Assembly: GCA_964361725.1 (NCBI GenBank)
Contig: CAYIBV010000001.1
Span: forward strand, 1-38,549
DNA from: an uncultured Methanosarcinales archaeon
Lineage (GTDB): Archaea > Nanobdellota > Nanobdellia > Woesearchaeales > GW2011-AR9
Length of the DNA stretch: 38,549 bases
Direction of reading: 5' to 3'
Part shown: positions 1 through 38,549 of the stretch, one piece after another
How positions within the stretch are numbered: position 1 is the first letter of the stretch
Layout of the letters: each line of letters begins with the position of its first letter
Notes under the pieces: model-generated
The model's input: only the letters and a program-made list of their open reading frames with translations
What the model was told of the DNA's origin: nothing
Database searches by the model: none
Program-made: the position numbers and the translations under genes

Positions 1-1
1 T

Positions 2-121
2 ATTCAGGCCTACCCCCCGCTTGCAGAAGTTTCTGGAGGGATGGTGTCACAGTTTGAACATTCCATGATTGTCAAAGATAAACCCATAGTATATACAAAG
101 CATCAAGATGATGAGTGGTAA
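2..121 (+). CDS. map: methionine aminopeptidase, C-terminal fragment (5' end outside window)
   Basis: Frame open from the window edge translates ...PPLAEVSGGMVSQFEHSMIVKDKPIVYT.... This matches the conserved C-terminal GG-V-(A/S)QFEH block of archaeal/type 2 MetAP. Stop TAA at 119-121. Confidence 0.6.
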   Translation: MQAYPPLAEVSGGMVSQFEHSMIVKDKPIVYTKHQDDEW

Positions 122-123
122 GA

Positions 124-990
124 ATGGTCTGGTTGCTTTTTTCATTGTTAACAGCATTAAGTAAATCTTTTGGCGACGTTTTAAGTAAGAGAATTTTATT
201 AAAACAGATCGATGAATATCTCGTGGCGTTTTCTTCATACTTTTTTTCATTATTTATCTTGTTGCCTTTATTTTTTTTTATAGAAATTCCTGCCGTGAAT
301 GGCACGTTTTGGGGAGCGGTAATAGTGAGCGCTCTCTTAAATAGTTTAGCTTCAATCCTGTACATAAAAGCACTAAAAAGTTCAGATATGTCATTGGTGC
401 TGCCACTCCTGGCATTTACTCCCCTGTTTCTGTTGATTACCTCGCCCCTGATCCTGGGAGAATTCCCAAAACTGTTTGGTTTAATAGGGGTCATATTAAT
501 TGTGGTCGGCTCCTATCTGTTGAATATTAAAGAACGCTACAATGGTTTTTGGGGGCCGATTAAAGCTTTGTTTAATGATCAGGGATCAAGATTTATGCTG
601 GCTGTAGCGTTTATCTTTAGCATCAGTTCTAATTTTGATAAGATTTACGTACGCAACTCTTCTGCCATTTTTGGATGGACTATACATGCCATCCTGGTAG
701 TGATAATCCTCCTACCGATAGCTCTTCACAGAAATAGGAAGAATTTCTTTTTAATATTTACAAAAGCTAAAGCTTTGGCCCCCTTGGGGATCATGGAAGG
801 GTTGACGGGATTACTTCAGATGGTTGCCATAAGCATGACTTTAGTCTCATACGTCATCTCTGTTAAACGCACTAGTTTAGTGTTAAGCACACTATGGGGA
901 TATTTATTCTTTCACGAAAAAAATGTAAAAGAAAGATTTTTTGGTGCAGTAGTCATGGTTATGGGAGTACTATTGATTACACTAGCTTAA
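124..990 (+). CDS. EamA/DMT-family membrane transporter
   Basis: About 10 hydrophobic segments arranged as two similar halves, typical of the drug/metabolite transporter fold. ATG at 124 is preferred over the in-frame GTG at 115, which overlaps the map stop. Confidence 0.55.
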   Translation: MVWLLFSLLTALSKSFGDVLSKRILLKQIDEYLVAFSSYFFSLFILLPLFFFIEIPAVNGTFWGAVIVSALLNSLASILYIKALKSSDMSLVLPLLAFTPLFLLITSPLILGEFPKLFGLIGVILIVVGSYLLNIKERYNGFWGPIKALFNDQGSRFMLAVAFIFSISSNFDKIYVRNSSAIFGWTIHAILVVIILLPIALHRNRKNFFLIFTKAKALAPLGIMEGLTGLLQMVAISMTLVSYVISVKRTSLVLSTLWGYLFFHEKNVKERFFGAVVMVMGVLLITLA

Positions 991-1004
991 AAGCGATTTA
1001 ATAA

Positions 1005-1061
1005 CGAAAACCGCACTAATCCTCATCCTAAAGGATGAGGTATTTAATCGTGCGGTTTTCG
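1005..1061. terminator. nested stem-loop between convergent genes (possible terminator or structured RNA)
   Basis: CGAAAACCGCAC (1005-1016) pairs with GTGCGGTTTTCG (1050-1061), 12 bp. This stem encloses CCTCATCC-TAAA-GGATGAGG (1021-1040). Confidence 0.4.
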
Positions 1062-1065
1062 GGAT

Positions 1066-1114
1066 TGAAAATTGTCACCCTAAAGGGCGGGGTTTTATAC
1101 CCAGACAATTTTCA
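1066..1114. repeat. stem-loop element family, copy A
   Basis: 11-bp stem TGAAAATTGTC/GACAATTTTCA. The loop contains AAGGGCGGGGTTTTATACCC, which matches 19/20 to the loop of the copy at 20146-20194. The right arm overlaps the stop codon of the 1112-1861 gene. Confidence 0.6.
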
Positions 1115-1861
1115 ATAAACACATTGAAAAAGTCTTTCAGCCGCTCTGCACACCTGCAATGCCTGTTTATACTGTGCGAGAATTTTTTCTTTAGACCTGC
1201 TACGCCTGGCTTGTGCAGGGATAGGAGTTACGGTAACAGGAATCCCCTGGTTTACAGCAGATAAAACCATCGCACCGTCAAAACCCCACGTAGGAACTTG
1301 GGCAATATTCCGCACTACCTGATCCATAATTCTGCAAGCGCTTTTGTATATTTCCCCAAAAACTGTTGGAGAAACGGCTTGGTATCCATGAGTGCCAGAT
1401 AAAGAAATTCCCGCAAAAGTGTCGTATAACTGAGGAAATAATTCCAAATGCATTAACTCATCTAAAGATCCCTCTTCTAAAGTTTCAGGCTCAAATGAGA
1501 GATTACCGATGACTAACCCTCCCATCTCAGTAGCCCGGTCTACCAACGTTGACAAATAACGAACATCATGCTCGGAGGTATCCAATCGTACTACTGTTGC
1601 CCCCAGATAACGATCCAAACAATGACGATAGCCCGTCATCAACGCGGAAGCTAATCCGGGCTGTTCGCTTTTAATACCATCTAAGCCCAGAGCATGGGAT
1701 TCAGTTACTAAAAAGTCCAAACCCGCAACAGTTGCTCCGTTAAATACAGGGATGATAGCCGCTTGTGGAAGATAAGCTCTAATTTGATCTGGAAGAAAGC
1801 TATTTCTCGTACTTTCCCCGCGATAATCGGGGTACATGACGACAATTGGATTGTTTGCCAT
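1112..1861 (-). CDS. hypothetical protein (249 aa)
   Basis: Long ORF with ATG start, co-directional with the HAD/ATP-grasp genes. I cannot name a motif with confidence. IIPVFNG...RLDTSEHD is only vaguely glycosyltransferase-like. Confidence 0.5.
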   Translation of the reverse strand: MANNPIVVMYPDYRGESTRNSFLPDQIRAYLPQAAIIPVFNGATVAGLDFLVTESHALGLDGIKSEQPGLASALMTGYRHCLDRYLGATVVRLDTSEHDVRYLSTLVDRATEMGGLVIGNLSFEPETLEEGSLDELMHLELFPQLYDTFAGISLSGTHGYQAVSPTVFGEIYKSACRIMDQVVRNIAQVPTWGFDGAMVLSAVNQGIPVTVTPIPAQARRSRSKEKILAQYKQALQVCRAAERLFQCVY

Positions 1862-1893
1862 TAGTTATGACTTCTGGGGAAATTACCATTTAT

Positions 1894-1935
1894 AGAAGGG
1901 TTTGATTAACCATCAAAAATACTTCAAACCCTTCT
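1894..1935. terminator. 12-bp perfect stem-loop in same-strand intergenic gap
   Basis: AGAAGGGTTTGA (1894-1905) pairs with TCAAACCCTTCT (1924-1935). A second 9-bp hairpin, ACTTTGAAT...ATTCAAAGT, follows. Confidence 0.35.
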
Positions 1936-2013
1936 AAGAAGTACTTTGAATATCGCAGTAAAATGGGGTTATTCAAAGTCCTCTATAAAACACTAAAATC
2001 TTATTCGAGCTAG

Positions 2014-2760
2014 TCATCTTTTAACTCCAGGAAATATAGCTAACATTTCAGTTAAAGTCTCCACTAACAAATCAGGCGAATGCACAGCTAGTACTTCTCT
2101 TCTTCCAGGAATTCTAGTATCAATCCTACCTACAGTATAAGTACCGCTTTCAAATCTTTCTTTCATATCTTCCGGAGCATCACCAATGAATGCAACTTGA
2201 TTAGGTATAACACCATATTTGCCGCAGACATAAGCAATGTAAGGAAGTCCTTTGATAAAATTAGCACCATCTCCTGGGTTTTTATTCCATTTCTGATTGC
2301 CTAAAATAAAATCAAAATGAGCTTTAAGATTTAGATTATATCTAACTACCTCTTCCAAGTGTGCCTGTGGAACTGAAGATCCGATAGATAGAGTATACCC
2401 CCTCTGTTTAAGTGCAGAAACTACTGGTAAGGCATCGGAAAATAAGGGCATCTTTTTCTCATCTATGTATGAATCAAAACATCTGCTCCATTCTTTTTCT
2501 TGATCTGCAGGAACGGGAGCAGTAATTCTTAATCTTTCTTCTACAATATGAAGCTGTCTCACCCTATTGGTGCCACTAGTATCGAAATAAATTTGAGCGA
2601 TTTCTTTTTCTCTCCCATTTAATGATGGCTGATACTCAACTACAGACCTAGCAAAAGCACTGGGTTTTGTTCCCGGAACATCGGGATTCATAGAATCGCG
2701 CAGTGTTCCATCGTAATCAAAGACTAAAACTTCCACATCATTTGCGTTCATTTGGGCCAT
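2014..2760 (-). CDS. HAD-superfamily hydrolase/phosphatase
   Basis: N-terminal motif I VLVFDYDGTLRDS (DxDGT). Motif IV-like FIGDAPEDM near the C-terminus. Confidence 0.7.
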   Translation of the reverse strand: MAQMNANDVEVLVFDYDGTLRDSMNPDVPGTKPSAFARSVVEYQPSLNGREKEIAQIYFDTSGTNRVRQLHIVEERLRITAPVPADQEKEWSRCFDSYIDEKKMPLFSDALPVVSALKQRGYTLSIGSSVPQAHLEEVVRYNLNLKAHFDFILGNQKWNKNPGDGANFIKGLPYIAYVCGKYGVIPNQVAFIGDAPEDMKERFESGTYTVGRIDTRIPGRREVLAVHSPDLLVETLTEMLAIFPGVKR

Positions 2761-2796
2761 AGTAATTCTCTTGATCTATTTTCTAAAATCATGCTA

Positions 2797-4176
2797 TTAC
2801 CCCATCTTTCTCTGGATTTCGTCTTTTAATTCTTGAGCATCCATTCCATTTGAGGGATAAATAAGCAAATTACGTCCGGGGCATAACTTCTCCCACAAAA
2901 TTTCTTCTCCAACAGGTTTTCGCGTCAACCACCAATAATCATGAGATCCTTGTACACTCACCTCAACAAGATGACTGTTGACTATTGCCAATTCTGGATT
3001 AATATCATTAATCGCACGCGCTGCAGAATCTATTTCATCACGCTCTGTATCACGGAAATGTTTATATGAAAATAATGCTCCTTGGTCTGCTAAAGATTTT
3101 AACACTTCGCCGCGACCAACAAATCGTTCCCATGATTCGCTCAAGTCGTCCTGCCCCGCGTCAGTATATAAGAAGAAAAAAGGGGTATGGATAAGTTCGC
3201 TATATCTTTGCGTACTTTCCGCCCGCTGAAAAAATGTATGAATCAGATCTTCGATCTTTTGTTGCAGCAAAGTGCTTTCTCTTTCTGAGACAGGCATTCT
3301 TCTGGCGCCTGTACTTACATTTACAATGTTCTCATTCTTATTTTTATCTATTGGATTTTGAGAGACACGCCGGTACGTTGCGACATGTTCAGCTTTATAT
3401 TTTCCCCCTTTTAAACCTACAAAGTATACAACCCTATATGATTGTGCATGCAAGCCCGTGGAAAGTTGTAGAAGCTCAGAGGGAACAAATTTTTCAAATA
3501 GATATAAGTGGCGATGCATTCCGGGAGCAAAGCGTTCTCTCTTTCGAGAATGTTTAAACGTATCATCAGCTAATCGTTCAAGATTTGTTCTATCTTTATT
3601 CATTGCGTCAATACCAGAGCCGATATAAATATTTCCTCCTTTTGACCCATATCTCGGCTTCAATAACACTATCGCTTCTCCCTCAGCAGCAGGATCGCTT
3701 ACGAGTGGGGCCATGTCTTCAGGGAAGACTTTATGTGTAAGTAATTTATCTCTGGCAGTAACTGCCAGCATTGTCAAGCCTGGTGCTGGCTGAGCGTCAT
3801 AAGATTCCCAAATATCAATCAACTTCCCCAAGCTGATATATTGTGAGAAGCCATAGAGTGCTTCTTTTCCTTCGCATACCACGGGCATTTTTTGATATGC
3901 CTCTGCACCAATATACATTATAATATTATTTGGAACATTGTTTATCTCTAAAAGGATTGGTCTTCCTGATTCCCTCTCTATTAAAAAATCAAACCCCAGT
4001 AATAGTGGACCTCGCTCTGGAGAAAGTGAAAATTGTCCATTCCAGCCAAAAGTATTAAGAAAATATGGCAGCCTCTGATCTGAAAGTTGATGAACTTCGG
4101 AACTTTCCTGCAACAGTCTTTTTTCAAGTGGAGCATAGCTCGCGATATTTACTCTTGTTTCTTCTTCAGGTGTCAT
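2797..4176 (-). CDS. circularly permuted ATP-grasp-type protein
   Basis: ATP-grasp blocks DKLLTHKVF, IVLLKPRYGSKGGNIY and NVSTGARR occur in the normal order. The block that normally closes the fold (GFDFLIERESGRPILLEINNVPN) sits at the N-terminus instead. Confidence 0.5.
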   Translation of the reverse strand: MTPEEETRVNIASYAPLEKRLLQESSEVHQLSDQRLPYFLNTFGWNGQFSLSPERGPLLLGFDFLIERESGRPILLEINNVPNNIIMYIGAEAYQKMPVVCEGKEALYGFSQYISLGKLIDIWESYDAQPAPGLTMLAVTARDKLLTHKVFPEDMAPLVSDPAAEGEAIVLLKPRYGSKGGNIYIGSGIDAMNKDRTNLERLADDTFKHSRKRERFAPGMHRHLYLFEKFVPSELLQLSTGLHAQSYRVVYFVGLKGGKYKAEHVATYRRVSQNPIDKNKNENIVNVSTGARRMPVSERESTLLQQKIEDLIHTFFQRAESTQRYSELIHTPFFFLYTDAGQDDLSESWERFVGRGEVLKSLADQGALFSYKHFRDTERDEIDSAARAINDINPELAIVNSHLVEVSVQGSHDYWWLTRKPVGEEILWEKLCPGRNLLIYPSNGMDAQELKDEIQRKMG

Positions 4177-4225
4177 TTTTTTATTAGTTTACCCATTGAA
4201 ATAATCCTTGCTCCTCTAAAGCGAA

Positions 4226-5161
4226 CTAAAATCCTGCTTTCTCCAGCAAGAACTTAACGTTCTCCGGCTTGGAAAGATAATCAATAGTAGCTTGAGTGTA
4301 AGGCCGAACGCCACGATCTTCGACGACTTTCGTTAAGCCTTGCGCGGTAGGATGGTAACACAACACATCTTTCAATCCTGAAGAGCCATCAGATAAATGA
4401 ACAAGAGCAATGCCAGCAACAGGCAATTTGGCTAAAGCCATCACTTCTAATTCTTCACCTTTTAGGATCTTCGGTGTAACATTTCTTTCATACGCAGTTA
4501 ATATATTTATGGCATTAGCATTTTTAGCTACATAAGCAAAGTTTATTTGTCCAGTTTCTTTCTCATCAACGATATAAACAATTGAAGTGGGGTCAAGAGA
4601 ACTCAAATCCATACCCAGCTCTTCTGAACTCTCTTTTTGTAAGGCAATAGTAAGAGGATTTTCATACTGTAAATACTCTGCATCAATATTTCCCGCAACT
4701 AAAGCTGCATGAATCTGGCCACTGCCTAAAGCCTTGCCTTTAATTTGTGACAGGAGAAAATATTGACTTTTTATCTTAACTGGCACAACTAAAGAAACAC
4801 CAACCATATTAGGACTCATTTCTTTAATGTCTTCTGAAGTATAAATCCCGCTTTTCGCTAAATCACGCAAAGCTTCTCCAATAAGATAACGTGTAGGAGC
4901 GATATCAGCAACAATAACAGTATTCCCCTCTGAAGGATAAACACGAATAGCCGGAAGCGAACTCATGAGACCATTAAAGCTTTTTTCTCCACGAGCATCA
5001 GCCTCAGTAGGTGATGTAGGCTTTGTATCATAGCCTTTTTCCCGATATTTTGCTGCAACAAACGGGTGAATTGCTAAATCTCCTTTAGATGTAGGAGTTC
5101 TTTCCATAGGTAAAACATTCAACATTAATGTTTCGATATTCTTAACTATAATTTTGGCCAT
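4226..5161 (-). CDS. hypothetical protein, tentative Nudix-like segment
   Basis: 311-aa ORF. GNIDAEYLQYENPLTIALQKESSEELGMD loosely resembles a Nudix box. The resemblance is weak. Confidence 0.4.
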   Translation of the reverse strand: MAKIIVKNIETLMLNVLPMERTPTSKGDLAIHPFVAAKYREKGYDTKPTSPTEADARGEKSFNGLMSSLPAIRVYPSEGNTVIVADIAPTRYLIGEALRDLAKSGIYTSEDIKEMSPNMVGVSLVVPVKIKSQYFLLSQIKGKALGSGQIHAALVAGNIDAEYLQYENPLTIALQKESSEELGMDLSSLDPTSIVYIVDEKETGQINFAYVAKNANAINILTAYERNVTPKILKGEELEVMALAKLPVAGIALVHLSDGSSGLKDVLCYHPTAQGLTKVVEDRGVRPYTQATIDYLSKPENVKFLLEKAGF

Positions 5162-5340
5162 CGTAACTATCAGAACACCTATTCACCGATAGATTCGCTC
5201 AAGTGGGGATATTTATTAGTAATGCTGGGAAAGTCTCAACATTTCAAGAAAAAATTACGCAATGGTAGAATAGAGGATATACTCAAAAATTTTACAGTAG
5301 ATCCTGGGAAGAAGTCATGAAAACGCGGGAAAGTGCCTTA

Positions 5341-5414
5341 CCACGGACTTAATGCTAAAAAATCGAAGATTTTTGGCATGTTAGAAATGTAACAGCATTT
5401 CAAACAGTCCGTGG
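5341..5414. other. compound stem-loop just 3' of the Lrp-type gene
   Basis: CCACGGACT (5341-5349) pairs with AGTCCGTGG (5406-5414). Inner pairings are AATGCT/AGCATT and AAAAATC-GAA-GATTTTT. It has no tRNA T-arm. Confidence 0.35.
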
Positions 5415-5440
5415 CTTCTTTACTCCCGCAAGTAAATATC

Positions 5441-6418
5441 CTAAAAGATACAAGGGGGTAATCGGGTGGGAACATAACTTTGAATAGGCACGCTGGTTGC
5501 TGGGAAATTATTTCGATAGACTTGTAATTGGTACCCCCCCATATCATCCCCAAAGAAGTGTTCCAGTTGATCTAAAATAACTTGTAAGTCATGATAAGAA
5601 CCACAATAAATAGTGGTTTCCAAGTCCCATGCACCAAACGTCCTGCGTGTTCGACCAAATCTTATATCAGAATAAAAAAGCGTTTTTAACGTAGAATTAT
5701 GCTTTTTCTGGTTCTTAAGTTTTAAAAGGACGACGCACCAAAAATGAAGTCCCACTTTACTCATATCGCATTTGGTTGAGAGAAGTTCAATAAACCCACT
5801 ATCTTGAAAGCGCTTTATTTTCTGCCGCACAGTCTCTATAGAATAATTTGTTTGTTGAGCCATCTCGACAAGCGGAAGAGTAGGATCCTTATCCAAGAGA
5901 GAAATTATTTTTTTATCCCTGGCTGATAATTTTAAAAGTTCATATCTCTGTTCTTTGATGTCCTCATTAACTTTAGTGGTATAAGACTCTTTTTTTAAAA
6001 AACCCCTTGTCACCAATATTTCTTTTTTGAGAATATGAGATCCGTACTTCTGCTCCAGTTCGTGGATAAACTGCTCTACTTCTTGAGCATGCTTAGCAAT
6101 AAAAGCGATCCTTAAATGAAAATGAGGAAATACTTCGACAAACCAGCGCACATGAGCATGAGAAATAATATCAGCACAGATCTCTTTTTTAATCTTTGAA
6201 TACTGAAACAGCATCAAATAGATCAAATATTCAGTATAACCTAACGGTTCAAAATTAAGTAACAGTTCATGATTAATAATAACCCTTTTTTTATGTAACT
6301 GTTCACGATAATACGAAATTCTATGCCGCGGCTGCCGTAGACGCTTAGCTATCTCAACAGTACTTATCCTACAGTTTTGTGAGAGTAATTCTAGAATTTT
6401 GAATGCTATTTTGTCCAT
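5441..6418 (-). CDS. tandem Lrp/AsnC-family transcriptional regulator (two HTH modules in one chain)
   Basis: Two AsnC-type HTH segments (ILELLSQNCRISTVEIAKRL... and IISLLDKDPTLPLVEMAQQTNYSIETVRQKIKRF...), each followed by a roughly 80-aa RAM-like segment. Confidence 0.65.
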   Translation of the reverse strand: MDKIAFKILELLSQNCRISTVEIAKRLRQPRHRISYYREQLHKKRVIINHELLLNFEPLGYTEYLIYLMLFQYSKIKKEICADIISHAHVRWFVEVFPHFHLRIAFIAKHAQEVEQFIHELEQKYGSHILKKEILVTRGFLKKESYTTKVNEDIKEQRYELLKLSARDKKIISLLDKDPTLPLVEMAQQTNYSIETVRQKIKRFQDSGFIELLSTKCDMSKVGLHFWCVVLLKLKNQKKHNSTLKTLFYSDIRFGRTRRTFGAWDLETTIYCGSYHDLQVILDQLEHFFGDDMGGYQLQVYRNNFPATSVPIQSYVPTRLPPCIF

Positions 6419-6440
6419 AAGTCTTTAAAATTCAAGCTTG

Positions 6441-6452
6441 CTTTATAAATTT
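6441..6452 (-). promoter_or_regulatory. TATA box for the Lrp-type gene
   Basis: The minus strand reads AAATTTATAAAG, centred about 29 nt upstream of the ATG at 6418. Confidence 0.45.
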
Positions 6453-6461
6453 AACTAAAAT

Positions 6462-6489
6462 AATAGTACTATTAATACTATTAAGTATT
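6462..6489. promoter_or_regulatory. A/T-rich palindromes, candidate Lrp operator
   Basis: Perfect 12-bp palindrome AATAGTACTATT (6462-6473), followed directly by AATACT-ATTA-AGTATT (6474-6489). The direct repeat TACTATTAA occurs twice. The site lies immediately upstream of the regulator's own TATA box. Confidence 0.4.
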
Positions 6490-6629
6490 ACTTACTTTGT
6501 GGTGCTTTGTCCTGACAGGGTATACTCGGTCGAGTAGCGAGCGAAGGCTTGACAGAACAAGAGCTAAGTTACTTCATAAATATTCCACCACCTCAATCTT
6601 TATATATTTTATATACTACTTTATTTTCT

Positions 6630-7304
6630 ATGGGTTTACGGGAATTAGTTCTTGCGGCATTGATTACCATTGTACCAGCATATTCTTATGCTACAGAAAG
6701 TACCCCCGCACTGCCACAACCAGAGTTACCGACCCCTGAAACAAAAAAAGAAACTGCTGCTGATCTCTCCCTGAAATATGGCCGTTCACGAAGAGAAGAT
6801 ATTTCATTCCATGATAGCCGCGCTTCTTTGGGGATTGATGATTTCCTGATTGAAGTTGGTTTCCGTAAAGAGATTGTGGAACGGGAAGAAAACGATACAC
6901 TGTCCGTCGCCGGACTGCACATGAAAGGAGAAAGACAATTCCGCACCTACCAAGTAAATTTTATTTTTGGGTACGCACTCTACAGATGGAACATACCTTC
7001 ATTTAAAGTGAGGATTGATAGCCAAGTTATGGGTGGCATTCAACTGGACAAAAATGTTCTCAGTGTGGAGGGGGAGAACATTCCCGGAGATCCAAAATTA
7101 GATTTTCTTTTAGGCACGGGAATTCGGCTGGAAGTGGCGCATCCCCTTGCCTACTGGACGAAAATCCCCTTCCTGCGCAATATAGAACTTGGAGCAGGCA
7201 TCTTTGGCGAATACCTCAGCGAGCAGGTGGAGATAACGGAACCCCAGTCTGACGTCTATTGGGGAGGTTATGGGTTAGTCCGGATTGCCAGAAAGATTAA
7301 GTGA
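6630..7304 (+). CDS. secreted beta-rich protein of unknown function
   Basis: ATG at 6630 gives the signal-like N-terminus MGLRELVLAALITIVPAYSYA. TTTATATAT lies about 25-30 nt upstream. The TTG start at 6549 in the track adds a non-signal extension. A Pro/Glu linker is followed by alternating hydrophobic strand-like segments. Confidence 0.5.
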   Translation: MGLRELVLAALITIVPAYSYATESTPALPQPELPTPETKKETAADLSLKYGRSRREDISFHDSRASLGIDDFLIEVGFRKEIVEREENDTLSVAGLHMKGERQFRTYQVNFIFGYALYRWNIPSFKVRIDSQVMGGIQLDKNVLSVEGENIPGDPKLDFLLGTGIRLEVAHPLAYWTKIPFLRNIELGAGIFGEYLSEQVEITEPQSDVYWGGYGLVRIARKIK

Positions 7305-7469
7305 TCACTTCCCCATCTTCGGCACTACTTTATATGCTACCAGTGCTATCACAGCCAGAATAACCAAAAACACTTTCCAATCTATAATCGTAAACGAAAA
7401 TAAGATTAAATTCAAAACTACCACCCCAATCAAAACAACCCCTGCTAATTTTAACGATTTACTGTTCAT
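7305..7469 (-). CDS. small two-TM membrane protein (54 aa, below the ORF-track cutoff)
   Basis: Translates MNSKSLKLAGVVLIGVVVLNLILFSFTIIDWKVFLVILAVIALVAYKVVPKMGK. The ATG overlaps the last 11 nt of hisS. The stop abuts the convergent 6630-7304 gene. Confidence 0.4.
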   Translation of the reverse strand: MNSKSLKLAGVVLIGVVVLNLILFSFTIIDWKVFLVILAVIALVAYKVVPKMGK

Positions 7470-8784
7470 GAGCTAATTTCTTCACCACATTCTTCACCGT
7501 CAGCAACTGCTCCGTTCCCGTGCTCATATCCCGCAATAATACTTTTTTCTTCTTTAATTCATTTTCTCCCAACATAATCACATAGGGAATCTTCAACGCA
7601 CTGGCATATTCCAAATTCTTGGAAACCCCTTTTCCCAAAGCAAAATCTGTGCAGATTCCCGCTTCCCGCAACTCCTGCGCCACTATAAGACTTTCTTTGA
7701 CTGTATTAATAGGAAGAACTAAGACCATACTAGGTGTCTTTCGCTCCCCTGTCTTTTTCTCTTTCAACGCTTCTGCAATGGGCACTAACCCAAAAGAAAC
7801 CCCCACTGCCGGAACGACTCTTCCCCCGCCCATGAAACTGCCGATCATGTTATCCCATCTTCCCCCTGAACCAAGAGATGAAGTAATCGTTCCTTTTTTC
7901 ATAAATACTTCAAATACCGCTCCGGTATAATACGCCAATCCCCGCGCTAACGACACATCAAACACCGCGGAAGTGACGCCGAATAATTTCAAATATCCAA
8001 ACAACTCTTCTAATTCCGCAATGCCCTGCTTTCCTTCTTCATTTGTCAACTTTTGTTTCAGTTCTGTGAGTGTAATGCCCTCTTTGATCAACGAAAGAAT
8101 ATCTTTAACTTGTTTCGTACTGCACCCTCGTTGCTCTAATTCTTTACTCACACCTTCTTTGCCAATTTTGTCTAATTTATCAATGGCCACAATTGCTTTT
8201 TCTTTATCCTGCACGCCCGCTTGGGCTAAAATGCCATTAAGTACTTTTCGATTATTTACTTTGATAATAACAGGCAATCCTAACTGCACAAATACGCGCT
8301 CAAACAGATTTAATAATTCCGCTTCCGCAAGTAGTGAACTGCTGCCCACCACATCCGCATCACACTGCCAGAATTGCCGCACACGACCTGCTTTAATCGG
8401 CCCATCGCGGAACACGATGCCCATTTCATAGCGCTTGAACGGCATCTTTAAATTAGGATTCATCGCCACGTATCTGGCCAAAGGAACGGTTAAATCAAAT
8501 CGTAATCCTAACTCCCTATCTCCCTGATCTTTTAATTTGAACATTTCTTTCAAGGCATCAGACGCTTCACCCGCCGCAAATTTCGCTGCGAGCGTTTCGT
8601 ACCGTTCTAAAATAGGAGTTTCCAAAGGCGCAAAGCCCGAGAGTTCAAACACCTTGCGGATAGTTTCCACTACTTCATTGGTAATGATCTTCTCTTCCGG
8701 CGGGATATCCCGCACCCCTTTGGCAGTTTGCAGTGGCATACTGTTCTTTGGAAGATTCTCTGCGTTTAAAAATGTTGTTCTCAT
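7459..8784 (-). CDS. hisS: histidyl-tRNA synthetase
   Basis: Class II aaRS / HisRS blocks: KGVRD, LRFDLTVPLARY, FRDGPIKAGRVRQFWQCDADVVG, GGRWDNMIG. The ATG at 8784 forms an ATGA overlap with the upstream gene's stop. The track's extension to 8826 is unlikely. Confidence 0.9.
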   Translation of the reverse strand: MRTTFLNAENLPKNSMPLQTAKGVRDIPPEEKIITNEVVETIRKVFELSGFAPLETPILERYETLAAKFAAGEASDALKEMFKLKDQGDRELGLRFDLTVPLARYVAMNPNLKMPFKRYEMGIVFRDGPIKAGRVRQFWQCDADVVGSSSLLAEAELLNLFERVFVQLGLPVIIKVNNRKVLNGILAQAGVQDKEKAIVAIDKLDKIGKEGVSKELEQRGCSTKQVKDILSLIKEGITLTELKQKLTNEEGKQGIAELEELFGYLKLFGVTSAVFDVSLARGLAYYTGAVFEVFMKKGTITSSLGSGGRWDNMIGSFMGGGRVVPAVGVSFGLVPIAEALKEKKTGERKTPSMVLVLPINTVKESLIVAQELREAGICTDFALGKGVSKNLEYASALKIPYVIMLGENELKKKKVLLRDMSTGTEQLLTVKNVVKKLAHEQ

Positions 8785-10199
8785 TGTTCCCCCTCCACGC
8801 AGTAGTACAGGCGTATTTCGTAACACCTTTTTCCTGTACGCTCTCCCGCAACCTCTACATCAACAAAACTTGGAATGAACTGCTCAAATAAAGTGCTTCG
8901 CCGGAAATCGTCGTTGAGCTCCGGACTCCATAAAGGGGTGACCAGCGGTTTGAAATAGCCTGCTCCCCTCTCATCGTATTCCGTAAAGAATACTTTTTTC
9001 TTCACGACAAGGCCATAATCATCTCCCAAACGAACCTGCTCTTCCCACTGTTGTAAGTCACCCCGTTCAGGATATGTTACGACACTGTTAGGGAGATTCA
9101 CTCCAAAATCTTCTAGTCTCCACTGCATTGCTTGGATAATTTTATTGCGTAGAGGTTGGTTCCGTGTAAGGTAATCATATGATGCTAAAGGATACTTAAT
9201 TCCATTCAATGCCACTTCTCTCCACCCCTCTTCTTCCGTTACATTTATCCCCCGCCCACGCAGTCCATCCACTAAAACTTTATTCTCTAACGCAAAAAAA
9301 CCAAGATTGCGGGAATTTCCCTGATACACCACAATCTCATTTCCCGCTGCTTGTGCTAACGCTTCTACACCAATCTCTGCGTTCCTTCCTAACGCTTCAC
9401 TGGCAAACACAATGTCTGCAACATACCCCACAGCAGGTGAACCTATATCTATGACATAAATTGTATTTCCACTCACCAGAAAATCTATGGAACCTGTAAA
9501 GAACTGTCGTTCCCGTCCCCCCAAAGAGGCAGAGAACAATGCCTCTTCCAAAGATTGTTGGAATTTCTGAGCAATTTCGGAAAGGCCATCACAAAGCACT
9601 TTCGTCGCTCTTTCCATTCGCTCAAAAAGGGCACGTGGCAAAAGAAAAGGTTTATCAGTCACACTGTAAAAGAAAATTGGTGCTTTTCCCTTCGCTCGCT
9701 GTTCTACTGTAGGAGTGAGCGCTTCTGCCTCTGTAAGAAGAAAATTAATCTCATCAATTCTCGTAGAATCTAATGATTGGATTTGCCGTTGCACATCCAT
9801 TAATCTCTGCTGTTTCTGCTCATCGATGCGTCGGAGAACAAACGGCTCTGCAAACGCCGCTTTGGGAAGTAACGTAACTCTTCCATCGTATCCTAAAAGA
9901 CCATCTTCTACAATGTCTACAAGAGATGTAAATCCCGTAAATGCCGTCTGGTCGTTGCTCAGGCACTTGAGAAGCCACCGTTCATCTTCAATACGTGGCG
10001 GTTTTCCGCAGCGAAGCAGGGGGGTAAGATAATTCTCCAAGAAACGCTCTTTATCACTTCGGGAGAAATTCTGTCCTCTATTTTCTCGCCATTGCCGTGT
10101 ACGTTCTAAGATTGGTTCATACGTTCCTCCACTCACTCGAGCAATAGTAGAAAGAATTTTTATTCTATTATCATCTACTCCCGTGAAGACAATCAGCAC
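8781..10199 (-). CDS. hypothetical protein (472 aa), translationally coupled to hisS
   Basis: Long ORF whose only early start is GTG at 10199. The segment GSIDFLVSGNTIYVIDIGSPAVGY is reminiscent of the closing block of ATP-grasp enzymes. This is not enough for a call. Confidence 0.5.
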   Translation of the reverse strand: MLIVFTGVDDNRIKILSTIARVSGGTYEPILERTRQWRENRGQNFSRSDKERFLENYLTPLLRCGKPPRIEDERWLLKCLSNDQTAFTGFTSLVDIVEDGLLGYDGRVTLLPKAAFAEPFVLRRIDEQKQQRLMDVQRQIQSLDSTRIDEINFLLTEAEALTPTVEQRAKGKAPIFFYSVTDKPFLLPRALFERMERATKVLCDGLSEIAQKFQQSLEEALFSASLGGRERQFFTGSIDFLVSGNTIYVIDIGSPAVGYVADIVFASEALGRNAEIGVEALAQAAGNEIVVYQGNSRNLGFFALENKVLVDGLRGRGINVTEEEGWREVALNGIKYPLASYDYLTRNQPLRNKIIQAMQWRLEDFGVNLPNSVVTYPERGDLQQWEEQVRLGDDYGLVVKKKVFFTEYDERGAGYFKPLVTPLWSPELNDDFRRSTLFEQFIPSFVDVEVAGERTGKRCYEIRLYYCVEGEQ

Positions 10200-10278
10200 T
10201 TTGTTGTGCCTGAGCCTCTGGTTCTATTTTAAACTCATTTGTTTTTTCCATAATGACATCACCTTTCTGCTATTTGTA

Positions 10279-10476
10279 TTACCATCTTTCCCCCAGACGA
10301 TCACCACAACTTTCCCTACTCCCCTCACGGATGAGATTAAACATGCTAACCACCCGCTCTGTTTGCCCATCGCAACGTTGTACAGCACAGGGGGGCAACT
10401 GATTACGTTCCTCTATCGGTTTCAGTACTTCATATACATTTTTACACCCAGTACATTGATATTCATAAAGTGGCAT
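10279..10476 (-). CDS. FmdB-family zinc-ribbon protein
   Basis: N-terminus MPLYEYQCTGCKNVYE matches the family signature MPxYEYxCxxC. A second Cys pair is PPCAVQRC. GGAG lies about 10 nt upstream of the ATG. Confidence 0.6.
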   Translation of the reverse strand: MPLYEYQCTGCKNVYEVLKPIEERNQLPPCAVQRCDGQTERVVSMFNLIREGSRESCGDRLGERW

Positions 10477-10518
10477 TTTTCATATTCTCCCCGCTTTAAG
10501 CCCGGCCGGCTTGTTAAG

Positions 10519-10687
10519 GCCTGCGGGAGAGAATTGAACTCTCGTCCTCAGATATCTGCAACAGCAGAGCCCAGAAGCTCCGCTTTTCATCGCCACAGTC
10601 TGAGATGCTGCCACTACGCACGAAGGGACAACGATCCCTTCGGCGTCCCAGAAAAATCGTTGTTTTTCTGTGGACACCACCGCAAGC
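10519..10687 (-). tRNA. tRNA-His(GUG) copy 2 with two inserts (D-arm insert about 10616-10673; canonical 37/38 intron 10554-10592)
   Basis: The minus strand reads G-1, CUUGCGG, UG, GUGU [58 nt] AGUGGCA GCAU C UCAGA CUGUGG [39 nt] A UCUGA GGAC GAGAG UUCAAUU CUCUC CCGCAGG C. The T-arm is consensus. The acceptor is 7 bp with one G-U. G-1 lies opposite C73. The second intron shows a strict bulge-helix-bulge (BHB). The boundaries of the first insert are provisional. Confidence 0.6.
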
Positions 10688-10846
10688 ATGAATAAGACTA
10701 ACAATGCCTATGGTGATGACAATGCACAGAAGTAGAACTACCAATCTTTATTTTTTCAACAAGAATAGACGATAATCTAACAAAACATTTACCGACAATG
10801 AAGACAATCACTTGTTTTGCTTATCATAAACTAATAGAAAAACGTT

Positions 10847-10864
10847 GGAATATATAAACTTTTC
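10847..10864 (-). promoter_or_regulatory. consensus BRE/TATA element without an adjacent start codon
   Basis: The minus strand reads GAAAAGTTTATATATTCC, matching the promoter consensus of this window. It lies about 160 nt upstream of tRNA-His copy 2 and about 40 nt downstream of copy 1. Confidence 0.4.
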
Positions 10865-10899
10865 TAAGATACTCACTAAAAAGAGATAACAAAAAAGAG

Positions 10900-11045
10900 G
10901 GCGGCTGGGGAGACTTTCATGCACCAAGCTGTTTCGTCTTGGTGGGCTTTACGCCCGCCGTTTGGTGCAGCTTTCCAAAAGTGCGAGTTGAACTCCCTCC
11001 AAAGGCTCCACAGGCCTCTATACTAACCGTTATACTACAGCCGCC
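10900..11045 (-). tRNA. tRNA-His(GUG) copy 1 with 73-nt T-loop intron (10914-10986, position 59/60)
   Basis: The minus strand reads G-1 GCGGCUG UA GUAU AACGGUUA GUAU A GAGGC CUGUGGA GCCUU UGGA GGGAG UUCAAC [73 nt] U CUCCC CAGCCGC C. All stems pair. The anticodon is at 11011-11009. G-1 pairs with C73. A BHB forms at the junctions. An oligo-T run at 10891-10896 follows. Confidence 0.8.
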
Positions 11046-11070
11046 ATGAGAGAACCAAATAAATCTCTGC

Positions 11071-11080
11071 TTTAAAAAAC
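11071..11080 (-). promoter_or_regulatory. TATA box for tRNA-His copy 1
   Basis: The minus strand reads AAGTTTTTTAAAG, centred about 30 nt upstream of G-1. It lies between the stop of the 11088-12557 CDS and the tRNA. Confidence 0.45.
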
Positions 11081-11087
11081 TTACTTG

Positions 11088-12557
11088 TCAAATCACCAAC
11101 ACTTTCTGCTTCCTGACAACCCGCACACGCAGAAATTTGGTATATCCTATAAAATCTCCCCCCGCCTGCACGGGAAAAGGCACATCGCTGCGCACAGTGA
11201 TAACTTTCCCTTTCAACGACAAGAGAGGAGACTTCTCCATGCCAAATGCCGCTAACGCCAATGCCCATAACCGTACTGCTTTATTGATAAAAGAGGTATG
11301 CGTATTCACACACGCTAACCCATACACATATCCATCATCAGACTTTACTCTTCCCACCAACGATCGCAGGGTAAATCCATAATACGGCACTTTCCCTAAC
11401 GTAAGATTCACACAATTCTTCCAATAATATTTTTTCCCATCAACGCGGCATTCTAATGCATAGTGTGCTTTTGCCTGCGCTGCCGCTTTTGCTCCCGCCA
11501 TAAAATAATCCACAAATCCCTGCTTCCCCCGCTCTTTTGTCATGCGAATGACTTCCGCATCCACTCCTACACTCAGGAATGTGGTTTCAAACAATTTGTT
11601 ATCCCATTGCACTTCCACCACATCCAGTAGCGTCTCCCGGAACGGAAACCGGGAACGCAGATACTCATACCGCTTTCCTTTGTAAAAATAAGAGTAATAG
11701 GCGTTTCCCGCTCCTAACGGAAAAAAACCCAGACTCTTTGTATGAAATGGCTTATAACTTAATGCACTCTCAAATGATCCATCTCCCCCCGCAATAATAA
11801 TATGTTGCACGTTGTTCAACTGTTTCATCGTTCCTTCATACATATTCTTGTGCTGAGGTAAAAAAATGAGGGGAGCATTCCTTCGTTGGGCAAAAACCCG
11901 CAACAAATGGCGGCGATAGCCGTCATGATATTTCGTTGCCCGTTTGTTGGCAAGAACAACAATCTTTTCCCGTTGTATCTCCTTTCCCGGCAACGTGTTC
12001 TTATTCCTTCCCCGCAGATATTGCAGTGTAAAATACAGCACCGACCACATTCCCCACACCAAAGCCATAATCGTAAATACCACAATAATTCCTTCTGCCA
12101 TAGGCACAAGTAATATCAAAGCATCTTCATAGAGGAAAAAATCACCAACCAATAATCCCATCACAATAGCATACTGGAAATAGATAAACAACTTCTGAGA
12201 GCTCCACTCTTCCAGCAGTACATTCTGCTTAGCGCTGAGTCGTCGTATTATAACAACAACAACATCACGCACGATAAAGATGAGCAGAACGCTGATCCAG
12301 TACACTCCCAGAGCAGCATAGAGAAACAGCATTCCCACTACCAACAGCTTGTCTGCAAACGGATCTAAAAAAGAACCAACAGCCGTCACTTCTTTCAGCC
12401 ATCTCGCGATATATCCATCAAGCACATCGCTCAGAATGGCAAGAATCATCACAAAAATGGCCCATAATGACGCTGATGCCGTCTGCTGCAGCACCAAATA
12501 TACCAGTATCGGCAACACTGCCACACGGAACAATGAAATAAAGTTAGAAACTGTCAT
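11088..12557 (-). CDS. CDP-alcohol phosphatidyltransferase fused to a diacylglycerol/lipid-kinase catalytic domain
   Basis: The N-terminal half has about 6 TM segments and a perfect DG-x2-AR-x8-G-x3-D-x3-D motif (DGYIARWLKEVTAVGSFLDPFAD). The C-terminal half carries the DAGK_cat-type IIIAGGDGSFESAL. Confidence 0.7.
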   Translation of the reverse strand: MTVSNFISLFRVAVLPILVYLVLQQTASASLWAIFVMILAILSDVLDGYIARWLKEVTAVGSFLDPFADKLLVVGMLFLYAALGVYWISVLLIFIVRDVVVVIIRRLSAKQNVLLEEWSSQKLFIYFQYAIVMGLLVGDFFLYEDALILLVPMAEGIIVVFTIMALVWGMWSVLYFTLQYLRGRNKNTLPGKEIQREKIVVLANKRATKYHDGYRRHLLRVFAQRRNAPLIFLPQHKNMYEGTMKQLNNVQHIIIAGGDGSFESALSYKPFHTKSLGFFPLGAGNAYYSYFYKGKRYEYLRSRFPFRETLLDVVEVQWDNKLFETTFLSVGVDAEVIRMTKERGKQGFVDYFMAGAKAAAQAKAHYALECRVDGKKYYWKNCVNLTLGKVPYYGFTLRSLVGRVKSDDGYVYGLACVNTHTSFINKAVRLWALALAAFGMEKSPLLSLKGKVITVRSDVPFPVQAGGDFIGYTKFLRVRVVRKQKVLVI

Positions 12558-12590
12558 AAAGAATGAGAAACAACCCTCATTTAAAAGATT

Positions 12591-14216
12591 TCACATTCCA
12601 TCCATTGTAGGATTCATCCTCCTCGCTTCAGAACTTTTCTGCCCCCCTCCCAAAATGACATCATCAATGCGTAAAATCATCTCTGCAACCTCTGTCGCGC
12701 TACGTAACGCAACGGTCTTGATTTTCAAAGGCTCAATCACTCCCTGCTTCCAGGCATCCATCACTCCCCCATTAAAGACATCTACTCCTGCCCATCGCTG
12801 CTGCTGATCATGAGCAGAACGCAATTTGGCAATGATATCAAGGGGATCTAACCCCGCATTTTCCGCTAACGTTCGGGGAATGATTTCCATGGTCTCAGCA
12901 AATGCCTGCACTGCTAACTGTTCCCTTCCATTTAACCTGCTGGCATATGCCCGCAATCCTTTCGCTAATTCCATCTCTACTGCTCCTGCTCCTGCCACCA
13001 CTGTTCCTTCCCTCAGGGCGGCAGCAACATCTCCCAAAGCATCAACGACGGCCCGTTTAATTTCCTCCACCACATGCTCTGTTCCCCCATGAACAAGCAA
13101 TGTGACCGCTTTAGGATTGCGGCACTTCTCCACAAAAATAACTTCTTCTTCACCAATTCTCTCTTCTCGTACCACTCCCGCAAACCCCAAATCACTGGCA
13201 GTTAATTCTTTCCAGTTACTGACAATCTTCCCTCCCGTCGCCAGAGACAATTTCTCTATATCGCTTTTCTTCACTCTGCGCAATGCCAAGATCCCTGCTT
13301 TCGCCAAATAATACTGGGCAATATCATCAATCCCTTTCTGGCAACAGACCACAGTAGCGCCTGCTGATTTTACTCTATCCACCATCTCCCGCAGCGTCAG
13401 TTCTTCTTGTTCTAGAAATAAATTCAATTGCAGAGGGTCGGTAATGTGGATTTTCGCATCAATCTCCGTATTTTTGATTTCTAACGCGCTATCCAATAAT
13501 GCCACTTTGGCATTCTCTACCCGTTGCGGCATGGAGGGATGTACCCGTTCTTTATCCAACACTATTCCCTCAACAAGTTCACTGTGATCGGCATTTCCCC
13601 CCACCACACGTTCTACTTTGATGTGATCAAGGGCAACATTCATCATGCCGTTTTTAGATTCTGCCACACGCTTGACCGCATTGACAATAAGCTGCGCTAA
13701 CTGTTCCCGATTTGCTTCTGCCCCTTTTCCCGTCATGGCGGTAATAGCGATATTGTTCAATACTTCTTCTTCCTCAACAGAAACATGTTCTGCCATAGCC
13801 TGCAGCAATTTCTGCGCTTCTCGTTCCGCTAGGCGATATCCCCGCGCCAAGACTGTGGGATGAATGTTCAACTCTAATAACTCCTCTGCTTTGCGCAGCA
13901 ATTCCCCAGCAATAATCACTGCAGTAGTCGTTCCATCACCTACTGCATCTTCCTGTGTTTTAGCAACCTCCACCACCATTTTCGCTGCAGGATGTTCAAT
14001 CTGCATCTCTCTTAGGATAGTTACCCCATCATTCGTTACCACTACATCTCCCAGAGAATCGACGATCATCTTATCCATGCCTTTTGGGCCCAGAGTAGTA
14101 CGCACAGCCTGCGCTACTGCTTTTGCTGCCGCGATATTATTTTGCTGAGCATCCCTTCCCGTTGTCCGTTTAGTATCTTCCGGTAAAATAAAAATAGGTT
14201 GAACATTATTTGACAT
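12591..14216 (-). CDS. ths: thermosome (group II chaperonin) subunit
   Basis: Blocks [18 protein letters not shown] and [15 protein letters not shown]. The ATG at 14216 has GGAGG 8 nt upstream. The GTG at 14240 in the track is unlikely. Confidence 0.92.
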
Positions 14217-14306
14217 AGTGCTTCCTCCTAACTTTCTCACTAACTACTCACTAACTAATCACTAACCACTCGCTCCTCACCCCAATTCTCCAGAAAATAC
14301 GCTTTT

Positions 14307-14321
14307 ACTTTTATAAACATT
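14307..14321 (-). promoter_or_regulatory. TATA box upstream of thermosome gene
   Basis: The minus strand reads AATGTTTATAAAAGT, about 95 nt upstream of the ATG. This implies a leadered, SD-dependent mRNA. Confidence 0.4.
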
Positions 14322-14348
14322 ATGGAGGTTAAATACTATATATAGAAA

Positions 14349-14741
14349 TTAAATACTATAAATAGGACTAGATGGCATAAATCGTTGAACATACTGCAAG
14401 ATATCACCCTCTCGTACACGAACTAAATCTCCACTCTTCACCTCAACTCCCATCCTCTGAAGTAATTCCGCGAGATTATCTGGTGTTGCTCTTTCTAGAA
14501 CTTTGACTTCCAGAGCCGTCGTTGCTGGAGGACCCCACCCAGAATACACGAATGTGGCACTCTTTATGTTTGCGATAGAATCATACGTTGTTGAACCTGT
14601 CTTTCCTCTCTCAAATACAAACTCAAACTCTCTTTGGTCTTCCGGAGGAAGATTCGTAACTGCATGATTTGTAACGGCATGACATGAACCCAACAGATAA
14701 CCTGCTAAAGCCACACCACCTAACTTCTTTATAATGCCCAT
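14349..14741 (-). CDS. small secreted lipoprotein-like protein
   Basis: N-terminus MGIIKKLGGVALAGYLLGSC has a lipobox-like LGSC. It is followed by the tandem repeat HAVTN-HAVTN. Confidence 0.5.
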   Translation of the reverse strand: MGIIKKLGGVALAGYLLGSCHAVTNHAVTNLPPEDQREFEFVFERGKTGSTTYDSIANIKSATFVYSGWGPPATTALEVKVLERATPDNLAELLQRMGVEVKSGDLVRVREGDILQYVQRFMPSSPIYSI

Positions 14742-14915
14742 ACCCGTGTGAAATAACTTTGCTCTATAAACTTTACGGAAAAAACCGTATGCAAAAACCT
14801 CACTATTCTACTACAAGAAGGCGAAGCCTTCTGTGCAGAAAATATGAAACACATTTTCTAGCATCACAATCTTTATTAACAAATCTTCCTCTTAAGCTGC
14901 ACGAGGGATAGAGCA

Positions 14916-15722
14916 ATGGCACGTATTACATTCTTAGGCACGGCTGGAAGTTCGGCAGTGATGAACCGGCAGTTGCGCTCTTCAGGAGGCATTATCTTTG
15001 AAATTGAAGGCCTGCAGTTTCACATCGACCCCGGTCCGGGAGCATTGGTGAAAGCAAAAGAATATGGCATCAACCCATTAAATACCACCGCTGTGCTGGT
15101 ATCTCATAATCACATCAACCACTGTAATGATCTTAATGTAATCATAGATGCCATGACTCATGGCGGCATTGAACAGCGCGGCATTGTCCTCGGCAGTAAA
15201 TCCCTTCTGCAAAACTTCGACGAGAATCGCCCATTTATTACCCGCTTTCATCAGCAGCTCGTAGAAAAAATCATTCCTCTGGAAAAAAACCACAAAGTAG
15301 GCATTGAACTCATTGAAGTAAATACTCTCTCTGTGGAACATACTGATCCTCACGCCGTGGGGTTCAAATTCTTCTGTCCAAAATTTACCCTCAGTTATAC
15401 CGGAGACACTATTGTCACTGACCGTTTGCTCCAGGAACTGGTAGGATCCACTGTCCTTATCCTCAACGTTCCTTATCCGGGAAACACCGCCAAAGGTCTT
15501 AATCTCGACTGTGAAGCAGCATTAAAAATTGTCTCCGCTGTCAAGCCTCGTCTTGCTGTCTTGACACATTTTGGATTAGAAATGCTCAAAGCAGATCCCG
15601 TCGTAGAAGCACGGGAGATCCAACGGATAACCGGCGTGCAGACCATCGCCGCTAAAGATGGATTAATTCTCACTTCAGAACATTTTGGCAATTACCGCTC
15701 CAATGTGAAAGGGTATGAGTAA
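14916..15722 (+). CDS. metallo-beta-lactamase-fold hydrolase
   Basis: VLVSHNHINHCND is a variant of HxHxDH. Downstream His/Asp ligands include SVEHTDPHA and LTHFG. Confidence 0.65.
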   Translation: MARITFLGTAGSSAVMNRQLRSSGGIIFEIEGLQFHIDPGPGALVKAKEYGINPLNTTAVLVSHNHINHCNDLNVIIDAMTHGGIEQRGIVLGSKSLLQNFDENRPFITRFHQQLVEKIIPLEKNHKVGIELIEVNTLSVEHTDPHAVGFKFFCPKFTLSYTGDTIVTDRLLQELVGSTVLILNVPYPGNTAKGLNLDCEAALKIVSAVKPRLAVLTHFGLEMLKADPVVEAREIQRITGVQTIAAKDGLILTSEHFGNYRSNVKGYE

Positions 15723-15731
15723 AGTGCCAGT

Positions 15732-16589
15732 CTATGCCGGCGCTCCTGCTGGTCTGAGTGTTGGTATTCCCTGCGATTGAGGTATTCTCTGTGGTTGTTG
15801 CTGTGACCTCGGTGCCGGTTTCTTATTCTTCTCTTTCGATTGCGGTTTGGTAAACAACTTTTTTACATATCCCGGAACAGCCCGTATTCCCCGATAGACA
15901 TTCCCCATGACGTGTGCTCCTAACATGAACGGCAGAAACGCTATTCCGGCAACGTACTGTGCTGCGGGAAAGAGATACGTGGCAAATGCCGGCATCAAAT
16001 ATCGCCCCGTCTGTCCTTTCTGTTCTGCACCCAGAGAGCGATGAGCGATCCATGACGCTTTCAATTCCTGATACCAGGTAATGGGAAGAATTCCCCGCGC
16101 CAAGGCATATAATGAAGGATATTTTCCACTTTGGAAATCTTTGGCATGTCCTAATTCATGACGGGCAATGGCCGGCACGTCAGAATAAACTGTTACTGTC
16201 TTTGTAAAAGGATTATAATAATCCAATCTCGTCAGTTTGCCCAATAATCCTGTGATCATGGTCGTGGGAACACCCAACAACACTCTTCCCACTAACGAAA
16301 TATCTTTAAGTTTCTCATCCGTAAATAAGCGATAAGTATCATGCAGAACCCGGCTGTACCCCAGACGTACCGTCGTATTCTCTAATCCTAATTGGGGAAT
16401 GGCCGCGGCGATATCTTGCTGCGTTTCCTCACGAGGATATCCCGCCACTTTAGCACTTGCTAATACTGCTCTCGTCGGCATACTGCCCACAAAACTTGCC
16501 GCTCGTGAGAGAGCATCATCTAACCCGTATTCCACAGTATTTGTCCCCACTTGTTCCGTTGCCCCGTTCACCAGTTTGTCTAATGACAT
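15732..16589 (-). CDS. putative zinc metalloprotease (HExxH) with Pro/Gln-rich C-terminal tail
   Basis: IARHELGHAKDF contains HExxH. There are two C-terminal hydrophobic segments, then KPQSKEKNKKPAPRSQQQPQRIPQSQ. Confidence 0.5.
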   Translation of the reverse strand: MSLDKLVNGATEQVGTNTVEYGLDDALSRAASFVGSMPTRAVLASAKVAGYPREETQQDIAAAIPQLGLENTTVRLGYSRVLHDTYRLFTDEKLKDISLVGRVLLGVPTTMITGLLGKLTRLDYYNPFTKTVTVYSDVPAIARHELGHAKDFQSGKYPSLYALARGILPITWYQELKASWIAHRSLGAEQKGQTGRYLMPAFATYLFPAAQYVAGIAFLPFMLGAHVMGNVYRGIRAVPGYVKKLFTKPQSKEKNKKPAPRSQQQPQRIPQSQGIPTLRPAGAPA

Positions 16590-16659
16590 AACTGTCTAAG
16601 AAAGACCCCCTTATTTAAATGTTTTTATAATTTATTACTAATAAGTAATTAAAAATTTA

Positions 16660-17610
16660 TTAAATTAATATCTCAATAACAGCGACCATTCCCCATCCCA
16701 GAAAACACCCTGCGGCAATAAACGGCATGGCCGGGTAGAATTTTTTTTCCTTGCTGAACCATAATAATACACCCAGCCCCAGCAAGGCAAAGAAAGGAAT
16801 CACCAGCGACTGCCATACCCCTAATTCTTTCATCACCACGCCGGCAAAAATCAACGGAAACCCCATATCTCCCCCTCCCAGAATAGCCGTGCGCAGAACT
16901 GCTGCTTTCGCCGTTTTCTTCGTTCCAGAAGAATGAGAAACAATCGTCGTACTGCTCACCACCACTTTCCCCGCAACATACGGTATTAACAATCCTGCAA
17001 AGACTTTTGCCTCTGCCTGAGCTTTGGCAAGCATCACCATGTGTTTTGACTTCCACACTGCATAGGCATCATAGATGGCGATCAACACTAATAAAATACT
17101 CACTGACCATAATGAAAACAACGGAACAAAAATTGCCGCTAATCCTCCGTACACAAATAATTCTGTCATGTTCTGCACCCAGAAATTCGGGCGAAATACT
17201 TTCCATAACCCCACAACAACCGCAAAGATTCCGGCAAGCCACGACCACATAAAGGCACTTCCTGCTACCGTCAAAGAAACCGCCACCGCCACAAAAAACC
17301 ACGACTTCCATATCCAATCCAGATGATACGTCAATAAGAGCAATAACATTCCCGTTCCCACAATGATCGCCACAATGATCGGAATAAACGACGTCTGTTC
17401 ATCCATGGGCGGTCTCTCGCCGATAGGCAAGTCTTTGAATATTGTCTCTCCCGCCTCAACGCTCTTCACCGGATCGATGTACTTATACACCACACCTAAG
17501 CCGATAAACTGCGCCGCTAAAAACATGCCCAGAAGAACGTACGTGACCATAGGAGTGTGTTTCACCCACTGAGAAAAAGAAGAAGAGTTTATTAAAGTAT
17601 TGACAAGCAC
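16660..17610 (-). CDS. presenilin/signal-peptide-peptidase-type intramembrane aspartyl protease
   Basis: Polytopic protein with LIAIYDAYAVW (YD), ILGGGDMGFPLIF (GxGD) and a PAL-like PAMPF motif. The start is either GTG at 17610 or ATG at 17550. Confidence 0.75.
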   Translation of the reverse strand: MLVNTLINSSSFSQWVKHTPMVTYVLLGMFLAAQFIGLGVVYKYIDPVKSVEAGETIFKDLPIGERPPMDEQTSFIPIIVAIIVGTGMLLLLLTYHLDWIWKSWFFVAVAVSLTVAGSAFMWSWLAGIFAVVVGLWKVFRPNFWVQNMTELFVYGGLAAIFVPLFSLWSVSILLVLIAIYDAYAVWKSKHMVMLAKAQAEAKVFAGLLIPYVAGKVVVSSTTIVSHSSGTKKTAKAAVLRTAILGGGDMGFPLIFAGVVMKELGVWQSLVIPFFALLGLGVLLWFSKEKKFYPAMPFIAAGCFLGWGMVAVIEILI

Positions 17611-17650
17611 TACAACTCATTTATTTAACTACTTTAGAGGAATAAAGTAA

Positions 17651-17665
17651 GAAAAGTTTATAAAG
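17651..17665 (+). promoter_or_regulatory. BRE/TATA promoter
   Basis: GAAAAGTTTATAAAG is centred about 27 nt upstream of the ATG at 17687. Confidence 0.5.
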
Positions 17666-17686
17666 AAGTCTCTTCCCAAACGTCCT

Positions 17687-19081
17687 ATGCATTCAACTTC
17701 CATGTATACACCAGAAACTCTTACGGAAAGAACCAGTGGTCTTACTTCTATACATAGAGATCTGTATGAGACTGTAATGGCCTTGCAAGAACTTGCCGCA
17801 AGAATAGGAGATTCTCCCCTGAATCAGACTGCAGCGTATAATATTCAAACCAAGTTCACGGAATTTGCCGATACATTATCTGGCATAGACCTTCTCGTTG
17901 AAGCGCAACAGAACAAACTTGGCTCTTTTCTAGAGTGGGCAGAACTGCTTGACGGAGTGAACCAACCTCTTGCAAAACGAGTGTATTCCATCATAGGAAA
18001 ACGCCTTGACATTCTGTACAAACAACGAGAGGGACTGAGCATACGAATCGCCCAACTCACCACGCTTGGAGAGGATACCATCGCTCTTGCCGCACCCTCA
18101 GAAGGGCAAACATCTACACCATATGCAGAATTGCTGGAAGATATGACTGCAGAAGAACAAGCTCTTTCCACTGTCAGGGAATGGTTTAAAGAAGGAACAG
18201 ACTATTTGAATACAGTTTTCAACCATGTAACAGCTGTTCGTGAACCGCCTGAAGAAAGATCTGACAGAGATTATGGTCTATTAATGACAGAGGCACACGA
18301 TGCCCTTAGCGACCTTCTTCACCGGCGAGAGGAAGCAAAAACATCTCAGGCAGCGGCAGAGGCGGCAGTGCGGGAAGCAGAACGGCGCGCGGGAGAAGCA
18401 GACGCACGGGCAGCAGAAGCAAATTTGTTGTACGAAACAGCAAATGACGAACGAACTACGGCAGTAGCACGTGCCGGCACACTGGAAGCAGACCTCCATG
18501 CCGCAGAAGGAAGAGTGGAAGAAGCAACTAGATTATATTCTGAAAGAGGGCAACAATATAAGGAGATAGAAGAACAACAATCGGCAGTCCTTGCCCGGGC
18601 AGAAACTGCCGAGAGATTTGATAGGGATTTCGCCATAGAAGTAGAAAGATTACGAAGCGAGTCTGGTCTCAACACAGGCACCATTACTGCTCTTCAAGAA
18701 GAACGTGATGAATTACGAGGGCGTGTTGACGCCGTAGAACGGGAACTAACAGATTATAAAGCATCAGAACAGGGTATGACCGCAGCAGAAGAAGAGAATG
18801 CCCGCCTCCATCAGGAAGCAGAAACACGAGAAGCAGAATTACGACAAGCCTATCGCACGGTAGAAGCAGAACAAGAAAGATATAGACTACTACAATCCTC
18901 CGTTGCCGTCACAGAAGCACGGGCAGCAGAACTTGCCACTGGACTAGACACATATCAATATTTATATGAAGATCGAGACCTGGCACTCCAACAACTTCGG
19001 GAACGTCATGGTCGAGTGCTGTCCGGTCTTGAAGCCGCGGGAATTCCTCTGGAAGAAATCATTGCACGAGCCAAGAAATAA
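17687..19081 (+). CDS. long coiled-coil protein, Glu/Ala/Arg-rich (group A, copy 1)
   Basis: 464 aa. The C-terminal roughly 270 aa are heptad-like charged helix (AEAAVREAERRAGEADARAAEA...). No enzymatic motif was seen. Confidence 0.6.
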   Translation: MHSTSMYTPETLTERTSGLTSIHRDLYETVMALQELAARIGDSPLNQTAAYNIQTKFTEFADTLSGIDLLVEAQQNKLGSFLEWAELLDGVNQPLAKRVYSIIGKRLDILYKQREGLSIRIAQLTTLGEDTIALAAPSEGQTSTPYAELLEDMTAEEQALSTVREWFKEGTDYLNTVFNHVTAVREPPEERSDRDYGLLMTEAHDALSDLLHRREEAKTSQAAAEAAVREAERRAGEADARAAEANLLYETANDERTTAVARAGTLEADLHAAEGRVEEATRLYSERGQQYKEIEEQQSAVLARAETAERFDRDFAIEVERLRSESGLNTGTITALQEERDELRGRVDAVERELTDYKASEQGMTAAEEENARLHQEAETREAELRQAYRTVEAEQERYRLLQSSVAVTEARAAELATGLDTYQYLYEDRDLALQQLRERHGRVLSGLEAAGIPLEEIIARAKK

Positions 19082-19091
19082 ATATTCTACG

Positions 19092-20000
19092 ATGACACAT
19101 GATGACCTCTGGCGCGAATGGACACGAAAAGGCATCGATGCATTGGCCGTATTTGATGTAGATCCTCATGATTATTATACGTTCACTACTGCTCTTCTCC
19201 ATCCTGATACTCTCCCCGATGATTTCCTTCGCTGGATGGGAACACAAGACCAAAAACTCAAAGAGAACCTTAAAGGGGAATATCGCAACCTGTCCCGAGA
19301 ATTCCATCCCGATATGTTACAAAGATTTTCTTCGGAACTGATAGGCCAAGCCACAAAAGTCTTTACTAACGTAACAACAGTATATGAAGTTCTCATTGAT
19401 CCTCAACGGTACGAAGTCATACCACACGACACAGTACCACCAACATCTCCTATGATGGAATACGTGCAGAGTTTACACGCTACCGGCTTGCGCATTCGCG
19501 ACCACCCCGCGCGGCGTGATGTGGAATTAATGCTGGCAAAAAAAAACATGACTCTTGAACTTCGTACTATCACTGATCCCACTCCCGCTACACAACAACA
19601 ACCTTTCCCTTCACCAGACAGAGAGAGAGATCAACGAGAAGCTGCTGAGGCACGTGCTGCTGCTGACGCGGCAAGAGCACAAGCAGAAGATTATAAAACA
19701 CGATGGCAACGATGCTCCAGCATTCTTTCCCAATATGAAATTCTCGGCAGCCCGGAGGAAGTCATTCGCCTTCCTAAACTTATAGAACAACTACGGGAAA
19801 TGGGCACTCTTCGCGCTGCTTTGCAACAAGTACAAACTGAACTGGATGCAGTACAACTTCAGGCAGAAGAGCGAGAAGCAGCCATTGCCTTATTCGCAGA
19901 ACTCACCAGTGGAAGAACAAGAACACCCCCCTACGGTTTTTTCTCTAGTGATCCAGAACAAGCGGCAATCCGGCTGAGAGCTATTCTTAAAAGAGTCTAG
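19092..20000 (+). CDS. J-domain protein with C-terminal coiled coil (group B, copy 1)
   Basis: ATG at 19092, 10 nt after the upstream stop. LKGEYRNLSREFHPDMLQRF...TKVFTNVTTVYEVLIDPQRYE matches J-domain helices II-III, including HPD (19305-19313). The C-terminus contains YEILGSPEEV followed by coiled coil. Confidence 0.6.
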   Translation: MTHDDLWREWTRKGIDALAVFDVDPHDYYTFTTALLHPDTLPDDFLRWMGTQDQKLKENLKGEYRNLSREFHPDMLQRFSSELIGQATKVFTNVTTVYEVLIDPQRYEVIPHDTVPPTSPMMEYVQSLHATGLRIRDHPARRDVELMLAKKNMTLELRTITDPTPATQQQPFPSPDRERDQREAAEARAAADAARAQAEDYKTRWQRCSSILSQYEILGSPEEVIRLPKLIEQLREMGTLRAALQQVQTELDAVQLQAEEREAAIALFAELTSGRTRTPPYGFFSSDPEQAAIRLRAILKRV

Positions 20001-20022
20001 TAAGATTATGATAAAAATGCGT

Positions 20023-20060
20023 GAAACAAAAAATGAAATCGCAGTTTCATTTTTTGTTTC
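20023..20060. terminator. 16-bp perfect stem-loop
   Basis: GAAACAAAAAATGAAA-TCGCAG-TTTCATTTTTTGTTTC, 23 nt after the stop of the 19092-20000 gene. Confidence 0.45.
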
Positions 20061-20082
20061 TTAACTACACATTTTTAGCACA

Positions 20083-20138
20083 AGAAATACGAAAAATATC
20101 GTATTTCTGTGCAGAAATAAGATTGTTATCTTATTTCT
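20083..20138. other. two adjacent 10-bp stem-loops sharing the AGAAATA arm
   Basis: AGAAATACGA/TCGTATTTCT (20083-20108) and AGAAATAAGA/TCTTATTTCT (20113-20138). Confidence 0.4.
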
Positions 20139-20145
20139 TGCATGC

Positions 20146-20194
20146 AAAAAATTTCGCACTGAAGGGCGGGGTTTTACACCCTGCGAAATTTTTT
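20146..20194. repeat. stem-loop element family, copy B
   Basis: 13-bp stem AAAAAATTTCGCA/TGCGAAATTTTTT. The loop is CTGAAGGGCGGGGTTTTACACCC. It lies 18 nt from the herA stop. Confidence 0.6.
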
Positions 20195-20211
20195 CGCATA
20201 AAATCCTACGA

Positions 20212-21768
20212 TTATCCAAATCCCACATACTGTTGCTCTACTTTTTTGTTTTCCACATCTTTCTTCACAAATTCCGAAAACAACGGCACTTTGATAGGAA
20301 CAGCAAACCGCGTAAACGTCGATGTCACGATCGCTTCTCCTTTATCGAGGGCAGCAATATTCCTGCTGTCCTGGCTCAAATCCTGGGGGGAAGATTCCAT
20401 CACCGCCTGCCGTTCTGTATTCATTTCTAATCCCAAAATTATTTTTGTATTCATGTTCGCTAAAATATTCTTTGGAATTTCTGAAGGCAGCTGGGTGATG
20501 GCAAACAATCCTACCTGAAATTTCCGTCCTTCTCGAGCAATGCTTTCAAACACATTACTGCCCTGCTCCAACACTTTTGCCCCTAACACCCGGGGAGCTT
20601 CTTCTAACACAATGGAAACAACGGGTTTCTCTTCCAGCTTCCCTTGTTTCTTATAGTGCCTATATCGCTCAAAGATCTCTGAGGCAATCATGCTCCCCAC
20701 CAAAATCTCCAATGCTCCGGAGAAATAACTCGTGTCCATGATAACAATCTTCCCCTGCTCTAAAAACCGGCAGATATCAGAAATCGTATTTTCACCGGCC
20801 ACGACATCAAACAATCCCTCGCTGCTCATGCGCCCCTGCTCTACCTCTAACCCCAACAACGAAATGAGTTTTCTTTTCACCACTGCAATAGTATCTTCAT
20901 GAAATAACACTCCCTCGATGCGCTGTTCTTCCACAATGGCGGAAATCCACTCCTCTTTAAATTTCCGATGATAGGCATACAAACACTGCCGCTGCGGATC
21001 TGATAACGCTATTGCTCCCTGAAAATGTTCCGGCTTTAGTTTTTTCAGATGGATTTTCAGAGTAAATGCCCCTGGTGGGGGAGCGATAGGAGTGTAATAT
21101 TTTATGGTATCACCACGAGGATGATCTTTTAACCCCAATCCTGTCCGTCCATAATATTCATCATGAGGATCTAACACCAGCATTCCTGCATATTCCTGAT
21201 GCGCGATATTCCACAAAATGCAGGACATCAAATTACTTTTTCCCTTCCCTGTGGACGCGGGAATCAACACATGATGGCGCAACACTTCTTTTCCCGGAAC
21301 AAAGATATCCATATCCATTTCCCGGCTTCCGCTGCGTAACTTCCCTAAGAACAACGGCATCTTCGGTGTCGTAATAAATGAAAGATCTTCTTTCTCAATT
21401 TCCCGCACTTTAGAAAAAAACGGAGGAAGTTTCTTGCACGTCACACTCCCCTTTCCTACAGTCAGGACGGGCTTAAGCAGCGCTAACTGATACGTGCGTA
21501 ATCGCTCATCCAAAAGAGAAACATCTCCTTCTTCTAAATTCATTCCTGCCACCATCTCTAAATTTTGGGGAGAAATTTGGCTGCCATACACTAAGTCATA
21601 CACTTGCAGGATAAACTTCTCCCCATTCTGTTCAATAACCACTAATTCTCCCAGCTCCACGTTTTCGGAAGACTTAATGCGCATCACGATCTTCCCGAAA
21701 TCTCCTGCAACGACCTGTCCTTTGATCATGCCTGCAACGGCATATCTCACCTTTTTAAGAATTTGCAT
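20212..21768 (-). CDS. herA: HerA-type (DUF87/FtsK-HerA superfamily) ATPase
   Basis: N-terminal barrel-like segment. Walker A is [11 protein letters not shown]. Walker B is [30 protein letters not shown] is typical of HerA. Confidence 0.75.
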
Positions 21769-21836
21769 GCTTCACGCCCACAATCTCCTCTTCGTCCAAT
21801 TTAATTTATTTACTACTTTAAAGAAATAAAAGTACC

Positions 21837-21850
21837 AAAAAGTTTATAAA
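21837..21850 (+). promoter_or_regulatory. BRE/TATA promoter
   Basis: AAAAAGTTTATAAA lies about 30 nt upstream of the ATG at 21876. Confidence 0.5.
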
Positions 21851-21875
21851 TGAGCGTTTATTTTGCCCTGATACA

Positions 21876-23006
21876 ATGGACACTTTACCGAACCCTTTAT
21901 CAATGGCAATTGAACAATACCAAAGACGAGCATTGCAATCCAGCATGGATTATCAGGCATTATCAACCCAACCAGACGATGCTTCTTCCACTCTTCCCCT
22001 TGACCATTACAGGACACGATTCCAAGAAGCAGTAGAAAGCACTCTCACAGAATTGAAATATTGTACGGCCGTCCTTCAGGATGCCAGCAACGGTCAACAT
22101 GCTGATCTTTTGCAAGGCGAATTTGCTGATGAAGAATCACCTCTGCATATTGCAATTAAAGATACGCTCCATACCGCGAAGCAAAGATATGAGCACTTAG
22201 CATCAGTTCAGGGAGTGGTATCAGATCTCGCTTCCGGAACTGCCCCGGCAGCTGTGCGGGAACAGACTTTAGGAGGATACATTGCGAGTATTACTGGAGA
22301 ACGAGACAGCGCACGGGATAATTTCGACACTCTTAATGTATTATATCATTCCATTGTTCCTTCAGAGAGTACTCCTGATCCCGAGGGAGAACGTCGTGCT
22401 GTAGGAGAATTAGAAAGAGCAACCGGATCTGTGGAAGAAGGAGTCTCAGATTTGGTACGAAGATATCAGGGTTTACAAAGAGAATTAGCAGAATTGCAAG
22501 GAACATTAGCACAATCACGCCAAGAATATGAAACTCTGGAAAGAATACATGGAGAGACAGAAGATGAACTTTCTGGAAAGAAAAGCGACTTAGAAACTGC
22601 TCTGGAACGAGAACATTCCTTGCAAAAGCAACTTGCCGACGTAGAGACAAGTTATACAACCCTCAACGGAGATTATGATACATTACATGGTGTTCATAGC
22701 AGCCTTACTGATATGCATACACAGTTAACGGCAGTGCAGGGGCAGTTACGAAGAGAACACGATACTTTACAGGGAGATTACCGTCAACAATCAGCAGACT
22801 ATGTGTTGGAACAGGCGCGAACACAATCTTTAGAGCAACAGCTTGCTGCCGCCGAACAGCGCATTACAAGGATGACCGAGCAACAAGCTGTTCTGCGAAG
22901 TACGAACACCAAATTGCTGGAAAAGAAACTGGCCGCCGAGCGCGCCAGAGCAGCACAAGCAGCATCTATTGCCAACATCTTGGATAATATTCCTCAAAAG
23001 GGATAA
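21876..23006 (+). CDS. long coiled-coil protein (group A, copy 2)
   Basis: 376 aa. The C-terminal roughly 200 aa are charged heptad-like helix (LQRELAELQGTLAQSRQEYETLERIHGETEDEL...). It has the same position and orientation relative to its partner as 17687-19081. Confidence 0.6.
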   Translation: MDTLPNPLSMAIEQYQRRALQSSMDYQALSTQPDDASSTLPLDHYRTRFQEAVESTLTELKYCTAVLQDASNGQHADLLQGEFADEESPLHIAIKDTLHTAKQRYEHLASVQGVVSDLASGTAPAAVREQTLGGYIASITGERDSARDNFDTLNVLYHSIVPSESTPDPEGERRAVGELERATGSVEEGVSDLVRRYQGLQRELAELQGTLAQSRQEYETLERIHGETEDELSGKKSDLETALEREHSLQKQLADVETSYTTLNGDYDTLHGVHSSLTDMHTQLTAVQGQLRREHDTLQGDYRQQSADYVLEQARTQSLEQQLAAAEQRITRMTEQQAVLRSTNTKLLEKKLAAERARAAQAASIANILDNIPQKG

Positions 23007-23079
23007 TTATCCCTCCCTCAAAAATACTTGCCTACAAAAAATGGTGTACTGTGAATGAAGATGAACACACTACCACAAC

Positions 23080-24366
23080 ATGACTCAGTTAATCACTGTC
23101 CAGACTGCACGCGTCAATTTATTACAAGTTTTCGATCTTGATGCTACTCAGTACTTTCTGCCAGAAACCTCTTCTTTTCGTTCTGTTGAAGATGCAGCAC
23201 AGGGGACATACAAGCAGGAAACAGAACGATTTCTGAGAGATATCACTGCCCAATATCATGGCCTTCGCGCTGTGTTAAGTCCTCAGGCCAATGAATCTTT
23301 CCCTGCATCAGTACAACAAGAAGCGGCGGATCTTCTGCATCAGGTGGAAATAGCATACAAAGTATTAACAGACAGAAGAAATCTTGATGTAGTATTTGAA
23401 CCCCATCAAAAGTCCTATTCTTTTCTTTTAGCATGGTATGTACAAGAACTCAGAGAGACGCCGGCAGAATGGAGATCCCCAGCGTTATGCAGAAAACTGA
23501 CCATATACTTTGAAAAAAGATCACTGGTAGAAGAAGTGCACCGTGCTGCTTCAAAGAGTGATGATTCACCACAGCCAGCACAGCCCGCACATGCAGAGTC
23601 CATAAATCCACAAAGCCATGATTCTCTTGTAGAAGAATTACAGAGTGCACTCCACCATCAGGCACTCCAGACAGAAAGAAATGGAGGCTACCTGCAAGGT
23701 CTTATTGACAGTCAGGAAGTACGATATATGTTTCACCATGCTCTCGAAACCAGCCTTCGAAAAGGAAGAGGACAAGAAGTATCTATTCAATTTCTTCAAG
23801 ACTCTTTTCTTCGCCAGCGGAAGGAAATCAATCGCATTCGAGAAGAAGAACAACAAGTGAGAACACAATTAGACGCCTATCGTGCTTTGGGAACACCTGC
23901 TTCTATTCAGGAACGCGTTCAAGAACAACAAGCACGCCTCGTAGAACTACTACAACAAAAACGTGAATGGAGTGCCCGGTTTGCCGCAGCAGAAAGAACA
24001 GCCGCCAGTACTAACGCAGAATTACAACAGCTGCGGGGAGATCGGGAACTTCTCAGAAAATATCGTGCATTAGGATCACCAGAAAGCCTCGCGGAAATGA
24101 AACGAGAATATGAACCTCTTCAGGGAGAAATGGAAACTCTTACAGAACGAGTACTGATCGCTGAAGCAATTGCAGAAGAAGCGCAAACGCTGTTATCAGT
24201 AGCGGTACAACGTACTGAACAGGCTGAGTATAAAGAACAATTAATGTTGAAGCTTCGTCCTTCCGGAAGATGGATTCCCCCGGCTGTCGCTCCCCGCGTA
24301 CGGAGCGTTACCAGACAATTACAGGGCATAGATCGATTACTTCGTGCTGTACTGGAAGAAGAATAA
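23080..24366 (+). CDS. degenerate J-like domain protein with coiled coil (group B, copy 2)
   Basis: N-terminal LLQVFDLDATQYF...AQYHGLRAVLSPQAN...VEIAYKVLTDRRN aligns by eye to the J-domain of 19092-20000, but HPD is replaced by SPQ (23278-23286). Two YRALG(T/S)P motifs match YEILGSPE in the paralog. Confidence 0.55.
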   Translation: MTQLITVQTARVNLLQVFDLDATQYFLPETSSFRSVEDAAQGTYKQETERFLRDITAQYHGLRAVLSPQANESFPASVQQEAADLLHQVEIAYKVLTDRRNLDVVFEPHQKSYSFLLAWYVQELRETPAEWRSPALCRKLTIYFEKRSLVEEVHRAASKSDDSPQPAQPAHAESINPQSHDSLVEELQSALHHQALQTERNGGYLQGLIDSQEVRYMFHHALETSLRKGRGQEVSIQFLQDSFLRQRKEINRIREEEQQVRTQLDAYRALGTPASIQERVQEQQARLVELLQQKREWSARFAAAERTAASTNAELQQLRGDRELLRKYRALGSPESLAEMKREYEPLQGEMETLTERVLIAEAIAEEAQTLLSVAVQRTEQAEYKEQLMLKLRPSGRWIPPAVAPRVRSVTRQLQGIDRLLRAVLEEE

Positions 24367-24411
24367 AGTTTTTGAATCATTTCTCAATGGTATAGTACCG
24401 ATTTCTCAGTA

Positions 24412-24426
24412 GAAATATTTATAAAA
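24412..24426 (+). promoter_or_regulatory. BRE/TATA promoter
   Basis: GAAATATTTATAAAA lies about 28 nt upstream of the ATG at 24449. Confidence 0.5.
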
Positions 24427-24448
24427 CAGCCACCTTTTGATATAAACT

Positions 24449-24703
24449 ATGGAGGCTACAGTGTATAGTTTTCGCCGTGGACGGCATACGCAGAATACTA
24501 GGCAGATGATTCTTAAAATAGCTGACTCTGCAGAAGGAGCGCAAAAGTTCATCGGCAAGACCGTTACCTGGACTTCTTCTGCCGGAAATGAAATCAAAGG
24601 GAAAATTTCTGCTCTCCATGGTAGAAATGGATCCGTAAGAGCTTTATTTACCGCTAAAGGACTACCAGGTCAATCATTAGGACAAAAAGTCCGCATTGAG
24701 TAA
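24449..24703 (+). CDS. rpl35ae: ribosomal protein L35Ae
   Basis: 84 aa. SFRRGRHTQNTRQMILKI...GKTVTWTSSAGNEIKGKISALHGRNGSVRALF fits the eL33/L35Ae pattern. Confidence 0.7.
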   Translation: MEATVYSFRRGRHTQNTRQMILKIADSAEGAQKFIGKTVTWTSSAGNEIKGKISALHGRNGSVRALFTAKGLPGQSLGQKVRIE

Positions 24704-24705
24704 GT

Positions 24706-24750
24706 ATAGTGGCGGACATAAATAAGTAAGCATTAATTAGCCGCTACTAT
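24706..24750 (+). terminator. 10-bp stem-loop after L35Ae
   Basis: ATAGTGGCGG pairs with CCGCTACTAT (one G-T). It starts 3 nt after the stop. A second hairpin, GACGCAA/TTGCGTC, lies at 24759-24789. Confidence 0.4.
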
Positions 24751-24933
24751 ATATGAAAGACGCAACTATTTTGCTTAATTATTTGCGTCCTTCAGTATAC
24801 ATACTATCTCTGGAGGCAAAAGCCAAGAGGTGAGTTTGACATTCTACATGGAGTAAATATTTATATACTCTAAGTTTCTTTTCTGACTATATAATAAAGA
24901 GGGAAATTTTCCTCAAAAAGAGTTGGTTTTTGT

Positions 24934-26670
24934 ATGGCGCAAGGACAAGGTGGAGGCACCGCCAAAGTAGTACTAATTATATTTATCTTAGTTATTCTAG
25001 GTTTAGTAGGCTTCCTGGGATACAAACAAGGCTGGTTTACCAAACAAACGTTTACAGACCTGTGGAAGATTCTTCAAGTCAAAGAATTTTGGATCAATGT
25101 AGGCATCCTTGCAGGAATTGGGTTATTCATCGGCTACTTTGTCCCTCCATTTAAAGACACCCTCAGAGGAAAAGGAGACGACAAGATGGCTGCATATATT
25201 CTGCTTTTCCTTATTCTTGCCGGTTCCATTCTCGCCGCATACAAGATGGGAAACCAGCTCCTGTATGATTATCCTTTGATTCATGATTTCTTTTTTGACG
25301 CCCCTGCACCCGGAGGAAACTTCACCTACAATCCTCTCATCAACGTCGCTATCTTTTGGATTTTCATTTGTTTTGTTCTTCCTTGGTATGAACCCATTAA
25401 GAAACTGACACACAGTTCTGGGGGACAGTCTAATACCGCATTTTATACCATAGCCCTCATCATCAGCGTGGTCATCGCCTCCAAACTCGGAGCAGTAGGT
25501 GTTTGGGAGAACCAAACGTTCTTAGATGCTGAACACGTCCTTGTGGGTGAACGAGTAACCGTCGCTGATCCCCTCGGTGGGCATACCGGATCGTATCAAG
25601 CAACAGCGAAAGGAGTAACAAAAACACAATATGGCATTCTCAAATTTGAAGTGACCACAGGAGGGAAAACAGTATATCCTCTTCCCGTTCTCATCATCGT
25701 CTACGTCCTCCTCTCATTAATATTAGCGTACTACGGCGGTCAACTCGCGCAAAGTGGTTTGGGTGTGCTGGGAAAAGGGGGAAAAGATGTTATCTTAATC
25801 ATTTTCGCCGGCATGGCCGCCAACAGCGGCACTGATCTGAGTTCCGTCATCTGGCTGGCATATTTAGGATTCTTCTTCGCCGTAAAAAGCATGCTTGATA
25901 AAGTAAGTGTTATCCAGAATGAAACGTTTAAGAAATATTTTCCCCTGATGGGCGCCTTTGTCGCCGCAGAACTGTTGGCAGATGTTATTAATCCATTAAA
26001 ACCAATGGGACCACCTATCTTTGAAGGGGATCCCATCTACAAAATCGCTATGGGCACACTTTCAGGAATCGTCATTGCTTTCTTCTTAGGTATGGGAAAA
26101 GGAATATTTGGTCATCTCATGAGAACCAAAGGAAAAACTCAACTCTGTAAAAAGTGTCATTCTGTGTGTACAATAGAAGCAGGAGGAAAAACAGTTTGTC
26201 CTACCTGCAGTTACACTTGCCCAAAATGTGGTATGCGCGGTGTGTCGCAGGGAATCAAAATTATCTGCGCTAACCCTACTTGTGAAAGTGCCGGACAAGA
26301 ATTTTCTGTTCCCATCGAAACAGAAGTCATCAGCGGCTTTGAAAGCTGGGGCGTACGTCTCGTAGAAAAAATATCGCCCTCTAAGAGAGCTGCACAAGCT
26401 GCCAATGAAGAAGAACGAAAAAGGGCAGAACAAGCGCTCGCTGATCTCACAACAGCTCGTGGAGGTGCCGAACTCTTAAATCTGCAGACAAACGCAAAAC
26501 GTATCGTACGCCGTATCAAAGGATTACGAACGTTACTCACCTCAGCGAGAGCTGCTGACAAAGTAACCGTAGAATCGCAACTTCAAGCGTTGTTAGACCA
26601 ACTGGAAGATATTAACGCAAAGATCAAAAAGAAAGGTGGAGAGGAAATAAATGAATCTACAGAGGTATAA
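24934..26670 (+). CDS. polytopic membrane protein with C-terminal zinc ribbons and coiled-coil tail
   Basis: About 8-9 hydrophobic segments. These are followed by CKKCHSVCTIEAGGKTVCPTCSYTCPKCGMRGVSQGIKIICANPTCESAG (several CxxC knuckles) and then a charged helical tail. Confidence 0.6.
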   Translation: MAQGQGGGTAKVVLIIFILVILGLVGFLGYKQGWFTKQTFTDLWKILQVKEFWINVGILAGIGLFIGYFVPPFKDTLRGKGDDKMAAYILLFLILAGSILAAYKMGNQLLYDYPLIHDFFFDAPAPGGNFTYNPLINVAIFWIFICFVLPWYEPIKKLTHSSGGQSNTAFYTIALIISVVIASKLGAVGVWENQTFLDAEHVLVGERVTVADPLGGHTGSYQATAKGVTKTQYGILKFEVTTGGKTVYPLPVLIIVYVLLSLILAYYGGQLAQSGLGVLGKGGKDVILIIFAGMAANSGTDLSSVIWLAYLGFFFAVKSMLDKVSVIQNETFKKYFPLMGAFVAAELLADVINPLKPMGPPIFEGDPIYKIAMGTLSGIVIAFFLGMGKGIFGHLMRTKGKTQLCKKCHSVCTIEAGGKTVCPTCSYTCPKCGMRGVSQGIKIICANPTCESAGQEFSVPIETEVISGFESWGVRLVEKISPSKRAAQAANEEERKRAEQALADLTTARGGAELLNLQTNAKRIVRRIKGLRTLLTSARAADKVTVESQLQALLDQLEDINAKIKKKGGEEINESTEV

Positions 26671-26675
26671 AAACC

Positions 26676-26825
26676 ATGAACCGAGCGACTATTAAACAAA
26701 ACGTGGAACAGAACCTTGCTTCCAACAGAGCGTTACTGACTCAACTCAAAGCAGAATTAGGAGAAGATATCTACACCCGTCTCCTTGCTTCCCTTCCAGA
26801 ACAGAAACGGAGGTTCCTGCAATGA
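26676..26825 (+). CDS. small helical protein (49 aa, below the ORF-track cutoff)
   Basis: Translates MNRATIKQNVEQNLASNRALLTQLKAELGEDIYTRLLASLPEQKRRFLQ. GAGGT lies about 9 nt upstream. The stop forms an ATGA overlap with the next gene. Confidence 0.45.
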   Translation: MNRATIKQNVEQNLASNRALLTQLKAELGEDIYTRLLASLPEQKRRFLQ

Positions 26826-27907
26826 CCCTTGACTCTGCAGCGACCAAAGTAGTGAACTTATATGGCTTTCTGGCAGAACTACAAGACAGATTCAACCAAG
26901 ATCCTGATGCCGCATTAAAGTTATTCCTCGACAACAAAGGAACAATCTTGGAAACCCTGAAACATAACGATCGGGTTGCCGCTTTCTTCTTAGAACGAGT
27001 CAATTTCGAAGAAGTAAAGAATTTTCACAACCGTAAAAAAGCCATCCTCACTTTTGCCACAGAAATTCCTTCTCTCACCTCTCCTCAACAATTACAGCAG
27101 CGCACGGAAGCGTTCCTTGCGTTCATCAAAGATGAAGCGTTCACGCAAAAGATTCGTCATCTTCTCGCCGGCATTGCCAAATATCCGGAAGAACTGAAAT
27201 GGATGCAGCAACTGGAAATACAGCTTGCTACGTTAGAACAACAGTGGAATGACCCTAATGCCCATCCCGCAGAACAAACCTCGGCAATGTTCAAAGCATT
27301 ACATACTGAAATCCCCGAACGCCTGCGCACGGAATTTAACGATCCCCCCATGGCTCAATACATTGAAGAGTACCTGAACCATAACGAGGAACACTTCCAG
27401 CCCATTCCCCGTCCCGGGCCATTAAAAGTCCTCCTGATCCGTATCATCGAAGCCCTGCAGAGGCCGGAAATGCAGCAGGGACGATTCGTGCAGGCAAAGA
27501 CCGCACTGCTACAAGAAATAACACGAGAACAGGCAGAATTACAGAAACATCAAGTTAAAGTAATTGACAGTATCAAATCAAACACGCAGCGACTCCTTCA
27601 ACAGTTAGAAGTAGTGATGGGTGATTTGTACGAACAAGCGGCAGCGGAAGGAAACCTTGCCGGGTTATACGTTTCGTTACTTGCCCTCCTTGCCGATAAA
27701 ATCCATATCAACGCCGCCATCCTGCAGGAACTGCAAGTCAACCCCGATGATGCCACTGCAGAACCGCGCGTGGCTTCATATCTGGAACAATATCTTACAT
27801 TGGTAAAAGAAACAGATAAACTGCTTGGCCATATCAAAACCATGGGAAAAGTCGTGGTGAACAGAGAAGAATTAGGAAAGAAGTCATTAAAGAGGATAAA
27901 AGTATAA
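26822..27907 (+). CDS. all-helical soluble protein of unknown function (361 aa)
   Basis: Long ORF coupled by an ATGA overlap to the upstream small ORF. There are no TM segments and no motif I can name. Confidence 0.55.
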   Translation: MTLDSAATKVVNLYGFLAELQDRFNQDPDAALKLFLDNKGTILETLKHNDRVAAFFLERVNFEEVKNFHNRKKAILTFATEIPSLTSPQQLQQRTEAFLAFIKDEAFTQKIRHLLAGIAKYPEELKWMQQLEIQLATLEQQWNDPNAHPAEQTSAMFKALHTEIPERLRTEFNDPPMAQYIEEYLNHNEEHFQPIPRPGPLKVLLIRIIEALQRPEMQQGRFVQAKTALLQEITREQAELQKHQVKVIDSIKSNTQRLLQQLEVVMGDLYEQAAAEGNLAGLYVSLLALLADKIHINAAILQELQVNPDDATAEPRVASYLEQYLTLVKETDKLLGHIKTMGKVVVNREELGKKSLKRIKV

Positions 27908-27948
27908 CTCTACAAAGAAGATAAAAGAAAGTATAACCATAAACAAAC

Positions 27949-29754
27949 ATGAACAAACAAACAATAATGATTTGTATGGTACTTTTTCTGTTAATAGTTC
28001 CCTCTGTCATAGCCGCCCCGTTTGATTTCCTCAACAACATCCGCGTGGGCAGTACGGGCTTTGGGGCTTATGACCGGCATAAAGACATCCTCGATTTTGG
28101 TATCTTCTTTATCTTGTTCTTAGCGGTAACATGGCTCTCCATCCGCTCGTTCTATTCAGAGAAAGAACAACGAAATCCCGCGCTGGCTATTGCCATCGTT
28201 GTAGCGATCGCTTTGGCCATCGCCGCATTAAAAGCAGGATTAAGTCCTTCGTTTGCGGGCCCATTTATGAAATACGTCCTGTTCTTTCTGGGAGTGGTGT
28301 TGCTGTACTTGATATTTGTCAAACTCTTCCACGTGGAAACTGCCGGAGGAAGGATCCTCGTCTTTATTCTCGCTCTTCTCTTGTTATGGCTGTTATTCAA
28401 CCTTGCCAACTTTAGTTTTGAACGATCACGGATCGATCTTCCTAGTGGAGGAGGGGCATGGGAAAAAACCAAAGACTTCTTTCGCGGACTGACAAAAGCC
28501 CCTACGAGGACTATCAGTGTAGAAGGAGAAGAAGAGGGTGAAGAAGTAGAACTGGAAGAAAAGCAAAAAGAAGGGCCGAGTATTGCTGACCAAGCCAGCA
28601 AGAAAGCAAGCGACATCTGGAGTTCTATCACTGGTTTCTTCAAAAAGAAATGCGAATCAGACGCTGAATGCAATGGTGGCAGTTGTAAAGTGAGTACAGA
28701 TGGTAAAACAAAATCATGCGTAGAATGTACGTCTGATACGCAGTGTAAAGACAACAAAGTATGTGACTTAAAAGAAAATGAATGTGTTGAAGGGACTCAA
28801 GAGAAAACAGAAGAAACGAAACTAGAGGAAGAAGAAAAATGTACCACCAATGAAGACTGTTCTTCCGACCAGTATTGTGATACTGCTACGAAAATATGTG
28901 TGGTCAATACCATAACTAAAACTGGATGTACCACAGATAATGAATGTAGTGATACAGAAACATGTGATACCGCAACAAAGACATGTGTGCCAATACCTGC
29001 CGCTCCCACTAAAAAAGAATGTACTACCTCTCGTGAATGCCCTCCAGAAAAACCAGCTTGTAATTCTGGTGAGTGCATGGAAGGTGAGTGTGGTACAGAG
29101 TTAATCTGTCTTCCTGAAAAACCCATTTGTATCTGGGAAAACGCAGAAAAAACAAAAACAACATGTGTTCAGTGTATAAAAAACGAAAACTGCCCTTCCG
29201 GTTCAATTTGTGATAGTAAAACGTCTACTTGTATCAGTAGTCAGCCAACACAAATTAAACCAGAGGAAATAGAGGGATACACGCTCTATCCCACATTCGA
29301 TTTACGTGGACCAGCCATTTTTACTGCCACCTCTTATGCAGAATGTGCCAGTCAATGTAATGGAATGGATGAATGTGCCGCTTTTGTCTGGGTAAGAACA
29401 GACAATAAATGCTATGGCAAAAACACTAAAATAGTACGAGAAAATATCCCTCAAAATCCAAACACAGATTTGTATAAAAAGCAAACAGGATTCTTTCATT
29501 CTTTAGCCCAGAATGGGGGTACAATTGGTTTAATTGCCGGAGGCGTACTTCTCCTCTTTGTCTTAGTGGTTATAGGACGATCAGTATATAACAGAAGAGC
29601 TGGCGGAAACAGTTCATACAGAAATAAAGCAGAGTTCACGGCAGAACTCCGCACTACACTCCATGATCTTGAACAAGAAGTAGGAAACCACATGACAGAC
29701 CAGTTTGAGCTCTATGACCGGTTCCTCAACAATTTAAAAAGAGGTGGCTCATGA
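27949..29754 (+). CDS. membrane protein with seven 4-Cys repeats, PAN/Apple-like module and C-terminal TM anchor
   Basis: Signal-like N-terminus followed by about 5 TM segments and an acidic linker. Seven C-x5-C-x4-6-C-x4-12-C units lie at 28651-29232. ECASQCNGMDECAAFVWVRTDNKCYGK is PAN/Apple-like. The final TM is followed by the tail RRAGGNSSYRNK. Confidence 0.6.
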   Translation: MNKQTIMICMVLFLLIVPSVIAAPFDFLNNIRVGSTGFGAYDRHKDILDFGIFFILFLAVTWLSIRSFYSEKEQRNPALAIAIVVAIALAIAALKAGLSPSFAGPFMKYVLFFLGVVLLYLIFVKLFHVETAGGRILVFILALLLLWLLFNLANFSFERSRIDLPSGGGAWEKTKDFFRGLTKAPTRTISVEGEEEGEEVELEEKQKEGPSIADQASKKASDIWSSITGFFKKKCESDAECNGGSCKVSTDGKTKSCVECTSDTQCKDNKVCDLKENECVEGTQEKTEETKLEEEEKCTTNEDCSSDQYCDTATKICVVNTITKTGCTTDNECSDTETCDTATKTCVPIPAAPTKKECTTSRECPPEKPACNSGECMEGECGTELICLPEKPICIWENAEKTKTTCVQCIKNENCPSGSICDSKTSTCISSQPTQIKPEEIEGYTLYPTFDLRGPAIFTATSYAECASQCNGMDECAAFVWVRTDNKCYGKNTKIVRENIPQNPNTDLYKKQTGFFHSLAQNGGTIGLIAGGVLLLFVLVVIGRSVYNRRAGGNSSYRNKAEFTAELRTTLHDLEQEVGNHMTDQFELYDRFLNNLKRGGS

Positions 29755-30122
29755 CGAGAGATGTGGGAAGTCTTCATCCTTCCGAAGCGTTAAAGCTTCA
29801 GGCGTTGTTTGAGTTAGATGAATATGAGTTATGGGCACGGTACGACGCGTACGCAGCAGAACTAAACAGGAGCGGATTGCACTCTGCAGACATGTTTGTA
29901 GGGTTTATTTTAGAGTTCAGAAATTGGCATGAGAAGATGATTGCCATCCTCCAGAAACTCTACGTCCTCCTCCAGGATAAATATGCCAAAGAATCAAAAC
30001 ATGACTTTACATCAAATCTCGCAGAGATTGAAAGTCTGCTCCATCAGCTGGAAGGAAAAGAAGAGATCAGTGATTTTAAATATAGGTTGGAACATCTTTA
30101 CACGCAACTATCTAGAGTTTAG
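29751..30122 (+). CDS. small helical protein, partner of the Cys-repeat protein (copy 1)
   Basis: ATGA overlap with the upstream gene. RYDAYAAELNRSGL...EFRNWHEK aligns by eye with RCSAYSTELQKKSL...EYKHWLEQ of 31949-32419. Confidence 0.55.
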   Translation: MTRDVGSLHPSEALKLQALFELDEYELWARYDAYAAELNRSGLHSADMFVGFILEFRNWHEKMIAILQKLYVLLQDKYAKESKHDFTSNLAEIESLLHQLEGKEEISDFKYRLEHLYTQLSRV

Positions 30123-30140
30123 ATGTAGATAATCTTAAAT

Positions 30141-30175
30141 GATAATAACATTAATAAACCTCTTCCTCTTTTTAT
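30141..30175 (+). repeat. direct repeat, left copy (contains a TATA-like box for the MNT gene)
   Basis: GATAATAACATTAATAAACCTCTTCCTCTTTTTAT. It shares GATAA, the exact 12-mer TTAATAAACCTC and TTTTTAT with 30991-31020. Confidence 0.5.
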
Positions 30176-30181
30176 AACTTT

Positions 30182-30577
30182 ATGAATATCAATAGAACAG
30201 CGATAACACGCATTGCACAAAAGCACCATCTTCGTCTTCTTGTTCTTTTTGGCTCCCATGCCACGGGGAAAACTCACCCCAAAAGCGATATTGACTTTGC
30301 GTTTTATGCTTTACATCCGGTGAATGAACAACAATTGTACGATGATCTTGCCGCCCTCTTCAAACGTGAAGACATAGATGTCCTAAATCTCGTTACTACC
30401 CACAATCACTACCTCCGCTTTAAGATACTTCATACAGGAAAAGTGGTGTATGAAGAAAAATACGGTGTATACGACCGCATGAAAGGGGAAAGTTATTTTG
30501 ATTACATCGATTTCAGGAAATATTATGATCTTCATGATAAGCTTCTTAGCCAGAGAATCGCTGGGATGAGCATCTAA
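30182..30577 (+). CDS. mntA: MNT-type nucleotidyltransferase (antitoxin of a HepT/MNT pair)
   Basis: LLVLFGSHATGKTHPKSDIDFAF matches the GS-x(n)-DxD minimal nucleotidyltransferase motif. Confidence 0.7.
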   Translation: MNINRTAITRIAQKHHLRLLVLFGSHATGKTHPKSDIDFAFYALHPVNEQQLYDDLAALFKREDIDVLNLVTTHNHYLRFKILHTGKVVYEEKYGVYDRMKGESYFDYIDFRKYYDLHDKLLSQRIAGMSI

Positions 30578-30578
30578 C

Positions 30579-30992
30579 ATGGATAAAACACTCTTACAGC
30601 AAAAACTTGAACTTCTTGCAGATCTCTTGGAAAAAATAAAACAGATTTTGCTGGAACACGACAAAAATCAAAAATTGCAAGAATTCCTCCTCTACGCCGC
30701 TGAAAAAAAAGCAGAAGAGATTGTAGAATTAGCCGTTACTATTAACCAAGAAATTCTGGGAAGTAAAGGCAAAATTGCGTTGAGTTATTATGAAACATTT
30801 AGCCATCTTTCACGATTCTCTCTGTTTACAGAAGAAGAGCTAAGACAGCTTGCCAGCACTGCTGGTTTCCGTAACCGTCTTGCCCATGAGTATCTCGAAA
30901 TAGATCGCCACATTGCTCTTCGTACCATGAAAAACATGATGCCTTTATATTCTCTGTATCTTCAAAGAATTAAAAAATTCAGCTCAAAGTGA
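30579..30992 (+). CDS. hepT: HepT/DUF86 HEPN-domain toxin
   Basis: FRNRLAHEYLEID contains the R-x4-H HEPN motif. The gene starts 1 nt after the MNT stop. Confidence 0.7.
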   Translation: MDKTLLQQKLELLADLLEKIKQILLEHDKNQKLQEFLLYAAEKKAEEIVELAVTINQEILGSKGKIALSYYETFSHLSRFSLFTEEELRQLASTAGFRNRLAHEYLEIDRHIALRTMKNMMPLYSLYLQRIKKFSSK

Positions 30993-31020
30993 TAACTTTA
31001 ATAAACCTCATTATTTTTAT
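30991..31020 (+). repeat. direct repeat, right copy (contains a TATA-like box for the 31029 gene)
   Basis: GATAACTTTAATAAACCTCATTATTTTTAT. See the left copy at 30141-30175. Confidence 0.5.
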
Positions 31021-31028
31021 GGAGTATA

Positions 31029-31949
31029 ATGGCAGAACAACAGGGTGGTAAGTCTGGATTCACGCGATTTCTGATATGGTTCTTCATAATACTCTTACTC
31101 CTCTACCTCCTTCTCGGACCGATCTTTAACATTGTCTCCCGCTGGAAACAGACAGACAAATGGTCCTTTGAAGGATCTGACCTCAACCCCATATCTTCGG
31201 TAAAATCAATCTCAAAAATCACAGAAACATTTACCGGCAAGTCCTGTAAAACGAATGATGATTGTACCACAGAAGAGGGAAAACCAAACTGCGTGGAAAA
31301 TAAATGCTGGGAATGCGGAACGGATGAACAATGTGCTGGCAACACTAAAGGAACCATCTGTTTAGAGAAAGAATGTGTGCAGTGTGGAACCGTCAAAGAC
31401 TGTCCAGAAGGCAACTTTGCCTGTGATGACAATAAATGTGTGGTGTGTACGGAAGACGAACAGTGTGTAGAAAACAACAAAGGAAAAGCCTGCGTGGAAA
31501 ACAAATGCGTTCTTTGCGATGATGATGAAGATTGTGGAGCAGGCTCAGTATGTACCAATAAAAATACCTGCGTAGAATGCATTAAAGATTCTGATTGCAA
31601 GGACAAGCCAGATAATAAAAAATGTCTCTCTGACAAAAACATCTGCGCACAATGCCGCACCGACAGTGACTGCGGTGGGGGGGCATGTATTCTCACCGAC
31701 AACACCTGTAAAGAATGCCGTGACAATACACAATGTAAAGATGGTTTTGAATGTGAAAACAACAAGTGTGAAGAAACTACGTTTCATTCTTTTGGAGGTT
31801 GGAAGACCATTGGCATTGGAGCGGGTCTTCTCATTGCGGGCATTGTTCTCTTCTTTAAATTTGGAAGAACTGGCGGAAAAAGTTCTAGAACACCTCGTCA
31901 CGAAGCTGCCCCTGCCGCTCCCTCGCGTGCAAGAGAGGAGGAGTACTGA
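31029..31949 (+). CDS. bitopic membrane protein with eight 4-Cys repeats (paralog of the 27949-29754 ectodomain)
   Basis: N-terminal TM segment. Eight units of C-x5-C-x4-8-C-x4-6-C-x2 lie at 31245-31769. The C-terminal TM is followed by the tail GRTGGKSSRTPRHE, similar to the RRAGGNSS tail of the paralog. Confidence 0.6.
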   Translation: MAEQQGGKSGFTRFLIWFFIILLLLYLLLGPIFNIVSRWKQTDKWSFEGSDLNPISSVKSISKITETFTGKSCKTNDDCTTEEGKPNCVENKCWECGTDEQCAGNTKGTICLEKECVQCGTVKDCPEGNFACDDNKCVVCTEDEQCVENNKGKACVENKCVLCDDDEDCGAGSVCTNKNTCVECIKDSDCKDKPDNKKCLSDKNICAQCRTDSDCGGGACILTDNTCKECRDNTQCKDGFECENNKCEETTFHSFGGWKTIGIGAGLLIAGIVLFFKFGRTGGKSSRTPRHEAAPAAPSRAREEEY

Positions 31950-32419
31950 TGACAGAGCTCAGCGCCTTTGCCGAAAAAGAAATTTTATCATTCAACCTCC
32001 TTTCCAAACTCTCAGAGGAACAGATTAAAAGAAGATGCTCTGCGTACAGCACGGAATTGCAAAAGAAAAGCCTGCAGCCTCTCTCGTATGCCCTTACTGC
32101 CATCGAATACAAACACTGGCTGGAGCAGGCAGAACAATGGTTTAACGCAGTAGGAAAGTATTATTCACATCATGATATTATCACACAACTCATTAAAACC
32201 ATCCGTCTGGGCGTCACACAAAACGTTCAGGCAAAACAAACGCTGGATCAGTACGCTCTCCTCGTCAAACTCGTCGCCATTTCCGATCAGGGCCATCATC
32301 TTCTTCAGAACCAGAACCTAAGCGTATTCACTTGTATGATCTGCCATCAGGTATTTACCGATGTGCTGAATATGCCGCAGATTCCGGGTTGTACTTCACA
32401 GCAACAGAAAGCAGCGTAA
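31949..32419 (+). CDS. small helical protein, partner of the Cys-repeat protein (copy 2)
   Basis: TGATG overlap with the upstream gene. By-eye paralogy to 29751-30122. Confidence 0.55.
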   Translation: MTELSAFAEKEILSFNLLSKLSEEQIKRRCSAYSTELQKKSLQPLSYALTAIEYKHWLEQAEQWFNAVGKYYSHHDIITQLIKTIRLGVTQNVQAKQTLDQYALLVKLVAISDQGHHLLQNQNLSVFTCMICHQVFTDVLNMPQIPGCTSQQQKAA

Positions 32420-32574
32420 AACACAAAGACAACCCAAAAATTAATGAAAGACACAGGTAATGCCCATTAACAGTATGTCTTTCAAACTTTAGTTGAGGAA
32501 ATACACTCTGCGAAACTATTGTCGTCAACTAAATCATAGAAACATTTAAATAGAAAGAAACGTAAAACAAAAGT

Positions 32575-32766
32575 ATGACCACTGAAGTTAAAACAGCTCA
32601 TGATGATTTGGAGACATACCAAAAGCGTATCGAATTACTGATAGGTGCCCGTTTCTCTGAGTCCAAAAACATACAATCTGCAGTGGAAACACAAGACAAC
32701 ATCCGGAAAAAAATCGGCGCTTGGGAAGGCACAAAAGAGATCCGACGATGGCGTCAGCAGAATTAA
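32575..32766 (+). CDS. VapB-like antitoxin candidate
   Basis: 63-aa ORF overlapping the PIN gene start. The C-terminal KKIGAWEGTKEIRRWR resembles archaeal VapB tails. AACATTTAAATAG lies about 25 nt upstream. Confidence 0.45.
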   Translation: MTTEVKTAHDDLETYQKRIELLIGARFSESKNIQSAVETQDNIRKKIGAWEGTKEIRRWRQQN

Positions 32767-33176
32767 AATCTGTGATAGACTCTTCTGTAATCATAAAATG
32801 GTTCTGTGAGGAAGAAGATACCCCAAAAGCATTAGCCCTGCGAGAAAATTATTGTCAAGGTAACGCGGAAATAGTCTTCCCTGATTTATCTCTCTATGAA
32901 GTTGCTAACGCTCTCAGGCACAATAAATCCATTACAGAAAACGATGTTAAAATAGCTGTGGAAAGCCTCATTAAGATGAATGTAGAAATTGTCGTCCCTA
33001 CTATGGATGTGATGAAATCAGCGATTAACTTTGCTTTCCGCTACAATATTACGGTATACGATGCTTATTTCCTCGCTCTTGCACAAACTTTACGATTCAC
33101 GTTGATTACTGCTGATGAATCATTCTATACCAAAGTTAAAAGCATTCCTTTTGTCACATTACTAAAAGACATCTAA
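32748..33176 (+). CDS. vapC: PIN-domain ribonuclease (VapC-type toxin)
   Basis: ATG at 32748. The acidic quartet is in PIN order: VIDSS, LYEV, TVYDAYF, ITADE. Confidence 0.7.
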   Translation: MASAELKSVIDSSVIIKWFCEEEDTPKALALRENYCQGNAEIVFPDLSLYEVANALRHNKSITENDVKIAVESLIKMNVEIVVPTMDVMKSAINFAFRYNITVYDAYFLALAQTLRFTLITADESFYTKVKSIPFVTLLKDI

Positions 33177-33194
33177 CCAAAAATTGTACTTTGC

Positions 33195-33743
33195 TTATAA
33201 ATTTTCCAAATACTTCAAGAATTTATCGTACTCCTGCAATTCTACTTCAAAGGACTGAATCCATTTAATCGTCTCACCCACTTCCTGCACTAACGCCGCA
33301 GTATCCTTGCGCAATTGATCAAATAATGGTTGGTTGGGCTTTTTCTCATACACCTCTAACTTTGTCTCCAACTTCTCCAGATTATCACGCATCGTTCCCG
33401 TAGTCCGGGATAATTCTTTTGCAAAATAACTGAGGGCAATATGCATCCCCTGTTTCAACTTCTCTAAAGAAACTCTAAGATTAGCCGGAAGAACCGCTTC
33501 TAACTCTTCAATATCTTTCTCTAAATCAATTTGATTGATGCGCCGCTCCGTCCGCCCGATGCGGGTGCGGAATAAGCGTATAGCTGCTTTAATATCTTGT
33601 TTAGACTGCCGGGGATTCTTTGCTATATCGATCTGCAACTTGAGAAGATCTTCTTTCTCCTCCTGAAGATACTTGTATTCCGCCGCAGCCTGACCGATAG
33701 CTTTTACCGCATCCTCACGTAAATCTTTAACTTTTCTTCCCAT
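33195..33743 (-). CDS. all-helical coiled-coil protein (182 aa)
   Basis: ORF with ATG start and charged heptad-like sequence throughout. No motif I can name. Confidence 0.5.
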   Translation of the reverse strand: MGRKVKDLREDAVKAIGQAAAEYKYLQEEKEDLLKLQIDIAKNPRQSKQDIKAAIRLFRTRIGRTERRINQIDLEKDIEELEAVLPANLRVSLEKLKQGMHIALSYFAKELSRTTGTMRDNLEKLETKLEVYEKKPNQPLFDQLRKDTAALVQEVGETIKWIQSFEVELQEYDKFLKYLENL

Positions 33744-33945
33744 GTAACCACACTCTTCCTGTACACCTGAAAAACGTTCCCGTTAATAAATTTAACCTTT
33801 AAAAATGGTATGACATAATCAAATATACTTCAGTAACCAAAACTGTTATTTACAAAAACTATCACAAAATATTTATAACTATCACTACTTTTTATTAGTA
33901 ATAATGACAAATTAAAAGCTTAGGCTCTACCCCTATCTAAACAAA

Positions 33946-34413
33946 ATGACGAATGAAATGCAAATAAAACCTGGCTTTGAGCCTATATATTGGTTACGAG
34001 AAGTGAATTATGACCAATGGGGTGTACATAAACGCTTTGGGAAAATCGTGAAAATAGTTTCGGGAACTGTTCTCTATGGTTGGCCTCTCTTCGATGATGT
34101 GGCTATTATTCCCAAAACAGAAGTAAGAACTCCCACTCTTAGGACAACAATAAAGAGTGAGAGCGGAACATCAGTCAAAATGGATTGGGAGTTCTCTTTT
34201 AGAGTAACAAATGCTCGTAAGTTCATGGAAGAGGCGCCAGTGTTGTATCAATCGTACACCATTACAGACGCGGTGAGAATCATCAAAGAAGTTATAAGAG
34301 ATTATGAGGAAGATAATTTGTTACAGAAACTTTACAGACAACTGGAAGACGAAGTTACATTAAAAATATCCCCACAATCAAGAGCTATGGGATGGAAACA
34401 AAATTGTGGTTAA
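33946..34413 (+). CDS. SPFH/band-7-like domain protein lacking a TM anchor
   Basis: WLREVNYDQWGVHKRFGKIVKIVSGTVLYGWPLFDDVAIIPKTEVRT follows the SPFH N-terminal pattern (GVv.rfGk...pG.....P..d.v..v..r). Confidence 0.45.
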   Translation: MTNEMQIKPGFEPIYWLREVNYDQWGVHKRFGKIVKIVSGTVLYGWPLFDDVAIIPKTEVRTPTLRTTIKSESGTSVKMDWEFSFRVTNARKFMEEAPVLYQSYTITDAVRIIKEVIRDYEEDNLLQKLYRQLEDEVTLKISPQSRAMGWKQNCG

Positions 34414-34551
34414 TGGATGTAGAAATTTTGCCAAACTCAAAATAAGTAGACACAGATCAAAATAAATATGGCAATAAAAACGTTCTTACGTTGATCTTTC
34501 ATGTCCCCACAACACATTTTAAGCGGTAATTCCATACCCTCTTCGACACGC

Positions 34552-34567
34552 AAAAGATTTATAAATA
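34552..34567 (+). promoter_or_regulatory. BRE/TATA promoter of the r-protein cluster
   Basis: AAAAGATTTATAAATA lies about 28 nt upstream of the ATG at 34589. Confidence 0.5.
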
Positions 34568-34588
34568 CCCTGCCTTCCTGAGCTTAAC

Positions 34589-35038
34589 ATGACAAATATC
34601 CTCAGAGTCAATCCCCAGAATCTTATCGTAAAAGCGGCAGATGAGCTCAAAAAACAAAAACTCGTTCAGCCATTGCCCTGGTCAAAATTCGTTAAAACGG
34701 GCGCCCATCGGGAACGCCTGCCCGATGATCAAGATTGGTGGTACACTCGTGCTGCAGCAATTTTACGCAGCGTGGCAAAACTTGGCCCTGTGGGAACACA
34801 AAAATTACGCACGAAATTTGGCGGGAAAAAAATGCGCGGTTATAAACCCGCAGAATTCGCTAAAGGTTCTGGCTCCATTATCCGCAAAATCATGCAGCAA
34901 CTAGAATCCGCTGGTCTTATCGCACAAGCATCCAAAGGCGTACATAAAGGCCGCATCCTCAGTGCTAAAGGAACTTCTTTCTTAGATAAAATCGCTATCG
35001 ACATCGCAAAACAAGCACACAAAGAAAAAGCACAATAA
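34589..35038 (+). CDS. rps19e: ribosomal protein S19e
   Basis: VKTGAHRERLPDDQDWWYTRAAAILR and GSGSIIRKIMQQLE are typical eS19 blocks. Confidence 0.88.
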   Translation: MTNILRVNPQNLIVKAADELKKQKLVQPLPWSKFVKTGAHRERLPDDQDWWYTRAAAILRSVAKLGPVGTQKLRTKFGGKKMRGYKPAEFAKGSGSIIRKIMQQLESAGLIAQASKGVHKGRILSAKGTSFLDKIAIDIAKQAHKEKAQ

Positions 35039-35039
35039 C

Positions 35040-35213
35040 ATGGCAACATTCAAATCACCAGCTAAAAAGAAACGTCTTATCAAAAAAGCGTCGCAGACCA
35101 AATGGGCCCCATTTTGGACCGTCTTTAAAGTATACGGCAAAGGGCGACGCGTTCATCCATCCCGCCACACCGAAGTCAAACGAAGCTGGCGAAGGACAAC
35201 CATCAAAGCATAA
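35040..35213 (+). CDS. rpl39e: ribosomal protein L39e (57 aa, below the ORF-track cutoff)
   Basis: Translates MATFKSPAKKKRLIKKASQTKWAPFWTVFKVYGKGRRVHPSRHTEVKRSWRRTTIKA. It starts 1 nt after the S19e stop. Archaeal gene order places it between S19e and L31e. Confidence 0.8.
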   Translation: MATFKSPAKKKRLIKKASQTKWAPFWTVFKVYGKGRRVHPSRHTEVKRSWRRTTIKA

Positions 35214-35239
35214 ATGCATAAATCTGTATAAATTAAACC

Positions 35240-35644
35240 ATGGCAAAAGCACAACCTAAAACTCTGGAACGGACATATAATATTCCCCTTCGTAAAGAAT
35301 ACATGAAAGCCCCCCGCTGGAAGCGCACAAAGAAAGCGGTCAATGCCATTCGTGAATTCCTCATCAAACACATGAAATCACCCACCGTTAAGCTGGGAAA
35401 AGAACTCAACCTGAAAATGTGGCAGCATGGCATCCGCAATCCTCCTCATCATATTAAAGTTACTGCCCTCAAAGATGAAAAAGGCATCGTGATGGCCAAC
35501 CTCTTTGGGGTAGAAGCGCCGAAAAAAAAACAAAAGACTGCAGTAAAAGAAAAACAGAAAGAAGAAGCAAAACAGGAACAAGCACCGGCAGAAACAGCAG
35601 AAGAGAAACCTGCTCAGAAAATAAAAGCAGAAAAACAAGAATAA
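35240..35644 (+). CDS. rpl31e: ribosomal protein L31e with Lys/Glu-rich C-terminal extension
   Basis: ERTYNIPLRKEYMKAPRWKRTKKAVNAIREFL...MWQHGIRNPPHHIKV matches eL31. The tail is KKKQKTAVKEKQKEEAKQEQ.... Confidence 0.88.
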   Translation: MAKAQPKTLERTYNIPLRKEYMKAPRWKRTKKAVNAIREFLIKHMKSPTVKLGKELNLKMWQHGIRNPPHHIKVTALKDEKGIVMANLFGVEAPKKKQKTAVKEKQKEEAKQEQAPAETAEEKPAQKIKAEKQE

Positions 35645-35781
35645 TTATTGAGAGAACTTTGCCAAAATGTTGCAACAGCAACATAAGAAAGCAATGCTTT
35701 CTGTAAACAGGAATTTCACAAAGTTTTCTTTAAACATTCTTTGAGGATACTTTTTTAAACAGCGTAGATTCTTGTCAGGGC

Positions 35782-36714
35782 ATGACACAGATATTCATCA
35801 AAAAAGACGTCACCGGTTCCTTCGGCAAGCCGCCTGAACAACGCACTGTAGAAGAGCTTCTGCAATGCAGTATCATTAACATCGACAAACCGAAAGGGCC
35901 AACATCTCATCAGGTTTCTGATTACGTCAAAAGAATCCTCCATACCAAAAAAGCCGGCCATTCCGGCACGCTTGATCCCGGCGTAACCGGCGTACAGCCT
36001 GTCGCTATCGGCAGAGCGACACGAATTACTCAACACCTTCTCACTGCTCCTAAAGAATATATCTGCCTGATGCACCTGCATAAAGACTTCCCGGAACAGG
36101 CCATTCAGCAGGCTGTGCAGAAATTCATTGGAAAGATTAAACAACTTCCCCCCATTAAAAGCGCTGTCAAGCGGCAGATACGGGAACGGGAGATTTATGA
36201 GCTGGAAATTCTGGAAATCAAAGGACGAGAAGTCCTCTACCGCGTTAAATGCCAGGCAGGAACGTATATAAGGAAGCTGTGTCATGATCTTGGCCAGACA
36301 CTTGGAGGAGGCGCCCACATGGTTGAACTACGTCGCACTCAGGCTGGCCCTTTTACGGAACGTGATACGTTAGTAACTCTCAACGCATTATATGATGGCT
36401 ATCACTTCCATACTCAGGAACAGAACTCTAAACTTCTCATGCACTGCCTGCAGCCTATTGAGAACGCCATTTCACTCTTTTCCAAATGCTGGATTCTCGA
36501 TACCACCATTCAAAGCGTTACTCATGGCAGAGATGTAGCCCTTCCCGGCATTAGTAAATGTGAAAACTTTCACAAAGGAGAGACCGTTGCCGTGATGACG
36601 TTAAATAATGAACTGGTAGCCATGGGAGAGGCATTGCTCTCGGCAGAAGAAGTAGATAAATTAGAGAAAGGTCTTGCCATAAAAGTAGAGAAAGTGTTTA
36701 TGGAACAATTATAA
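35782..36714 (+). CDS. cbf5: Cbf5 / tRNA pseudouridine synthase B (H/ACA RNP catalytic subunit)
   Basis: KPKGPTSHQV and KKAGHSGTLDPGVTGV (the TruB catalytic Asp motif), plus a C-terminal PUA-like segment. A TTTTTTAAAC box lies about 27 nt upstream. Confidence 0.88.
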   Translation: MTQIFIKKDVTGSFGKPPEQRTVEELLQCSIINIDKPKGPTSHQVSDYVKRILHTKKAGHSGTLDPGVTGVQPVAIGRATRITQHLLTAPKEYICLMHLHKDFPEQAIQQAVQKFIGKIKQLPPIKSAVKRQIREREIYELEILEIKGREVLYRVKCQAGTYIRKLCHDLGQTLGGGAHMVELRRTQAGPFTERDTLVTLNALYDGYHFHTQEQNSKLLMHCLQPIENAISLFSKCWILDTTIQSVTHGRDVALPGISKCENFHKGETVAVMTLNNELVAMGEALLSAEEVDKLEKGLAIKVEKVFMEQL

Positions 36715-36718
36715 CAAC

Positions 36719-37315
36719 TCACTTCACCTCAATGACCATCCCTTCCCATCCCGGATTAGCTAACTGCGTCTTGCCAATATGATCCACCGCTCCTACGGTT
36801 TCGTGTAAATGCCCGGAAATCACCACCCTCGGCGTAATACGCTCAATAAATTTACGATAATCTTTATTCCCCACATGGCCCATGGGTAATGCATCTAATG
36901 TTGTCCCATATGCTGGCCCATGAGTCATGAAAATAATCTTTTTCCCATTATACATCCCATACCACTCCCGGGCAATCTTCCTAAACTGGACATCCTCCGT
37001 CGTAAACCCGCCGCCACCATATCCACAGAGAATATAATCACCCACTTTGATTGCTTTCTGATGCACACTCACACAATAGGGATATTCTTTAACGATACTT
37101 TCAAACTTATCACCCTCTTCATGGTTTCCGGGAATGACATACATTTTCTTCCCCAGTTCATTAAACAGACGCAATACATATTTCATGCCCCGGCCAAACG
37201 AAGAAAAATCACCGACACATAGTACAAAATCAATATCCGGCCTCTTGGCTCGTTCTACTAATTCCAGAATAAACTTCTTCTGTTCATGCACGTCCGAAAA
37301 TGCCAGAAATTTCAT
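36719..37315 (-). CDS. calcineurin-like metallophosphoesterase
   Basis: Motifs SDVHE, GDFSSFG, GNHE and GHLHE occur in canonical order. Confidence 0.75.
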   Translation of the reverse strand: MKFLAFSDVHEQKKFILELVERAKRPDIDFVLCVGDFSSFGRGMKYVLRLFNELGKKMYVIPGNHEEGDKFESIVKEYPYCVSVHQKAIKVGDYILCGYGGGGFTTEDVQFRKIAREWYGMYNGKKIIFMTHGPAYGTTLDALPMGHVGNKDYRKFIERITPRVVISGHLHETVGAVDHIGKTQLANPGWEGMVIEVK

Positions 37316-37323
37316 TCCTAGAA

Positions 37324-38046
37324 CTATGCCACAATGGGTCCTTCTACTTCTACTTCTTCCTCATCCGCTGCATTTTCCTCTTCCAGAGGTTCTTCCACAG
37401 ATGGTTCTTCGCTCTCCTGCACCTGTAGTATTTCTTCTGCCGGAGGTGGCACTTCTTTCTCTCCCAGCAATTTCATCACACGAATAGAGACATCTTTCAC
37501 GGGGGTGATTTTTCCCAGTCTCTTGCGCAACATTCCCTGTAATTTCTGCCCCACGATGTCCATAATAACTGCATCATACACAGCGTTGCGCACCTCTTCT
37601 GACACCATTGCTTTGAACTGCAGCCGCAACTGTCCCTGCACAGAACGCGGTTCAGAGAATGCTGTTATCATTAATGTCTTAAATAACAATTCTTTCCCAT
37701 CTTTAGTCACACAGGTAAAATAATCATCTAACCGCTCCGTATCTTTGCGCACTAATCGTTTCACAAAAGAAGGAGTCAATTCATAACCCATAATTGAGGT
37801 ATGCAGAGCGCTTCCTTCTGTCGCCGTAATTTTAAAGCGGATGTAAGCGTTCTGATCACGCATATTTCCCGTCAAATCACGCAGATTGACCAGTAAAGTT
37901 CTTCCTTTTGCCGTATCAGCATGGGTCAAGAATGATTCTCCTAACTCTTTCATCCCAAATAACTTTGGGGCAAGGATTCGAAACCATAACTTCTTCTTTC
38001 CTTTGATTCTACTAACCTTTTTTGGATCTTTTGCTTGTTGTGCCAT
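37324..38046 (-). CDS. rps3ae: ribosomal protein S3Ae (eS1) with acidic C-terminal tail
   Basis: KKKLWFRILAPKLFG...NLRDLTG...YIRFKI is typical eS1. The tail is QESEEPSVEEPLEEENAADEEEVEVE. Confidence 0.85.
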   Translation of the reverse strand: MAQQAKDPKKVSRIKGKKKLWFRILAPKLFGMKELGESFLTHADTAKGRTLLVNLRDLTGNMRDQNAYIRFKITATEGSALHTSIMGYELTPSFVKRLVRKDTERLDDYFTCVTKDGKELLFKTLMITAFSEPRSVQGQLRLQFKAMVSEEVRNAVYDAVIMDIVGQKLQGMLRKRLGKITPVKDVSIRVMKLLGEKEVPPPAEEILQVQESEEPSVEEPLEEENAADEEEVEVEGPIVA

Positions 38047-38083
38047 AGTATTGTATTAAGCCCGGATTTGTGATTAAGATACA

Positions 38084-38132
38084 AGAAAATTTCGCTTGGT
38101 TAATAGTCCCGCTTTTTAGGGCGAAATTTTCT
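38084..38132. repeat. stem-loop element family, copy C (diverged, opposite loop orientation)
   Basis: 12-bp stem AGAAAATTTCGC/GCGAAATTTTCT shares AAAATTTCGC with copy B. The reverse complement of the loop, CCTAAAAAGCGGGACTATTAACCAA, resembles the copy A loop. Confidence 0.45.
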
Positions 38133-38436
38133 GTTCAAGAAAGACGTAATCTTTCTGAACCGGAAAACTTTGTTTTCCGTGTTCCAAAAATCAGAGCAGA
38201 GGGATTTTTGTTACCCTATAAGCTCAGCAATGAAGCCTATTTAAAAACTTTTGGTTTTTTTAGTTGAGGATAATAGTTTCTCTTTTCCAAAGAAGAACCA
38301 AACTGAAGTGCCGACTCGACCACCGCTTTTCTTTTTAATAGCCCTACTACATTTCCAAGCTGAATAATATCTGGATGAAGGAAGCACTTCTATAAAAAGT
38401 TAGTGCTTTACAGGGCTAATATGAAGCACAATTTCC

Positions 38437-38452
38437 CAAAAAGTTTAAATTT
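38437..38452 (+). promoter_or_regulatory. BRE/TATA promoter
   Basis: CAAAAAGTTTAAATTT lies about 28 nt upstream of the ATG at 38474. Confidence 0.45.
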
Positions 38453-38473
38453 CATAGCAGTTATACCCCTCTC

Positions 38474-38549
38474 ATGTGCCGTATGCTCCTTGCTTTAGGA
38501 ACTATTGATGCCGCCCCCCTTATCGAGGGCGCTATTCTCATGGCTAAAG
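38474..38549 (+). CDS. class II (Ntn) glutamine amidotransferase-like protein, N-terminal fragment
   Basis: Begins MCRMLLALGT.... Met-Cys at the N-terminus with this context is typical of Ntn-type amidotransferases. Only 25 codons fall in the window. Confidence 0.35.
   Translation, partial: MCRMLLALGTIDAAPLIEGAILMAK

What the first reader, a model, noticed from the sequence alone, without database searches (positions are those of the whole stretch)
10519..10687. Second, sequence-divergent tRNA-His(GUG) gene interrupted twice; it explains the spurious ORFs at 10480-10744
The minus strand contains a consensus T-arm GAGAG-UUCAAUU-CUCUC (10543-10527) followed by CCGCAGG-C. The complementary CUUGCGG (10686-10680, one G-U) lies 150 nt upstream. 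It is preceded by a G (-1, opposite C73) and followed by U8-G9-GUGU. The anticodon stem UCAGA (10603-10599)/UCUGA (10552-10548) encloses CUGUGG, then 39 nt, then A. Positions 32-35 CUGU (10598-10595) pair with GCAG (10559-10556). The 3-nt bulges are GGC (10594-10592) and AUA (10555-10553). This is exactly the canonical 37/38 BHB, and it yields the same loop CUGUGGA as copy 1. The D-arm pieces GUGU and AGUGGCA-GCAU are separated by about 58 nt (10616-10673, boundary ambiguous by 2 nt). Removing that segment gives a canonical D-loop with A14 and G18G19. However, I could not fold a strict BHB around this insert. An alternative helix CCAC (10673-10670)/GUGG (10614-10611) would instead predict a poorer D-loop, CCACAG. 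The insert contains two hairpins (AGAAAAA/UUUUUCU and GGGAC/GUCCC).
Basis: partly seen in the sequence, partly recalled or inferred. Interest (0 to 1): 0.7.

Follow-up and report, generated by a model that had tools for sequence, protein, structure and literature searches.

The report
Twice-interrupted tRNA-His gene, odd insert
This is a real histidine tRNA gene of a tiny (DPANN/Woesearchaeota-type) archaeon that is split by two inserts: one is a textbook archaeal intron, and the other is a conserved 58-base double hairpin that lacks the usual splicing signal and also occurs as a scattered repeat elsewhere in these genomes.

Summary
On the minus strand, 10687-10519 holds three exon pieces. Joined, they give a 72-nt tRNA-His(GUG) with G-1:C73 that ARAGORN calls at its default threshold. 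An uninterrupted gene in a related Woesearchaeota MAG (L014) matches this product at 70 of 72 positions and scores 54.8 bits on Rfam tRNA. The DNA flanking the two genes is only about 70% identical.

This gene is the second, conserved tRNA-His paralogue ("type B") of these archaea. It sits in a conserved cluster: PgsA-like gene, tRNA-His A, tRNA-His B, small ORF, HisRS.

The 39-nt anticodon-loop insert (10592-10554) is a strict bulge-helix-bulge (BHB) intron at 37/38.

The 58-nt D-arm insert (10673-10616) is different. It folds end to end into two adjacent hairpins (z = -5.9). It is conserved with compensatory changes at the same site in five other genomes, and it is more conserved than the exons. 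It shows no BHB, even relaxed, in any register, whereas the other introns of the same genes do. Related copies lie in intergenic DNA, including weak ones in this window.

How this insert is removed is unknown. No RNA data were available. I class the finding as a new variant of a known kind, with interest about 0.7.

The parts
10674..10687 (-). Exon 1 of tRNA-His type B: G-1 (10687), acceptor 5' strand C1-G7 (10686-10680), U8 G9, and D-stem 5' strand GUGU (10677-10674).
   Evidence: The same 5' exon is present in L001 and L014.
10616..10673 (-). 58-nt D-arm insert between positions 13 and 14 (register ambiguous by 2 nt). It forms two adjacent hairpins. HP1 is 10673-10647: C-C-(A bulge)-C plus AGAAAAA, loop CAACGA, then UUUUUCU plus GGG. 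HP2 is 10646-10616: ACGC plus CGAAGGGA, loop UCGUUG, then UCCCUUCG, a bulged U, and GCGU. Paired end to end, it is a 'nicked dumbbell'.
   Evidence: MFE -28.8 kcal/mol, z = -5.9. Covariation: HP1 97.8% and HP2 96.7% of cells paired, with 2 and 7 pairs changed on both sides. The same element sits at the same site in L045, L052, L066, L068 and L082. No BHB was found in any register.
10593..10615 (-). Exon 2: D-loop AGUGGCA, D-stem 3' strand GCAU, C26, anticodon stem 5' strand UCAGA, and C32-G37. The anticodon GUG is at 10596-10594.
10554..10592 (-). 39-nt anticodon-loop intron at 37/38 with a strict hBHBh' motif. The central helix is CUGU (10598-10595) paired with GCAG (10559-10556). The bulges are GGC and AUA. 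The outer helix is 7 bp and the inner helix 4 bp, and the intron has an internal hairpin.
10519..10553 (-). Exon 3: A38, anticodon stem 3' strand UCUGA, variable loop GGAC, T-arm GAGAG-UUCAAUU-CUCUC, acceptor 3' strand CCGCAGG, and C73 (10519).
10900..11045 (-). Neighbouring tRNA-His type A ('copy 1'), from G-1 at 11045 to C73 at 10900. It is interrupted by a 73-nt T-loop intron (10986-10914) at 59/60. That intron has a relaxed HBh'-type BHB: H is UUCA/UGAA and the outer helix is the 5-bp T-stem.
   Evidence: A homologous intron is present in L014.
10794..10858 (-). Putative promoter and leader of the type B gene: TATA-like TTTATATA (10858-10851) and the conserved leader motif GTGATTGTCTTCATTGTC (10811-10794).
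   Evidence: The same motifs with the same spacing occur upstream of type B in L014 and L001, and the leader motif also in L045. Promoter function is inferred, not shown.
10500..10510 (-). Conserved mini-hairpin GCC-GGCCG-GGC between the tRNA 3' end and the downstream Zn-ribbon ORF (10476-10279). No T-run lies between them, so co-transcription is likely.
   Evidence: The stem covaries (GUC...GAC in L045, L082 and L066).

Best explanation
The locus is a genuine and most likely functional gene for the second tRNA-His(GUG) isodecoder ('type B') of a Woesearchaeota-type DPANN archaeon. Type B is marked by an invariant C1-G72, U2.G71, U3-A70.

Proposed pathway, with the status of each step:
1. Transcription starts from the gene's own TATA-like promoter and produces a leader of about 140 nt (inferred).
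2. RNase P leaves the encoded G-1 opposite C73 (inferred from established tRNA-His biology).
3. The 39-nt anticodon-loop intron forms a strict bulge-helix-bulge. The archaeal splicing endonuclease EndA cuts it and RtcB-type ligase rejoins the exons. The motif is shown; the enzymology is inferred.
4. The 58-nt D-arm insert must also be taken out precisely between positions 13 and 14 (or an equivalent register). This follows because an intron-less orthologue has exactly that sequence and the exons are under strong purifying selection.

The D-arm insert carries no BHB. It folds by itself into two stacked hairpins whose first and last nucleotides are base-paired next to each other, a 'nicked dumbbell'. 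This brings U13 and A14 together.

My working model (inferred, not shown) is RNA-level excision at that nick, followed by ligation. The cutting enzyme would be either a DPANN EndA with broadened specificity or a different nuclease.

The insert is a copy of a dispersed double-hairpin repeat family. It probably entered the D-arm as a mobile element and persists as a de facto intron.
For: Gene identity and function:
- The spliced product is called tRNA-His by ARAGORN at default settings.
- The uninterrupted orthologue L014 is identical at 70/72 positions and scores 54.8 bits on Rfam tRNA.
- Exons are 97% identical between the window and L014, against 69-73% for the flanks.
- Across 10 type-B genes the cloverleaf is 99% paired, with 13 pairs changed on both sides and 0/500 shuffles as high.
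- The synteny PgsA-like gene, tRNA-His A, tRNA-His B is seen in many of 78 Woesearchaeota/Nanoarchaeota loci, and several hold both types in tandem.

Anticodon intron:
- It has a strict BHB: H 4/4, outer helix 7 bp, inner helix 4 bp.

D-arm element:
- The same site and the same fold occur in six genomes, with compensatory changes.
- Removing it from L066, L082, L068 and L052 also yields ARAGORN-valid tRNA-His.
- Its fold has z = -5.9.
- Element identity is 84% between the window and L082, against 65% for the exons.

Dispersed family:
- Non-tRNA copies score 76 to 28 bits with the element-only model R2.

Literature:
- DPANN lineages, with a Woesearchaeota genome among those analysed, show increased tRNA gene disruption, EndA variants with an extra L3 loop, and incomplete predicted tRNA sets (PMC5829648).
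Against: - No RNA data exist for this organism, so neither junction is shown experimentally.
- The D-arm insert has no central 4-bp helix or 3-nt bulges at any splice register in six genomes (H 1-3/4, flanking helices 0). The only known archaeal tRNA splicing route therefore has no obvious handle on it.
- One element-bearing gene (L045) lacks 4 nt of the D-stem 3' strand and may be decaying.
- A type A tRNA-His gene lies 210 nt away, so type B could be dispensable.
- No EndA or RtcB gene lies in the window.
Confidence: 0.8

Rival explanations
1. Pseudogene: a once-functional type B tRNA-His gene was inactivated when a dispersed double-hairpin repeat (MITE/REP-like) inserted into its D-arm. Type A supplies all tRNA-His.
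For: - The insert belongs to a dispersed family that occurs in intergenic DNA in both orientations.
- There is no BHB to remove it.
- The L045 copy has a 4-nt deletion in the D-stem.
- Type A is adjacent.
Against: - Exons are 97% identical to the uninterrupted orthologue, against about 70% for the flanks.
- All four stems, G-1, C73, the GUG anticodon and the T-loop are intact.
- The anticodon intron keeps a perfect BHB.
- The same insertion is maintained in five other genomes whose exons have diverged to 53-75% identity (measured among four of the six hosts). Four of those five are still ARAGORN-valid after removal.
Confidence: 0.1
2. Retained expansion: the 58-nt dumbbell is not removed, and the mature RNA is a tRNA-His (or tRNA-like RNA) with an extra two-hairpin domain protruding between nucleotides 13 and 14.
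For: - The element is paired end to end, so its two ends sit side by side. It could in principle be accommodated without breaking the D-stem.
- There is no recognisable splicing motif.
- Its sequence is more conserved than the exons, as expected for a functional module.
Against: - No tRNA with an insertion in the 13/14 core is known (my own knowledge).
- A14 and the 13-22 pair belong to the conserved tertiary core.
- Orthologues without the element are otherwise nearly identical (L014), so the element is not needed for the function of the tRNA.
Confidence: 0.07
3. Chance resemblance or protein-coding sequence: the tRNA-like pieces are fortuitous and one of the overlapping ORFs is real.
For: Mechanical ORFs of 74, 76 and 170 aa cover the region.
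Against: - The ORFs have no Pfam hits.
- The orthologue lacks 58 nt (not a multiple of 3) and 39 nt exactly at the predicted junctions.
- Covariation supports RNA helices, not codons.
Confidence: 0.01

Closest known systems
Multiple-intron tRNA genes of Crenarchaeota/Thermoproteales, and Methanopyrus kandleri pre-tRNA-Glu(UUC), which has a canonical 37/38 intron plus a D-loop HBh' intron (PMC5829648; review PMC4090602)
   Same: It is an archaeal tRNA gene with one canonical BHB intron at 37/38 and a second intervening sequence in the D-arm. Standard tRNA finders miss it.
   Different: In those cases every intron, including the D-loop one, carries a strict or relaxed BHB (HBh', hBH or BHL). Here the D-arm insert has none in six genomes. 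The host is a DPANN/Woesearchaeota archaeon.
Transposed tRNA introns of Thermoproteales (Fujishima et al. 2010, as summarised in PMC4090602)
   Same: The intervening sequences are more similar to each other than their host tRNAs are, which implies spread of the intron sequence.
   Different: Those introns move among tRNA genes and carry the BHB with them. This element also occurs outside tRNA genes, in intergenic DNA and in both orientations, and it carries no BHB.
Bacterial dispersed hairpin repeats (REP/BIME, Correia-type MITEs); comparison from my own knowledge
   Same: They are short (about 50-60 nt), highly structured palindromic units. They are scattered in intergenic regions, often at gene ends and sometimes in inverted pairs (window 20078-20139; L012 2620-2668 and 2709-2761).
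   Different: This family is in a different domain of life. I found no terminal inverted repeats and no target-site duplication beyond 1-2 ambiguous nucleotides. One insertion site lies inside a conserved, selected tRNA gene.
Non-canonical D-arm and T-arm tRNA introns of algal nucleomorphs (Kawach 2005, cited in PMC4090602)
   Same: These are insertions in the D or T arms that are removed although the recognition mechanism is unknown.
   Different: They are eukaryotic, very short (3-24 nt) and unstructured.

Membership tests
tRNA-His (archaeal/bacterial type) | Cloverleaf with a 7-bp acceptor stem, D, anticodon and T arms, and a canonical T-loop, accepted by a tRNA detector or covariance model. 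| tested here: met
   The spliced 72-mer is called tRNA-His by ARAGORN at default settings. An orthologue differing at 2 of 72 positions scores 54.8 bits on Rfam RF00005, gathering score 29. Cloverleaf covariation is 99% paired.
tRNA-His (archaeal/bacterial type) | GUG anticodon, genome-encoded G-1 and discriminator C73. | tested here: met
   GUG is at 10596-10594, G-1 at 10687 and C73 at 10519. G-1 is present in all six element-bearing genes.
Archaeal BHB intron (anticodon insert 10592-10554) | Two 3-nt bulges on opposite strands separated by a 4-bp helix and flanked by helices of at least 2 bp, with cleavage after the 2nd bulge nucleotide. | tested here: met
   H is CUGU/GCAG at 4/4, the bulges are GGC and AUA, the outer helix is 7 bp and the inner helix 4 bp, at position 37/38.
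Archaeal BHB intron, strict or relaxed (HBh', hBH, BHL), applied to the D-arm insert 10673-10616 | A central 4-bp helix between the 4 exon nucleotides preceding the 5' bulge and the 4 intron nucleotides preceding the 3' bulge. | tested here: not met
   The best value in any register that gives the observed product is H 2/4 in the window and 1-3/4 in L045, L052, L066, L068 and L082, with flanking helices of 0 bp. The anticodon and T-loop introns of the same gene family mostly score 4/4 with 5-7-bp outer helices.
Archaeal BHB intron, strict or relaxed (HBh', hBH, BHL), applied to the D-arm insert 10673-10616 | Precise removal restores a canonical tRNA. | tested here: met
   Deletion gives a D-arm GUGU-AGUGGCA-GCAU that matches L014 except U13/C13. 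The same holds in four other genomes.
Archaeal BHB intron, strict or relaxed (HBh', hBH, BHL), applied to the D-arm insert 10673-10616 | Cleavage by EndA and ligation by RtcB, with a spliced junction present in RNA. | not testable with these tools
   No transcriptome data were available, and no EndA or RtcB gene lies in the window.
Dispersed mobile repeat (MITE/REP-like) | Multiple related copies at unrelated genomic sites, in either orientation. | tested here: met
   The element-only model R2 finds L059 (76 bits), L029 (49), L032 (43 and 33), L004 (42), L012 (32 and 28), L033, L061, and window 20078-20139 (28), 38135-38182 (20) and 5352-5405 (18).
Dispersed mobile repeat (MITE/REP-like) | Terminal inverted repeats, target-site duplication, or an associated transposase. 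| tested here: inconclusive
   There is no duplication beyond 1-2 ambiguous nucleotides at the tRNA site and no clear target consensus in the flanks. No transposase was identified. There are no matches in viral contigs.
Known RNA families (Rfam 15) | A match at gathering score. | tested here: not met
   No family covers the element in the window or in 12 loci.

The most novel reading that the evidence does not exclude
The 58-nt D-arm insert would represent a new class of archaeal tRNA intervening sequence. It is a self-contained, BHB-less 'nicked dumbbell' derived from a mobile double-hairpin repeat that has colonised the 13/14 site of the second tRNA-His gene in Woesearchaeota. It would be excised (probably as a closed dumbbell circle) by a recognition mode other than the bulge-helix-bulge rule that is thought to govern all archaeal tRNA splicing.
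Probability: 0.35. Interest if true: 0.85.

Novelty: new variant of a known kind. Interest (0 to 1): 0.7.

Why it matters
1. Annotation. Both tRNA-His genes of this window are invisible to standard tRNA finders. This fits published remarks that DPANN genomes appear to lack tRNAs because disrupted genes go undetected (PMC5829648). The exon and insert models given here could recover them.

2. Splicing rule. All archaeal tRNA introns described so far are defined by a strict or relaxed BHB. A conserved, evidently selected tRNA gene whose D-arm insert has no BHB makes one question directly testable: is there a broader EndA specificity, or a second excision route?

3. Intron origin. The same element also occurs as a dispersed intergenic repeat. 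This links tRNA introns to mobile hairpin elements and bears on the long-standing question of where archaeal tRNA introns come from.

4. Biology of the paralogue. A conserved second tRNA-His with an invariant C1-G72/U2.G71/U3-A70 stem top, lying next to HisRS, is itself unexplained.

Tried and rejected
- First genome scan. A genome-contig scan with the single neighbour protein found nothing. The window protein itself is not in the gene-position index.
- Strict BHB scan over whole pre-tRNAs. For the D-arm insert it gives only internal or inconsistent motifs. One example is a strict BHB inside the element in an alternative fold (window cuts at element positions 23 and 39). L082 has it in a different register (22 and 40) and the scans found no equivalent motif in L045 or L052, so I rejected it as chance.
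It is not conserved: L052 has AACGG and L045 has AAAGA at the partner site.
- A closing helix formed by exon GUGU with the element tail GCGU. It is weak (mostly G-U), broken in L066 and L052, and competes with the covarying ACGC/GCGU base of HP2.
- A kissing interaction between the two hairpin loops (CAACGA/UCGUUG). The loops are complementary in the window, L045, L082 and L052 (AAA/UUU), and in L029 (CGACGA/UUGUCG) with one compensatory change. They are not complementary in L066 or L068, and only 66.7% of cells are paired. I treat this as suggestive only.
- The match of the element model to the opposite strand. It follows largely from the hairpin nature plus complementary loops, so it is not evidence of a DNA-level palindrome by itself.
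- A C/D-box sRNA in the anticodon intron. The Rfam sR49 hit is 15.7 bits against a gathering score of 50, and I rejected it.
- L033 7251-7298. This weak element-like hit lies inside the HisRS reading frame and is probably spurious.
- Viral contigs hold no exact copy of HP1 plus the junction.
- The 472-aa neighbour ORF has no Pfam, NCBIfam or PDB relative.
- Literature searches in the held library found no description of this element or of paired tRNA-His genes in Woesearchaeota.

Full report
**1. What is in the sequence**

Neither ARAGORN (with or without its intron option) nor Rfam at gathering threshold reports any tRNA in the 38.5-kb window. A permissive Rfam scan gives only partial tRNA hits: 15.7 bits at 10527-10619, and 24.7 bits at 10983-11037 for the neighbouring copy.

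Joining 10687-10674, 10615-10593 and 10553-10519 gives a 72-mer. ARAGORN calls it tRNA-His(gtg) at default settings, with G-1 paired to C73. Removing only the 58-nt block gives tRNA-His with a 39-nt intron at the anticodon loop.

**2. Host organism and context**

The window encodes several informative proteins:
- a thermosome subunit (12591-14240)
- a PgsA/lipid-kinase fusion (11088-12557)
- HisRS (7459-8826)
- an FmdB-type zinc-ribbon protein (10279-10476)
- Cbf5 and ribosomal protein S3Ae

Homologues of the PgsA-like protein that carry a name are from Woesearchaeota or Nanoarchaeota MAGs. The closest are in groundwater metagenomes. The host is therefore a DPANN archaeon with 42.7% G+C.

**3. 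Comparative proof of the gene model**

A profile of the PgsA-like protein retrieved 78 loci from species-representative genomes. ARAGORN on these loci shows that a tRNA-His(GTG) gene downstream of this protein gene is conserved synteny. It also shows two paralogous types, and both occur in tandem in several genomes, for example L020, L033, L035 and L040:
- Type A has the acceptor stem GCGGCYG..., like the window's copy at 11045-10900.
- Type B has CUUGCSG...CSGCAGG-CC, like the finding.

The decisive observation is L014 6514-6585 (Woesearchaeota UBA10194). It is an uninterrupted type B gene identical to the window's doubly spliced product at 70 of 72 positions. The differences are U13/C13 and one variable-loop base. 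It scores 54.8 bits on Rfam tRNA, whose gathering score is 29.

Upstream and downstream flanks of the two genes are only 69% and 73% identical, so the exons are under purifying selection.

Ten type-B sequences, including the window's spliced form, give 99% paired cells on the cloverleaf. Thirteen pairs are changed on both sides, and 0 of 500 shuffles reach this. C1-G72, U2.G71 and U3-A70 are invariant.

The contig of the closest relative (L001; neighbour protein 84% identical) ends 13 nt after the same 5' exon. It diverges from the window exactly at the predicted exon 1/insert boundary.

The ORFs that overlap the locus have no Pfam match and cannot survive the 58-nt presence/absence difference.

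**4. The anticodon-loop insert**

An explicit scan for the BHB geometry looked, on each strand, for outer helix, 4-bp helix, 3-nt bulge cut after its 2nd base, then a further flanking helix. It finds one solution at the expected place:
- H is CUGU/GCAG, 4/4.
- The bulges are GGC and AUA.
- The outer helix is 7 bp (anticodon stem plus extension).
- The inner helix is 4 bp.
- The intron is 39 nt, at position 37/38.

This is a canonical archaeal intron.

**5. The D-arm insert**

The 58 nt fold on their own into ((.((((((((......))))))))))(((((((((((((....))))))))).)))). The energy is -28.8 kcal/mol, z = -5.9, and 0 of 200 shuffles fold as well.
- HP1 is C-C-(A)-C plus AGAAAAA, paired with UUUUUCU plus GGG.
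- HP2 is ACGC plus CGAAGGGA, paired with UCCCUUCG-(U)-GCGU.
- The first nucleotide pairs with G27 and the last with A28, so the two ends lie side by side like a nick in a dumbbell.

The same element sits at the same D-arm site of second-type tRNA-His genes in five other genomes:
- L045
- L052, which also has anticodon and T-arm inserts
- L082, recovered by a metagenome pattern scan
- L066 and L068, found with covariance model R1

After removal of the inserts, L066, L082, L068 and L052 are all ARAGORN-valid tRNA-His. L045 lacks 4 nt of the D-stem 3' strand and may be decaying.

Covariation supports both hairpins. HP1 is 97.8% paired and HP2 96.7% paired, with 2 and 7 pairs changed on both sides. 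For the whole structure, 0 of 500 shuffles reach the observed pairing.

**6. No BHB in the D-arm insert**

For every splice register that yields the observed mature sequence, I scored three things: the central helix between exon positions a-5..a-2 and intron positions b-6..b-3, and the two flanking helices.
- The D-arm element scores H 1-3 of 4, with flanking helices of 0 bp, in all six genomes.
- Anticodon introns of Woesearchaeal tRNA-His genes mostly score 4/4 with 5-7-bp outer helices.
- The window's copy-1 T-loop intron scores 4/4 (UUCA/UGAA) with the 5-bp T-stem, a relaxed HBh' motif at the known 59/60 position.

The method therefore detects BHBs where they exist, and the D-arm insert is the exception. 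Because the central helix is missing, the published relaxed forms (HBh', hBH, BHL; PMC5829648) are not met either.

**7. The insert is a member of a dispersed family**

The element is more conserved than its hosts. Window versus L082 is 84% for the element and 65% for the exons, and L045 versus L082 is 88% for the element. The 28-mer AGAAAAACAACGATTTTTCTGGGACGCC is identical in the window, L066 and the non-tRNA copy in L059.

An element-only model (R2) finds further copies outside tRNA genes:
- L059 1110-1167 (76 bits)
- L029 2819-2876 (49 bits)
- L032, two copies (43 and 33 bits)
- L004 4596-4649 (42 bits), whose HP2 is nearly identical to the window's
- L012, two adjacent copies in opposite orientation
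- L033 and L061
- weaker copies in this window at 20078-20139 (28 bits, between convergent genes), 38135-38182 (20 bits) and 5352-5405 (18 bits, closed by its own 9-bp stem)

Intergenic copies occur in either orientation, whereas all six tRNA copies are in the sense orientation. Presence in type B genes is patchy: absent from L014 and from many others. No Rfam family matches the element, and there is no exact copy in viral contigs. I found no target-site duplication beyond the 1-2 ambiguous bases and no clear target motif.

**8. Mechanism**

Shown:
- the gene model
- the selection on the exons
- the strict BHB at 37/38
- the conserved dumbbell fold
- the absence of a BHB in the D-arm insert
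- the dispersed family

Inferred:
- transcription from the conserved TATA-like box (10858-10851), with a leader of about 140 nt containing GTGATTGTCTTCATTGTC
- retention of the encoded G-1 by RNase P
- EndA and RtcB removal of the 39-nt intron
- precise RNA-level removal of the dumbbell at the point where its paired ends meet

The last step could be done by a DPANN EndA with widened specificity. The literature reports L3-loop EndAs and increased tRNA disruption in DPANN (PMC5829648). It could also be done by another nuclease.

The alternatives are a pseudogene or a retained expansion. I judge both less likely because of the exon conservation and the intact BHB intron in the same gene.

**9. 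Comparison with what is known**

Multi-intron archaeal tRNA genes and D-arm or D-loop introns are established (PMC4090602, PMC5829648), so the gene as such is a new member of a known kind.

Three features are not matched by anything I could find in the held literature or in Rfam:
- the intervening sequence has no BHB
- it is structurally self-contained
- it is sequence-conserved and shared with intergenic repeat copies

Overall I rate the finding a new variant of a known kind. There is a substantial chance (about one in three) that the D-arm element represents a genuinely different excision mode.

**10. Limits**

- There are no transcript data.
- The spliced window sequence could not itself be scored with the Rfam model.
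- Only about 0.5 Mb of related sequence was searched for the repeat family.
- The weak window copies (18-28 bits) may partly reflect generic A/U-rich hairpin pairs.

Noticed in passing
window 10900-11045 (-), intron 10914-10986: The first tRNA-His gene (type A) is also invisible to ARAGORN and Rfam. A 73-nt intron splits its T-loop at 59/60, with a relaxed HBh' motif. L014 has a homologous intron that is 87% identical while the exons are only 75% identical. That intron too seems to be under sequence constraint.
   Followed up: partly
window 7459-12557 (-); L033 4470-7470; many of L003-L080: There is a conserved cluster: PgsA/lipid-kinase fusion, tRNA-His A, tRNA-His B (or a GCCGCAG-type variant), a small ORF, then HisRS. 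Type B always has C1-G72, U2.G71 and U3-A70. Why these archaea keep two tRNA-His(GUG) isodecoders next to hisS is unexplained.
   Followed up: partly
window 20078-20139, 38135-38182, 5352-5405: These are weaker copies (28, 20 and 18 bits) of the same double-hairpin architecture, lying in intergenic DNA. The copy at 5352-5405 is enclosed by its own 9-bp stem (GCCACGGAC/GUCCGUGG). A perfect 16-bp hairpin lies next to the first copy at about 20022-20060.
   Followed up: partly
window 10794-10858 (-): A TATA-like TTTATATA and the motif GTGATTGTCTTCATTGTC lie 39 nt apart, about 165 and 110 nt upstream of the type B tRNA. They are conserved with the same spacing in L014 and L001, and the leader motif also in L045. 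This implies an unusually long conserved 5' leader.
   Followed up: no
window 10489-10510 (-): A mini-hairpin GCC-GGCCG-GGC followed by UAAAGCGGGGAG (Shine-Dalgarno-like) lies between the tRNA 3' end and the zinc-ribbon ORF. The stem covaries in L045, L082 and L066. No T-run separates the tRNA from the ORF, which suggests a tRNA-mRNA co-transcript.
   Followed up: no
window 8781-10199 (-): A 472-aa ORF lies between the zinc-ribbon gene and HisRS and overlaps the HisRS start by 46 nt. It has no Pfam, NCBIfam or PDB sequence relative.
   Followed up: partly
L052 4687-4880: This tRNA-His gene has three interruptions: the D-arm double hairpin, a 15-nt anticodon-loop intron, and an insert of about 38 nt at the T-loop/T-stem boundary.
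   Followed up: partly
L045 4120-4260 and 4495-4620: In L045, type A has a D-loop insert plus an anticodon intron. Type B carries the double hairpin but lacks 4 nt of the D-stem 3' strand, which could mean a pseudogene or an assembly error.
   Followed up: no
L001 2470-2610; L004 4551-4700: Just downstream of the PgsA-like gene, where type A normally sits, these two loci instead hold long nested palindromes and hairpin RNAs. One example is the 13-bp stem GUAUGUGCAUAGC/GCUAUGCACAUAC followed by UCUUUUUUU. Their nature is unknown.
   Followed up: no

What the first reader, a model, noticed from the sequence alone, without database searches (positions are those of the whole stretch)
10900..11045. 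Unannotated tRNA-His(GUG) with a 73-nt intron inside the T-loop (59/60) and a textbook BHB
No ORF explains this GC-rich patch. The minus strand from 11045 folds as G-1, acceptor GCGGCUG/CAGCCGC, D-arm GUAU-AACGGUUA-GUAU, anticodon arm GAGGC-CUGUGGA-GCCUU (GUG at 11011-11009), variable UGGA and T-stem GGGAG/CUCCC. The T-loop is split by 73 nt. The junctions form a helix-bulge-helix-bulge-helix structure. Its parts are the T-stem, a 4-bp helix UUCA (10992-10989)/UGAA (10919-10916), the 3-nt bulges ACU (10988-10986) and AGU (10915-10913), and an inner helix GCAC/GUGC after one C-A mismatch. Cutting after the second nucleotide of each bulge, the canonical splicing-endonuclease geometry, removes 10914-10986. 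This restores a 7-nt loop UUCAACU. The genome-encoded G-1 opposite C73 is the HisRS identity pair. CCA is not encoded. A TATA-like box lies about 30 nt upstream and a T6 run lies directly downstream. Non-canonical intron positions are known mainly from some archaeal lineages, and standard gene callers miss them.
Basis: partly seen in the sequence, partly recalled or inferred. Interest (0 to 1): 0.75.

Follow-up and report, generated by a model that had tools for sequence, protein, structure and literature searches.

The report
tRNA-His gene with T-loop intron
This is a real histidine tRNA gene in a tiny groundwater archaeon, hidden from standard gene finders by a 73-base intron in its T-loop; this kind of archaeal intron is already known, so the case is useful rather than surprising.

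Summary
On the minus strand, 11045-10900 encodes tRNA-His(GUG) with an encoded G-1, C73 and no CCA. A 73-nt insert (10986-10914) lies between tRNA positions 59 and 60. ARAGORN and Rfam miss the unspliced gene. The in-silico spliced 73-mer is called tRNA-His. Three close relatives carry the same gene at the same chromosomal place without the insert, and their T arm, GGGAGTTCAACTCTCCC, is exactly the predicted splice product. The exon-intron junctions form a bulge-helix-bulge in only one register. About 5 in 10,000 shuffled introns do as well. A more distant relative (L116) has an unrelated 39-nt intron at the same 59/60 site, with a compensatory change in the central helix. The host is a DPANN archaeon (Woesearchaeota/Nanoarchaeota MAG, probably Hainich groundwater). 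Introns at 59/60 are already described, including in the DPANN archaeon ARMAN-2, so this is a new member of a known kind. The BHB has one C·A mismatch, and a broad-specificity endonuclease is not clearly required. It carries a canonical 39-nt intron and an unexplained 56-nt D-arm insertion.

The parts
11071..11078 (-). TATA-like box TTTTTAAA, -33 to -26 from G-1, 10 nt after the stop codon of the upstream gene
   Evidence: Read. The block TTTTTAAAGCA is invariant in the orthologous loci L107, L108 and L109 (alignment A1). Promoter function is inferred.
10987..11045 (-). 5' exon: G-1 (11045) through C59; holds the acceptor 5' strand, D arm, anticodon arm (GUG at 11011-11009), variable region, T-stem 5' strand and T-loop positions 54-59
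   Evidence: Rfam tRNA model matches 11037-10983 at 24.7 bits. The lineage tRNA-His model R1 gives 49 bits, E = 5e-12.
10914..10986 (-). 73-nt BHB intron between tRNA positions 59 and 60; folds as an irregular hairpin with a GC-rich tip GGCGGGC-GUAAA-GCCCACC
   Evidence: Exactly this length is absent from L107, L108 and L109. Folds. No C/D boxes. No other copy in the window, the fetched loci or viral contigs.
10900..10913 (-). 3' exon: U60, T-stem 3' strand CUCCC, acceptor 3' strand CAGCCGC and discriminator C73
10989..10992 (-). BHB central helix, 5' strand UUCA (positions 54-57); pairs with UGAA at 10919-10916
   Evidence: In L116 the same helix is UUCG/CGAA, a compensatory change.
10986..10988 (-). 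5' bulge ACU; predicted cut between 10987 and 10986
   Evidence: The cut position follows from the known geometry of archaeal EndA and is inferred.
10913..10919 (-). BHB central helix, 3' strand UGAA (10919-10916), and 3' bulge AGU (10915-10913); predicted cut between 10914 and 10913
10980..10985 (-). Inner helix h', 5' strand: C (mismatched with A10920) then GCACU, paired with GGUGC at 10925-10921
10891..10896 (-). T6 run 4 nt after C73, a likely archaeal terminator
   Evidence: Conserved in L107, L108 and L109. Function is inferred.
10519..10687 (-). Second, divergent tRNA-His(GUG) gene (His2): G-1 at 10687, acceptor CUUGCGG/CCGCAGG, C73 at 10519. It has a canonical 39-nt intron (10592-10554) at 37/38 in a strict hBHBh' (h 7 bp, H CUGU/GCAG, h' 4 bp) and a 56-nt D-arm insertion (10677-10622) with no BHB
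   Evidence: Intronless orthologues L107 5615-5688 and L109 337-408 score 43.9 and 49.6 bits on Rfam tRNA. R1 hit of 27.8 bits.

Best explanation
Window 11045-10900 (minus strand) is a functional tRNA-His(GUG) gene of a DPANN archaeon, interrupted by a 73-nt archaeal bulge-helix-bulge intron between positions 59 and 60 of the T loop.

Proposed pathway (inferred from established archaeal tRNA biology):
1. Transcription starts about 25 nt downstream of the TTTTTAAA box and stops at the T6 run.
2. In the precursor the T stem acts as the outer helix.
3. T-loop bases 54-57 (UUCA) pair with the intron's UGAA to make the 4-bp central helix.
4. The two splice sites sit in 3-nt bulges on opposite strands.
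5. The tRNA-splicing endonuclease EndA cuts after the second base of each bulge, and RtcB ligase joins the exons.
6. This restores the loop UUCAACU and yields a 73-nt tRNA running from G-1 to C73.
7. RNase P leaves the encoded G-1, which is the HisRS identity element, and the CCA-adding enzyme adds CCA.

Shown here: the gene anatomy, the exact insertion boundaries relative to intronless orthologues, and a BHB in the one correct register. Inferred: transcription, cleavage, ligation and aminoacylation.
For: - The spliced 73-mer is called tRNA-His(gtg) by ARAGORN at default settings.
- The unspliced locus is the only Rfam tRNA signal in the window. It is also the top hit of a tRNA-His model built only from relatives (49 bits).
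- The syntenic loci L107, L108 and L109 share the gene order thermosome, CDP-OH transferase, tRNA, Zn-ribbon, 472-aa protein, hisS. The neighbouring 472-aa protein is 77-79% identical. These loci carry the same gene without the 73 nt, and their T arm GGGAGTTCAACTCTCCC equals the predicted product. Acceptor and D arm are identical, and the anticodon stem changes by compensatory substitutions. These orthologues score 55.6 and 53.5 bits on Rfam tRNA.
- On 11 sequences, including the spliced product, 97.1% of cloverleaf cells are paired and 15 of 22 pairs show compensatory change. None of 500 shuffles reaches this.
- The BHB forms only in the 59/60 register. 105 of 200,000 shuffled introns do as well. 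The cloverleaf plus BHB fold is within 0.9 kcal/mol of the minimum free energy.
- L116 (GCA_053532055.1) has an unrelated 39-nt intron at the same 59/60 site in a strict hBHBh'. Its central helix is UUCG/CGAA, against UUCA/UGAA here.
- An independent assembly confirms the sequence.
- The TATA box and T-run are conserved.
- Introns at 59/60 and disrupted tRNA genes are already documented in DPANN (PMC5829648).
Against: - There are no RNA data, so splicing itself is not shown.
- No EndA or RtcB gene lies in the window, so the enzyme type is unknown.
- The first pair of the inner helix is a C·A mismatch, so the motif is not a perfect hBHBh'.
- The central helix is AU-rich and is left open in the unconstrained minimum-free-energy fold.
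- The closest relatives lack the intron, and pattern scans of genome and metagenome collections found no other copy. BHB covariation therefore rests on a single second sequence, L116.
- A second tRNA-His gene lies next door, so this copy is not necessarily indispensable.
Confidence: 0.88

Rival explanations
1. Disrupted relic: a tRNA-His gene inactivated by a 73-nt insertion that is never removed. Histidine decoding would be supplied by another gene, either His2 or a copy elsewhere in the genome.
For: The nearest relatives lack the insert, so it may be recent. A second tRNA-His(GUG) gene lies 210 nt downstream. No RNA evidence of splicing exists.
Against: - The exons are intact. Acceptor, D arm and T arm are identical to L107, and the promoter box and terminator are conserved.
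- The insert makes a BHB in exactly the one register that restores a 7-nt T loop, with p about 5e-4.
- L116 keeps an intron at the same site in a strict BHB.
- The neighbouring His2 copy is itself interrupted twice, once without a BHB. It is therefore the weaker candidate for the working gene.
Confidence: 0.07
2. The gene is real and spliced, but at a different junction (60/61 or 61/62), or the insert is removed by a route other than EndA cleavage of a BHB.
For: The bases UC occur at both boundaries. Cuts shifted by +1 or +2 therefore give the same mature sequence. The alignment with orthologues cannot place the gap uniquely.
Against: Only the 59/60 register gives four central pairs and a 5-bp outer helix. 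The shifted registers give one central pair or fewer and no outer helix. L116 uses the same register. No other tRNA intron-removal route is known in archaea (established knowledge).
Confidence: 0.03
3. Assembly or binning artefact: a chimeric join or a foreign fragment inside a tRNA gene.
For: The contig is from a metagenome-assembled genome. Coverage of the independent contig is low (its name gives cov_3).
Against: L113, from a separate per-sample assembly, matches 2,891 nt across both tRNA genes with one mismatch and no gap. The insert is flanked by perfectly syntenic sequence on both sides.
Confidence: 0.01

Closest known systems
Intron at position 59/60 of pre-tRNA-Cys(GCA) in ARMAN-2 (Candidatus Micrarchaeum, DPANN), used as an EndA substrate in PMC5829648 (its reference 12)
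   Same: Same superphylum, same non-canonical position in the T loop, and the T stem serves as the outer helix.
   Different: That intron is described as a relaxed hBH motif cut by the epsilon2 EndA. Here both bulges and an inner helix are present (near-strict hBHBh' with one mismatch). The tRNA is His, and the host lineage is Woesearchaeota/Nanoarchaeota, where PMC5829648 discusses alpha4 EndAs with an L3 loop in several DPANN lineages (it also predicted tRNA genes for a Woesearchaeota MAG).
Non-canonical BHB introns of Thermoproteales tRNAs (surveys by Marck and Grosjean 2003 and by Sugahara, Fujishima and co-workers; cited from my own knowledge)
   Same: Introns outside 37/38, including in D and T loops. 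Several introns can occur per gene, presence and absence turn over quickly between relatives, and standard tRNA finders miss them.
   Different: Different phylum and lifestyle: mesophilic groundwater DPANN rather than hyperthermophilic Crenarchaeota. No sign here of the intron sequence families that indicate transposition there; the three inserts are unrelated to each other and unique.
Canonical archaeal tRNA intron at 37/38
   Same: Identical BHB geometry, shifted by 22 positions from the anticodon arm to the T arm. The same enzymes are presumed. His2 in this window carries such a canonical intron.
   Different: The position differs, and the exon bases in the central helix are the conserved T-loop bases 54-57 rather than anticodon-loop bases.
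Split tRNA-His of Nanoarchaeum equitans (Randau et al. 2005, as summarised in bioRxiv 10.64898/2026.05.13.725050)
   Same: A tRNA-His gene disrupted in a DPANN archaeon and invisible to single-locus tRNA finders. A BHB-type junction is processed by EndA.
   Different: In N. equitans the two halves are separate genes joined in trans. Here the two exons lie in cis, 73 nt apart.

Membership tests
tRNA (Rfam RF00005), isoacceptor His | Cloverleaf with 7/4/5/5-bp stems and 7-nt anticodon and T loops after intron removal | tested here: met
   ARAGORN at default settings calls the spliced 73-mer tRNA-His(gtg). On alignment A4, 97.1% of cells are paired and 15 of 22 pairs are compensatory.
tRNA (Rfam RF00005), isoacceptor His | Score above the curated covariance-model threshold | tested here: inconclusive
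   The unspliced locus scores 24.7 bits, below the gathering score of 29. The tools cannot score a free sequence, so the spliced 73-mer was not scored. Its intronless orthologues, identical in the acceptor, D and T arms (they differ at position 26, in the anticodon stem and in the variable region), score 55.6 and 53.5 bits. The lineage model R1 gives 49 bits on the 5' exon.
tRNA (Rfam RF00005), isoacceptor His | Conserved tertiary bases: U8, A14, G18 G19, A21, U33, U54 U55 C56, A58 | tested here: met
   Read directly from the sequence. The T-loop set is complete only after splicing.
tRNA (Rfam RF00005), isoacceptor His | His identity set: anticodon GUG and G-1 opposite C73 | tested here: met
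   GUG at 11011-11009, G-1 at 11045 and C73 at 10900. G-1 pairs with N73 in 10 of 11 related genes.
tRNA (Rfam RF00005), isoacceptor His | Expressed, processed and charged with histidine | not testable with these tools
   No RNA or biochemical data are available.
Archaeal BHB (EndA-dependent) intron | Two 3-nt bulges on opposite strands separated by a 4-bp helix at the exon-intron junctions | tested here: met
   UUCA/UGAA with bulges ACU and AGU. This is the only register that pairs. 105 of 200,000 shuffles do as well.
Archaeal BHB (EndA-dependent) intron | Flanking outer helix h and inner helix h' (strict hBHBh') | tested here: inconclusive
   The outer helix h is the 5-bp T stem. The inner helix h' has five pairs, but its first position is a C·A mismatch. 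This is close to strict but not perfect.
Archaeal BHB (EndA-dependent) intron | Cutting after the second base of each bulge yields a functional mature RNA | tested here: met
   The product's T arm GGGAGTTCAACTCTCCC is identical to that of the intronless orthologues L107 and L109, and of L071 and L091.
Archaeal BHB (EndA-dependent) intron | The genome encodes EndA and RtcB; the EndA type matches the substrate | not testable with these tools
   Neither gene lies in the 38.5-kb window (Pfam scans). The rest of the genome was not available.
Archaeal BHB (EndA-dependent) intron | Structure conserved in homologous introns | tested here: met
   There is one further case. L116 has a 39-nt intron at 59/60 with h GTGGG/CCCAC, H TTCG/CGAA and an 8-bp h'. 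The two intron sequences are not detectably similar; 36 of 500 shuffles align as well.

The most novel reading that the evidence does not exclude
The 73-nt intron may be one snapshot of unusually fast intron turnover in a conserved pair of tRNA-His(GUG) genes that sits upstream of hisS in one Woesearchaeales clade.

Among relatives whose neighbouring 472-aa protein is 55-79% identical, the two genes carry no introns or inserts at 37/38, 15/16 or 59/60, in different combinations.

The second gene in this window also holds a 56-nt, two-hairpin D-arm insertion with no BHB. That insertion would need nested splicing, a very relaxed endonuclease or an undescribed processing step.

The second gene has a conserved long leader and a conserved hairpin plus GGAG immediately downstream. 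It could double as a tRNA-like cis element of the hisS operon.
Probability: 0.12. Interest if true: 0.65.

Novelty: new member of a known kind. Interest (0 to 1): 0.35.

Why it matters
- **Annotation.** This contig yields no tRNA with ARAGORN or with Rfam at curated thresholds, although it holds two tRNA-His genes. Genome surveys of DPANN archaea report apparently missing tRNAs (PMC5829648; bioRxiv 10.64898/2026.05.13.725050). Cases like this show that some of these are hidden by non-canonical introns and are not truly lost.
- **Evolution.** The locus is a clean natural experiment. Orthologous genes in close relatives differ only by the presence, position and sequence of BHB introns. That is useful for asking how archaeal tRNA introns are gained and lost.
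- **Mechanism.** No new principle is implied.

Tried and rejected
- **ARAGORN.** Default and intron modes on the window found nothing. At an 85% threshold only a truncated call and obvious false positives appeared.
- **Rfam.** At gathering score it found nothing in the window.
- **Protein-based locus search.** A search of GTDB genomes with the upstream 489-aa protein found no relative.
- **Exact look-up.** The exact sequence of that protein is not on record.
- **Genome pattern scan.** The scan for tRNA-His T arms returned only intronless tRNA-His genes from DPANN archaea and CPR bacteria, plus chance hits.
- **Metagenome pattern scan.** The pattern requiring a 50-80-nt gap returned three false matches.
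- **Intron core.** The GC-rich core has no match in viral contigs and no second copy in the window.
- **The three inserts.** They share no similarity with each other or with any fetched locus, so a mobile-intron family was rejected.
- **Intron-encoded C/D-box sRNA.** Rejected, because there is no C or D box.
- **Homology with the L116 intron.** Not supported.
- **Window-wide BHB scan.** Loose BHB motifs are common by chance: 795 per strand among about 7.35 million position-length combinations. A BHB alone is therefore not evidence; only its exact register is.
- **His2 D-arm insertion.** Attempts to find a BHB failed, including relaxed scoring and two-step nested splicing.
- **Lineage covariance model.** It could not bridge the 73-nt insertion and mis-aligned intron bases as a 3' end.
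- **L001.** The 84%-identical relative has a scaffold gap exactly where the tRNA should be, so it was uninformative.

Full report
**1. The observation**

- G-1 is followed by acceptor GCGGCUG.
- Then come U8 A9, D arm GUAU-AACGGUUA-GUAU, anticodon arm GAGGC-CUGUGGA-GCCUU (GUG at 11011-11009), variable region UGGA, and T-stem GGGAG followed by UUCAAC.
- 73 nt of other sequence follow.
- The gene ends with U, CUCCC, CAGCCGC and C73.
- CCA is not encoded.
- TTTTTAAA lies at 11078-11071, 10 nt after the stop codon of the upstream gene.
- A T6 run lies at 10896-10891.

ARAGORN finds no tRNA in the 38.5-kb window. Rfam finds nothing at curated thresholds. With relaxed thresholds the only RNA-family signal in the window is a partial tRNA match at 11037-10983: 24.7 bits against a threshold of 29, covering model positions 8-63. 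No ORF explains the patch.

**2. Splicing in silico**

Joining 11045-10987 to 10913-10900 gives a 73-mer. ARAGORN at default settings calls it tRNA-His(gtg) with a regular cloverleaf.

The minimum-free-energy fold of the 146-nt precursor already contains the acceptor stem (including G-1:C73), the anticodon stem, the T stem closed across the insert, and a long intron hairpin. Forcing the full cloverleaf plus the bulge-helix-bulge costs only 0.9 kcal/mol: -51.8 against -52.7.

**3. The BHB and chance**

| Element | Sequence | Coordinates |
|---|---|---|
| Outer helix h | T stem, 5 bp | 10997-10993 / 10912-10908 |
| Central helix H | UUCA / UGAA | 10992-10989 / 10919-10916 |
| Bulges | ACU and AGU | 10988-10986 and 10915-10913 |
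| Mismatch | C·A | 10985 / 10920 |
| Inner helix h' | GCACU / GGUGC | 10984-10980 / 10925-10921 |

Loose BHB motifs are frequent by chance: 795 per strand among about 7.35 million position-length combinations. A BHB alone therefore proves little. The relevant test is whether one forms at the single junction that restores the tRNA.
- 105 of 200,000 shuffles of the intron do as well.
- Of the five neighbouring registers only 59/60 pairs (H 4/4, h 5 bp). The other four registers give H of 2 or less.
- The bases UC are repeated at both boundaries. Cuts at 60/61 or 61/62 would therefore give the same product, and only the geometry selects 59/60.

**4. The organism**

- The window encodes a thermosome, HisRS, Cbf5, and ribosomal proteins S19e, L31e and S3Ae.
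- Named relatives of the upstream CDP-alcohol transferase / DAG-kinase fusion protein are from Woesearchaeota or Nanoarchaeota MAGs.
- The neighbouring 472-aa protein is on record at 100% identity, on a contig of the window's exact length (38,549 nt), as 'MAG... [Nanoarchaeota archaeon]'.
- Near-identical contigs come from Hainich H51 groundwater.
- One of them, L113, is a separate per-sample assembly. It matches 11309-8419 at 99.97% identity without gaps, so the insert is not an assembly artefact.

**5. Orthologues settle the exon boundaries**

Relatives whose 472-aa protein is 77-79% identical are L107 (GCA_053533955.1), L108 (Logan SRR16110230) and L109 (ENA assembly ERZ28563625, ANAN16 sample). 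L107 and L108 show the same gene order: Lactamase_B, thermosome, CDP-OH transferase, tRNA, Zn-ribbon, 472-aa protein, hisS. L109 is a 2.6-kb contig that covers only the two tRNA genes, a 109-aa ORF, the 472-aa homologue and the start of the next gene.

At the syntenic spot each carries an uninterrupted tRNA-His.
- Alignment A1 shows a single 73-nt insertion in the window.
- Acceptor, D arm and T arm are identical to L107.
- The anticodon stem changes by compensatory substitutions (GAGGC/GCCUU against GGGGA/UCCCU).
- The TATA block and the T-run are conserved.
- Their T arm GGGAGTTCAACTCTCCC is exactly the predicted splice product. More distant Woesearchaeota genes (L071, L091) have the same T arm.
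- The intronless orthologues score 55.6 and 53.5 bits on Rfam tRNA.

Across 11 related sequences, including both spliced window genes, the cloverleaf has 97.1% of cells paired. 15 of 22 pairs show changes on both sides, and no shuffle or slid control comes close.

A covariance model built only from relatives hits the window at two places, both tRNA-His loci: 49 and 27.8 bits, with the next hit at 8.5 bits.

**6. A second intron at the same site**

L116 (GCA_053532055.1; 472-aa homologue 56% identical) has a tRNA-His with the same acceptor and D stems as the window gene and two non-canonical introns.

| Position | Length | Motif |
|---|---|---|
| 15/16 | 24 nt | strict hBHBh' |
| 59/60 | 39 nt | h GUGGG/CCCAC, H UUCG/CGAA, bulges AUU/GGU, h' 8 bp |

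Compared with the window, the central helix keeps pairing through A57-U changing to G57-C. The two 59/60 introns are not detectably similar; 36 of 500 shuffles align as well. Common descent and independent gain both remain possible.

**7.

A second tRNA-His(GUG) gene (His2) lies 210 nt downstream, at 10687-10519.
- It has G-1, acceptor CUUGCGG/CCGCAGG, anticodon loop CUGUGGA, T arm GAGAG-UUCAAUU-CUCUC and C73.
- It carries a canonical 39-nt intron (10592-10554) in a strict hBHBh' (h 7 bp, H CUGU/GCAG, h' 4 bp).
- It also carries a 56-nt D-arm insertion (10677-10622).
- With both removed, ARAGORN calls a clean tRNA-His.
- L107 and L109 have this gene intronless (43.9 and 49.6 bits), with compensatory changes in three stems. 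The pair of divergent tRNA-His genes is therefore conserved and both evolve as tRNAs.

The D-arm insertion folds as two perfect hairpins. It has no BHB at any junction that restores the D arm, and it remains unexplained.

Intron content at this locus varies among relatives:

| Genome | His1 | His2 |
|---|---|---|
| Window | 59/60 (73 nt) | 37/38 (39 nt) plus 56-nt D-arm insertion |
| L107 (L108: His1 only checked) | none | none |
| L109 | none | none |
| L114, L115 | 37/38 (21 nt) | none |
| L117 | insert of about 34 nt at 37/38 (no strict BHB found) | insert of about 29 nt at 37/38 (no strict BHB found) |
| L110 | not seen at this locus | about 16 nt at 37/38 (read by eye, next to a scaffold gap; BHB scan did not confirm it) |
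| L116 (single gene) | 15/16 (24 nt) and 59/60 (39 nt) | no second gene seen in the stretch read |

**8. Mechanism**

By established archaeal biology, EndA recognises the BHB wherever it lies and cuts in both bulges. RtcB then ligates, RNase P leaves the encoded G-1, and the CCA-adding enzyme completes the 3' end.

Literature read here says that alpha4 and alpha'2 EndAs cut canonical BHBs, while relaxed motifs need (alpha-beta)2 or epsilon2 enzymes. It also says that several DPANN lineages have alpha4 enzymes with an extra L3 loop, associated with more disrupted tRNA genes. [quoted passage not shown]

The motif here is near-strict, so a broad-specificity enzyme is not clearly required. No EndA gene lies in the window, so this could not be tested.

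**9. Verdict**

Both the observation and the interpretation are correct. The feature is a new member of a known kind.
- Its value is practical: it is an example of a tRNA hidden from standard callers in a DPANN MAG.
- Its value is also evolutionary: it is a clean case of intron presence and absence between close orthologues.
- The most unusual items are side findings: the conserved tRNA-His gene pair upstream of hisS and the BHB-less D-arm insertion in His2.

Noticed in passing
window 10519-10687 (minus strand): A second, divergent tRNA-His(GUG) gene with G-1 and C73. It is interrupted by a canonical 39-nt BHB intron (10592-10554) and a 56-nt D-arm insertion (10677-10622). It is intronless in L107 and L109. 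ARAGORN calls the fully spliced form tRNA-His.
   Followed up: yes
window 10622-10677 (minus strand): The 56-nt insertion in the D arm of the second tRNA-His folds as two perfect hairpins (10677-10643 and 10641-10622). It has no bulge-helix-bulge at any junction that restores the D arm. It could be a pseudogenising insertion, a nested or relaxed intron, or something new.
   Followed up: partly
window 10688-10866 (minus strand); also L107 5440-5612, L109 158-334, L114 3368-3575, L116 3478-3630, L117 2540-2738, L110 2675-2950: A strong TATA box (TTTATATA) and an AT-rich leader of about 170 nt precede the second tRNA-His gene in all relatives examined. The leader has conserved blocks, for example GAGTTGATTGTMTTCAYTG and TCATCATC. 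In L116 the same leader precedes the single intron-containing gene.
   Followed up: partly
window 10486-10512 (minus strand): A hairpin AAGCCGGCCGGGCUU followed by AAAGCGGGGAGA lies directly 3' of the second tRNA-His and just before the Zn-ribbon gene start. It is conserved in relatives, with what look by eye like compensatory changes. No oligo-T follows this tRNA, so it may be co-transcribed with the downstream genes, including hisS.
   Followed up: no
L003, L012, L017, L066, L091 (tRNA-His loci of other DPANN genomes); window hisS at 7459-8826: In many DPANN genomes what looks, from its N-terminal translation read by eye, like the hisS gene starts directly downstream of tRNA-His. In the window's clade two or three genes (Zn-ribbon, a 470-aa protein of unknown function, sometimes a HAD hydrolase) sit between them. 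This looks like a conserved linkage of a tRNA with its synthetase.
   Followed up: partly
L116 3631-3770: The tRNA-His of GCA_053532055.1 has two non-canonical strict-BHB introns, at 15/16 (24 nt) and 59/60 (39 nt), and apparently U73 instead of C73. ARAGORN finds nothing there even in intron mode.
   Followed up: yes
window 10963-10973 (minus strand, inside the 73-nt intron): The intron contains AAGCUGC-A-CCA. This resembles the gene's own acceptor 3' strand plus a discriminator and CCA. The lineage covariance model mis-aligned it as the tRNA 3' end. It is probably chance.
   Followed up: no
L001 2470-2610: In the relative whose upstream protein is 84% identical, a scaffold gap replaces the expected tRNA-His. 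Beyond the gap lies an element of about 130 nt with a 13-bp terminal stem and an oligo-T tail, which looks like an unidentified structured RNA.
   Followed up: no
window 30182-30992 and 32721-33176 (plus strand): A nucleotidyltransferase / HepT-like (MNT-HEPN) toxin-antitoxin pair and a PIN-domain protein.
   Followed up: no
window 17687-19081 (plus strand): A 464-aa Ala/Glu/Arg-rich protein, coiled-coil-like by eye, with no Pfam match. It accounts for the most GC-rich stretch of the window (18288-18529, GC up to 0.73).
   Followed up: partly

Follow-up and report, generated by a model that had tools for sequence, protein, structure and literature searches.

Here we describe a two-gene operon of a small DPANN archaeon, A→B, which encodes a helical coiled-coil protein (A) followed by a protein derived from a J-domain (B). 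On balance we think it probable that two anciently diverged copies of this rare, lineage-restricted operon occupy the junctions on either side of a bystander HerA-like ATPase gene, and that one of the B proteins, B1, recruits Hsp70 while the other, B2, acts as a J-like partner. The window, by which we mean the whole analysed stretch of 38,549 nucleotides, belongs to a Nanoarchaeota/Woesearchaeota MAG.

An ORF check of the window bore out the coordinates originally predicted for all five genes (Table 1), and a repeated A→B unit with a J-domain-derived second gene was likewise recovered. Translation of the HerA-like gene probably begins at M14, as in all homologues, and A2 and HerA diverge from a shared region of 146 nt. 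The hairpins between B1 and HerA lie outside the protein module and probably represent either bidirectional terminators or a small element that has inserted here; they are missing in the two closest relatives, L006 and L097 (HerA 90% and 92% identical, respectively), in which the B1 and HerA genes have a 4-nt overlap. In other lineages, no gene accompanies A-B pairs as constantly as that for a signal-peptide peptidase (SPP). The L35Ae gene adjoins HerA directly in most relatives, identifying the A2-B2 pair that separates the two here as an insertion.

Table 1. Genes, promoters and flanking features of the two A→B units in the window
Feature	Coordinates	Strand	Description
SPP, presenilin-type	16660..17610	-	divergent from A1; context only
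A1 promoter	17628..17664	+	module-specific element ACTACTTTAGAGGAATAAA, then BRE/TATA AAAAGTTTATAAA, ~22 nt 5' of ATG
A1	17687..19081	+	464 aa, all-helical
B1	19092..20000	+	302 aa, extended J-domain protein, 10 nt past A1
B1/HerA convergent spacer	20001..20211	.	four consecutive hairpins, MFE -74.7 kcal/mol, z -10.2
HerA-like DUF87 ATPase	20212..21729	-	505 aa from M14 (probable start); longest ORF reaches 21768
A2 promoter	21812..21850	+	same upstream element (ACTACTTTAAAGAAATAAA) and AAAAGTTTATAAA, ~25 nt 5' of ATG
A2	21876..23006	+	376 aa, helical N-terminal part and coiled coil
B2	23080..24366	+	428 aa, HPD-less J-like paralogue
Ribosomal protein L35Ae gene	24449..24703	+	context only

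Judged by its sequence, B1 is a genuine J-domain protein. It matches the Pfam DnaJ model PF00226 with 31.7 bits (gathering score 27.8, E 1.6e-7) as well as several NCBIfam DnaJ models; its J region (aa 55-108) carries HPD at aa 72-74 (nt 19305-19313), the family motif SPMMEYVQSL lies at aa 119-128, and the coiled coil carries YEILGSP at aa 215-221 (nt 19734-19754). The AF2 model has helices at aa 42-70 and 81-101 (pLDDT 80-91), and a profile of the B family retrieved J-domain chains only from the PDB (31/31 matches). Support at the level of the fold is weak: a whole-chain Foldseek search with the B1 model (pLDDT 68.6) gave no significant match, the best J-domain structure, DnaJ 4j7z, ranking third (E 1.9, probability 0.44). 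The original prediction had seen a J-domain-like fold in both second genes; the Pfam DnaJ match is limited to B1, and B2 gave none at E up to 1. The J-like region of B2 (aa 49-103) reads LSPQ at aa 66-69, with SPQ at the HPD position, and is followed by the family motif SFLLAWYVQEL and a coiled coil. BLASTP aligns B1 and B2 at E 7e-5, with 19% identity in the N-domain, and the two are distant paralogues, B2 having lost HPD. The predicted Y-x-x-L-G-(S/T)-P motifs are present, once in B1 and twice in B2 (YRALGTP, aa 267-273, nt 23878-23898; YRALGSP, aa 328-334, nt 24061-24081), and form a conserved column in the B family.

The A proteins are harder to place. The predicted model of A1 is all-helical, with four helices at aa 9-183 followed by an antiparallel coiled-coil hairpin (aa 188-325 and 330-450) that is ~130 residues in length, with pLDDT 90-96. 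Profile searches gave A1 no family assignment, and its ortholog in L006 is merely 42-47% identical. The coiled coil of A2 covers approximately aa 175-370, and the sole detectable relative of this protein is L089_A356, which it matches at E 6e-5 to 8e-5, N-terminal residues included. A1 and A2 are alike in architecture, position, composition and their specific promoter element, but no homology between them is detectable (pairwise E 4.2), and comparison of their N-terminal profiles gave scores no higher than reversed-sequence controls; the description of the two pairs as mirrored or duplicated holds in part, sequence homology being limited to B1 and B2. The long antiparallel hairpin predicted for A1 recalls the arms of SMC/Rad50 proteins, and both A proteins match the coiled-coil parts of SMC/Rad50 models weakly (coiled-coil segments only, 17-33 bits against cut-offs of 567-1087). 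They lack the hinge, the zinc hook and the ABC ATPase head, of which the A1 model likewise contains no trace, and the resemblance is compositional.

A common promoter for both pairs, as originally proposed, was confirmed in part. The 13-mer AAAAGTTTATAAA is found exactly 5' of both A genes, but when up to 2 mismatches are allowed the window contains 13 matches, and the sequence is the generic archaeal BRE/TATA consensus. Specificity resides in a 19-nt element, ACTACTTTARAGRAATAAA, just 5' of the 13-mer, with 2 hits in the window, both in A promoters, where 0.10 would be expected. The ACTAC...GGAATAA element is conserved 5' of the A genes in L006 and L089 and partially in L090 and L094, a pattern suggesting that the A→B units may share regulation or ancestry. 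The A1 mRNA is probably leaderless or has a short leader.

When 1.84 billion representatives were searched exhaustively with HMMER for the B family, 39 matches were returned, among which full B-type proteins make up about a dozen clusters, confined to a few Woesearchaeota lineages. Common to these proteins are an N-terminal extension, a J or J-like core, a post-J (S/T)xPLxxYxxxLQ motif, a coiled coil and YxxLG(S/T). Six of the 13 family members retain HPD, three proteins (P0129, P0130 and P0133) score 33-34 bits against Pfam DnaJ, and L091 and L094 carry HPD-bearing and HPD-less B-type proteins together. Both B copies of L089 are without HPD, so Hsp70 recruitment cannot be an activity of the whole family. 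A long helical or coiled-coil gene precedes B by 0-73 nt, in the same orientation, twice each in the window and in L089 and also in L006, L090 and the contig of P0126. The two pairs of L089 stand in tandem (A-B-A-B) and adjoin SPP. The ORFs of A and B are intact in several lineages. With dN/dS at 0.25 for A1 and 0.15 for B1, and dN at 0.47 and 0.31, respectively, versus 0.017-0.084 for thermosome, LacB, X285, HerA and L35Ae, the A and B genes are real and diverge fast under net purifying selection. All four use far more Arg than Lys, R/(K+R) being 0.72-0.80, in a composition unlike that of the flanking genes.

Divergence this extreme relative to neighbouring genes, together with a patchy distribution among close relatives, could also be expected of a conflict or host-interaction module, that is, of fast-evolving accessory genes in a hotspot that serve virus defence or a symbiont-host interface and whose J or J-like domain manipulates the Hsp70 of the cell itself or of its host. 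In relatives, the variable junctions flanking HerA are occupied by other cargo, including VapBC, Fic and HAD (in L091, VapBC sits between HerA and L35Ae), the B family includes paralogue arrays with HPD loss, and the short motif Y-x-x-L-G-(S/T)-P-E-E recurs in phage head-protease/scaffold-type proteins, being common to P0131, P0134, P0139 and P0148. Against this, PADLOC-DB 2.0 yielded nothing for A1 and B1 and only 12-20 bits to JetC/LmuB coiled coils for A2 and B2; PHROG matches were absent for B2 and trivial for the others; IMG/VR contigs contained no relatives; sequence reading and Pfam matches revealed no signal peptide, TM segment or effector/enzymatic domain; and dN/dS is below 1 overall. 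We regard such a role as possible, if doubtful.

The gene between the two pairs encodes a DUF87/HerA-type ATPase (77.1 bits to PF01935, threshold 23.2) with a Walker A motif, STGKGKSN, that is invariant in the alignment, and among solved structures Sulfolobus HerA 4d2i is its nearest relative (E 3e-23). It is a highly conserved, housekeeping-type gene, with more than 3,000 homologues and 70-78% identity across more than 100 Woesearchaeota/Nanoarchaeota clusters. Known HerA subfamilies in NCBIfam and PADLOC do not accommodate it: it reached 80-97 bits against NCBIfam HerA equivalogs, whose cut-offs are 800-970 (97 bits at best against a cut-off of 800). In keeping with the original prediction, a Pfam scan of window ORFs of at least 150 aa found no NurA, Mre11 or Rad50 family, and the precomputed Pfam annotation of related-locus gene tables held no NurA or Mre11-Rad50 either. 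The arrangement differs in this from the HerA-NurA, HerA-Sir2 and HerA-DUF4297 pairs, which share with it the type of central ATPase; no Sir2 or DUF4297 partner accompanies the window gene, and its conserved neighbours are L35Ae and SPP rather than A or B.

That prediction had gone on to suggest testing the A and B proteins as HerA adaptors. In such a system one or both would bind the HerA hexamer and link its motor activity to a substrate or an effector, and the J-domain would bring in Hsp70. The A-B pairs do flank HerA in the window, where A2 shares its divergent upstream region with it, the 3' end of HerA meets or overlaps a B1-type gene in L006 and L097, and L091 and L094 have J-like, coiled-coil or TPR genes on either side of HerA-L35Ae. 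In 4 to 5 of the 7 lineages with a B gene, B and HerA are no more than 3 kb apart, as shared synteny among these closely related lineages would lead one to expect. However, HerA is found in more than 100 clusters and the B family in ~12, and none of ~80 metagenomic HerA-anchored loci (~35 of which have at least 2.5 kb on both sides) contains a B-like gene, even by the family HMM. Lineages with a 77% identical HerA retain the L35Ae-HerA-SPP-...-thermosome backbone of the window but lack A and B genes altogether, and in L003-L005, on the same backbone, HerA sits directly between L35Ae and SPP. L089 and L090, conversely, have A-B next to SPP with no adjacent HerA. In no case do A and B run in the direction of HerA or belong to one transcription unit with it. 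L006 and L097 have A1-B1 or B1 but lack A2-B2, and the five genes co-occur in no other locus examined, an outcome that the original prediction had itself named as refuting it. Gene order thus suggests that HerA is a neighbour of A and B by position and not their partner, and we consider an adaptor function quite unlikely.

Very unlikely, in our view, is an origin as the remnant of an integrated virus or mobile element that left scaffold-like genes inserted on both sides of HerA. A2-B2 does look like a sequence inserted between HerA and the L35Ae promoter, which is conserved; there is motif-level similarity to phage scaffold/protease C-terminal repeats, and the distinct composition of A and B would fit. 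Around either pair there is, however, no integrase, transposase, terminal repeat or target duplication; viral-contig relatives were not found, and neither A nor B matched a phage scaffold or head-protease family of PHROG or Pfam. Several lineages keep the A→B unit, with its promoter element, at the same chromosomal site, and the genes are under purifying selection. The least credible reading, in which the module is an artefact and neither A1/A2 nor B1/B2 are related, all being low-complexity coiled-coil ORFs, draws on the non-significant A1-A2 similarity and on coiled-coil composition that inflates many weak matches, but is already largely refuted by the tandem pairs of L089 and the B-family profile, to which the homology of B1 and B2 through a non-coiled N-domain, the restriction of the 19-nt element to the two A genes and the match of A2 to L089_A356 can be added.

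Class C (type III) J-domain proteins are Hsp70 co-chaperones that consist only of a J-domain and a specialised targeting domain. B1 resembles them: its J-domain carries HPD, G/F and zinc-finger regions are absent, and its private C-terminal coiled coil fits a substrate- or site-specific Hsp70 recruiter. It differs in that the B J-domain is extended by an N-terminal W...IDxLxxF helix, with an insert of ~25 residues before helix II and a conserved post-J motif, and in that the family is limited to few Woesearchaeota lineages, lacks HPD in half its members and is paired with an upstream coiled-coil gene. The coexistence of HPD-bearing B1 and HPD-less B2 in one genome, as in L091 and L094, may by analogy be likened to Pam18/Tim14-Pam16/Tim16, the J protein and HPD-less J-like partner of the mitochondrial import motor, although the B proteins show no sequence relation to these beyond the J fold and no membrane anchors.

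In the two-operon reading that we favour, A would provide a scaffold made of an N-terminal helical bundle and an antiparallel coiled-coil hairpin; B, an extended J-domain protein, has a coiled coil too, together with the conserved Y-x-x-L-G-(S/T)-P motif, which breaks the helix. As B1 has a complete J-domain with HPD, we propose that it recruits and activates cellular Hsp70 (DnaK) on a specific substrate. The most plausible candidate is the product of the coiled-coil gene just upstream, or the assembly that this product forms, on which the B1 coiled coil would dock. B2, with HPD lost, would be unable to stimulate Hsp70 and may instead be a J-like structural or regulatory partner of A2. Physical interaction of A and B, Hsp70 dependence and the cellular role are inferred, the first of them only from adjacency. 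A scan of the 38.5-kb contig found no DnaK on it; a complete DnaK-DnaJ-GrpE system occurs in many DPANN archaea (PMC8204110).

This reading comes close to the fallback of the original prediction, an unrelated chaperone-linked cytoskeletal set. A parallel may exist in Mycoplasma pneumoniae, whose J-domain protein TopJ (MPN119) belongs to an attachment organelle built of coiled-coil cytoskeletal proteins (PMC4923136). By analogy, both cases would combine a small-genome, host-attached organism with a J-domain protein dedicated to long coiled-coil structural proteins; TopJ has no homology to B outside the J-domain and is not part of an A→B type operon, and for A a cytoskeletal structure is analogy only. 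Speculatively, and with rather low expectation, we suggest that the A proteins of some Woesearchaeota might assemble into a coiled-coil structure specific to the lineage, cytoskeletal or for attachment, each A having its own J or J-like co-chaperone, with HPD-bearing B proteins driving Hsp70-dependent assembly or turnover and HPD-less ones acting as a brake or structural subunit. If this were true, the A→B units would represent an archaeal counterpart of the Mycoplasma terminal-organelle/TopJ arrangement, and the rapid co-divergence of A and B would be an adaptation at the symbiont-host interface.

The window, a complete 38,549-bp NCBI contig of a Nanoarchaeota/Woesearchaeota-type MAG, carries ordinary chromosomal genes (thermosome, HisRS, CDP-alcohol phosphatidyltransferase, the ribosomal proteins S3Ae and L35Ae, Cbf5/TruB and the presenilin-type signal-peptide peptidase SPP) together with the five ORFs of the original prediction, all of which are present as described: two pairs, A1-B1 and A2-B2, each consisting of a long coiled-coil gene (A) and a J-domain or J-like gene (B), on either side of a DUF87/HerA-type ATPase gene (HerA). 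Comparison with its homologues indicates that HerA almost certainly starts at M14 (position 21729), giving a protein of 505 aa that matches all of them. Downstream of L35Ae lie three genes with 61-82% identity to their counterparts in L006, one of the two nearest related loci; the first encodes a 578-aa protein that passes the membrane several times and has CxxC motifs of zinc-ribbon-like kind and a coiled-coil tail, and the others a 361-aa helical protein and a 601-aa surface protein that is rich in Cys and has a PAN domain.

Coordinates and gene orders of the features discussed, in the window and in related loci (L numbers)
Feature	Locus	Position	Remarks
A1	window	17687-19081	
B1	window	19092-20000	10 nt past A1
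B1-HerA spacer	window	20001-20211	211 nt
DUF87/HerA ORF	window	20212-21768	minus strand
A2	window	21876-23006	
B2	window	23080-24366	
Three genes 3' of L35Ae	window	24934-29754	
ACTAC-N6-GGAATAA-like element	window	17628-17646, 21812-21830	6-8 nt upstream of BRE/TATA of A genes
ACTAC-N6-GGAATAA-like element	L006	~8440-8460	6-8 nt upstream of BRE/TATA of A gene
ACTAC-N6-GGAATAA-like element	L089	~2495-2520	6-8 nt upstream of BRE/TATA of A gene
Gene order	L089		SPP(-) / A-like 434 aa / B-like 596 aa / A-like 356 aa / B-like 310 aa; HerA neither between nor beyond them
Gene order	L090		SPP(-) / coiled-coil 431 aa / B-like (split), then unrelated genes
B-like gene	L090 (GCA_053531095.1)	7782-8768	56-aa and 255-aa pieces
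Gene order	L094, L091		coiled-coil/TPR genes between SPP and HerA; past L35Ae 2-3 B-like genes, coiled-coil gene, TPR gene
Second cluster flavour	L091	4518-9002	
Second cluster flavour	L094	1082-4115, 7807-8902	
VapBC-like pair	L091	2062-2699	

B1 scores 31.7 bits against Pfam DnaJ, above the gathering threshold of 27.8, is matched over residues 44-110 by several NCBIfam DnaJ models, and has the His-Pro-Asp (HPD) tripeptide of J-domains at residues 72-74. When B1, B2 and the two close relatives of B1 were combined into a profile, every PDB chain that it retrieved was a J-domain chain (31/31). B2 itself has no Pfam match and reads S-P-Q at the HPD position; its homology to B1 runs through the non-coiled N-terminal 150 residues (BLASTP E 7e-5, in agreement with the family HMM). 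In an AF2 model of B1 (pLDDT 68.6), helices II and III occupy residues 42-70 and 81-101 and are followed by a C-terminal helical hairpin; a Foldseek search of this model against the PDB gave generic helical or coiled-coil matches only, and nothing at E up to 0.001. The predicted Y-x-x-L-G-(S/T)-P motif occurs once in B1 and twice in B2, as a conserved column of the B family. Extended to Y-x-x-L-G-(S/T)-P-E-E, it recurs as a ~30-residue tandem repeat in the unrelated database proteins P0131, P0134 (a phage head-maturation protease that carries a scaffold-like tail as a fusion), P0139 and P0148, and would appear to be a general capping unit, of helix-break-helix form, in helical-hairpin repeats.

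The A proteins could be assigned to no family: all matches were to the coiled-coil parts of models such as SMC and Rad50, at scores far under the cut-offs, and PDB sequence searches with the N-terminal parts found nothing. A single-sequence AF2 model of A1 (pLDDT 76) has four helices within residues 9-183 and an antiparallel coiled-coil hairpin (residues 188-325 and 330-450, pLDDT 90-96), with no Foldseek neighbour in the PDB at E up to 0.001 beyond generic helical or coiled-coil matches. No homology between A1 and A2 could be detected: BLASTP gave an E of 4.2, and neither pair HMMs nor hhalign of the N-terminal parts rose above reversed-sequence controls, so that we speak of the same architecture and not of homologues. 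The proposed duplicated two-gene module is borne out by the homology of B1 and B2 and by the shared layout, but not by any detectable sequence similarity of A1 and A2. What A1 and A2 have in common is their architecture, their site upstream of a B gene and a promoter element. All four A and B genes also share a strong Arg-over-Lys bias and low GC3, unlike their neighbours: lysine makes up 2.4-3.3%, R/(K+R) is 0.72-0.80 vs a median of ~0.4 in other genes, and GC3 is 0.31-0.36 vs 0.43-0.54 in the immediate neighbours. The A/B homologues in L089 are, by eye, lysine-rich, and the avoidance of lysine therefore appears to be lineage-specific.

The nearest relatives reveal the history of the locus. 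L006 (GCA_053533955.1; HerA 90% and thermosome 93% identical) has the order SPP / A1-like / B1-like / HerA / L35Ae, with no A2-B2 and with the L35Ae promoter conserved beside HerA, and in L097 (HerA 92% identical) a B1-like gene overlaps the HerA 3' end while an unrelated gene lies upstream of HerA. Given these layouts, the A2-B2 pair was inserted in the lineage of the window alone; the only sequences that match it in databases are fragments from that organism. Sequence comparison marks the two pairs as ancient paralogues, not a recent duplication, since B2 is nearer to two B-like proteins of L089 (L089_B596, 4e-12; L089_B310, 2e-9) than to B1, A2 matches an A-like protein of the same locus (L089_A356, E 6e-5 to 8e-5), and the B tree is star-like with long branches. 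The spacer of the convergent B1 and HerA genes contains four near-perfect hairpins in series (MFE -74.7 kcal/mol, z -10.2 vs shuffles) and is missing from L006 and L097, in both of which the B1 and HerA genes share a 4-nt overlap. There is no second copy of it in the window, and Rfam gave no match to it or to any other part of 17000-25000; an array of bidirectional terminators, a small ncRNA and the insertion of a MITE-like element are candidate explanations.

When the window is compared with L006, A1 has a dN of 0.47 and B1 one of 0.31, about 4-27 times the values of the thermosome, LacB, X285, HerA and L35Ae genes that flank them (0.017-0.084). Their dN/dS ratios (0.25 and 0.15, respectively) are the highest of the region, yet below 1; dS lies close to saturation (0.4-2.5), and the conclusions draw on dN and on the sign (<1) only. 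A1 and B1 are real genes with a very high rate of evolution rather than ORFs in decay. Between the two genomes SPP shows only 71% identity, and across 16660-20000 (L006 7478-10918) SPP, A1 and B1 have dS values of 1.9-2.5 vs 0.4-1.3 in flanking genes; by these NG86 estimates, which are near saturation, the SPP-A1-B1 segment may have been recombined or exchanged.

The HerA-centred module of the original prediction is not supported by comparison across loci: B-like genes are absent from the metagenomic HerA loci sampled, and A→B occurs without HerA in L089. The HerA-like protein is unusually well conserved (70-78% identity in many Woesearchaeota/Nanoarchaeota). It has more than 3,000 homologues, the top 120 clusters being 70-92% identical and, where named, from Woesearchaeota or Nanoarchaeota. 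Loci L003-L005 (HerA 77% identical) share the backbone of the window (L35Ae / HerA / SPP / ... / metallo-beta-lactamase / thermosome / CDP-OH transferase / HisRS), with HerA directly between L35Ae and SPP and no A or B gene. In an unbiased sample of 80 metagenomic HerA loci, ~35 of them with at least 2.5 kb on both sides, none had a B-like ORF, even by the family HMM. HerA is almost never found with B and the reciprocal test of the association fails. The B-bearing lineages all fall within a single clade (HerA 73-100% identical), for which shared synteny already predicts that B will often lie close to HerA. The locus comparison supports HerA as a positional bystander to the A→B unit. No NurA, Mre11 or Rad50 partner of HerA turned up among the scanned window ORFs of at least 150 aa or in the Pfam annotation of related loci, and its scores fall far short of the cut-offs of all curated HerA subfamilies. 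No relevant literature was found on a system that combines HerA with J-domain and coiled-coil proteins, and the protein as a single query against genome contigs returned one unrelated Thermotogaceae locus (L008).

L35Ae is found in 27 HerA loci, mostly adjoining and divergent, and SPP in 17 (loci L001-L088). The HerA-flanking junctions of relatives range from 30 bp to 2.2 kb and carry unrelated cargo (L009-L029): VapBC-type PIN/RHH pairs (such a pair also occurs in L091), a Fic protein, a HAD hydrolase, oxygenase-like paralogues in tandem sets of two or three and a TrmB-like regulator. In these relatives both junctions, L35Ae-HerA and HerA-SPP, act as hotspots for accessory genes, and the data support the residence of the A→B unit in a variable hotspot of an otherwise conserved backbone.

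With the single sequences of A1, A2, B1, B2 and an E. coli J-domain as queries, phmmer detected relatives among the ORFs of 87 HerA loci in L006/L007 alone, but was too insensitive; complete absence of A and B elsewhere was rejected once a B profile search found a divergent family. That search, an exhaustive HMMER run against 1.84 billion representatives, gave 39 matches at E up to 1e-3, of which ~12 are true family members and the rest generic J-domains or motif-only. These extended J-domain and J-like proteins form a very rare family of about a dozen clusters, confined to a few lineages of DPANN archaea (Woesearchaeota/Nanoarchaeota). The 13-sequence B alignment was too divergent for a search pattern, and A2 and B2, joined into one query, had no match in a word-indexed search. 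HPD is kept in 6/13 B proteins; genomes mostly hold an HPD copy alongside HPD-less ones, and L089 HPD-less copies only. A long coiled-coil gene immediately precedes each B-type gene in the window, in L006, in L089 (with two tandem A→B pairs), in L090 and on the contig of database protein P0126. The split B-like gene of L090 reflects either frameshift or pseudogenisation, or an assembly error. The order differs in L091 and L094, where J or J-like genes come first and are followed by a coiled-coil gene and a TPR gene. This second flavour of cluster, arranged around HerA-L35Ae, encodes coiled-coil proteins whose C-terminal tail is conserved and TPR-like (...PHxHYFxATxYE...AGNGSSxKAG...), along with short B-like proteins and a DnaJ+TPR protein of 450 aa.

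The promoter 13-mer reported earlier, AAAAGTTTATAAA, is exact before both A genes; it is not module-specific, and copies with 1-2 mismatches precede many other genes, which identifies it as generic archaeal BRE/TATA. Just upstream of it, the 19-nt ACTACTTTARAGRAATAAA occurs within the window only at the two A promoters (2 matches vs 0.10 expected), and is recognisable before A genes of L006 and L089 and partly in L090 and L094. Its conservation suggests that A→B units share an origin and/or a regulator, and the ACTAC-N6-GGAATAA-like element is a candidate regulator-binding site.

Adjacency kept through extreme divergence, the conserved promoter element and the shared composition together support A→B as a functional unit, and the fallback of the original prediction, a chaperone-linked coiled-coil set, fits better than its HerA-centred module. 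B1 would act as a class-C-type J-domain co-chaperone, recruiting DnaK/Hsp70 to the coiled-coil protein encoded upstream or to an assembly formed by it, with B2 as a putative HPD-less structural or regulatory paralogue. In Pam18/Pam16 a J protein is paired with a J-like protein, and B1 and B2 may be likened to that arrangement. The A→B unit may likewise be compared, by analogy, with TopJ, which goes with the coiled-coil attachment organelle of Mycoplasma (PMC4923136). A DnaK-DnaJ-GrpE system is present in many DPANN archaea (PMC8204110); a DnaK scan of 883 kb of loci, which covers gene flanks only and is uninformative on genome content, found none.

The main alternative is a role in conflict or at the host interface, which fast evolution, hotspot location and patchiness favour; however, neither PADLOC nor PHROGs placed A or B in a meaningful family, nothing in IMG/VR matched B2 or the B1 family, and no effector domain or secretion signal was noticed by eye or with Pfam. 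A mobile-element remnant is unlikely, as there is no integrase or repeats and the chromosomal site is conserved. That A and B are HerA adaptors has a low probability on the locus comparison.

The tempting combination of HerA, J-domain and coiled-coil proteins into one system, being unsupported, thus drops off the candidate list. What remains is a new, rare J-domain protein variant with a coiled-coil partner in DPANN archaea. The hotspot nature of the L35Ae-HerA-SPP junctions is useful for interpreting other "associations" seen there. To our knowledge, almost nothing is known of DPANN cell biology and host-contact structures. If B1 recruits DnaK to a coiled-coil scaffold, it would be among the first client-specific Hsp70 co-chaperones proposed for DPANN archaea.

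What the first reader, a model, noticed from the sequence alone, without database searches (positions are those of the whole stretch)
24934..32419. Operon of membrane/zinc-ribbon, helical and cysteine-repeat surface proteins with a duplicated terminal cassette: candidate undescribed envelope or cell-contact system
Seven co-directional genes are involved. They are a roughly 9-TM protein ending in several CxxC zinc knuckles and a coiled-coil tail (24934-26670), a 49-aa helical ORF (26676-26825), a 361-aa helical protein (ATGA-coupled), a 601-aa multi-TM protein whose large loop carries seven 4-Cys repeats plus a PAN/Apple-like module, and a 123-aa helical protein (ATGA-coupled). After a toxin-antitoxin insert comes a second copy of the last two genes: a 306-aa bitopic protein with eight 4-Cys repeats and a 156-aa helical protein (TGATG-coupled). 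Both Cys-repeat proteins end with a TM segment followed by a similar short basic tail (RRAGGNSS / RTGGKSS). Each is translationally coupled to a paralogous small cytoplasmic helical protein. This suggests a tail-adaptor pairing that links an extracellular disulfide-rich module to cytoplasmic partners. None of these proteins shows an enzymatic motif.
Basis: partly seen in the sequence, partly recalled or inferred. Interest (0 to 1): 0.78.

Follow-up and report, generated by a model that had tools for sequence, protein, structure and literature searches.

The report
Conserved DPANN membrane cluster displaying variable surface proteins
A small symbiotic-type archaeon (DPANN, Woesearchaeota-like) keeps, always next to the same ribosomal gene, an undescribed set of membrane and helical proteins that seems to hold fast-changing adhesive surface proteins, which makes it a candidate for the unknown machinery these cells use to touch other cells.

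Summary
All seven ORFs, their overlaps, the 7 and 8 four-Cys repeats, the PAN module and the MntA/HepT insert are present as described.

The genes form a vertically inherited cluster. It lies between ribosomal protein genes L35Ae and S19e in at least seven divergent Woesearchaeota/Nanoarchaeia lineages (18–82% identity).

The conserved core is:
- a 10-TM protein with zinc ribbons and a coiled coil (p578)
- a 49-aa microprotein
- a 361-aa helical protein
- a 5-TM anchor domain carrying an ectodomain and a C-terminal TM
- a p156-like helical protein

The Cys repeats and the second cassette are not core features. In relatives the ectodomain is an acidic linker, multiple PAN domains, an OmpA-like domain or a glucosaminidase.

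No core protein matches Pfam, NCBIfam, PADLOC, PHROGs, or the PDB by sequence. The AlphaFold2 models of p578 and p361 (pLDDT 81 and 84) find no fold match. The p578 family has only 25 clusters among 1.84 billion representatives.

Best reading (about 0.5): a lineage-specific membrane platform that displays interchangeable, partner-cell-targeting ectodomains and couples them to cytoplasmic helical adaptors. Function is inferred, not shown.

The parts
24860..24870 (+). TATA-box-like element TTTATATACTC about 65-75 nt upstream of the p578 start. Probable promoter of the cluster.
   Evidence: The same TTATATACTC element lies upstream of the p578 orthologue in L001 and L003. Promoter function is inferred from archaeal promoter architecture and was not tested.
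24934..26670 (+). p578, a polytopic membrane protein. It has a 10-TM domain (nt 24934-26133) with a conserved extracellular beta-hairpin loop (aa ~190-247), two cytoplasmic zinc ribbons (nt 26134-26337) and a coiled-coil tail (nt 26338-26667).
   Evidence: ORF. AlphaFold2 model with pLDDT 80.7. Conserved motifs. Identity to L001 is 88% in the TM domain, 63% in the zinc ribbons and 26% in the coiled coil. The family has 25 representative clusters among 1.84 billion proteins. No Pfam, NCBIfam, PDB or BFVD match.
26676..26825 (+). p49, a conserved helical microprotein, always directly downstream of p578 and ATGA-coupled to p361.
   Evidence: Orthologues lie at the same position in L001, L002/L003, L006 (not called by annotators), L008, L011 and L013. 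A local HMM gives E 4e-5 to 6e-28 among 5977 ORFs.
26822..27907 (+). p361, an all-helical cytoplasmic protein. It has an N-terminal helical domain, a conserved P-x-P-R-P-G-P-L linker (aa 194-201) and a 92-residue helix with a hairpin.
   Evidence: Alignment of six lineages. AlphaFold2 model with pLDDT 84.2. No PDB fold or sequence match. NCBI names it a hypothetical protein.
27949..29754 (+). p601, an anchor-plus-display protein. It has a signal-like TM plus 4 TM forming the conserved N-domain (nt 27949-28428), an acidic linker, seven 4-Cys repeats (nt 28651-29232), a PAN/Apple module (nt 29287-29481), a C-terminal TM (nt 29521-29583) and a 56-aa cytoplasmic helical tail (nt 29584-29751).
   Evidence: The N-domain is 88% identical to L001 and 49% to L003. 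It is detected in all loci, including distant ones (L014 E 7e-14). The ectodomain differs in every lineage.
29751..30122 (+). p123, a small helical protein, ATGA-coupled to p601.
   Evidence: Orthologues in L001, L003 (219 aa), L009 (397 aa) and L013 (266 aa). Its N-terminal ~65 aa are weakly related to the p156 family.
30142..31021 (+). Inserted type VII toxin-antitoxin cassette: MntA 30182-30577 and HepT 30579-30992. It is bounded by direct repeats of the p306 upstream region (about 30142-30175 and 30989-31021). It is not part of the system.
   Evidence: Pfam Polbeta and HepT-like hits, NCBIfam MntA 75.4 bits. Absent from L001, where the p123 and p306 orthologues are adjacent. Repeat coordinates.
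31029..31949 (+). p306, a second and optional display protein. It has a conserved N-terminal TM (nt 31071-31136), a conserved juxtamembrane segment, eight 4-Cys repeats (nt 31245-31769), a C-terminal TM (nt 31803-31865) and a basic tail (nt 31866-31946).
   Evidence: Orthologues in L001, L003 (231 aa, 8 Cys) and L009 (476 aa). Absent in L011 and L013.
31949..32419 (+). p156, a small helical protein with a C-terminal HH...CxxC(H)...C motif (possible zinc knuckle). It overlaps the p306 stop codon by 1 nt.
   Evidence: Orthologues in L001, L003, L009, L011 and L013. It is present even where only one display protein exists, in L011 and L013.
33195..33743 (-). p182, a convergently transcribed helical protein with a conserved GRTERY motif. 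It closes the cluster in most lineages and is possibly associated with it.
   Evidence: 29-42% identical orthologues lie at the same position, between the cluster and S19e, in L003, L009, L011 and L013. No family or PDB match. Functional linkage is not shown.

Best explanation
This is a vertically inherited, lineage-specific membrane complex of Woesearchaeota-type DPANN archaea. Its job is to hold interchangeable, partner-cell-binding ectodomains on the cell surface and to couple them to a cytoplasmic helical scaffold.

Proposed working:
1. p601 inserts through its conserved 5-TM N-domain and its C-terminal TM. Its ectodomain (here a Cys-repeat stalk plus a PAN/Apple lectin-like module) is therefore a doubly anchored loop outside the cell. 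p306 does the same with one TM at each end.
2. The ectodomains bind envelope components (glycans or cell wall) of another cell.
3. The conserved TM modules dock onto the 10-TM hub p578, whose conserved extracellular beta-hairpin loop faces the juxtamembrane segments.
4. On the cytoplasmic side, the helical tails of the display proteins are bound by the small helical proteins p123 and p156. The zinc-ribbon and coiled-coil tail of p578, together with p49 and p361, forms a scaffold that clusters the complex into a contact site.

Shown: the genes, their conservation, their synteny, the domain content, the hypervariability of the ectodomains, and the absence of any known family.

Inferred: the topology, all protein-protein contacts, and the binding of a partner cell.
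For: Organism. It is a DPANN archaeon, with an archaeal gene set. An identical protein fragment is named 'Nanoarchaeota archaeon', and the relative L003 is Candidatus Woesearchaeota.

Synteny. The order L35Ae-p578-p49-p361-p601-like-small helical protein(s)-p182(-)-S19e recurs in L003, L009/L010, L011 and L013, and as far as the contig reaches in L001 and L006. In lineages with only 18-20% identity (L012, L014, L015/L016) a p578-like gene plus a helical gene (all four loci) plus a p601N-like gene (detected in L014-L016, not L012) still sit together, next to L35Ae in L014-L016 but not in L012.

Conservation pattern. TM modules are 88-90% identical between the window and L001. Ectodomain repeats are 52-67% identical, and the p578 coiled coil 26%.

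Ectodomain swapping on the same anchor:
- Cys repeats plus PAN in the window and in L009
- Cys repeats in L001, where the PAN region aligns (55% identity) but gave no Pfam PAN hit
- an acidic P/E/T linker with no Cys in L003
- CxDGxDNDxDG-type repeats in L011
- three or more PAN domains plus an OmpA-like domain in L013
- a glucosaminidase, PF01832, E 2.4e-11, in L016
 These are adhesion or cell-wall-targeting modules.

Topology. The orientation signals agree with the ectodomains being outside and the zinc ribbons inside.

Gene coupling. Overlaps and ribosome-binding sites indicate co-translation of each display protein with its helical partner.

Literature. Lineage-specific DPANN families are mostly unannotated and predicted to be membrane-bound or extracellular. 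Woesearchaeota and Pacearchaeota carry extracellular murein-degrading proteins that were proposed to attach to bacterial hosts (PMC8204110).
Against: There is no experimental or expression evidence, and no interaction could be modelled.

The positive-inside bias is weak for p601 and p306, and no dedicated topology predictor was available.

The cluster sits in a strongly conserved housekeeping neighbourhood. Conserved order alone therefore does not prove functional linkage, and a housekeeping envelope role is equally compatible with it.

No host is known for this organism.

p578 has a novel fold with conserved extracellular and cytoplasmic loops. It could be a transporter rather than a passive hub.

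A doubly anchored ectodomain is unusual for adhesins.
Confidence: 0.5

Rival explanations
1. The cluster is a housekeeping envelope module, not a partner-cell contact device. It builds, anchors or monitors the cell's own surface coat. Examples would be an S-layer-like or glycocalyx anchor, or a WSC-type envelope-integrity sensor that signals through the cytoplasmic tails to the helical proteins.
For: The cluster has a fixed position in a core-genome block among ribosomal protein genes in every lineage examined. Doubly membrane-anchored ectodomains suit a coat or a sensor better than a projecting adhesin. Acidic P/E/T-rich stalks such as the one in L003 are typical of surface-coat or sensor stalks; that comparison rests on my own knowledge. 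No ATPase or secretion component lies in the window's cluster.
Against: There is no similarity to any S-layer, PGF-CTERM/archaeosortase or known sensor family. Ectodomains such as OmpA-like and glucosaminidase target peptidoglycan, which the archaeon itself does not make, so they point to bacterial cells (PMC8204110). The extreme turnover of ectodomains is more typical of interaction interfaces than of a self-coat.
Confidence: 0.22
2. The cluster is a transport or membrane-remodelling machine. p578 would be a novel channel, transporter or scramblase, for example for uptake of lipids or metabolites. The display proteins would be accessory docking subunits and the helical proteins regulators.
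For: p578 is a 10-TM protein with strongly conserved intramembrane and loop motifs (PPFK, N-x-x-I-x-W, W-E, G-E-R, H-T-G-x-Y, A-A-N-x-G). Its TM domain is 88% identical to L001 while its tail is only 26% identical. In distant lineages an ATPase_2/AAA_14 plus wHTH gene overlaps the start of the p578-like gene. That DPANN archaea depend on partners for lipids and metabolites is general knowledge, also reflected in PMC8204110.
Against: No transporter family or fold match was found for p578 in Pfam, NCBIfam, PDB or BFVD. The only invariant residues across 21 homologues are a Gly and a Tyr, with no conserved charged intramembrane residues. No ATPase lies in the window's operon. The ATPase of distant loci carries a wHTH and looks regulatory.
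Confidence: 0.15
3. There is no system. The genes are unrelated lineage-specific hypothetical genes that stay adjacent only because the whole region is syntenic in this clade.
For: Flanking housekeeping genes (thermosome, SPP, DUF87 ATPase, L35Ae, S19e, L31e) keep the same order too. Synteny by itself is therefore weak evidence of function.
Against: Start/stop overlaps couple p49 to p361, p601 to p123 and p306 to p156. The p578-like, helical and p601N-like genes remain together at 18-20% identity, in genomes of 29-50% GC, while the surrounding genes differ. TA cassettes insert between transcription units but never break the coupled pairs. The TM-hairpin copy number is raised in both p578 and p601 of L013.
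Confidence: 0.08

Closest known systems
Myxococcus xanthus TraA/TraB outer-membrane-exchange receptor (PMC3325183, PMC3820747)
   Same: TraA is a polymorphic cell-surface receptor. It is built from a variable lectin-like recognition domain, a tandem Cys-rich repeat stalk and a C-terminal membrane-anchoring signal. Its partner TraB carries an OmpA domain. The Cys repeats of p306 and p601 hit the same repeat model (TIGR04201) and the repeat region of the TraA model. PAN plays the part of the lectin-like head. One relative, L013, has an OmpA-like domain.
   Different: The whole-protein TraA score is 29-36 bits against a cut-off of 750. There is no PA14 domain and no MYXO-CTERM. The proteins are anchored by TM helices at both ends. 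The organism is an archaeon with a single membrane. p578, p49, p361, p123 and p156 have no counterpart in TraAB. Membrane fusion or exchange is pure speculation here.
Large extracellular murein-lytic-transglycosylase proteins and 'module 98' hypothetical families of Woesearchaeota and Pacearchaeota (Castelle et al. 2021, PMC8204110)
   Same: They come from the same clades and are mostly unannotated membrane or extracellular families, proposed to mediate attachment to bacterial cell walls. The p601-like protein of L016 carries a peptidoglycan glucosaminidase as its ectodomain.
   Different: That paper describes single giant proteins with a transglycosylase domain. It does not describe this gene cluster or these families. 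The window's copies carry no lytic domain. Whether these families belong to module 98 was not checked, because the supplementary tables were not read.
Eukaryotic single-pass adhesion or sensor receptors with a cytoplasmic adaptor, such as integrin-talin or yeast Wsc1 (Cys-rich PAN-like WSC head, stalk, TM, short tail)
   Same: The logic is the same: a Cys-rich or lectin-like ectodomain, a stalk, a TM, a short cytoplasmic tail and a helical cytoplasmic adaptor.
   Different: This is an analogy only, drawn from my own knowledge and from the abstract of PMC9024836 seen. There is no sequence or fold relationship. Here there is an additional polytopic anchor domain and a 10-TM hub.
Giardia variant-specific surface proteins (abstracts)
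   Same: They have a Cys-rich repeat ectodomain, a single C-terminal TM and a very short conserved cytoplasmic tail, and the ectodomain is highly variable.
   Different: They are eukaryotic and have a different repeat type (CXXC). They have no operon partners, and no homology was detected.

Membership tests
TraA outer membrane exchange protein (NCBIfam NF033759) | Whole-protein score at or above the curated cut-off of 750 bits | tested here: not met
   p601 scores 29.3 bits and p306 scores 36.1 bits. The matches cover only the Cys-repeat region.
TraA outer membrane exchange protein (NCBIfam NF033759) | N-terminal PA14-like variable domain and a MYXO-CTERM sorting signal (PMC3325183) | tested here: not met
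   Neither a PA14 nor a MYXO-CTERM hit appears in Pfam or NCBIfam at E <= 0.1. The C-terminus is a TM followed by a 27-56-aa tail.
Myxo-type Cys-rich repeat (TIGR04201) | Repeat model score at or above the 25-bit cut-off | tested here: met
   p306 scores 45.4 bits over 3 stretches. p601 scores only 16.4 bits, below the cut-off. The regular C-x5-C-x4-8-C-x5-10-C units were counted.
PAN/Apple domain (Pfam PF00024) | Score at or above the gathering cut-off of 21.4 bits, with 4 conserved Cys | tested here: met
   p601 aa 447-511 scores 26.1 bits, E 7.9e-6. Four Cys lie at positions 466, 470, 476 and 488. Orthologues in L009 and L013 carry 2-3 or more PAN domains.
Archaeosortase/exosortase substrate system (PGF-CTERM, PEF-CTERM; ArtA) | A C-terminal tripartite sorting signal at the extreme C-terminus, plus a polytopic sortase with conserved Cys/Arg/His | tested here: not met
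   No Exosortase_EpsH, ArtA or x-CTERM hits. The tails extend 27-56 aa beyond the TM. The TM domain of p578 has no conserved Cys, and the only invariant residues are G205 and Y221.
Yip1 domain (Pfam PF04893) for the p601 N-domain | Score at or above the gathering cut-off of 28.6 bits, reproducible in orthologues | tested here: not met
   The score is 22.1 bits in the window only. The orthologues L001, L003 and L011 give other weak TM-family hits instead, namely Mntp, DUF2298 and DUF4401.
Known archaeal surface structures (S-layer proteins, type IV pilus/archaellum sets) and secretion ATPase systems | Any component matching the family models (pilin or prepilin peptidase, PilB/PilC-like, S-layer domains) | tested here: not met
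   No such hit for any cluster protein in Pfam or NCBIfam, in the window or in relatives. The PDB profile searches of the p578, p361, p156 and p182 families and the fold searches of the p578 and p361 models were also negative.
Anti-phage defence systems and phage proteins | A match to PADLOC or PHROGs models | tested here: not met
   Only coiled-coil noise was found.
Type VII toxin-antitoxin MntA/HepT (the insert only) | An adjacent nucleotidyltransferase antitoxin and HEPN RNase toxin, both passing the model cut-offs | tested here: met
   MntA scores 75.4 bits against a cut-off of 60. Pfam HepT-like scores 63.4 bits against 23.5, while NCBIfam HepT scores 53.8, just under its cut-off of 60.

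The most novel reading that the evidence does not exclude
The cluster encodes the structural core of the still-unidentified host-contact apparatus of Woesearchaeota-type DPANN archaea. It would be a TraAB-like recognition-and-exchange device. Hypervariable lectin, cell-wall-binding or lytic ectodomains would select and breach the partner's envelope. The novel 10-TM protein p578, with its cytoplasmic zinc-ribbon and coiled-coil scaffold, would form the membrane junction through which lipids or metabolites are acquired.
Probability: 0.15. Interest if true: 0.9.

Novelty: categorically new. Interest (0 to 1): 0.66.

Why it matters
How DPANN archaea recognise, hold and exploit partner cells is a central open question. 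For Woesearchaeota, which are among the most abundant DPANN in groundwater and sediments, no molecular component is known.

This cluster gives a concrete, conserved and easily recognisable gene set. It has a built-in specificity cassette, the swappable ectodomain, which could be used in several ways:
- to predict partner type, for example peptidoglycan-targeting domains pointing to bacterial hosts
- to design labelling probes for cryo-ET or FISH-based host identification
- to test by AF3 and biochemistry

It also adds at least five protein families and two apparently new folds (p578 and p361) to the catalogue of archaeal membrane biology.

Tried and rejected
- Pfam and NCBIfam on all cluster proteins in the window, and Pfam also on their relatives. 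Only PAN, the Cys repeats and the TA pair were recognised.
- PADLOC and PHROGs gave nothing, so this is not a defence system or a prophage.
- PDB profile searches of the p578, p361, p182 and p156 families gave only coiled-coil or zinc-finger noise.
- Foldseek of the AlphaFold2 models against the PDB (p578 and p361) and BFVD (p578) found no match at E < 0.1.
- I considered an archaeosortase-type sorting system because of the TM plus basic tail. I rejected it because there is no sortase signature and the tails are long (see the membership table).
- I considered homology of the p601 N-domain to Yip1. It is below the cut-off and not reproducible in orthologues.
- I considered homology between the p601 N-domain and p578. 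hhalign gives probability 36%, which is not convincing and probably reflects TM composition.
- I asked whether all the helical proteins are one family. p361, p182 and p156 are unrelated to each other (probability 0.4-3.5%). These comparisons serve as controls for the p123-p156 signal.
- I considered a functional link to the upstream DUF87/HerA ATPase. It is conserved in position, but so is the entire block, so no inference was made.
- Word-index homologue searches returned very few hits. The genome and metagenome contig scans found only the L003 lineage. The exhaustive HMM search was needed to find the family.
This was solved by obtaining protein ids through the listing of cluster members.
- Literature searches found no description of this cluster.

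Full report
**1. What is in the sequence**

The window is archaeal. It encodes a thermosome, HisRS, Cbf5, a presenilin-type SPP, and ribosomal proteins L35Ae, S19e, L31e and S3Ae. It holds no tRNA or Rfam hits.

A fragment 100% identical to p578 is deposited as 'MAG: hypothetical protein [Nanoarchaeota archaeon]'. The p361 and p156 proteins carry the same kind of name. The organism is therefore a DPANN archaeon of the Woesearchaeota/Nanoarchaeia type.

All seven ORFs of the finding exist as described:
- p49/p361 and p601/p123 overlap by ATGA. p306/p156 overlap by one base.
- The internal genes have GGAGG-type ribosome-binding sites.
- p601 has exactly seven 4-Cys units plus a 4-Cys PAN module. 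p306 has exactly eight 4-Cys units.
- PAN_1 passes its Pfam cut-off. The p306 repeats pass TIGR04201.
- The genes between p123 and p306 are a MntA/HepT type VII toxin-antitoxin pair.

**2. Corrections to the observation**

- The AlphaFold2 model of p578 (21-sequence alignment, pLDDT 80.7) has 10 TM helices. It also has a structured beta-hairpin loop between TM5 and TM6, two zinc ribbons (9 Cys) and a coiled coil of about 100 residues.
- With the zinc ribbons in the cytoplasm, the beta-hairpin loop is extracellular. The positive-inside count agrees: 9 of 67 residues inside against 5 of 92 outside.
- For p601 and p306 the bias is weak. However, the strongly basic segment after each C-terminal TM, the signal-like N-terminus and the extracellular nature of PAN all place the Cys modules outside. 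This topology is inferred, not measured.
- p123 and p156 are not similar by BLASTP (E 0.95). Profile comparisons align their N-terminal ~65 residues colinearly: hhalign E 3.5e-5 with probability 72% on 3-sequence profiles, and E 1e-3 with probability 21% on 5-6-sequence profiles. Reciprocal local HMM hits range from E 5e-5 to 0.05 among about 6000 ORFs. Unrelated helical families of the same cluster give probability 0.4-3.5%. An old paralogy is therefore plausible but not proven.
- p601 and p306 share the repeats and the C-terminal TM/tail region (E 2e-8), but not their N-termini.

**3. The cluster is a conserved unit**

p578 has only three word-index homologues. An exhaustive HMM search of 1.84 billion representative proteins finds 25 clusters, 11 of them below 1e-30. 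Looking up their contigs gave the following loci.

| Locus | Source | Gene order found |
|---|---|---|
| L001 | GCA_053533955.1 | All seven genes at 60-82% identity, directly after L35Ae, without the TA insert |
| L003 | Ca. Woesearchaeota RIFOXYD1_FULL_39_9.8 | All seven at 24-49% identity, plus a helical gene on the opposite strand orthologous to window 33195-33743 (p182) |
| L006 | GCA_053531655.1 | L35Ae-551-p49-344-643, then the contig ends |
| L009/L010 | ENA metagenome contig; GCA_964344245.1 | 578-35-371-1208-397-476-156-188(-)-S19e-L31e |
| L011 | GCA_053532155.1 | 572-49-374-553-185-179(-)-S19e |
| L013 | JGI metagenome contig | 839-49-378-1227-266-173-180(-)-HepT/MntA(-)-S19e |

Lineages with only 18-20% identity (L012, L014, L015/L016; GC 29-49%) still have a p578-like gene followed by a 378-520-aa helical gene. 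In L014-L016 a p601N-like membrane protein follows as well (E 7e-14 to 7e-4), and the cluster lies next to L35Ae. An ATPase_2/AAA_14 plus wHTH gene overlaps the start of the p578-like gene.

A TATA-like TTATATACTC element upstream of p578 is conserved in the window, L001 and L003.

**4. What is core and what is variable**

The core is p578, p49, p361, the 5-TM N-domain plus C-terminal TM of p601, and a p156-like protein. A p123-like protein and p182 are usually present as well.

The second display protein, p306, is optional. It is absent in L011 and L013.

Identity between the window and L001, by region:

| Region | Identity |
|---|---|
| TM modules | 88-90% |
| Cys repeats | 52-67% |
| PAN module | 55% |
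| p578 zinc ribbons | 63% |
| p578 coiled-coil tail | 26% |

Across lineages the ectodomain on the conserved anchor is replaced wholesale:

| Locus | Ectodomain on the p601-like anchor |
|---|---|
| Window, L009 | Cys repeats plus PAN (L009 also has fibronectin-like repeats) |
| L001 | Cys repeats; PAN region aligned (55% identity) but no Pfam PAN hit |
| L003 | Acidic P/E/T linker with no cysteines |
| L006 | Other Cys-rich modules |
| L011 | CxDGxDNDxDG-type repeats |
| L013 | Three or more PAN domains plus an OmpA-like domain (26.1 bits, just under the cut-off) |
| L016 | Glucosaminidase (PF01832, 44.8 bits, above the cut-off) |

**5. What it is not**

- None of the core proteins matches Pfam, NCBIfam, PADLOC or PHROGs.
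- None matches the PDB by profile search.
- The AlphaFold2 models of p578 and p361 (pLDDT 80.7 and 84.2) have no Foldseek match in the PDB. The p578 model has none in BFVD either (best E 0.1-0.18, TM <= 0.25).
- There is no sortase signature, no pilus or S-layer component, and no ATPase in the operon.
- Only G205 and Y221 are invariant across 21 p578 homologues. This argues against a classical catalytic site.

**6. Most likely mechanism**

The evidence best fits a conserved membrane platform that presents interchangeable ectodomains aimed at other cells, and that links them to a cytoplasmic helical scaffold. The full statement is in the Best explanation section.

The modules found on the anchor are PAN/Apple, Cys-rich stalks of the TraA type, an OmpA-like domain and a glucosaminidase. 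These are adhesion or cell-wall-targeting modules. Two of them target peptidoglycan, which points to bacteria. This agrees with the published proposal that small-genome Woesearchaeota and Pacearchaeota attach to bacterial cell walls through extracellular murein-degrading proteins, and with the observation that their lineage-specific families are mostly unannotated membrane or extracellular proteins (PMC8204110).

One observation hints at contact between the TM modules, though it rests on a single lineage. In L013 the p578 homologue matches in five stretches, and the p601 homologue shows two partial N-domain matches.

All protein-protein contacts, and the binding of a partner cell, are inferences.

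The rival explanations are a housekeeping coat or envelope sensor, a transporter or remodelling machine built around p578, and mere synteny. They are set out with their tests in the Rival explanations section.

**7. Comparison with known systems**

The nearest functional analogue is Myxococcus TraA/TraB: a variable lectin-like head, a Cys-repeat stalk, a C-terminal anchor and an OmpA partner (PMC3325183). Membership fails on every defining feature except the repeat type. The similarity is architectural. Other analogies are logical only, namely integrin-talin, the yeast Wsc1 sensor and Giardia VSPs.

**8. Novelty and score**

The core families are rare, unannotated and without sequence or fold relatives. 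The gene cluster has not been described in the literature I could search. I therefore rate it categorically new as a system.

I stress that the function is unproven and that lineage-specific hypothetical clusters are common in DPANN genomes. I score interest at 0.66. A DPANN specialist would want this lead, because it makes the host-contact question testable. The present evidence is comparative only.

Noticed in passing
window 30142-30175 and 30989-31021: The MntA/HepT cassette is bounded by a direct repeat of about 30 nt (GATAA..C(A/T)TTAATAAACCTC...TTTTTAT). This repeat is the TATA-like upstream region of p306, and L001 has one copy. The insertion therefore duplicated the promoter region, so both mntA and p306 keep one.
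   Followed up: partly
window 32575-33176; L013 17386-18349: A PIN-domain (VapC-like) gene lies at 32721-33176, with a small upstream ORF at 32575-32766. It sits between p156 and p182, where relatives have nothing. L013 has another MntA/HepT-type pair between p182 and S19e. The locus seems to be a hot spot for toxin-antitoxin insertions, which land between transcription units but not within coupled pairs.
   Followed up: partly
window 17687-20000 and 21876-24366: Four long coiled-coil or helical genes are lineage-specific additions to the conserved block. A 464-aa gene and a 344-aa DnaJ-like gene lie between SPP and the DUF87 ATPase. A 376-aa and a 428-aa gene lie between the DUF87 ATPase and L35Ae. 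The first pair also occurs in L001. The second pair is absent from L001, L006, L009, L011 and L013. Their function is unknown.
   Followed up: partly
window 33195-33743 (-): p182 is a 182-aa helical protein with an invariant G-R-T-E-R-Y-type motif. It is conserved at the same position, convergent to the cluster and before S19e, in L003, L009, L011 and L013. It has no family or PDB match and is unrelated to p361 and p156 by hhalign.
   Followed up: partly
window 24934-24960 and 31029-31055: p578 and p306 both begin with a similar N-terminal peptide, MAQGQGGGTAK and MAEQQGGKSGF. The motif M-A-x-G-Q-x-G is invariant among close p578 homologues and recurs in the p306 orthologues of L001 and L009. 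It may be a shared N-terminal processing or docking signal.
   Followed up: no
L013 8001-10520 and 11796-15479: The p578 homologue of L013 (839 aa) has several extra copies of the FW-x-N...PPFK TM hairpin, seen as five matched stretches. The p601 homologue of the same locus has a partial internal duplication of its N-terminal TM domain. This may be co-expansion of interacting TM modules, but it rests on one lineage only.
   Followed up: partly
L012 4402-5565, L014 6967-8004, L015 6901-8004 and L016 5905-7008: In the most distant lineages an archaeal ATPase_2/AAA_14 gene with a C-terminal winged helix (MarR/HTH_24-like) overlaps the start of the p578-like gene. In three of them the cluster is still next to L35Ae. 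No such gene is in the window's cluster. L003 has an unrelated-looking AAA gene on the opposite strand at that spot.
   Followed up: partly
L016 10070-11410: The p601-like anchor protein of a 29%-GC relative carries a peptidoglycan glucosaminidase domain (PF01832, E 2.4e-11) as its ectodomain. This suggests a bacterial target for that lineage.
   Followed up: yes
window 32294-32395 (p156 aa 116-149): p156 and its orthologues in L001, L009, L011 and L013 share a C-terminal HH-x10-12-C-x2-C-(H/N)-x14-18-C motif, a possible small zinc-binding knuckle. The L003 orthologue and the whole p123 family lack it.
   Followed up: partly
window 33946-34413: A short (155-aa) SPFH/Band 7 domain ORF lies between p182 and S19e. 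It covers only part of the domain model and has no TM segment, so it may be a truncated or degenerate copy.
   Followed up: no
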